Assembly (NCBI GenBank): GCA_000320545.1
Contig: ADNK01001818.1
Location: 1-35,200, forward strand
Length of the DNA: 35,200 nucleotides
Direction of reading: 5' to 3'
Source: Bigelowiella natans CCMP2755
Lineage: Eukaryota; Protista; Cercozoa
Below are positions 1 through 35,200 of this stretch, piece by piece; position 1 is the first letter of the stretch, and each line of letters opens with the position of its first letter. Both the position numbers and the translations under genes were made by a program. The notes beneath the pieces are model-generated. The model was not told the DNA's origin. It saw nothing but the letters and a program-made list of their open reading frames with translations, and searched no databases.

Positions 1-168
1 CCAGAGTTACCAAGCCGACAAAACGGCGAGCGTTGATCACAAGTGTACTCAAACATCGGAAGTGACAAATCCCTTGTAGACGACTTGACATGAAAGAGGT
101 ATTGTAAGCTGGAGAGTGCCATTTTGGCACGATCCGCTGAGATTAAGCCTTCGTTTCTTCGATTTGTC
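1..168 (+). rRNA. 3' end of eukaryotic LSU (28S/25S) rRNA gene (partial, runs off the window start)
   Basis: Conserved LSU 3'-terminal motifs AAATCCCTTGTAGACGACTT...GGTATTGTAAGC...GAGAGT...CACGATCCGCTGAGATTAAGCC...GATTTGT, recognised from eukaryotic 25S/28S ends. Exact 3' end approximate. Confidence 0.88.
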
Positions 169-548
169 CTTCGATTTCACAAACGATCATCCACACTCAA
201 AACATAGCTAATAGCGCAATCAGTATCATACATTTTACATGTATAATGCCAGTTGTGTTATTTTGTCCCCTTCCCCATTCAAAATATTACGGGGCTTTAA
301 TTACTTTTTGAAAACCTCGAATACCAATGCAATAAATAGCTGCGGGGTTTTAATTGAAAATCTCAAAATTTGTAACTTGAGGGGGTTTTCAAAAATCTCT
401 CCATTTTTACCGAAGATATTAAATGTTTTGCGGGGTTTCAAATTCTAACAGACAAATCCCCATGCGTATTGTTTCTGCGACAACACCAATCATGCTGAAA
501 CCATTGAACAAATCGAGGAGAAAAGAATGGCCATCCTCGCAATTGGTA

Positions 549-710
549 AGCCACTCCAAAGTGACACTTGAAAGAGACCCCCTCCTGTCCCCTCCCTCCC
601 ACGTGGGCCAGCGAGAAAAGACTGGACAGACAGTGATCGTCATCGTGTGTTGTCTTTGGTCAATCAACGGCCTGAGGCACCAAAGTGCGTTGAAAAGTGG
701 AGGCTCTGTG
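549..710. repeat. Degenerate TpA-free host repeat, left part (interrupted by the LTR element)
   Basis: No TA dinucleotide in 549..710. Carries the motif CCAGCGAGAAAAGACT...GTGTGTTGTCTTTGGT, shared with the reverse strand of ~35032..35088. Confidence 0.6.
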
Positions 711-1035
711 TGTTGCGCGTAAGGTGTTCACAGGCCGAGGCGCTACGTGCACAAGTAGGCAGGGGGGGGAAAGGCACGTTTGCTTCCTTTTGAAGAGTTG
801 TGTTTATTTTTATTAAAGATTATATTTTTATTAAATCGTGCACTGCGTAATCATTCGCGAAGCTTTCGCGAATGCCGCCGCACGTGGGGCAGCACACTTC
901 CGGTGTGCTGCCATGAGTCCCGCCGGAACCCACGTGCCTATGCTGTATTAATATCTACGTTATCTATATTCTATATCCGCGACAACCCCTTTGTTGTCGC
1001 ACGTGACTTGTGCCCGCGTAGTGGTACGCGCTACA
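711..1035 (-). repeat. 3' LTR (325 bp)
   Basis: Direct repeat of 6100..6425, preceded on the minus strand by the polypurine tract. Minus-strand AATAAA signals around 804..832. Confidence 0.97.
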
Positions 1036-1044
1036 CCTCCCCCA
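1036..1044 (-). promoter_or_regulatory. Polypurine tract
   Basis: TGGGGGAGG abuts the TG of the 3' LTR on the minus strand. A further purine-rich run AAGGGAATAAGGAAGGAAGGAAGGAG lies at ~1055..1080. Confidence 0.8.
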
Positions 1045-1086
1045 AGTCACGTTGCTCCTTCCTTCCTTCCTTATTCCCTTAGACCT

Positions 1087-4000
1087 TCATCGCTTTCGGA
1101 ACTTCACCAACCACCAGGTAATAGATTCCTCTCTAACCTTATCTCCTTTGTCGCTTACCCAGAACTCACCTTCGTCCTTAGGTTCGTGTCCATACCAGCC
1201 CTCTGCATCAAGGTCCCCCAGGACCTTATACCAGTGCTCAAAGGGTAAGTCGGGAACAGCTAGGTAGAGTAGCTGATATTTTCCGTCCTTTATTTTCATA
1301 GCTACCCTCTCCATATTTCGTAATCCAGGGTAGCCTAGATAGACAATCTTCATGCGCCAATCGTCGTTCACCCTGACCTTATTGTTTCCATATTCCACAT
1401 CGAACTTAGGTCGGGGTCCTAAACAAGGCATTGCTCGCTCCCACACAGTAGGGTTTACTTTAACATCCTCTAGGAGCTTCTCACCGATATCATAATTCTT
1501 TAGGTGACTGATGTGGCGCAAGGTGACCCTGTTCCCATCATAGATGTAGTACTGCTTCCTCCCCTTCCTCTCGGTAACCTTTGCAACGCCACCCCAGAAG
1601 GGGTCTTGTTTATTTCTCGATCTCAGATTTACCTTGGCCCTAACATACTGTCCTTCCTTTAGAACTCGGCCATCGTACGGGACCTTCTCGTCTTCGCTCT
1701 CGGTATCGTCGTCGTTGTCGTCGCCTTCTTCCCTCTCCTTATCCTTGATACCTCCCCCAGACGTGAAGGTGTCGTTTACTAACCCTTGTATCTTGTCTGG
1801 TGTGGTGCTATTTATCCTGCTTAGGTTGGCCAAGGTGCGGTGGAGTCGCTCTACCTTGGAGTTGGACTGGGCATAGTATACAGGTGAGGCATCAATATTA
1901 GGGTGTGGTAGCTGTAGAAGAGAGGTCTCATTATCCACATGTAACTTCTTTGGTATCTTGTTTATGCTAACTTCATCAGGGATAGCCTGGAGCTCAGACT
2001 CCCAGGTACGGTAGCAGTTAGTAAGCCTCTGCTTATATAAGCCTTTGTTCTTCTTAGCAACGTTGACCTTGATAATCTTTTTAACCCAGCACTTTCCAGT
2101 GGCCACATCAACGAAGGTAAGGTAGTGATAGCCATCGTACTTATAAACATCAATTTGCACGATATCTAAGAAGTTCCTTGCTTTGATTTTCTTAGATGCA
2201 CGGCTCTTGCTGGACTCCTTGGTGGCGACGCCTGCCGCCTTCAAGCTGGAGCACCTGCAGCCACGCAGGTATGTCCTTATCTCTTTTAGCTTGTAGGGCC
2301 AGTAGTAATGGTAGAGTAGAGCAGTGATATGGTTTTCTCCTACGTGTGCAGGTCCATGGGCGGTAAAGAGAAGGGCTCCCCTGGTCCGCCGTGGCACGTA
2401 GGTACGCCTAACATTATTAGTGTATACATATATCCTATCACTAAGTACCTCATGCTTGTGTTTGTATTTATCCAGGTGTTCTTGAAGGTGCTGGAGCTCC
2501 TCTGGCTCAGGCAGGAAGTCGCCGTCCTCGAAGGTAATCGCGTTAACCATAGGGGTGACCTGGGTAGGGACTTTCTTTTCGAACAGCCTGCTGAAATAGT
2601 CAGCAAGCTGCTTGTCTCCTGGTGCGTAGACCACTGTCCTCTTGTCCCTAAACTCTTCCGTGTCCGCCCTCATAGCTGCATACTCATCGTTAGGCGCTTC
2701 GAGCTTGCGGTCGATGCCTAGGAGGGGCTTGTGGTCAGTCATTAAGGTGAAGCTGGGCACCGACAGCAGGTAGTATCTTAGTTTCCTCTGCGCCTCAGTC
2801 ATGGCTTTATACTCTCCTTTTGTAGGGCTGTACTTGGCCTCAGCTGCTGTGCAGGCCCTGCCCCACACCCGTATGATCTGCTGGTCTTGGGTAAGTACAG
2901 CAGCCATACCTAGCTTAGACCAGTCTGTCCATAGGGTAGCTGGTCTAGTAGTGTCTAGCTTAGCATTCAATAGGGTGTTGCTGCATAACTTTATTAGGTT
3001 ATCGAAGTGGGCATCAAGGCCAGCCTTGGCCCACACCTTAGCGAAGCTGAGGCCTACAGAGTTCTCCTTCCGGTAAGCAGTAGTAAAAGCAGCTGCAGTC
3101 CTAGCGTAGGTAGGGGAGAACCTACGTAGTATCCAAGCTGCAGTCTGCAAGAATGACTTTAACTCCTTTGCATTCTTAGGTTTAGGGGCTTGCTGTAGTG
3201 CTGCTACTTTCTCGGGGTTTGGGGTGATGCGGCCTTGCTCCAGGTAATATCCACACCACTTGATTCTTGTAGCTAGGAATGTACACTTCTGCAGTCTAAT
3301 AGTAAAACCGAAGTGTGCAAACCTAATAAATATATTTTCCAGGAGGAAGATCTGAGCGACGACTGTGTTGGTACATATTATGTCATCATCCACATACACA
3401 AACACAAACACCCACAACACAGACGCCATCCCATCATGTGTGTATGCCCTGTAGTTCTGACTACTGAACGCATCCCCTGATATGCTTAGGCCGTAAGGGA
3501 ATACGACGAAGTGCCACTTCCTGTGCCTGCTGGAGAACGCGGTAATGGGGCGGGAGGTTTTGTGGATGGGTGTCTGCATGTATGATTCATTTTTATCTAG
3601 GGAAGAGTAGTATTTGTATCCTATGACGTGTTCAATAACGTCATCTATCCTTGGTGTAGGTGTCTGGATCCTCTTTATTACTCGGTTGTGGCGGATGAAG
3701 TTGTGCGCCAGGCGGAAGAAAGGGTAAGTAGGTTTCTTAGCTAGCACATGTCTCACGTTCCATGGTGAGTTGCTTGGCTCTATCTTCCCTTCCTTTGCCC
3801 ATTCATTGATCTGCCACTCTATCTTTTCCCAGTCCGCTTCCGGTCGCCTATGTTCTGGGTCATTGATGATGCACTCTTCGTATCCCTTCTTTAGCTCGAT
3901 CTTTACTGGGGTAAGCTTGCTGGAGGGCTTCGTCGTCGGCTTGGTGATGTCAGAGTACTTCTCGTTTAATATTTTATTAATGTACTTTTTGCCTTTGTCG

Positions 4001-6060
4001 ATATCCCAATCATCAGCTGGGGGGGTCTTGTCCAGTAGCTCCGTTATCTGTCGGATGGTCTTGCCGGGGTTCTTCTTCCGTAGCTCGGTAGGTGTAGGTA
4101 GCTTGTTGTCCGCTAGGTCCATAAACTCTAACGCATTAACGCTTGACTCAGAGGTCCACTCGTCAAGCCGTATCATGTTCTGGCTGATGGTCCTGCCTGA
4201 CTTCTTTGGCAACTTAGCAAAGTATATCTTGTGATTGTAGAATGATATGATCCCCCCTAATTTTTCTAGGGCATCCTGTCCGAGGAGTAGTTCCATGGAT
4301 AAAGTCATGGCTACTCGGGTCTTGATTTGGGTCTCCGCGTCGCTGCCAGGTATCTGTAGCTTTAGCATTAGCTCACCGACGGTCTTCATGGAAGAGCTTC
4401 CGTCTGCTTGAGCATATTTACGTTCTTTCTTAGTCACTTGATCCAATAGTCCTAACCTTCTTACTGTGCTTAGGCTTATGAAGGACTTCGGCATGCTGCC
4501 ACTATCCCAAAGGGCAGGTAGTTTCTTGTAGTCTCCGTAGCTGTCTTTAACTTTAACCTTGGTCATAGCAACTTTGATAGTCCTGTTAGCGTCTTCGTCA
4601 TTAATGTTGCATACTCCTAAGTTCTTTATGTCGTCTAGGGTCATGGGCTTGTCTTGGTCCTGCGTTGCTGGTACTGCTGTCTTCGTCGGCGCCTGCTTAA
4701 GGTGATCTAATATTCCGTTTATCTGCTGCTGTATAGCATTGATACTGTTCTGCTTTTTGTTCTTATATTTATTGTTCTTCCCGTTGTTGCTGCCTTGCCA
4801 TTTGCTGTTGTTATATCCTTGTCCTCTGCCTTTCTTTCTCTTTAACTTCTCGTAGTGTTCGTTGAGCTGCCTGATCGTCATCCTGGGTCGTCCTTCTTTC
4901 CTGTCTCTGCAGTCTTTAGCGGTGTGTTTCCCTTTACGTGAGCAGTATCCGCAACGTCGGTTACCTTCCCTGTCCTTGTACCAGTCTCGCTGCGGCTTAA
5001 TAGCGTTAATGTTTCCTATGCCAGGTACCTTAGGGCTGGTAAACTTGCGGTCCTGCTCCTGCTCGCGTAGGGATATAGCCTGCACTGCTGCCTCCATCGT
5101 GGTGTAGCCTTTCTCCGTAACGTAAGTGGATTCCTTTATCTTTAACTTGAACTCTTCAAACCTTGCCTGATCATCACCTGTGTTGTAATTAAAATCATGT
5201 AGTTCGTCGATCATATCCTGGAAGCGCGTGGCAAAGTCTCTAACAGGTTCTCTCTCATGCTGCATCATTGCTCTGTATTTTCTAATAGCCTGGGGTAGGG
5301 AGTTAGCATCCTGTTCATTTACAAAAGCCTTCATTATCGCCTCAACGTCTCGTAGCCCACTAACTGTAGTGTGTATTTTCTCTAGCTGCCTGATCCGGGT
5401 CCTGCCTGTCTCGTAAAGGTCCATGGCTTGCTTTATTATAGCTAGCCATTTGAGCTTGTCGTTTTCGGTGGGGTTAGGGGTAAAGTCGCAGAGTATACTC
5501 CTAGCGTTCTTCCACCACCTCCTTGCCTCACCTCTTTTCCCGTTGTATTTCGTTATCATAACCGGTGCTGTTTTAACAGACATGAACTGGGTGTTCCGCT
5601 GTACCGGCTGCTGCTGCTTGACGGTGCTCTGGGTCGTCCCCCGCGAGGCGCCCAGACCCCCGTCGTTCCTAAACAAAGCTGCCCACTCTGGAGGTAAGTC
5701 TGCTTCGTAATCCATGATGTCCTGCATGATAGCTGCCCAAACATCATGTGTCTGATACTTGTATTCTATCGATACTTTCAGTTTGGCGTAGTTGCTCGCC
5801 CTGGGTCGCAAGGCTCGTAATGCCATTACGACCTTCTTGCTTTCGGCGGCCACGTCCTCGTCGTCCGCCTCGTAGAAGTTCTCCAGTGCCTCTGCTGCTG
5901 CATCTGCTTTCTTAATCCCGGGTGCTGGTCCCGGCGGTGCCTGTGGAGGTGTTCCTCCTCCTTCCTTAGCGTCCGTATCGCCCTTCCTTTCCTGTTTCTG
6001 CTCGTGCCCTTGCACGGCCTGCGAGCCAAAGTCCTGCTGTTCTTCTAGCTGCTGTGACAT
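1087..6060 (-). CDS. Single-ORF Gag-Pol polyprotein (capsid, zinc knuckle, aspartic protease, RT, RNase H, integrase, SH3/GPY-F-like segment, C-terminal Dam-like domain)
   Basis: 1657-aa ORF. Motifs: Gag YRAMMQHEREPVRDFATRF; knuckle CGYCSRKGKHTAKDC (~4908..4953); protease ALWDSGS (~4500); RT VFPYGL and YVDD (~3385..3396); RNase H LWTDWS...TDHKPL...LADYFSR; integrase HGPAH...CRC, IVQID, VDNE, SNSKVER. Confidence 0.96.
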   Translation of the reverse strand: MSQQLEEQQDFGSQAVQGHEQKQERKGDTDAKEGGGTPPQAPPGPAPGIKKADAAAEALENFYEADDEDVAAESKKVVMALRALRPRASNYAKLKVSIEYKYQTHDVWAAIMQDIMDYEADLPPEWAALFRNDGGLGASRGTTQSTVKQQQPVQRNTQFMSVKTAPVMITKYNGKRGEARRWWKNARSILCDFTPNPTENDKLKWLAIIKQAMDLYETGRTRIRQLEKIHTTVSGLRDVEAIMKAFVNEQDANSLPQAIRKYRAMMQHEREPVRDFATRFQDMIDELHDFNYNTGDDQARFEEFKLKIKESTYVTEKGYTTMEAAVQAISLREQEQDRKFTSPKVPGIGNINAIKPQRDWYKDREGNRRCGYCSRKGKHTAKDCRDRKEGRPRMTIRQLNEHYEKLKRKKGRGQGYNNSKWQGSNNGKNNKYKNKKQNSINAIQQQINGILDHLKQAPTKTAVPATQDQDKPMTLDDIKNLGVCNINDEDANRTIKVAMTKVKVKDSYGDYKKLPALWDSGSMPKSFISLSTVRRLGLLDQVTKKERKYAQADGSSSMKTVGELMLKLQIPGSDAETQIKTRVAMTLSMELLLGQDALEKLGGIISFYNHKIYFAKLPKKSGRTISQNMIRLDEWTSESSVNALEFMDLADNKLPTPTELRKKNPGKTIRQITELLDKTPPADDWDIDKGKKYINKILNEKYSDITKPTTKPSSKLTPVKIELKKGYEECIINDPEHRRPEADWEKIEWQINEWAKEGKIEPSNSPWNVRHVLAKKPTYPFFRLAHNFIRHNRVIKRIQTPTPRIDDVIEHVIGYKYYSSLDKNESYMQTPIHKTSRPITAFSSRHRKWHFVVFPYGLSISGDAFSSQNYRAYTHDGMASVLWVFVFVYVDDDIICTNTVVAQIFLLENIFIRFAHFGFTIRLQKCTFLATRIKWCGYYLEQGRITPNPEKVAALQQAPKPKNAKELKSFLQTAAWILRRFSPTYARTAAAFTTAYRKENSVGLSFAKVWAKAGLDAHFDNLIKLCSNTLLNAKLDTTRPATLWTDWSKLGMAAVLTQDQQIIRVWGRACTAAEAKYSPTKGEYKAMTEAQRKLRYYLLSVPSFTLMTDHKPLLGIDRKLEAPNDEYAAMRADTEEFRDKRTVVYAPGDKQLADYFSRLFEKKVPTQVTPMVNAITFEDGDFLPEPEELQHLQEHLDKYKHKHEVLSDRIYVYTNNVRRTYVPRRTRGALLFTAHGPAHVGENHITALLYHYYWPYKLKEIRTYLRGCRCSSLKAAGVATKESSKSRASKKIKARNFLDIVQIDVYKYDGYHYLTFVDVATGKCWVKKIIKVNVAKKNKGLYKQRLTNCYRTWESELQAIPDEVSINKIPKKLHVDNETSLLQLPHPNIDASPVYYAQSNSKVERLHRTLANLSRINSTTPDKIQGLVNDTFTSGGGIKDKEREEGDDNDDDTESEDEKVPYDGRVLKEGQYVRAKVNLRSRNKQDPFWGGVAKVTERKGRKQYYIYDGNRVTLRHISHLKNYDIGEKLLEDVKVNPTVWERAMPCLGPRPKFDVEYGNNKVRVNDDWRMKIVYLGYPGLRNMERVAMKIKDGKYQLLYLAVPDLPFEHWYKVLGDLDAEGWYGHEPKDEGEFWVSDKGDKVREESITWWLVKFRKR

Positions 6061-6076
6061 TGTTAGTCAAATCGTT

Positions 6077-6094
6077 TCCCGTGTGTGGAAGCCA
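6077..6094 (-). promoter_or_regulatory. Primer-binding site (tRNA 3'-end complement)
   Basis: Minus strand reads TGGCTTCCACACACGGGA, 5 nt after the 5' LTR. The plus strand TCCCGTGTGTGGAAG-CCA fits tRNA positions 59-76. The isotype cannot be fixed; A72/G73 is compatible with Arg, Asp or Glu. Confidence 0.7.
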
Positions 6095-6099
6095 AAGGT

Positions 6100-6425
6100 T
6101 GTTGCGCGTAAGGTGTTCACAGGCCGAGGCGCTACGTGCACAAGTAGGCAGGGGGGGGGAAAGGCACGTTTGCTTCCTTTTGAAGAGTTGTGTTTATTTT
6201 TATTAAAGATTATATTTTTATTAAATCGTGCACTGCGTAATCATTCGCGAAGCTTTCGCGAATGCCGCCGCACGTGGGGCAGCACACTTCCGGTGTGCTG
6301 CCATGAGTCCCGCCGGAACCCACGTGCCTATGCTGTATTAATATCTACGTTATCTATATTCTATATCCGCGACAACCCCTTTGTTGTCGCACGTGACTTG
6401 TGCCCGCGTAGTGGTACGCGCTACA
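6100..6425 (-). repeat. 5' LTR (326 bp)
   Basis: Matches 711..1035 apart from a G run of 9 instead of 8. Terminal imperfect inverted repeat TGTTGCGCGTA / TACGCGCTACA (10 of 11 match). Confidence 0.97.
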
Positions 6426-6915
6426 TGTGAACAGCTCTGAACAACACGCCGCACACCCTGTTCGTGTTTTGCATCAGCAACGTGCACAAGCGTGCATCCG
6501 TTTGCACAAGACTGAACAACAAACAGGCACTTGGACTCAGCCAGTGAGCGACTTGTCTTGTGACAATGCTCAATGAGCTGCAGACGCGTCGATCTGCATT
6601 GTGTGTGTGCAGGCCAGCTGAGCGAGAAAAGACTGGTCATTGTTGCAGTTGTCGCCATTGTCACGTGTCCGCATGGACGACATGTGTGAACACAAGTTGA
6701 AAGATGCAGCACTGTCATCTGCACCTGTGCATGCTGAATCACATTCGAACAATGTGTGAGAACACCTTTTTCATGCAAGTTGAATGACAACAACTTCGGC
6801 GTTTGTGGTCGCAGCGCTTGCATGTGCGTGCGTGCCGCAGTGACATGGCACGCTTGCGAACAAATGATGCACAATTGGAATTTCAAATTGAGCATGCATG
6901 CATGCTTGCAATGGG
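6426..6915. repeat. Degenerate TpA-free host repeat, right part
   Basis: No TA in 490 bp. AGCGACTTGTCTTGTGACAA...GAGCTGCAGACGC...AGCGAGAAAAGACT is shared with ~35075..35152 (reverse strand) and partly with 610..625. Confidence 0.65.
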
Positions 6916-6941
6916 TACCAGCATCAATGCACATGCTGATT

Positions 6942-7321
6942 TTAATTGTATTCCTCGTCCTCAACCACTTCCTCGAAATCATCAGCGGCATCCACGGGAG
7001 CTTCATAGTCGTCATCAGCTGCGCTATGATCGCCAGTTTTTGCATCGTTTAACGACATACCAGACTGCGACGCCGCATCACCTATTTAAAATGCATTGTG
7101 TACTGAATGGTTGCATTAAGTAACCTATCAGAACATTTGTGTTTTGATGCAATCAAACCTGTGAACCACCGATACGCGTAAGGAATCAAGAAGTTTTTGA
7201 AGATGGATGCAATATCGAGATCCTCCTGGCAAAGGTTGTGGAAAGAGAAAGAGAAGAAAAAATGTAGATTTTAAAGTAATCAATATAACACACACACGCA
7301 CACAAAACATATATGTACATT

Positions 7322-7359
<38 letters not shown>

Positions 7360-8339
7360 TGTGCCTGTATAAATATTTAACATTTTCTAACAAAAAGAGA
7401 GAGAAGAGAGAAAATATTGTGAGTATTCTTATTCATCTAAGATGTTTTATTTGTGTTTCAGTTCGTATACCTCGAGGCGTTCCTGCCGCTCTTCAGGTGT
7501 TAACGCGGCATTGACCTGATCATTCATTAAGTTGAAATGAATTCTTTTTGCACCATGCCCTCGCTCAAATTTTGTTTCGTGAGGATCCTTGGTACCTTAT
7601 CTTCTTCCTGTTGCCGCTTTTCCTGCTCTTCATCCTGCATAGTCGGAAAGTCTTCGTTTTCGCCACCTAATGAATCAGAAATATAGTATCACCATAAGCA
7701 TCATCTGCAACTCACATACCGTTAGAACGACAAAATATTTACACCAGACAGGCTGAAAGCGATCAAACTAGGATGGAGAAAATAAGGGAGAAATGTAGCG
7801 ACGAATACCTTCTGGAGCATTCTCCGCTTTCAATGAATTCTCCTTCTCACCAAAACTGAGAGACTGGAACCTGGGATATCAGGAGATGTGAATCGTCATC
7901 TTTAACAAAAAAACAACATGGATATGAATGTGAGCAGTGAAAAATATCACATTGCTTTGGTTGCCATGATTGTTGAGAAATGTATTTCATTCAGTGTGTG
8001 ATTTGCTCTTTGTCCTTTGCGAGATTTTTTCGCCAATCAATCTTGTGATAATGCTATATCCTTCATTCTAGGCTATGGCAACACACCATTCGAAAAAGCT
8101 AGTTTCTCCATTCTTCCTAGCTACGGACAGCAGGTTCGTTGATGGGCTCCTCCATGAAATACGCTGCAGAAATGAGGATGATGATGACTCAGATATGAAC
8201 GTTAAATTTGTCAACAAAATTGAATGGATTTTCCCCCATAGGATTGATCAGAGTGGTGTTCCAAACATACTTTTTTGGCACACCTTTTGGTAGAATATCA
8301 TTGAGCTACACCATTGTGGAAACAACAATATAATATTTT

Positions 8340-8385
<46 letters not shown>

Positions 8386-9651
8386 GTACACGGATGTAAT
8401 GCGTGAGATGAATGAGACGTTCTTATCACCTCTGGCGACACAGTTATCTTATCAATGGTTTCCATTTGCTGGGATGTCTCCTGTGTACAGATATATAATT
8501 TAAAAAACAATAGTAATAAGAAGGTGTTCTACTTTTAAGATATTATAAATATCGTGGTTCTCGCACAAACAACAACAACATTTTAGTATCATCATATTTT
8601 TGTTTGATGTTATGGTATGCTGCTGCAACTACTCGCACTCCCAACTCGTTCTAAGATCCACCAAAACAAACAAACACGCACAGCAACACGCCCACCTTAA
8701 TGGACACGTAGGTCTTTTGTATGATGTGATCGGAGAAGTATGGATTCGCCGGATCGAATTCAAACTCCAAGATGAACCTGCAAAAGAGAGAAAGATGATG
8801 ACGATGACGACGATGATAATGATATGAAAATTGAAAAGTAAAAGTAATACTATCAGTGTATCAAGAACTCAAATACCCGCTTTGGCTCTGGGGAAGTGGT
8901 TTAGTTCGAATATCAATCAAGTATTCTAGACACCTAAGATGGCGGCAGCAGCAGCAAATTATCAACAAACATCATAGTAGGTAGGTAGGACAATGGCCTT
9001 TCTCTTATGTTCAAGTGATTTATGCAAGAACCATAAAATGGTGTCTGTCAGAATAAACGTTTCTGTGCACAACAACAAAAGGAAAGATGGATAGGGACGT
9101 TTTGCTGCTATATTTAGTAATGGTATCAGGTTTTTGGTTGTGAGTCACTTTTGGTCTTGATGAGTGATAAACTGCCGTAGGAAGCCATGATTAAGCATCG
9201 CTACCAACCAGAAACCCCTCAGTGCCAGCTCGTCGGAGCGACCTGCATAACATAACAAGTGGTTGGTTTGATAGCTGAGTAGCAGTACGATTTTATGGTG
9301 ATGATTGATTGATTCATTATTACAACCATAATAAAGATAATATATGAAGCAAATATATGCAGGATTGCGTGCATGTTGTCATATATTGTTCATATTTTGC
9401 CCCCGTATTCTTTTGTATCATCTGAGATTGCCAACACTACCTCTGATGATTTCTGACCGCTTTTCGATGAGAGGAGTATATCTAAAACATTATGCATGAA
9501 TGAGGCAGGATGAGTTGTACGCTGATTGATGAAAAGGGAGGAGTATTTGACACAACTACCAAAGCAAATTCATTGCACATTGAAGACACAATTCAACTAC
9601 GCAATTGGATTATTCCATCTCTCTCTCTCCCTCTCTCTCTCTCTCTCTATC

Positions 9652-9695
<44 letters not shown>

Positions 9696-10615
9696 TCCCA
9701 TCTCGTCATTATCTATGAACATTACTGAGTCTCATATCGCTTCTCGAGGGATTCAAGCTCGTGAAGATGCCTATGGTTGATTTTAAGTGTTTTAAGGAGA
9801 CAGGGGAAAGAAAGTAGGGCAAATGTATTCCTCGGAAGCTAGATTGCAGAGTCGTGATAGTCAGTGTTTACTTACTCTCTTTGGATATATTCATAATCAG
9901 CTTGCAGCTTAGCAAGTCGTTTCATCGTCTGATCTTTCTCTTTGTCTTCCTTGTCTAAGTTTGGGGATGATGATGAAGGTGTTGTCTCTGCTGCGAATCC
10001 TTCTGGAGTCGTCACACCCTCTTGCTTTCCGCAGTTGTTAGCCTAACAGCAGCAGCCAAAACTCACTCACCAGCGATTCAGGCAAAAATACATCATTGAA
10101 ACAGGAGGAAGTGTGGATGGATGAGGATTACCCACAGATAACAATTATACTGGCGACACTATTAAAAAAATCAAAACGTTTACACTTACTGGCTTGCAGC
10201 ACTTATCATCACCACACGAAGTCCTTTCTTCCTTGCCCTCATCCTCCCCGCCTTCTAGTCCGATGGCAGCTACCTCACCACTTCCAGGTGTATCTTTCGC
10301 GGGCTCGGCCGAATTTCCATTTTCTCCACCGCCCTGGTATCCCCGACAAGAGGAGCGGAGACCGCATCCATCGAAGCTGAGCCTGGAAATTATGAAGCTA
10401 CTCGGATGTTGCGAGAGCGAGGACGACGACCAAGGCACAATATCTCTTTGACGCTCGAGAGGAAAGCCTATGCCGCAGTAAGAACTGCTTAGAGAGATAA
10501 CTGACACGGCCATTGTGAATGCGAGGGCAAGGGCGAGAGCCTTGCATCGATGCCGTCTTCGATCTCCTCCTCCTCGCAGTTGCGGCAGCAAGGGGGGTCC
10601 GGCCCTCGGGGCCAT
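6942..10615 (-). CDS. Nucleosome assembly protein (NAP1/SET family histone chaperone), multi-exon, with N-terminal hydrophobic leader
   Basis: Spliced exons give NAP motifs in the expected order: YTPLIEKRSEIIRG (~9440..9480), GFWLVAMLNHGFLRQFITHQD (~9150..9240), LEYLIDIR, FILEFEFDPANPYFSDHIIQKTY (~8700..8775), ISWRS...SFFEW, EDLDIASIFKNFLIPYAYRWFTGDAA, then acidic tail DDFEEVVEDEEYN* (stop 6942..6944). The link to exon 1 (10190..10615) is inferred from GT-AG sites. Confidence 0.85.
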
Positions 10616-10731
10616 TGTCTAACTTGGTATCTGCTCTGGTGTCGCAGGGGGTATTTCCCCTTAGTTTGTACCATCAAAATTGGACATTTTATTGGGATTT
10701 CAAGACTGCGACATGCTTCTATTGTTGTCGC

Positions 10732-12053
10732 ATGCTGCTGGTTGCATGCAGGCGCATCTACTCATCTCCATCCGACGAAATCTATCTATCCATTGATAGT
10801 AAGTCCCCCACCCTACTACGTTTCAACTTGGAGGTCACCTGTGGCAGCGATTTGTATCAGGGCACTTATTGAGGGGATAGTTTTGGGCAATTCTCTCACA
10901 TTTTGACTTCTTATCTCCTTCCCTAATACCAACTGTGCAGCAGCCAGCTCGAGATGATGCGGAAGTACATGGGATTCCTCTGTAATAGACTATCATCATT
11001 CTCTCGGATTTGTCGCCGACCAGATGTGAAGACTCATGTGAAGCCCCTAGCTTTCTCGACCACCTCTACTAAAGCACCAAAGAGGTTTGGCTAGTAATCA
11101 CATCCAAACAGTGTGCGCGAAGGCCTTTCAGTGACTGCTTTGACCCATCAATTACTGAAATGTTTACCGCAATGACGACAGGTTTGCAGGTGTGGTAAAG
11201 CTAAAGCCTGAGATGTACAACCAGTTAAGAACCTTTAAGCAGCTAGCATCATATCCTCTGCAGAAGATGCATGATTGTTGCATGCTCCTCTCCTCATCGT
11301 GTATGCTTACTTAACTTGATATTCTTAACGTGTTTTAAGATATACCCGTTTGCACGACCACACGTGGGACGAGGTGATGAAGAGGATGTACGATTCCAAT
11401 ATGCGAAACTTCGTTGTGTACTACCATAAGGAGACGTCGCTCATGTTCCACCACTGGGAATACGTTGGTGATTTCCATTATTTTTCCTTTCTTTGACATA
11501 ATTACTGCACTCGATGAGTTTTTGCGATGATAATTATAAAGCACGGGTGACCACAAATTTTCGTTGTGATTTATCTTTGTAGGCTCAGATTTTGATGGAG
11601 ACATGAAGGCGATATCTGATGACGAAGTTGTTAGGAAGTGGTGGAGCTTCTGTGAACCGTGTCAGGTTTGCTTCCTTCACACTAAGTAACACATTTAAGA
11701 AACGACCGCACTTGAAGGATCATCGACATATCAGTCTTAGAAGGAGAAATTTTAGTGCAATCAATATCTCTGAACAGCGCACTACCTCCTCCTCCTTCTC
11801 CTCCTCCTCCTCCTCCTCCTCTTTTCGTTGGGTATTTTTTTCGTTCCGGCAATCCACATCCCTACCTGAATATACTAGGAACCGTTTAAGTGGGAGGGAC
11901 CTCCACCATCCAAAGGCGGTGATGGTGGCCCTGGTAACATGTCCTTCACCAATCGTCGTCCTCACCGTCGTCATTTTATCGTTAGTAGTAGTTCGATGTG
12001 ATCATGAAAATAGTCTGGGAATGGCAAGGGAGGGAAATATACCGAGAGAAGAG

Positions 12054-12102
<49 letters not shown>

Positions 12103-12134
12103 CCTAAACATTTCTTAACATATTTACTCAACCA

Positions 12135-12191
<57 letters not shown>

Positions 12192-12319
12192 TTGTGTGTA
12201 TACTTGTGTTATCTATGCAAAGATGGAAGCTGGTGGGCTCCAATGGAAGAAGTGAATCACTGCGGTAAATAGAATATTGACTGACAATATAAATCTACGC
12301 CTTTTATACATCATTTACA

Positions 12320-12357
<38 letters not shown>

Positions 12358-12737
12358 AACATAGAATAGCTTATACCCCATACATCCTCACTTTGGCCAA
12401 TAGACATGTTTTTACTCTCAGTATCTTTTGCTCTAACCCTCCTACTTCCTGTGTCCAGGTGCTTGGCCGGTGGCTTATTCATCCGAATTTCCAGACCCTG
12501 ATTTTGTGCCCAAAAACCCTGGTAATACCTAATACCGGCAGAGTATGTAGTAGGAACTTTTTGATAAAATACGCTATTTAGCTTACGCACTGCTGCAGTC
12601 GATTTGCTGGTCCACTACCCTTTTCTTCCCCCTTTTACTACTCTGCTGTTCTGCTTCGTGCTAAAGATTTATTGTATGCCTCCACAGAGGGAAAAACCAG
12701 CTCGTCAACCGAAACGGATGGCCTCGTTCAGATTTGA
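10732..12737 (+). CDS. L-rhamnose mutarotase (RhaM/DUF718) family protein, multi-exon; start approximate
   Basis: Spliced peptide RFAGVVKLKPEMYNQYTRLHDHTWDEVMKRMYDSNMRNFVVYY...MFHHWEYVGSDFDGDMKAISDDEVVRKWWSFCEPCQEP...WWAPMEEVNH matches the RhaM pattern (Y..xH..xW, EY.G.D, WW, W..MEEV.H). Stop TGA at 12735..12737. Confidence 0.85.
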
Positions 12738-13735
12738 AAATTTGAGATACATGGTGGATGATGAATATGCATGCAGCGAGTAGTCCACAAAAGATGTACA
12801 AAGATCACTGTGTAACATTTCTTTTGGATACCATGAGTTGCCATGTAGCTGCCTTACTGGATTATGTATCACCATTTAGCAGTTTACATCATCTTGTCTC
12901 ACATGTAGTATTGCTCTAGAGTTGCGCGTAACCTATACCACGTAAATATGTATCTGGACGGATGTTTTATTTTCCCAATATGGCTATGCTACGACAATTG
13001 ATAATGAAGCAATTCTACCACTGGTCCATACGCGATGTGTAATAGGTCCTGGAGGATAGAGTATTAAGTGCGACTGAGCTGGTATTTTGAGTTGGTCGAT
13101 CTACAAGTTGTATGCAATAGCCCACTCGCGCAACGCAACCAGCATGTCTAAATGCATCTAGGCAATGCTAGAATGTTCAAAGATGGACATTCAAGCAAGC
13201 AGAGGAACGATGAACAAGCTAGCTAGAGGACAAATGGCAGCAGAGGGAATTAGATCAACTAGTCGAGCGACACTGTGAGTGTGGATCCGATGGCGGCCTC
13301 GCAGGGCAAGTTGAGGTGCCCACATGCAGGTAGCCGCTGCCATGTTGTTTGATACAATCTGTTTTGGTTTTGCATCATAGAATGTTGCAGTGCATATGTG
13401 TTAGTCAAAGCTAGAAAGCTACGCTTGTCACCCAGCTGCATACTTATATTCATCAGCAATTTATGAGATAAATATACACGCATGCGGTCATTGAACAATC
13501 TACTTAAAACGTCTGCTAGCCCGCTGCGCTATTAGTACGCCATTCGCGCACAATGGCACATGACAATGCAATTTCGAGGCATCATTTTTCCCATAGCACT
13601 GTAATAATCTTGACACGATCACTCGTGGTCGCAAGGTAATGTAAATGCCTAGTAGATGCGCTTTATATTCGCGGATTGCTATTCTACTACAAGATCTGGC
13701 TAGAATCAGAAGCTACGCAGAAACATCTTAACAAA

Positions 13736-14287
13736 TTATTCTGCAGCTTTTGGAGAGTCTACATCGGCTTCGACAAGTAACTTGCTTAAATCTATAGCAC
13801 CTGAGAAAGCAACCAACATCGAACCAGGGTTTGTTCACAACGGAAGTACATGAGAACAATTACCTATTGCGGATCGAAGTTCTTCTCCGCCTGAACAAAA
13901 AAACAAGAGAACACGTCAAGCTACGATACAACCGATAATGGCTCAATGGATGCGTGATACCACTGCCCAAGCGTGTCCTGGCATCTTCTTGCATGTCTTG
14001 CTCTTCCTCCTCGGCCTTCATCACATGTGCCCTCATCTCGTCATCCTTCGTTCCGCTTATAATCTTTGATTATAGAGACGATAATGACGAATTTAAGCAG
14101 AAGGCCGAAACACCAAAATGCGAATAAAGATAAAATAGGTAGGATTCTCTTCTCTTGAAGAAATATTCACCACCTTTGCCCTATCAACTAGTTGCTTCAA
14201 ATCGTCCTGATATAAATAATGAAACAGCGGCTTTGATTCAGCAAGATGACATGGAAAGTAGGAGTAATGACAACGTAAACGCAATCA

Positions 14288-14337
<50 letters not shown>

Positions 14338-16742
14338 ACGGAAATATAATGAAGGTTTATCCTTGTGGGAGAGGATACTTGCTTGGCATCGACGTTAGAG
14401 TTGTTGCAATTGTTGCTATTGGCAACATGTGATTCATTTATGTCGCGATTTCTGCTACTGCTGCTCTTTAATATTTCATGCCATCTCTTTTTTGTTTGTT
14501 TCGAGGCCATATTAATATTTGGAGGAAGGGGGGAGAGTCAGAAAGATAATGTTTATTGTGATTCCCAATAATCCAATTCAACCAAAGGAAATATCAACGG
14601 AAGCAGCCGGTATAACGGACATTAGGTATAACGGACAATAATGTCAGCAGTGCGATGATTTTCTAGGAGGATGAAACTCTACAAGTACTCGATTGGATTA
14701 TCACATGGATCGACACTGAATAATGCCCAGTAATAGCTCACCTCGTTGATGACTTGATGCATGACGTCTGTTTCCTGGGAAAGTTTCTTTGCAACATCTT
14801 CCTCAAAAAGCATCTGCAAAGGAAACCATTCGAACGATGATCATCATGATTACAGACAAGCAAACTGCGCTGAAATAAGATGAGGAGGAAAGGCGTTGCT
14901 GCTACCTCTCCCTTGAACCCATCCATTACTCCAGCTAATATGTGTCCATCTCCTATCGAAAATACGTCCCTTTCGTGTGGACTCGTTTCCCTGTATAAAC
15001 AACAAATATGATATATGATAATGACTGATGATGATGATGATAGCAATAGTCATCATAATGATGATAAACGAACTCCACCTTGAGACTGAAGAGCCGATAC
15101 TCGACGCAACGCGATTTCTAGTACCGTTGGCACTTATGTGCCTTTGGTGGCTGGCAGGTGAAGACCGTTTGGAAGAGGTGGACGATGGCTGCGGTATCAC
15201 TAACTGTTCGGGCCTCTTTTTTTTAATTGTCGTAGCCGACGTAGGACTAATAAGCTGTTCGACAGCAGCAGTGCTGTCAGCAGTAGTAGCCTTCAATTCA
15301 TCCGGTGGGAGGGGGGGGGGAGGAGGGGGGGGCAATCCCATAGGAGAATTTGGCTCGATACTCCTTTTAAGGCTACTATTTTCAGGATGTACAGGAACGA
15401 CTCTCTCGGGGGGCGGAGGCGAAGCGAGGGAGCTTCTATTGCTACTAATACGTTGGGCGGGGGATATAGGGCGGTCGTTGAGAGGACGCTGTATAGAGAT
15501 ACGGGGTGCTGGTGAAATTCTGCCCCCCCTACTTCGCCGTTTTTTAGGGCTCACGATCGGCGTCTTGTTTTTTAGCTCAACGGTGTATACTACGTCCTCC
15601 TAGATCAGGATTTCAAGTTTAAATTTTCAGGGGCTTTGCTTACGAAATGAAACGATCCGAATCTAGCTTAATTATCAAAAGACTTCTACAGCTACTACTT
15701 ACAAAGATCACTTAGCAAGAAGCTGCAACAAGTACAGCATGGACACTTAGTATAACTCACCTGGAGGACGAGCTGAAACGAAAGTGTATATAACGGTGCT
15801 ACAGCTCGGATAAACCTATGAAGATCAATCAACAAGGATAAGATAACAAATTGTTTCAAAACGAATAATCCCACCCAGGGTTTCAACAAAGATAGTTGTG
15901 TATGACCATTTCAGAGCCTCTAGGTCGTTGAATATAGATTCCTTCTCTTCATACCACACTTCTATTAATTTTTGCTGCAGAAAAGAAGTAGGGAAATTGT
16001 TATGTATGGTGTGAGATTGTTATTATCCTTAAACATCCCAGCCCTTCTAAATCTATCCGAACGCGTACTACCTGCGTTGCGATAAGCTTCATGGTGATGT
16101 AGAAGCGATTTGCATTGAGTAGGTGCCGTAGCCAGGCACGCCCCCTTTAGGATTGAACGAAAACAATTTCAGAATATAACATCATTTTCTCTTGTCTGTC
16201 TCATTTATACCTTGCACTATTATCATCACCTTCGAAGTAAAGACTACCCACAAATTTAATGTCCGACTGTAAAGAAGAAGGAACAATTTACATGCGGTCA
16301 GCCAAAACATCGTGGATTTCTAAGTAGAAACGAATTTCCTACCACATAGAAGTAATATTCGCGAGCAGTGACAGCCACAGCTTGAGCAAAAGGCCAGTAG
16401 TTTCCCTTCCTTGCATGTTTCCCCTGTGCCATATTCGGTCAAGTGAGTTTTGAATCATTTTGTTCACATTTTTCACATCGGAACCTTAAGGCCATAAAGA
16501 AAGACGCATTCGAGGTATTTCAGAAGCTCCATACACTAAAATAATATCAATCACAGATGATGTATTGTTAGTTATTGTTTATAATTTTTATTACGAGCAC
16601 TCACCTGCATCCTTTTTTTACTGTCTTTCTCCTTCTGGTTTGAGCGACTTGTCACTTGCCTCACAGTTTTCTGCAACGAAGTCAGCAGCTGATTGGTGTA
16701 AGTATTTGGATGATGAGGCTTCTTTAGCGTGACGGAGCTCAT
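13736..16742 (-). CDS. RUN-domain protein with Pro/Ser-rich middle and coiled-coil-like C-terminus, multi-exon
   Basis: Exons encode GRAWLRHLLN (~16115..16145), LIEVWYEEKESIF and APLYTLSFQL, which are the C-terminal blocks of the RUN domain. Large low-complexity exon at ~15080..15600. Last exon ...DSPKAAE* (13736). Confidence 0.75.
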
Positions 16743-17331
16743 GGTGCTAAAAAGCACCCTCGGAGGGGTTTAGAGACAAAGGCGAGGTTTGCTTATGAAG
16801 ACGGGTATGCCTCCATTCTGACCCAATTCAGTCATTCAAAACCAAAGTCATACTTAACGTTATGAGGAAATAAGGTCAATTTCTTTATGCGACAATGATA
16901 TGTTTGACAACTAGAACCTTTTGGTGTCTCGATCTTGAACTTGTACATCATGCGACAGAGAATGCTTAATTCTCTTGAATAAACCGGTCAATCAATACCG
17001 GTGTATGAGGTAATTTACCGACAATACTCTGTTCAGAATGCTCGTACTGCCTGCATCAATCACGTGTTGAAATCACAATACAGCCAGTCGGAGGCGTGCC
17101 TTCACTGAAAAATAGTTGCACCAGGAGAATCTGCACAGCTAGAAGTTGTTGTAGATGTTGTAGAGGGAACGGTAAATCTACTCCGAGCTTTTTCGATTCC
17201 CCGTGCCGAAATCCACTGGAAATGGATCATGTAAACGCCGGATATTTCGTGTATACGACATCATGAACGACTGACAAATTCCCAAGAATAATCTGGAGGC
17301 CTGCGCTTCCGATGGCTTCTGGTACAGTGAT

Positions 17332-19257
17332 ATGCACGTACGTGTCCGCCAGCTAGGTCTGGTATGCGTGCGCGTCGTGGCCCTGGCCTCAGCTTATCTA
17401 TTGGTTCAAAAGCTTGTTACAACTCAGCGAAGATTTAGATATGAACAGGAAGAATATCTTCCAGAGGTCATATCATTCGGTACTGCTAGCACAGGAATGC
17501 TCCGAGCAATGACCAATCTTCAGTCATCACCGAGATTGAGCAAAAGACGGAGGGACGAAACACCAAATCGTAGGCTGAAGCGGAGGGGAAATGATGTGGA
17601 TAGTTCAGAAGTATCGAGCTCTCCTCTGCCCCCCCCACCACCTCCCGCCCCTCCAGATCCACCACCAGTTATTCCTCCAGATATCATCGGGCTTAAGATA
17701 AAGTGCCCCTTTGATTTGCCTCCAACGAGCCCCTTTGACGTTAATTCGAACATGACTTCAATACTTTGGCACGATAGTCCATTGATTAGAGACATCGTTC
17801 CGTATTCCACGGACACCGAGGAGAAGGTCAGAGAATTAAAATGCTATTCTTCTTTGTGAACAACATTTTGACGAATTCTATGCAGGAATTATTCCGTGAG
17901 AGCGAGGAAATGAGCAATGATCACTCTGACATGAATAGCAGTAGTCTATGTGACTCTGATAGTCGCAGCATCTCGGAACTACTTGCTGCTAATCCGCGTC
18001 CCAAAAGAAGTCATTTCGAGACCCAGGTATATAACGTGGATTAAGAATTGTTGCATATCTCAGTTTTATCAAACTTTCGTATCATGCTTTCCTTTCTAAA
18101 GTATGAACATATCCGGGTATTGAGAGGTAATATATTCGTAGACGCCGAATAGCTCCGATATTGATTGCACGGAATACTCATATGATGGTTGCATCGAGCC
18201 AAAGGTAGGTCTCCGCACATTTGTTACCATTTAACTTTGCTACCCAATTTTAGCTATAATTTTAAACAATACATGGTATTATTATCATCTCTGATTGATG
18301 GTGGGTATCTTTATGAACTATTAGGCACAAGAGTTGCCTTTGTGGGCCCCGGTTTCCTTACACTTCGTTTAAAATATGTCAGTAGAGACCGTCTTTGATT
18401 TTATGGTGTGTGTTTTTTTCCTAAGGTTCTTTCTGAGTTCCGCGCGAATCCAAAAGCACTTAAGTATCTAAAAACATACGGTACCCTAAGCTCGTGTCTA
18501 ATAGAGCGGCATACATGAACTACCTTCATTTCCAGAAACTACGACCTTGAATGAGGACCCGGTGGCCACTGAGATGATGGTTCACGACCCAATTCTTCCC
18601 CTCCTTTATACTGACTCCGGTAAGCGTGATTTTTCCTTATTCTACATTATCATGCAATGTCAATTTTCCAATCATTTTTGTGTGACATACAGGATGGGGC
18701 GTCTTATCAGCAGCTGCTTTGCTGAAAGGGAGAACTGCAGAAAAATCACCTCATACAAGATTTGCAGTTCAAGAAAGTGCTGTCATGGCACGCCCGCCTC
18801 CTCGTGGCGATATTGCAATAAACACGCTTCTCACTTCAAATGCTTCTTCGTTGGACGATGCGAAAGAAAATGATGAAACCTCGAAGAACATATCCTTCCT
18901 CAAGGCATGGTCAGAGTTGTATCCTGGTTCGGTTCCATCGATGGAAACTACTTCGGGTTCATTTGCCCCACTGCCTTTCTCACATTTTGCCCTTCCGCTC
19001 AAATCAATGGGTCAGATAATTACGTGATTATTTAAGGCACTTGAAAACACTGTGATACATTCTAATCACGAGCAGATTGTTCATACATAAATAATCTACT
19101 GTCCTGGCGTATGAATATGTACTCGTCCACACTCCCACATCATCTGAACATCCCTTTTCCAGGTGGGATATGCATGGATCCAAACTCCAACTTTCTGATG
19201 CTTGTGGACCCAATACAACGACAGGTTTTTTTATTTATTTATGTGGGGACTTATTCT

Positions 19258-19298
<41 letters not shown>

Positions 19299-21535
19299 CA
19301 TTAGTCTTTTTCTCTGAACCGCTTTCATTTTTTATCAAAGGTATTTCGCATCAGCCCAACTGGGAGAGTGAGCACGATTGGAGGAGGGTTGCGAACGGCA
19401 GAGAGAGCTTCCGGCTTGGAAATGGATTTGTCTGACATCCTCGTTCCGATCTCATCCCCGATGATGCGGAAAGATGATTATGGTACGGAGATGTCTGCTG
19501 CCGTGAGCCCTTCTTCCTCTGTCAAAAAGGAGGGAGGACCCCGCGATGGCTTAGGGCGACAGGCTCAATTCCTTACACCCAGCGGAATTACGGTCTGATC
19601 ATTGTCATTAGCGTAAATATCAAGCAACAATTCTTGTGACCGCTTCTTCTTCTTCTTCATCTTCTTCTTCTTCTTCTTCTTCTCTTATCAGGTGGACGCC
19701 AACGGGGCAAGCTACGTATGTGACACTGGCGCTCGAACGATCCGTAAAATTTCCCTTGATTTACAGAATCCTCAGAAACGACTCTATGACGTAACAACTC
19801 TGGCTGGAAGTTATACTAGTAGTTTTGATGGCACGCGGCCGGTGATGATGATGATGATGATGAGCACCAAAACGGACGCGTTGATAGTGGATGGTGTCGG
19901 TAGTAATGCGCGGTTTCATTCCCCCACGGGCATTGCGTTCTCAGCCTTTGATCATAGTTTATATATTACGGAGTCCTTGATCGGGAGAATCCGTCGTGTA
20001 AGTTTGCCAGATGGTAATGTCACCACGTTAGGGGTGCGACTGCATTGTTCCTCCCCCACTCCTTCTCTACTGCGCACAACGGGAATCACAGTGTCCCCTA
20101 TAGACGGAACCATCTTCGTTTGTTCCGGCACGTGCGTTCACCATGTACATCCGAATGGAACCTTGATCCAAACCTTCGGGAAAAAGTATGATAAATATCC
20201 TTCTCAAAGTATCATCTCATCGCCATCATCTCGCTGGTGGAGAAGCCACTCTCCTTTGAGAGAGAAGAAGGGCGAGAAGGAGAAAACGAGGAAATCTACG
20301 AGAGCTGCAAATGCGGATTATATTGAACATGTTTTACCTCCTATGCCCGATCTCCAATGGACAACGAGAGACCAATTTGTAGAGAGTGATAATGCAATGT
20401 CATCGCTCTGTTTTCTTGATGGACATGCATCAGAAGCACGATTTGTGCAGGTGGCAGACGTTGCCGTCGGAAGGAGAGGGGAGCTATATGTCACTGAATT
20501 TGCACAAAATGTAATCCGGGTACTGGATCGCCGTCGTCCTATCTTCAATGGCTACAAACAGGGACCTTTGGAGGTATTGCGACTCTTTCTTTGCAAGAGG
20601 GTACCGCTGGTTTCTTTTCTTGCTAATCATCCCCCTCATGCCTATCCACCATCAATTAAGTAATAATGGCTTGATAATATCGCAGTTTTCAGTTTGGGCA
20701 GGAAACGGTGAAAAGGGCTGGAGAGATGGAATGATATCGAGCGCACATTTCAATGCTCCGCAGGGCATTACCACAGATAGGTATCGGCCACGCCAAACAC
20801 ATATGTCTTATCGCGCATACCCATCAATACGTTTCGAGATTATATTATTATGTCAGGGAAGGCAACCTATATATCGCCGAGATCGGAACGCTGAAGATCC
20901 GTAAAATAGCCCAGGTTGATAAGAACAACGATGTAATCACCATGGTCCTGGGAGAGTTGTAAATATGAAGATGCTGATTATGATCATACTGCTCTCCGGA
21001 GTGTTGTCCTGACAATTGAATTATAAGCTGGGGCTTTTGTGTAAGGTGTCCGAATCGGATCGTGTGAACGACATGTTATTTCCCGACAAGTACGAGCTAC
21101 ATGGACGGGTGAAAAAGGTGAGGGTATCACATCATATATTTTGTCTCGATAGTGAAAAAGGCCAAAATGCAATTCTTCTTCATTATGTATTCGTTAAGTG
21201 GCGGACCGAAGATGAGTTGAGTAGGAAGCTGCTCAGAAAAGTATCTAGAGACCTTCGGAGGTAAATTCAATTTCAACATCGTCGATTTTTGTAGAAATTA
21301 CATGAGTTGTCTCCTTGTGGTAAGGTCACGCCATGACGTTTTTGGGACATTGAACATTGAGGCGAAGAAACCAAAATTAGAGGAGCTACTTTTAAAATTA
21401 AAAAGAAAAAGTAGAAGAACGACTCGAGGTACTACTAAGACAGACAGGGATATAAGTACAGACATGAGTAGCGTCGGTGGCCAGGATCAGAAAGTTCGTT
21501 CCTGTGTTAGTGATGAAGTGAGCAGCATAGCCTGA
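17332..21535 (+). CDS. NHL-repeat (beta-propeller) protein with N-terminal hydrophobic segment and polyproline tract, multi-exon; 3' end approximate
   Basis: Repeated NHL motifs: DGLGRQAQFLTPSGIT-VDANGASYVCDTGARTIRKI; DGVGSNARFHSPTGIAF; DGHASEARFVQVADVAVGRRGELYVTE; AGNGEKGWRDG...AHFNAPQGIT-EGNLYIAEIGTLKIRKI (~19540..20910). Confidence 0.8.
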
Positions 21536-21677
21536 TTTACAGGTTGTGAAATCATGGCGATGGTGAGTAGCAATGATGAACGAAATAAAGAAACTTCATA
21601 TTGTAAATCATGTGCAACGCACATGGTGAGACGATCGCAACACTGGTTCGCCATACTCATTGTCGTATTGCGTGACA

Positions 21678-21720
<43 letters not shown>

Positions 21721-22662
21721 ATGCATGCATATTAATGTGTGTGTGTGTGTATGCTTGCGTGTGTGTGTGTGTGCGTGTACATGCACACTATCCGTCGCAG
21801 CTTGCTTGTGTTGTGGCTACGATGCTTTGCAGCAATGTGGTCAATAACGTGCACATGAAGCACACAACAAAAAAGACACAAATAGGTTCAACATAAGAGC
21901 TGTAGCCGCTGCTTTGCACAGCTACATTAGACCGAGGGCATGCTTATCATGCTTATCATGCTTATAACGTGTGTGTGTGTGTGTTGCGACTCGATCTCAT
22001 TATCATCATCATTTATTTGGCAAATCATCTGGGTGATATAATAGAATAAATATAATTTATTCATTTAGTCATCCGTCTCACATAATGCCATGCCGACTGC
22101 TGGCCATAACGTACATAGCTAGCTAGCTATGCTAATAGCAGCCAGCGCATGCATGTACATGAAACGCTTCATTAAATGTTAGCTACGTAGCAAACGGGTG
22201 TGCTTATCTAGTTATGCGCAGCGTGTTTATCTCAAAACTGCTACTTCATGTAGCAGCTAAGCCGTCCGGCGTGTCGGCTAAGCTCCTCACGCACCATAAT
22301 CGCTGTTCATACACGCGCCAAAGTAGCAACGCACATCAAGTAGGACGGGGCGCCAATTTGCTAGCTTAGTGCTGCTGGCTACGCTAAGGAGAGAACATGT
22401 AACAGCTAGACCATGGCCCCAGTATGTCTTATGTACGCTACGACAATATAGCGTGTAAACAGGACATTAGCACCTATTTGTTTACAACACAGATTTTTGT
22501 GTTGATCTTCACTTGCGGCGTGCACATGGAGAAAGGTAATGACCTTATCAGAAGAAAATATTCGAAGGAAGCCGGAAAAAACTACAGAATGTAACTAGTA
22601 CACGGTGAACTAGCACGAGAATATTCGTGAGCGGTCAACGACATAGATCACGCGTCCGTTCG

Positions 22663-23199
22663 TTATTCCGCTTTCTTTGACCTCGATCTCGATCTTTTCT
22701 TTTTAACAGGAGAAGCATTCTGTTTTCAATCACCAAAAATCAAAAAATTGTGTGAATCAAGAAATAGTGTAGACTTTAATAAAAACCTCTTCTTTCTTGT
22801 CTGTGTCATCAGGATTAGGCCCTGTAAAATTAGTTCTGAGCGTCGCATACTTTACAATATGATAAAATCTTACCGTAAAGTATACCGACGAAATAGTTCA
22901 CAGAGAATAATAGTCCTAAGCTGTAATAATAAGGAAAATTTAGTTCGCGTAGTATAAAAACGTGAGTTCTCATAACCTTAGGAATAAGAGGATGTAGACA
23001 TGGATGTTGCCACTTCCCGTAGCAATTGCCAGAAATATTGAAGCAATCAAAGCAGCTATGACATAATTAAGTACTCGGATTGTGCCCTGGTTGACACCCC
23101 TTTCGAATATGCTATTCACCACCTGCAGTACAATAAAATTTTGTGTTAGGTTCTTGAAGGAGCGGGAACATAAAATGGTACGTCCTCCGCCAGCGTCAT
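22663..23199 (-). CDS. PKR1-like ER membrane protein (V-ATPase assembly factor family), about 5 exons; absent from the ORF track
   Basis: Spliced peptide MTLAED-VVNSIFERGVNQGTIRVLNYVIAALIASIFLAIATGSGNIHVYILLFLS-LGLLFSVNYFVGILY...RSRSKKAE*. Shows an SIF..G motif, two TM helices separated by NIH, and a C-terminal KKxx ER-retrieval signal. Confidence 0.7.
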
Positions 23200-23343
23200 G
23201 GCCCTTGTACTGCCGAGGTATGAATGATATAGTTCATTTTAGTACGACATACTAGTGGATATGTCGAGGGTGAAAAATGCAGGTATATTTCCATATATTT
23301 AGTTTTACCTAAATTGGTCACGAGCGCCCAATACCTGTAGTAC

Positions 23344-23378
23344 ATCTAGATCTAGATCTAGATCTAGATCTAGATCTA
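23344..23378. repeat. Self-complementary (ATCTAG)n tandem repeat, ~6 units
   Basis: ATCTAG x5 plus ATCTA, in the divergent intergenic region between the PKR1-like and PH/EDR2-like genes. Confidence 0.9.
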
Positions 23379-23723
23379 TCTGGGAGTTTTGTATGCTGTA
23401 TGGGTTACTTTTTGATTATCGAGACAACGAAACACACTTATTCATAAGTAGATTTACGTGGCGTTTATGCATTCCTCACGAAATCCTGCGATTACTTACA
23501 CAAATTCAGGTGATTTGCACTATGTGACATAATGTTCTGGAGATATTTCTTGGAATTGGGCATTGCACAGTTCACCACTGAACCTTGGCAAGCATTTCCG
23601 CGATCTGTTCGTGGGGAGGCAGGGGTAGACAAGGTTAACCTTAACTAGACGAAAATTAGAAGCGGAAAGATAGATAGTAGGTGATTAACAGCAGAATAAT
23701 TTAGAATAATTGAGGTGACGAGG

Positions 23724-26700
23724 ATGAAGAGTGGGGAAGATGTTCTGGGGTCTATGGCACCACACTACCCTTTGGAAGTGGCATCAATGGCGCATGACGT
23801 GTTTTCCACACGCTTTTTTTTGTTATTTTAGTATCTAAATTGGTTGGAGGCCTACGAATAGATTCTTGGTATTCAAATGGTAGACAATGGAGAAGATTCT
23901 CCGCCTCTCTCTCCGGAGATGGTATGCAATCAAATCGACAGTTAAGGAAGTCCCAACTAACCTCTTCCCTCCTCGCAGCTGTCCGTAAACCCCCCACTTT
24001 CTGGTATTCGGATAAAAGGATTTCTATGGAAAAAGCACAGGAAGAATAAGCTTTGGAAAGGCTGGCACAAGCGATACTTCGCTTTGACAAATGAGAAGTT
24101 GGTCTACTTCAAGAATGAGCGCGAAGTGAGTACAGGACTGATGCGCGCATTCTTTCATACCGATTGATACATACGGTACTAAAATTGTGTAAAATCATTA
24201 GATGTGTGGCAAGGCAAAAGCTAGAGGTGAGATAAATTTAGGCGCGGACTGCACAATTGTGGCCTCGCCTGAGGGTAACGGGAAACTAATTACGAAGGTC
24301 GTTATCTTTTTTAAGTCGAGGCCAACGTGCCTAGTATATGGGTATCATCAACACAAATTTAATCATATATCAAACAGTTTATGTTACTTGTACCACCTGG
24401 AGGAATGATCCACCTTGGAGGGACTTCCAAGGAAGATGCAGATGAGTGGATAGCAAGAATCCGCGACGTGATAAAAGAGCAGAAACACGAAGGGAGTATC
24501 AGGAAGGCGGACGAGTCATCATCTTCCGACGAAGAAGAAGATGCCAACGATGACAACATCATAACTGAAGACGATGGATTAAATTCCAACAATTCCTTCG
24601 GTTTGTGTCCAAATCTGACTAATTACTAAAAAGTGATTTGAGATAAATATCATTTCTTCTTAGCCCGCCAAGATTCCGATATCGCATCAGGATTAGCGTA
24701 AGTTCTAAATATGTTTTTACTACTTCAATATGTAAAGATGCTACGTGCTCAGGTCTCCTGTAGGGAAGAGAGAGAGGGTCCAGGGAACAGTGACTGGGGC
24801 AGCGAAGCATGGTGTATTGCTCAAGCGTAAGACTGGCCTATTCCATGGATGGCATCAACGTTATTTCATCTTGGTTAGATAGAGCACTATTTCATCATAA
24901 AAAGAAGACTTCATTTAGAATGAATCTGAGGATCCAACTAATACTCTGACTTCATTTTTGCGTATTCAGCGAGGAAACTCTTTGAGTTACTATCGTATGG
25001 ACCTGAAAAATAACCAAAATACCTTGAGCGCGAAATGTTTCAGGTCGGAAAATAAATTGAGGATGACAACTGGAAATCAAGTGTTTCTAATGTGATGCTG
25101 TGTTTTCTTTGACATAGGAACAGTATATATTTGACCCGAGAGTTTCACGTTGGTTACGATAAATCACGAGAATCGGTGAAGTGAAGCAACTACCATCGAA
25201 TTGAACACACAACTACATTGATAGAGGTTTTCCCAACTTGATTAAGTTGTTTGCTCACCCCATCCAGGAGAAGAAAAAGAGGGAACATATTCCTTTTTCA
25301 GTGGTTGGACCCAGGGTTTCCTTGAACCTCTCGGCGAAAACGCAAGAGGAGGCACAATCATGGGTCGAGGAGATTCAGAAGAGCATAGATGCTGCGCCCT
25401 CCGTATCTGACAAGGGTCTGTCATTGATGACGAATCCATTTTTTTGTTATGATAGTAGCATGTTAACCAGTTTTCAATCACCCACTTTCAGGATTTCGAA
25501 AAGTAAGTGATACCAGCGACGGATTTTCACCTGATGGCAAGTCGGTGCGCTCTTTAAGACCTTCCCGGGCCGCTCGTGTGTCAGGGTCGCCAGTACCATC
25601 GTCTCCTTCAAAGGTGCTATACAACCAGTGAGCGAATAGGCAGTCTAAAAATGATGATATCTGTACTAATTATCCTTTTGACAAAATTAAGGGCCTCCAC
25701 TCTCGAACAAACACTGTGCCTTCTCTGGGCACCATCCGGATGCACTCCACGCCAATTAAACAAGAAGGCACAAGTCCTGTCTCACAAGCTAGTAGCAGCA
25801 GTCCGCACCTTAGGTAATAATAATACAATCTGCAATCCAGAGCGACAACAAATTGTTTGTTTTTGTCCTGTTCAACATCAAACCCATCCTTTCTTTCTGT
25901 GTTCATTGACATTTGGTTGGCCGATTTTCGAAATTAATCTTTTTGCTATTTGGGGAATCTTAATGATGTGACAAATACGCTACTACCCGCTAAAGAGAGA
26001 ATCTAGCGATAGTCATCTATCCCAAGTCTATTATTTTTTAATTTAGAAATTCTAATGCATCTGTTCAGACACCCACGCACATACAAACATTCACACACAC
26101 ACACACACCCAAAGTCAAAAGCAAGCAACAAATACTTGTAATGCTTCTCTTCTATAGTTGCAATACATTTTTTTATCCTGTGAGATAACGTGTATACCAA
26201 AGTCTCTTTTTTCCCCAAGGATAGAATGTTGTCTGATGTGTCATTTTCTCTTTTCAGAATAAATCTGGAGAATGAGATGTGGAACTCAGCAGTCCTACTG
26301 GAAGGATGGCTCTGGAAACGTTATGTTCGGAAAAAGTATTGGATGGGCTGGCACTTAAGGTGGTGGTGGTGGTGGTGAGGTAGTGTTGCAAAGAGAGACA
26401 CGCCAAGAATTCGGAGAATGATGGAAGTTAAAATGGGACGATATACTTGATTATTGAACAGGTATTTCATGCTGAGCGGCAACACTCTGCAGTACTTCAA
26501 GGACGGTCGCAAGAAGAGAGTTATTGGTTCGGTTGTATTAGGTATGGTTTTTAGTGGTGCCCTGATTTGTACTATCTCTCAATGTCAGAAGACAACAGCA
26601 ACTTTGAGATAATATGGTTACTGACTTATTAACTATTTCCTACTGTTTAGGAAGCGATTGTTGTATAGATTTCCCCGGTGAGTAATACACAAAAATGAAC

Positions 26701-28669
26701 TAACGCCTAATCATCATTCTCCAGCACCTTTGTTAACACAATCAAATTTGCAAACATGCAGGTTCCACAATAGTGGTGAAGAAGAATAAAGTTCTTTACC
26801 CATTTACTGTGTTTCTTGATGGGCCACCTCATGAGCAAGTCTCCACCAGAAAGTCAGTTAGTCATCACTTATTTACGTGAATATTTCTGTGCGTACGTGC
26901 ATGCGCCATGTCAATTTTACTCACATTTGTTATCTTTCGACCATTTCAGTGCTCTTCTACTCGCGACGCCAAAGCAGGAGGTGGATGATGATCACCAACG
27001 ATGAATATCAAGATCTCTTTTTGCGAAGAAAATACTGATTCTCTGTTACCACTTTTTAATATAGGATGCAAAGCGCTGGACTGAGTCATTGCGTCGTTCT
27101 GTATATGGTCCCCAATCGAGTGAGAACACCACCAAGTTTCAGCTGCAGGATAGGTGTGTAGAGTAACCATCCCTTTCAATATGTATTATGAGTTCATAAT
27201 CATGATAATATGTTCATAATCATGATAATATGTTTGTGTTTTTCACCGAAAACCGTAGTGACGATGAAGGTGAGGAAGAGGAAGAGAAGGATACGGCAGT
27301 GAGATACGGGTAAAACTGTATTTACTATTTAACTTCATCACACGCATACTAGAGGTTCTCACGGTCCTTGGAGGCAATCTCTTGTCGTGTGTGTTTGATC
27401 TTGATCTTATTGTCTTGTCATTACTGTTGTACCAGGGATAAGATAAGACTTTCTACTCGTACTGCATACGATTCGAAGGCATCTCCAGGGTCTAATATTA
27501 CTGTTTCCACTACTATCCATTCACATCCATATCACGTCATCCCTTCTCCTCTTCCTCCTCCTCCTCCTCCGCTTCTCCAATACCAGAGATAGAGAGAGGG
27601 AGGGTGTGCGAGAGAGAATTTATCAAAGCTAGCAAATTCGTCATTTTTGCTTTCCTGCCAGTAACTCTCGAATTATTATCTTTTCCCAGCGTGGTTCAAA
27701 TCTTCAACAAGCTGGATAGAAGCTACTTCGTAGTTCCCCCTGTATATCACGACCGCCATCATCATCATCATCATTATCACCATCATCATTATCATCAATA
27801 ATCAACCTCAACCATCAGTAAGCCCTCCTATAAAATCACTCATAACACCAACCACCACCATCATCATTTGTAGGTTGGGCCTGCTATAGCGCCAGAGCTC
27901 TATGCAGATGCGACATTCACAGTTTTAAACCCTTGTTGGCCTCGTAACCTCTCATCCACTGACAAGAAGGACCTTAAGGAACTTAGTGGTTTTGGCGAGG
28001 AATTAAGGTGGGAGCCGACTGAACGTGAACGACGTCGTCAATGATGAAAGAAAGGAGAGACTTAAAATTACTTAAATGTTAATTTAGTGACTTTCTTCTC
28101 ATAATCTTTCTCCTCCTACTACCACTCTTGTTTTCTCTACTACTTCCCTGATGTCTCGATCAAGGTATGGCGTCAAAGTGTTGTTGGCTGACACCAAAGG
28201 GCGGGTGTGGTACCAGGTGCTGCTGCTGCTGCTGCTGCTTCTCACAGATTTTCAAAAAGCTCCTTCTCGCACCCCCCTCCCCCCACCTTCTCTTTATCTC
28301 TGTTGTGTGCGTGCGTGCGTGTGTGCGTGTGTACTCTACCACGTGCCAAAAAAATCTTCATATCTCTGTATCATTATTGTTACCAGTGTCTTGTTTTCGC
28401 CATCATGAACTACTTTAATTTAACAAATGTTACTACTACTCCATACATGCATTAGTTCTCTTTCACTCATTCTGTGATATTATTTTGGTCATTCCTAAAT
28501 CGATTCGAAGGATGGTTATTACGCGTTCGGCAAAGCGCGCAGCGACATACGCGAGACTAAGGAAACACGGCTGATATTTCACCGCATGTCGGCTGGCTCT
28601 CGGGAAGGGGACATTGTATATTATGGACAAAATAATCTACTCATCGAGGTAGGAGGAGGTCTACCGACT

Positions 28670-28704
<35 letters not shown>

Positions 28705-29814
28705 CATAGTAGTCATAGTAACTATGGAAGTGAATTTGTGCTACCAGCAACCAACTGGCACATTTTCCCAAAGGAGGGTACGGGGTGGGGGGGATGCCGA
28801 TAATAATGTTTTCATTTCTAGTAAATGATAATCGTTCTAATCAGTTGACATATTGTCAGGCAACTACTTTGAAGTCGAAGCGATTAAAGCCCGTGCGAAA
28901 CTACAAGAAGGGATCTTCACGATTAGTAGGCGGCTATATCAACTGCAATGGGATGGGAAAGCCAATTCACTTCACCATTCTTAGGTCATCATCATCATCA
29001 TCATCATCATCACTGTTGTTGTTGTTGCTCCCGACATTGGTTACAAATGAATCCGAACATCACCGACTATCATCAATTGAAACAGGGATGCAGAAAGTTG
29101 TGCTGTAAATAATAGTAATAAGCAGTCGGGCGAAGACATCTGTAAGATGGAGGTGCGTTAAAGTATATTATGGCGAGCAAATTTTTGTTTGAATAAATGA
29201 GTAACTACTGTGTATCAGCAGCAGTGTGACACATAATACTACGCCAAGAAAGAGTGATAGTTACATGGCTATTATTTATCCACTCTCTGTTTTTTGTTCA
29301 TTCGTTTCCGCTGCTGCTGCTGCTGCTGAATCTTCCATTAATGGTGATGCTGGTTGTAGGTTTCTGTGATAAATTCTGTGACAAGAGAGACCGAGAATTC
29401 GCCCATCCAACTCACTCCTGGATCACCAGAAAACTTAGGTTTACTGTGCGGAGGTAATAATGATAATAATGATAATAATAATAATAAATGCAATAATCAG
29501 GGGAGAGGACGGCTCAAGTGTGTGTGTGTGTGCGTGTGTGTGTGTTTGTGTGACACAAGAGAGGGGGGGAGGGGGGGGGTGGCGGGAGTGAAAGGGGTTA
29601 TGGGGAGTTTGCTACTGCATATTCTTGAAACAGCAACATCATCATCTTTTTGTTGTTGTTCTTGTTGCGAGTAGGTATTCACTTCGTGTCGATTTACATC
29701 TCGGGGCTATCACCCGAAGGAAAGAATGTGGAGGCAATAGAAATCCCGGTGCCTGAGATCCCAGATGCCAGCAAGAAGTCTTTAGCCTCTAGAAAAGTTG
29801 TAGAATTAAAGAGG

Positions 29815-29851
<37 letters not shown>

Positions 29852-29877
29852 CCCCAAATTAGTAGTATTAGTAGTAT

Positions 29878-29912
<35 letters not shown>

Positions 29913-30168
29913 AGTAGTAGTAGCTGAGGGGGCTGATCAACCCCATTTTTTATCTAATGCACGATATGTCGCTAAATATCTTTTTCCTTCCGCACCATCT
30001 CTCAAATAATACTGTTTTTTGTCTTATTCTCGTCGGTCGTCTAGTTTGCATCCTTTATGCCATTCTGGGAGGATCTTCGTCAGTTGCGAATGGGAATGTA
30101 AACATTGGTGGAAATCGCAGCAAACACCAGGCGATATGCTTAGGGTTATCAAATCTGCTTCCAGGTGG

Positions 30169-30200
<32 letters not shown>

Positions 30201-30495
30201 CTTGTTGTAGGAAGAATCACGGCAATCGTGATGATGATGATGATATTCATGCACTTTTTAACGATTGAATTATTCAATTTGACTGCTATCTTTGAATTTT
30301 GTTCCTATGTTTTTTTGTTGGTCTGACTTATCATATATTCGTTTTTTCGCCGTCATACAGTTTTGATACGGAGTGGATACTACTGGCTCTTTTCGGGATG
30401 TACTCTTTCTTTCAAACGATTATAACGAATGAAGATGGAATCTTCGTTGTTAGCGTTGCAATGATGATTCTCACTTTGGTGAGTAGAGGCAGAGG

Positions 30496-30537
<42 letters not shown>

Positions 30538-32748
30538 AGCTTATAAATAGTGATTTTGTTAAATAAAGACGACAGCATTAACAGTAGCGGAGCACGGGTT
30601 GTTGTTTTGATCCATCGGTGTTGAAGAGAAATGTTGAAACTATCATCATCATCGTATAAGCGAAGAAAGAGCAATCATCATATTCCCCATCACCATTTAT
30701 ATCAGGTTCCCATTCTTCAATTTTTGAGAGGAGCACTGACAAATGAATCAAATTCCGTGGCGAAAGGCACTGTGAGGAGCAGACATACTGGTCCTTGTTA
30801 ATACTTCGACTCTACTACTACTACCATCACCATCTACTGTTTCGTATTCAGATATTATTCTAGTAGATTACAAGGGACAAATTCCATATTAATGCTGCCT
30901 AGAGTTTAGGGTTGGGGGCAGCAAATGATGCCTAGTGAATATAAAAACTGCAGGAGAGTAGAGCCACATTTTACTCCTACATTATCACATCTTGATGTTC
31001 ACTTCGATTCCCACAACCGATGATGACGGTGGTGATGATGATGATGATGTAGGAATATTGTCCCGGGGATTCTGGAAGTTATCCGCCACCCTAGTGAAGA
31101 AGGACAACGGGTAAAACCAAGCATCGAAACTTATGATGATGATGATGGATATGCATCGAAATCTCGATGATTAAACTCCTGGCGTCGACGGTTTTGTGAA
31201 AGTTTTAATTAAACATGCAGATCAAAATTGTATTCCCCTCAATTCCATCTCCATTGTTCCTAACTTCACATCATCATTATTATCGTACCGTTATCATCAT
31301 CGGTTTTTGAATGAAGCAGCAGCTGATTGAGCTTCAGAAGTATATCATCGATGATACTGTGTTCGTGGCCATTTTGTGTTGTCGTCGTCGTCGTCGTTGC
31401 CACTGCTGTCAGTTCATCGTCAAGTGTGGGAAGCGGAATTGCGGATGCGAAGCACCAGAATAACGAGGAAGAAAAGCGAGGAGTCCTGAAGGAATGTGGA
31501 GAAAATCCATCAGAGAGCAATTATAGCTACAACAACAATAGTAGTAACAACACGTACAGCGTCGATGCTGAGCCACGTGCAGCAGCAGCAGCAATGGAAG
31601 GTTCTACTACTACTGCTGAGGATCCCCCCCAACATCAAACTCCGCAAAGGACGATTAAGGGTAATCGTAGTTGTTGTTGCAGTAGCTGTTATACTTATTA
31701 TTGGGTGTTGTCGTCACTTATCGTCAGTCAATAAATCTACCCGAGATTTTTCATTTATTTACACGATTTAGCTGCAGAAGAGTTGTGAGAGGATGGCATC
31801 ATTATTTCGCAAGTACGATCGATCTCTATTGGTAGGCATTGAATATTTCTTCTTCCTCCTCCTCCTCTGCCTCCTCCTCTGCCTCCCTCCCTCGTTCCTC
31901 CTCTTCGCTGTTTCCTTCTTCTTCCTCTTCTTCTTATGTCTAGGACATGTCGCTGCTGGATCAACTCTGCCCTACTGCCCGCCTTCTGAAGAGAAGATGA
32001 AGCCTTGCTCGTGGACCAACTCGCACTTTCATAATTTTAAGGTGTGTGGCAACATTAGGAATAATGGTATGTGATAATAATGAGGAGAGAGAACAGTGGT
32101 ACTGCTGCTAGTAGTAGTCAAGGGATAGTGGGTACCTACTGCTACTGCTGCTGCGGCCGGTGAAAATAATGATAATGATAATAATGATGATGATGATGAT
32201 GATGATTGCACTTCGAAAGTAGTGCCAATACAATGTACATGCGAGGTAGCAGTCGTAGCGTATATAGTTCTTTCTTCATAATAGTGTTCAGGATGTAGTA
32301 AATGAGGGTAACATATTGCTGCTGCTTAGGTGCGGGCAGGTCCAAATTACAGGAAGCTTAAGATAAAGAAACCCTCGAAGAGGGAGCTCTTCTCTTTACT
32401 GAGTGTGGACACTATTCGAACTAACAGCAAGATAGTAGAATTCACACCGTATCTCAAATTTAAACCAGAAAAGGTCAGTTTGTTTGGAGGGGACAAAAGC
32501 AGATGATGACAGTATGCTGCTCTTAGAACAACATTGTATTGTCATTCATTCAACAAACCACCACTACTACTTGCTGCTGCTATAGTGCTACTGCTGAGAT
32601 ACTGCTGAGCAAGTAACGATGGTCATGTTCCATTGTCTGCGACAGCAAGAAATATAGTGTTCTGAGAAGAGAGATTATGTACTCCAAATTTTGATGATGA
32701 TGCTGATTCGTGTATTCCCCCTCCTCCTCCTTCTACTATATGTGTTGC

Positions 32749-32781
<33 letters not shown>

Positions 32782-33475
32782 ATGTGTGTTGTATTATTCG
32801 CTTCTTAAGGTGGACAAGCTCATAGATCTCCAAGCTCGATTGAAAGAGAAGAGACCTGACTTGCGAATTCCCCCAGTGTTCTCTGTAAATCTAACTTGGC
32901 CTACCTCCGCACCTCCCAATCCTCTGTGGGGTAAACCTATTAAGGACGGCCCTGGAATAGTCTTCACTCTCGTTTTCTATGCGAAGGATTGGTGGGTAGA
33001 CAGCTCCAAGGTAGTGCTAACGAATCAATTAATCGATCATTCATTCAGTAGCAGATTCAAAAAGGAACACACAACATTTTAGTGTTACATATCATATGTT
33101 GTAAATTGCATTTGTGAACGTCTTTATTCGCATTGTGTATTGCTACCTACCACCTCCAAATATTTCTTTAATCGTCCCTTAGGAAGATGTCCCGGCGCTC
33201 AAGTTGGTGTCCACGTGGATCAATTCGGATCTAAACTCAAAGTATATCGACATCTATACACATATTACAACGATTTTTTAATTATTGATTTCTATGAAAG
33301 AGAGTCTCAGCAGGATAAGTATTTTAGAACTGCATCAATGCAGCAATACCCCGACGTTTGTTGATGTTCTTTACTGTCACATAGGTACCGTGAGCGTTTT
33401 AAAGTGTTGCCGTTTTTTGTTAACCTCAAGGAATGCAAAATAGAAGGTATTGGACATATATATACTTCTACGGTG

Positions 33476-33555
<80 letters not shown>

Positions 33556-34107
33556 TTTTGTGCATTTCATCATATGTACATTTACATGATCACACTAAAT
33601 ACACGCACAAAAGCAAGAGCAGTAAGAACTAAAGATGAAGAGAAAAGGAGTGAACATAAGACTCCTCCGAAAATATTTAGGCATGGTTAGGACTATAGTG
33701 ACGCGATTCAACGGGAAACCGTTCCTATCACGGCCGGAGCACGAGTTCAAGAACGGCGTTCTTACACAGATCAACAGCAAGGGCCAATCTGTGGAGATCG
33801 AGTACCACAATATCACTGTTGACGGGTACTGCTCGAATATCAATGCTGAATATTATTTCAAATCCTTCGTCGATCAAATAAGATCTCGATTAAACGTGAT
33901 CCACATTAAGCTATTCTTCACTCACTATCTATTTTTATCTCTAAATCCCTTCACAGTTACCGCTTCCCTTACCTGGCCCGCTCGACCTGCTACTCTCTAC
34001 TGGATAACTCATCGACTTACATAATAGACATGGGGTATGTATGTGTATTTGTATGCGATATATGTGCGATGTACACGTATCCAACGACATATCATCATGC
34101 AGAACAC

Positions 34108-34148
<41 letters not shown>

Positions 34149-34375
34149 TGTATCCAACGGTTTATTGAGCGATGTGCTACATCATAGCAATTTCTTACAT
34201 GTTATCAGACACTCACCCTTTTTTGTCATCAACCAGTTTCTGCATTGAGGCCAGGGAGGATGAAGAGATGCCAGAACAGACCATCGGCCACGTTCGTTTT
34301 AATTATCTCGACCATAGACTTTTCCCAATGTGGACGCCGGATGTACCAAGTGTTTCCAGTGGTTCAACACTTTGA
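23724..34375 (+). CDS. Large multi-exon protein: three PH domains, uncharacterised middle region with TM helices, C-terminal EDR2-C/DUF1336 domain; start approximate
   Basis: PH1: KGFLWKK...GWHKRYFAL...EDADEWIARI (~24015..24470). PH2: HGVLLKRK...GWHQRYFIL...EEAQSWVEEI (~24805..25390). PH3: EGWLWKR...GWHLRYFMLSGNTLQYFK...DAKRWTESL (~26300..27095). Hydrophobic exon at 30361..30478. DUF1336-like: FKVRAGPNY, FSVNLTWP, RERFKVLP, NGKPFL, FCIEAREDEEMPEQTIG (~32000..34375). That this is one gene is inferred from splice-site continuity. Confidence 0.72.
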
Positions 34376-34465
34376 CATGAATCAATGATGACAGTTAACT
34401 GTTATGTGTTTGCAATGAAAACAATTTGTCGATGCGTAAAAAATGCGTTGCACAGCGTGAAACTA

Positions 34466-35200
34466 CAAAACTGGATTGCGTGCAGCATGCACATCAAATC
34501 GTTGCCATTTTTGTTTCTTGATGAGAATTGGTTTCAACGGGTCAACATGCACTGAAGTTGTGCGGTTACACACCTTGATTGTTCCTACTGCATTGATTTG
34601 CTACGGGCGCGACTTGCGAACACTGATTGAACGATGCAATGCGGTGGGCTGCATGGAACACTCTGTCAGCAGCCTGTGCCTTCTAGCCTTGTCAACTGCG
34701 TTGCAGGAAGCCGGGACAGGGACATGTTCAGAGTCGATGATGACGATGATCCCACAACTGTCATGTGTTGCTCGATTGTTGGAATTTGGCAATTGAGCAT
34801 TGTCGTTCAACAATCAATCATCACAATGCCATGCCATTTTCACCCACATGGCCAACAGTGTGCAAATCGCACTTGGCAAATTGATCACGCATGTGCATGT
34901 GTCCCGCCATGCGAGTCTCTGCGGCTTGTTCGATTCTTCACTTCACGATTTGTGTGTGCACACGCACACACGTGCGTGTGCATGAGAGTTGTTTGTGTGA
35001 ACAATGACAAGTGTGCAATCGATGATCGTCCACCAAAGACAAGACACACTGTGACTTGTCACCACTCAGCAAAGTGTTTTCTCGCTGGTGCATGCACGCA
35101 CACGCTGGATGCGTCTGCAGCTCTGTCACTAGTTTGTCACAAGCCAGTCGCTTGGCACCACTGCCCATTTGTTCATTCAAGTTTCAAAACATCAATCCGC
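34466..35200. repeat. Degenerate TpA-depleted repeat (inverted relative of the copies flanking the LTR element)
   Basis: Only 5 TA in ~735 bp and none in 34686..35129. The reverse strand of ~35030..35152 aligns by eye to 607..660 and 6547..6636. Confidence 0.65.

What the first reader, a model, noticed from the sequence alone, without database searches (positions are those of the whole stretch)
34466..35200. Second independent TpA-depleted tract, with a gradient and an apparent fossil (TA)n microsatellite
Seen: TA frequency falls off right after the DUF1336 gene stop. There are 5 TA in 34466..35200 and none in 34686..35129. At ~34951..34984, TGTGTGTGCACACGCACACACGTGCGTGTGCATG is a strictly alternating pyrimidine-purine run built only from TG, CA and CG steps. 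That is what a TA-containing microsatellite, common in the introns here, would become after A->G on either strand. Inference: this replicates the signal at 549..6915 and suggests the process fades at gene boundaries.
Basis: partly seen in the sequence, partly recalled or inferred. Interest (0 to 1): 0.7.

Follow-up and report, generated by a model that had tools for sequence, protein, structure and literature searches.

The report
TA-erased gene spacer attracting retrotransposon
In this marine alga the DNA just past a gene's end has lost almost every T-A step, likely rewritten by the alga's recently reported virus-mutating process, and a jumping gene has landed in this stretch and in a similar one nearby, so such scarred spacers may be its preferred landing sites.

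Summary
The tract is real: 5 TA in 735 bases, about 48 expected. The window is Bigelowiella natans, where TpA-to-TpG/CpA hypermutation of integrated viruses is already published, so the process is known.

New here: (1) the tract is single-copy, mostly untranscribed DNA 3' of a gene, and resembles an ordinary host spacer with its TA erased, not viral or element DNA; (2) one of four DNA runs carries another insertion of that same element inside it (4-bp duplication, 35102..35105); (3) other copies of this element clade in the genome are TA-erased (19 of 23 residue changes; three models without tyrosine); (4) the integrase ends in a predicted methyltransferase-like domain lacking the Dam motif.

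The tract's own ancestral sequence was not found. The fossil (TA)n microsatellite is unproven. Two insertions cannot separate 'targets TA-erased DNA' from 'targets tail-to-tail spacers'. The scan noted similar TA deserts in a diatom before (unchecked).

The parts
34466..35200 (.). Tract 2: TpA-depleted, CpA/TpG-rich single-copy DNA 3' of the DUF1336 gene; runs off the window end
   Evidence: contig depth equal to background in DNA runs
34686..35129 (.). TA-free core; no RNA reads in the bin 34746..35200
34376..34685 (+). Shoulder with reduced TA; holds the 3' UTR (RNA contig X17 stops at 34501)
34951..34984 (.). Alternating pyrimidine-purine run (8 TG, 6 CA, 3 CG); origin from (TA)n unproven
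35102..35105 (+). Target site duplicated in run X14 around an insertion whose two ends match the two ends of the window's LTR; empty in the window and in X2, X9, X13
35073..35152 (-). Stretch 72% like 6547..6634 of tract 1; holds a 10-base motif found exactly three times in the window (610 +, 6621 +, 35086 -), all in TA-free DNA
23877..34375 (+). Multi-PH-domain + DUF1336 gene; one exon is 100% identical to JGI Bigna1 model P0121; full model P0122 maps exon by exon
549..710 (.). Tract 1, left part (0 TA); begins in the last codons of a + gene read by eye
6430..6915 (.). Tract 1, right part (0 TA); ends 27 bases before the stop of a NAP-family gene on -
711..6425 (-). Intact Ty3/gypsy LTR retrotransposon: LTRs 711..1035 and 6100..6425 identical but for one base in a G run; 4-bp duplication at 707..710 and 6426..6429; 1659-aa ORF 1087..6066; TA normal
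1090..1488 (-). C-terminal integrase extension after an SH3-like domain: predicted alpha/beta fold resembling the C-terminal half of SAM-dependent amino-methyltransferases; GYPG where Dam has NPP(Y/F)
12533..13735 (.). Control: tail-to-tail spacer (rhaM-family gene on +, a - gene read by eye) with normal TA (o/e 0.96)
21536..22700 (.). Control: tail-to-tail spacer (NHL-repeat gene on +, Pkr1-family gene on -) with normal TA (o/e 0.96)

Best explanation
The tract is a single-copy, TA-poor stretch 3' of a gene that was likely an ordinary host spacer rewritten by Bigelowiella's TpA-to-TpG/CpA hypermutation, and an active Ty3/gypsy element likely prefers such stretches as landing sites. Shown: the TA loss with matching CA/TG gain; single copy; lying mostly beyond the transcript; insertions of one element in both TA-poor tracts; TA-erased copies of that element clade elsewhere in the genome. 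From the literature: the mutation class itself. Inferred: a silent chromatin domain forms in some spacers behind gene ends; the host mutator (an adenosine deaminase is proposed in print, untested) erases TpA there over time and is held back by transcribed or coding DNA; the element's integrase, possibly through its methyltransferase-like tail, is drawn to the same domains; resident copies are later erased in turn. The copy at 711..6425 is too young to show this.
For: Species: exon 100% identical to a Bigna1 model. Process: all GC-biased mutations in two viral regions fell on TpA, giving TpG or CpA (10.64898/2026.01.13.699255). Tract 2 has Rho 0.10 and 1.93 against that paper's cut-offs of 0.43 and 1.52. 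Mass balance: f(TA)+f(CA+TG) is 0.248 in tract 2, 0.258 in tract 1 right, 0.237 and 0.263 in the two TA-normal spacers, and 0.19-0.22 in 4 genes and 3 divergent spacers; high GpC and low CC/GG are shared by tracts and spacers. Erasing TA in silico brings the two spacers closest to tract 2 among 12 regions (JSD 0.023, 0.024; genes 0.028-0.036; element 0.049-0.058). Direction: Bigna1 model P0127 differs from the window's element at 23 of 152 aligned residues, 19 explained by TpA changes alone, where 34 of 818 possible non-synonymous changes are of that type; 16 of 21 TpA-forced codons changed. Bigna1 models P0127, P0132 (1243 aa) and P0141 (670 aa) have 0 tyrosines against 74 in the window's 1659 aa. 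Insertion: in X14 two contigs at full depth end at 35107 and 35102 in the two LTR ends. The two tracts are 4.7% of the non-element window; two of two insertions there has p about 0.002 if uniform.
Against: No ancestral or orthologous copy of tract 2 was found. Four DNA runs (X2, X9, X13, X14) match it base for base apart from one shared 1-base deletion and the X14 insertion, so no TA was seen changing (5 sites, little power). The left part of tract 1 does not fit the mass balance (0.174). The margin over genes in the erasure test is small, and only 5 of the 10 best of 268 windows overlap the control spacer at 12533..13735. Two of four gene-end spacers are TA-normal, so a gene end is not enough. 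The gene beyond 35200 is unseen, so tail-to-tail is not shown for tract 2; the left gene of tract 1 and the right gene of the first control were read by eye, without Pfam support. The tracts share about 90 bases at 72%, which fits an old repeat. If the element simply favours gene-end spacers, two of two in TA-poor ones has p about 0.15. Only 22-23 letters of each end of the X14 insertion were seen. Fold matches are weak: no Foldseek E at or under 0.001, Z 7.0.
Confidence: 0.62

Rival explanations
1. The tract is the remnant of an old foreign or repeated element, erased by the same TpA process and decayed beyond recognition; the host spacer was never the target. This is the published model applied as it stands.
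For: About 90 bases at 72% shared between the tracts, above 1000 of 1000 shuffles, and a 10-base motif three times, only in the tracts. The paper links TpA-poor sequence to foreign domains.
Against: Single-copy depth. No tblastn hit at E 0.05 for 63 element-family proteins on five spacers, and TA-tolerant alignment of the LTR or internal region to tract 2 scored within shuffles. No Pfam hit for 15 tract-area frames or 3 more, no Rfam hit on tract 2, no tRNA. Composition fits host spacers better than the element.
Confidence: 0.25
2. The element targets gene-end spacers, or alternating purine-pyrimidine DNA in general, and its presence in the two TA-erased tracts is partly chance.
For: Both duplicated targets are alternating 4-mers inside alternating runs. 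TA-poor spacers are 38% of gene-end spacer length here, p about 0.15 for two of two.
Against: In 14.2 kb laid with three DNA runs, unbroken contigs cover 21971..23335 of the TA-normal spacer in all three.
Confidence: 0.35
3. Same footprint, different chemistry: the thymine of TpA is modified (5-hydroxymethyluracil or base J type) in silent DNA behind gene ends and miscodes as C; no adenosine deaminase is involved.
For: T-to-C and A-to-G at TpA cannot be told apart in double-stranded sequence. Modified thymine at transcription ends in kinetoplastids and dinoflagellates is recalled, not tested here; only a listing on Leishmania was seen (PMC5282726).
Against: No evidence for such a base in chlorarachniophytes in the listing; the paper names an ADAT2-like candidate.
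Confidence: 0.2
4. The tract is a functional element (terminator or boundary) selected to lack TA, with no special mutation process.
For: It lies at a gene end and shares a motif with tract 1.
Against: Two other gene-end spacers keep normal TA. It tolerates a retrotransposon insertion. Directional TA erasure is shown on element copies in this genome.
Confidence: 0.06

Closest known systems
TpA hypermutation of integrated giant-virus and virophage DNA in Bigelowiella natans (bioRxiv 10.64898/2026.01.13.699255)
   Same: Same species, same signature (TpA lost, CpA+TpG gained); the tract passes the paper's window cut-offs; the paper also finds TpA-poor models with transposon domains.
   Different: The paper's hot regions are 25-186 kb of viral origin and its clusters need three 1-kb windows. 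These tracts are about 0.65-1 kb, single-copy, with no detectable foreign origin, behind gene ends. The main text has 0 occurrences of 'retrotranspos', 'gypsy' or 'microsatellite'. Supplements not seen.
Repeat-induced point mutation (RIP) of fungi
   Same: Dinucleotide-specific transition mutation that destroys mobile DNA (as the paper compares it); leakage into neighbouring single-copy DNA is recalled.
   Different: Opposite direction: RIP is C-to-T and makes TpA. It needs duplicated DNA; this tract is single-copy.
Targeted LTR retrotransposons (chromoviruses to heterochromatin, Ty5 to silent chromatin, Ty3/Ty1 to Pol III genes)
   Same: Ty3/gypsy anatomy with an extra domain at the integrase C-terminus; insertion into low-cost DNA outside genes.
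   Different: No chromodomain hit, no tRNA gene in the window. The extra domain is methyltransferase-like; the apparent target is TA-erased spacer DNA. Ty5 is recalled; the others were seen as search listings and one passage.
DAM-LTR retrotransposons (bioRxiv 10.64898/2026.05.21.726589)
   Same: Ty3/gypsy elements with a truncated adenine-methyltransferase-like domain (five strands, flanking helices).
   Different: Those keep the Asn-Pro-Pro triplet; this clade has GYPG or GFPG, and only 1 of 39 members touches Pfam Dam (E 0.032). No chlorarachniophyte is named in that main text.

Membership tests
B. natans TpA hypermutation footprint | Host is B. natans | tested here: met
   Exon 100% identical to a Bigna1 model
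B. natans TpA hypermutation footprint | [quoted passage not shown] | tested here: met
   0.10 and 1.93 for the tract; 0.20 and 1.82 for 34201..35200
B. natans TpA hypermutation footprint | Observed TpA-to-TpG/CpA changes against an ancestral sequence at this locus | tested here: inconclusive
   No substitution in four DNA runs; no diverged ortholog covers the tract. Shown instead on element copies elsewhere
B. natans TpA hypermutation footprint | Target of viral or other foreign origin | tested here: inconclusive
   No hits; weak shared block between tracts; viral collections not searched
B. natans TpA hypermutation footprint | Caused by DNA adenosine deamination | not testable with these tools
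   Hypothesis in print
Fossil (TA)n microsatellite | Steps derivable from TA by single TpA changes, in random order, and unlike runs outside tracts | tested here: inconclusive
   14 of 17 steps derivable, 3 CG not; runs test p 0.09; similar mixed runs at 21756, 26888, 28304
Ty3/gypsy LTR retrotransposon | TG..CA LTRs, target duplication, protease-RT-RNase H-integrase order | tested here: met
Ty3/gypsy LTR retrotransposon | Recent mobility | tested here: met
   Near-identical LTRs; insertion in 1 of 4 DNA runs with 4-bp duplication
DAM-LTR | Methyltransferase-like fold in the polyprotein | tested here: inconclusive
   pLDDT 96.5; top Foldseek rows are SAM methyltransferases, best E 0.012; PCIF1 Z 7.0, rmsd 3.3, 114 aligned
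DAM-LTR | Asn-Pro-Pro catalytic triplet | tested here: not met
   GYPG or GFPG in most rows of the 39-sequence alignment
Chromovirus | Chromodomain at the integrase C-terminus | tested here: not met
   No Pfam chromodomain in the ORF or 39 relatives; the tail models as alpha/beta
RIP | C-to-T change that enriches TpA | tested here: not met
   TpA is depleted tenfold

The most novel reading that the evidence does not exclude
A host-transposon loop: B. natans marks some gene-end spacers and erases their TpA; an active gypsy clade reads that mark with a catalytically dead methyltransferase-like tail on its integrase and inserts there on purpose; the inserted copies are then erased and keep the domain marked. 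This would be a retrotransposon steered to the scars of a host hypermutation system, and a live reporter for where the unknown mutator acts.
Probability: 0.22. Interest if true: 0.85.

Novelty: new variant of a known kind. Interest (0 to 1): 0.62.

Why it matters
The TpA mutator of B. natans was reported on two viral inserts, with unknown enzyme and unknown targeting rule. If it also rewrites short host spacers between genes, it is a chromatin-guided process and not only antiviral. An element that is jumping now, lands in those tracts and is later erased there gives a direct handle: existing resequencing data can map its landing sites, and its copies form a time series of the mutation. The methyltransferase-like integrase tail is a candidate targeting module of a kind that my searches did not find described.

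Tried and rejected
No whole genome is held, so the tract's right end and the next gene were not seen. CpG methylation-deamination was rejected: CG o/e is 0.78 against 0.82 background, and it cannot remove TA. Assembly artefact was rejected: four DNA runs reproduce the tract. Coding explanation was rejected: the long frames follow from missing TAA/TAG; no Pfam hits, no RNA reads in 34746..35200 in a shallow 3'-biased lay of about 6% of X21. No Rfam or tRNA match. A metagenome scan for the LTR end found 0 matches. The NHL-protein search gave no close relative and no taxon. The ESM Atlas gave no usable hit for the integrase tail; PDB sequence and PHROGs searches gave nothing relevant. The wide VIA search on the tail alone could not be run. 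The metatranscriptome contig X19 covers only the last exon. Surviving TA sites: 4 of 5 have C before or G after, against 46% in control spacers, too few to mean anything. X14 also has a contig end at 27538 with 23 letters left over, at a (CCT)n run in an intron; probably a break in the repeat, but unresolved, and a second insertion there would weaken targeting. TA-tolerant alignments gave two marginal scores (LTR with tract 1 right 28.5 v shuffle maximum 27; second control spacer with tract 2, 33 v 32; 25 shuffles, 12 pairs), not counted as evidence.

Full report
Observation. The counts are right. There are 5 TA in 34466..35200 and none in 34686..35129. Mononucleotide shuffles give a mean of 48, with 0 of 10000 at 5 or fewer; the poorest 735-base window in 6950..34400 has 27. 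CA/TG o/e is 1.93 and CG 0.78, against 0.82 in the background. TA per base falls from 0.078 in the last intron to about 0.03 in the last exon and 3' UTR, 0.022 in 34502..34685 and 0.002 beyond. A two-step fit (34204, 34686) beats one step by 5.9 log units (breakpoints chosen for best fit).

549..6915 has TA o/e 1.01. It holds an intact Ty3/gypsy element at 711..6425: 325/326-base LTRs with no mismatch and one gap, a 4-bp duplication, and a 1659-aa ORF with protease, RT, RNase H and integrase zinc-finger hits. Only its flanks, 549..710 and 6430..6915, are TA-free: one 650-base tract split by a young insertion.

Organism and known process. A DUF1336 exon is 100% identical to a JGI Bigna1 model, so the window is Bigelowiella natans; the full model P0122 maps on + from 23877 to 34375. 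Preprint 10.64898/2026.01.13.699255 (I read parts 1-4 of 5 of the text and searched it; supplements not seen) reports a rate about 1000 times background in two viral inserts, with the changes at TpA giving TpG or CpA, 124 clusters of TpA-poor 1-kb windows, and an untested ADAT2-like candidate. Tract 2 passes its window cut-offs.

What the tract is. It is single-copy by contig depth in X2, X9 and X14 and lies in one contig in X13. An RNA contig stops at 34501 and raw RNA reads are absent from 34746..35200 (shallow). No Pfam, Rfam, tRNA or element homology was found. Genes in the window alternate in direction, giving three internal tail-to-tail spacers plus this gene end. Pfam supports the strand of the NAP, rhaM, NHL and Pkr1 genes (the NAP and NHL hits are weak); two other genes were read by eye; the gene beyond 35200 is unseen. 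Two spacers keep normal TA (o/e 0.96) and two have lost it. All share high GpC and low CC/GG, and the sum of TA, CA and TG is 0.24-0.26 in both controls, tract 2 and tract 1 right, against 0.19-0.22 elsewhere; tract 1 left is an exception at 0.174. Erasing TA in silico makes the control spacers the closest of 12 regions to tract 2, and the element the farthest but one or two; the margin over genes is small. Against a pure host origin, the tracts share about 90 bases at 72% (0 of 1000 shuffles reach the score) and a 10-base motif.

Direction of change. No ancestor of tract 2 was found: four DNA runs show no substitution in it. But a search with the element's last 194 residues returned 52 proteins. 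Among them Bigna1 model P0127 differs from the window's element at 23 of 152 aligned residues, 19 by TpA changes alone (4% of possible non-synonymous changes are of that type), and 16 of 21 TpA-forced codons are changed. Every tyrosine codon begins with TA; Bigna1 models P0127, P0132 and P0141 have 0 tyrosines in 158, 1243 and 670 residues, while P0123 and P0125 keep normal levels. This shows the erasure, with its direction, on this element clade in this genome.

A second insertion. In run X14 two contigs at depth 94-95 end at 35107 and 35102; their loose ends are the two ends of the window's LTR, giving a 4-bp duplication of 35102..35105, with the element reversed relative to 711..6425. X2, X9 and X13 span the site empty. 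I chose X14 for among the lower-share holders, before seeing any break. So two of two insertions seen lie in TA-poor tracts that make up 4.7% of the non-element window (p about 0.002 if uniform), but p is about 0.15 if the element favours gene-end spacers in general.

The integrase tail. Behind an SH3-like domain lies a conserved 130-residue domain (39-sequence alignment, 38 of the 52 hits plus the query). Models have pLDDT 97.0 and 96.5. The top Foldseek rows for the tail alone are SAM-dependent methyltransferases led by Trm11, DIMT1 and PCIF1, none at E 0.001 or better; VIA gave PCIF1 Z 7.0, rmsd 3.3, 114 aligned, a middling score. The motif reads GYPG where DAM-LTR elements keep Asn-Pro-Pro (10.64898/2026.05.21.726589; parts 1-2 of 5, section 9 and passages read; supplements not seen). 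A dead methyltransferase fold used as a reader is my inference and is untested.

The microsatellite. The run has 8 TG, 6 CA and 3 CG. It could come from (TA)n, but equally from a (TG)n/(CA)n or mixed run, which are common here; CG needs a second event, and similar mixed runs occur in TA-normal DNA. Unproven.

Novelty. Nine paper searches (listings only, apart from the two preprints) showed no report of an active B. natans gypsy element, of its landing in TpA-poor DNA, or of TpA erasure in short host spacers; the library lacks most subscription papers, and the preprint's supplementary tables may list this locus. An earlier scan note (e1-9981459) describes TA deserts in a diatom; I did not check it. 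Verdict: a real footprint of a known process, in a new setting, with a testable link to an active retrotransposon. New variant of a known kind, interest 0.62.

Noticed in passing
window 21886..21930: About 45 bases match a very high-copy repeat (summed contig depth about 2000 times background) that also appears in RNA reads; it lies in the TA-normal spacer.
   Followed up: no
window 35158: One base is missing in all four DNA runs laid; likely an error in the assembly.
   Followed up: no
window 30058: T reads G in all three DNA runs laid there.
   Followed up: no
P0154, P0160, P0163, P0164, P0165, P0151, P0175: Relatives of the element from environmental or transcriptome sources have 0-2 tyrosines, several with C or H at conserved Y columns, so TA erasure may reach other, unnamed organisms.
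   Followed up: partly
window 12533..13735 and 21536..22700: Tail-to-tail spacers have their own composition (GpC o/e about 1.55, CC/GG 0.5-0.75) whether or not TA is lost.
   Followed up: partly
window 610, 6621, 35086: A 10-base motif occurs exactly three times, all in TA-free tracts; one copy lies 16 bases from the X14 insertion site.
   Followed up: partly
window 27538: A contig of X14 ends here with 23 letters left over, at a (CCT)n run; unresolved.
   Followed up: no
window 10145..10618 (-): The NAP-family gene seems to begin with a long N-terminal exon holding a hydrophobic stretch, like an organelle-targeting leader (read by eye).
   Followed up: no
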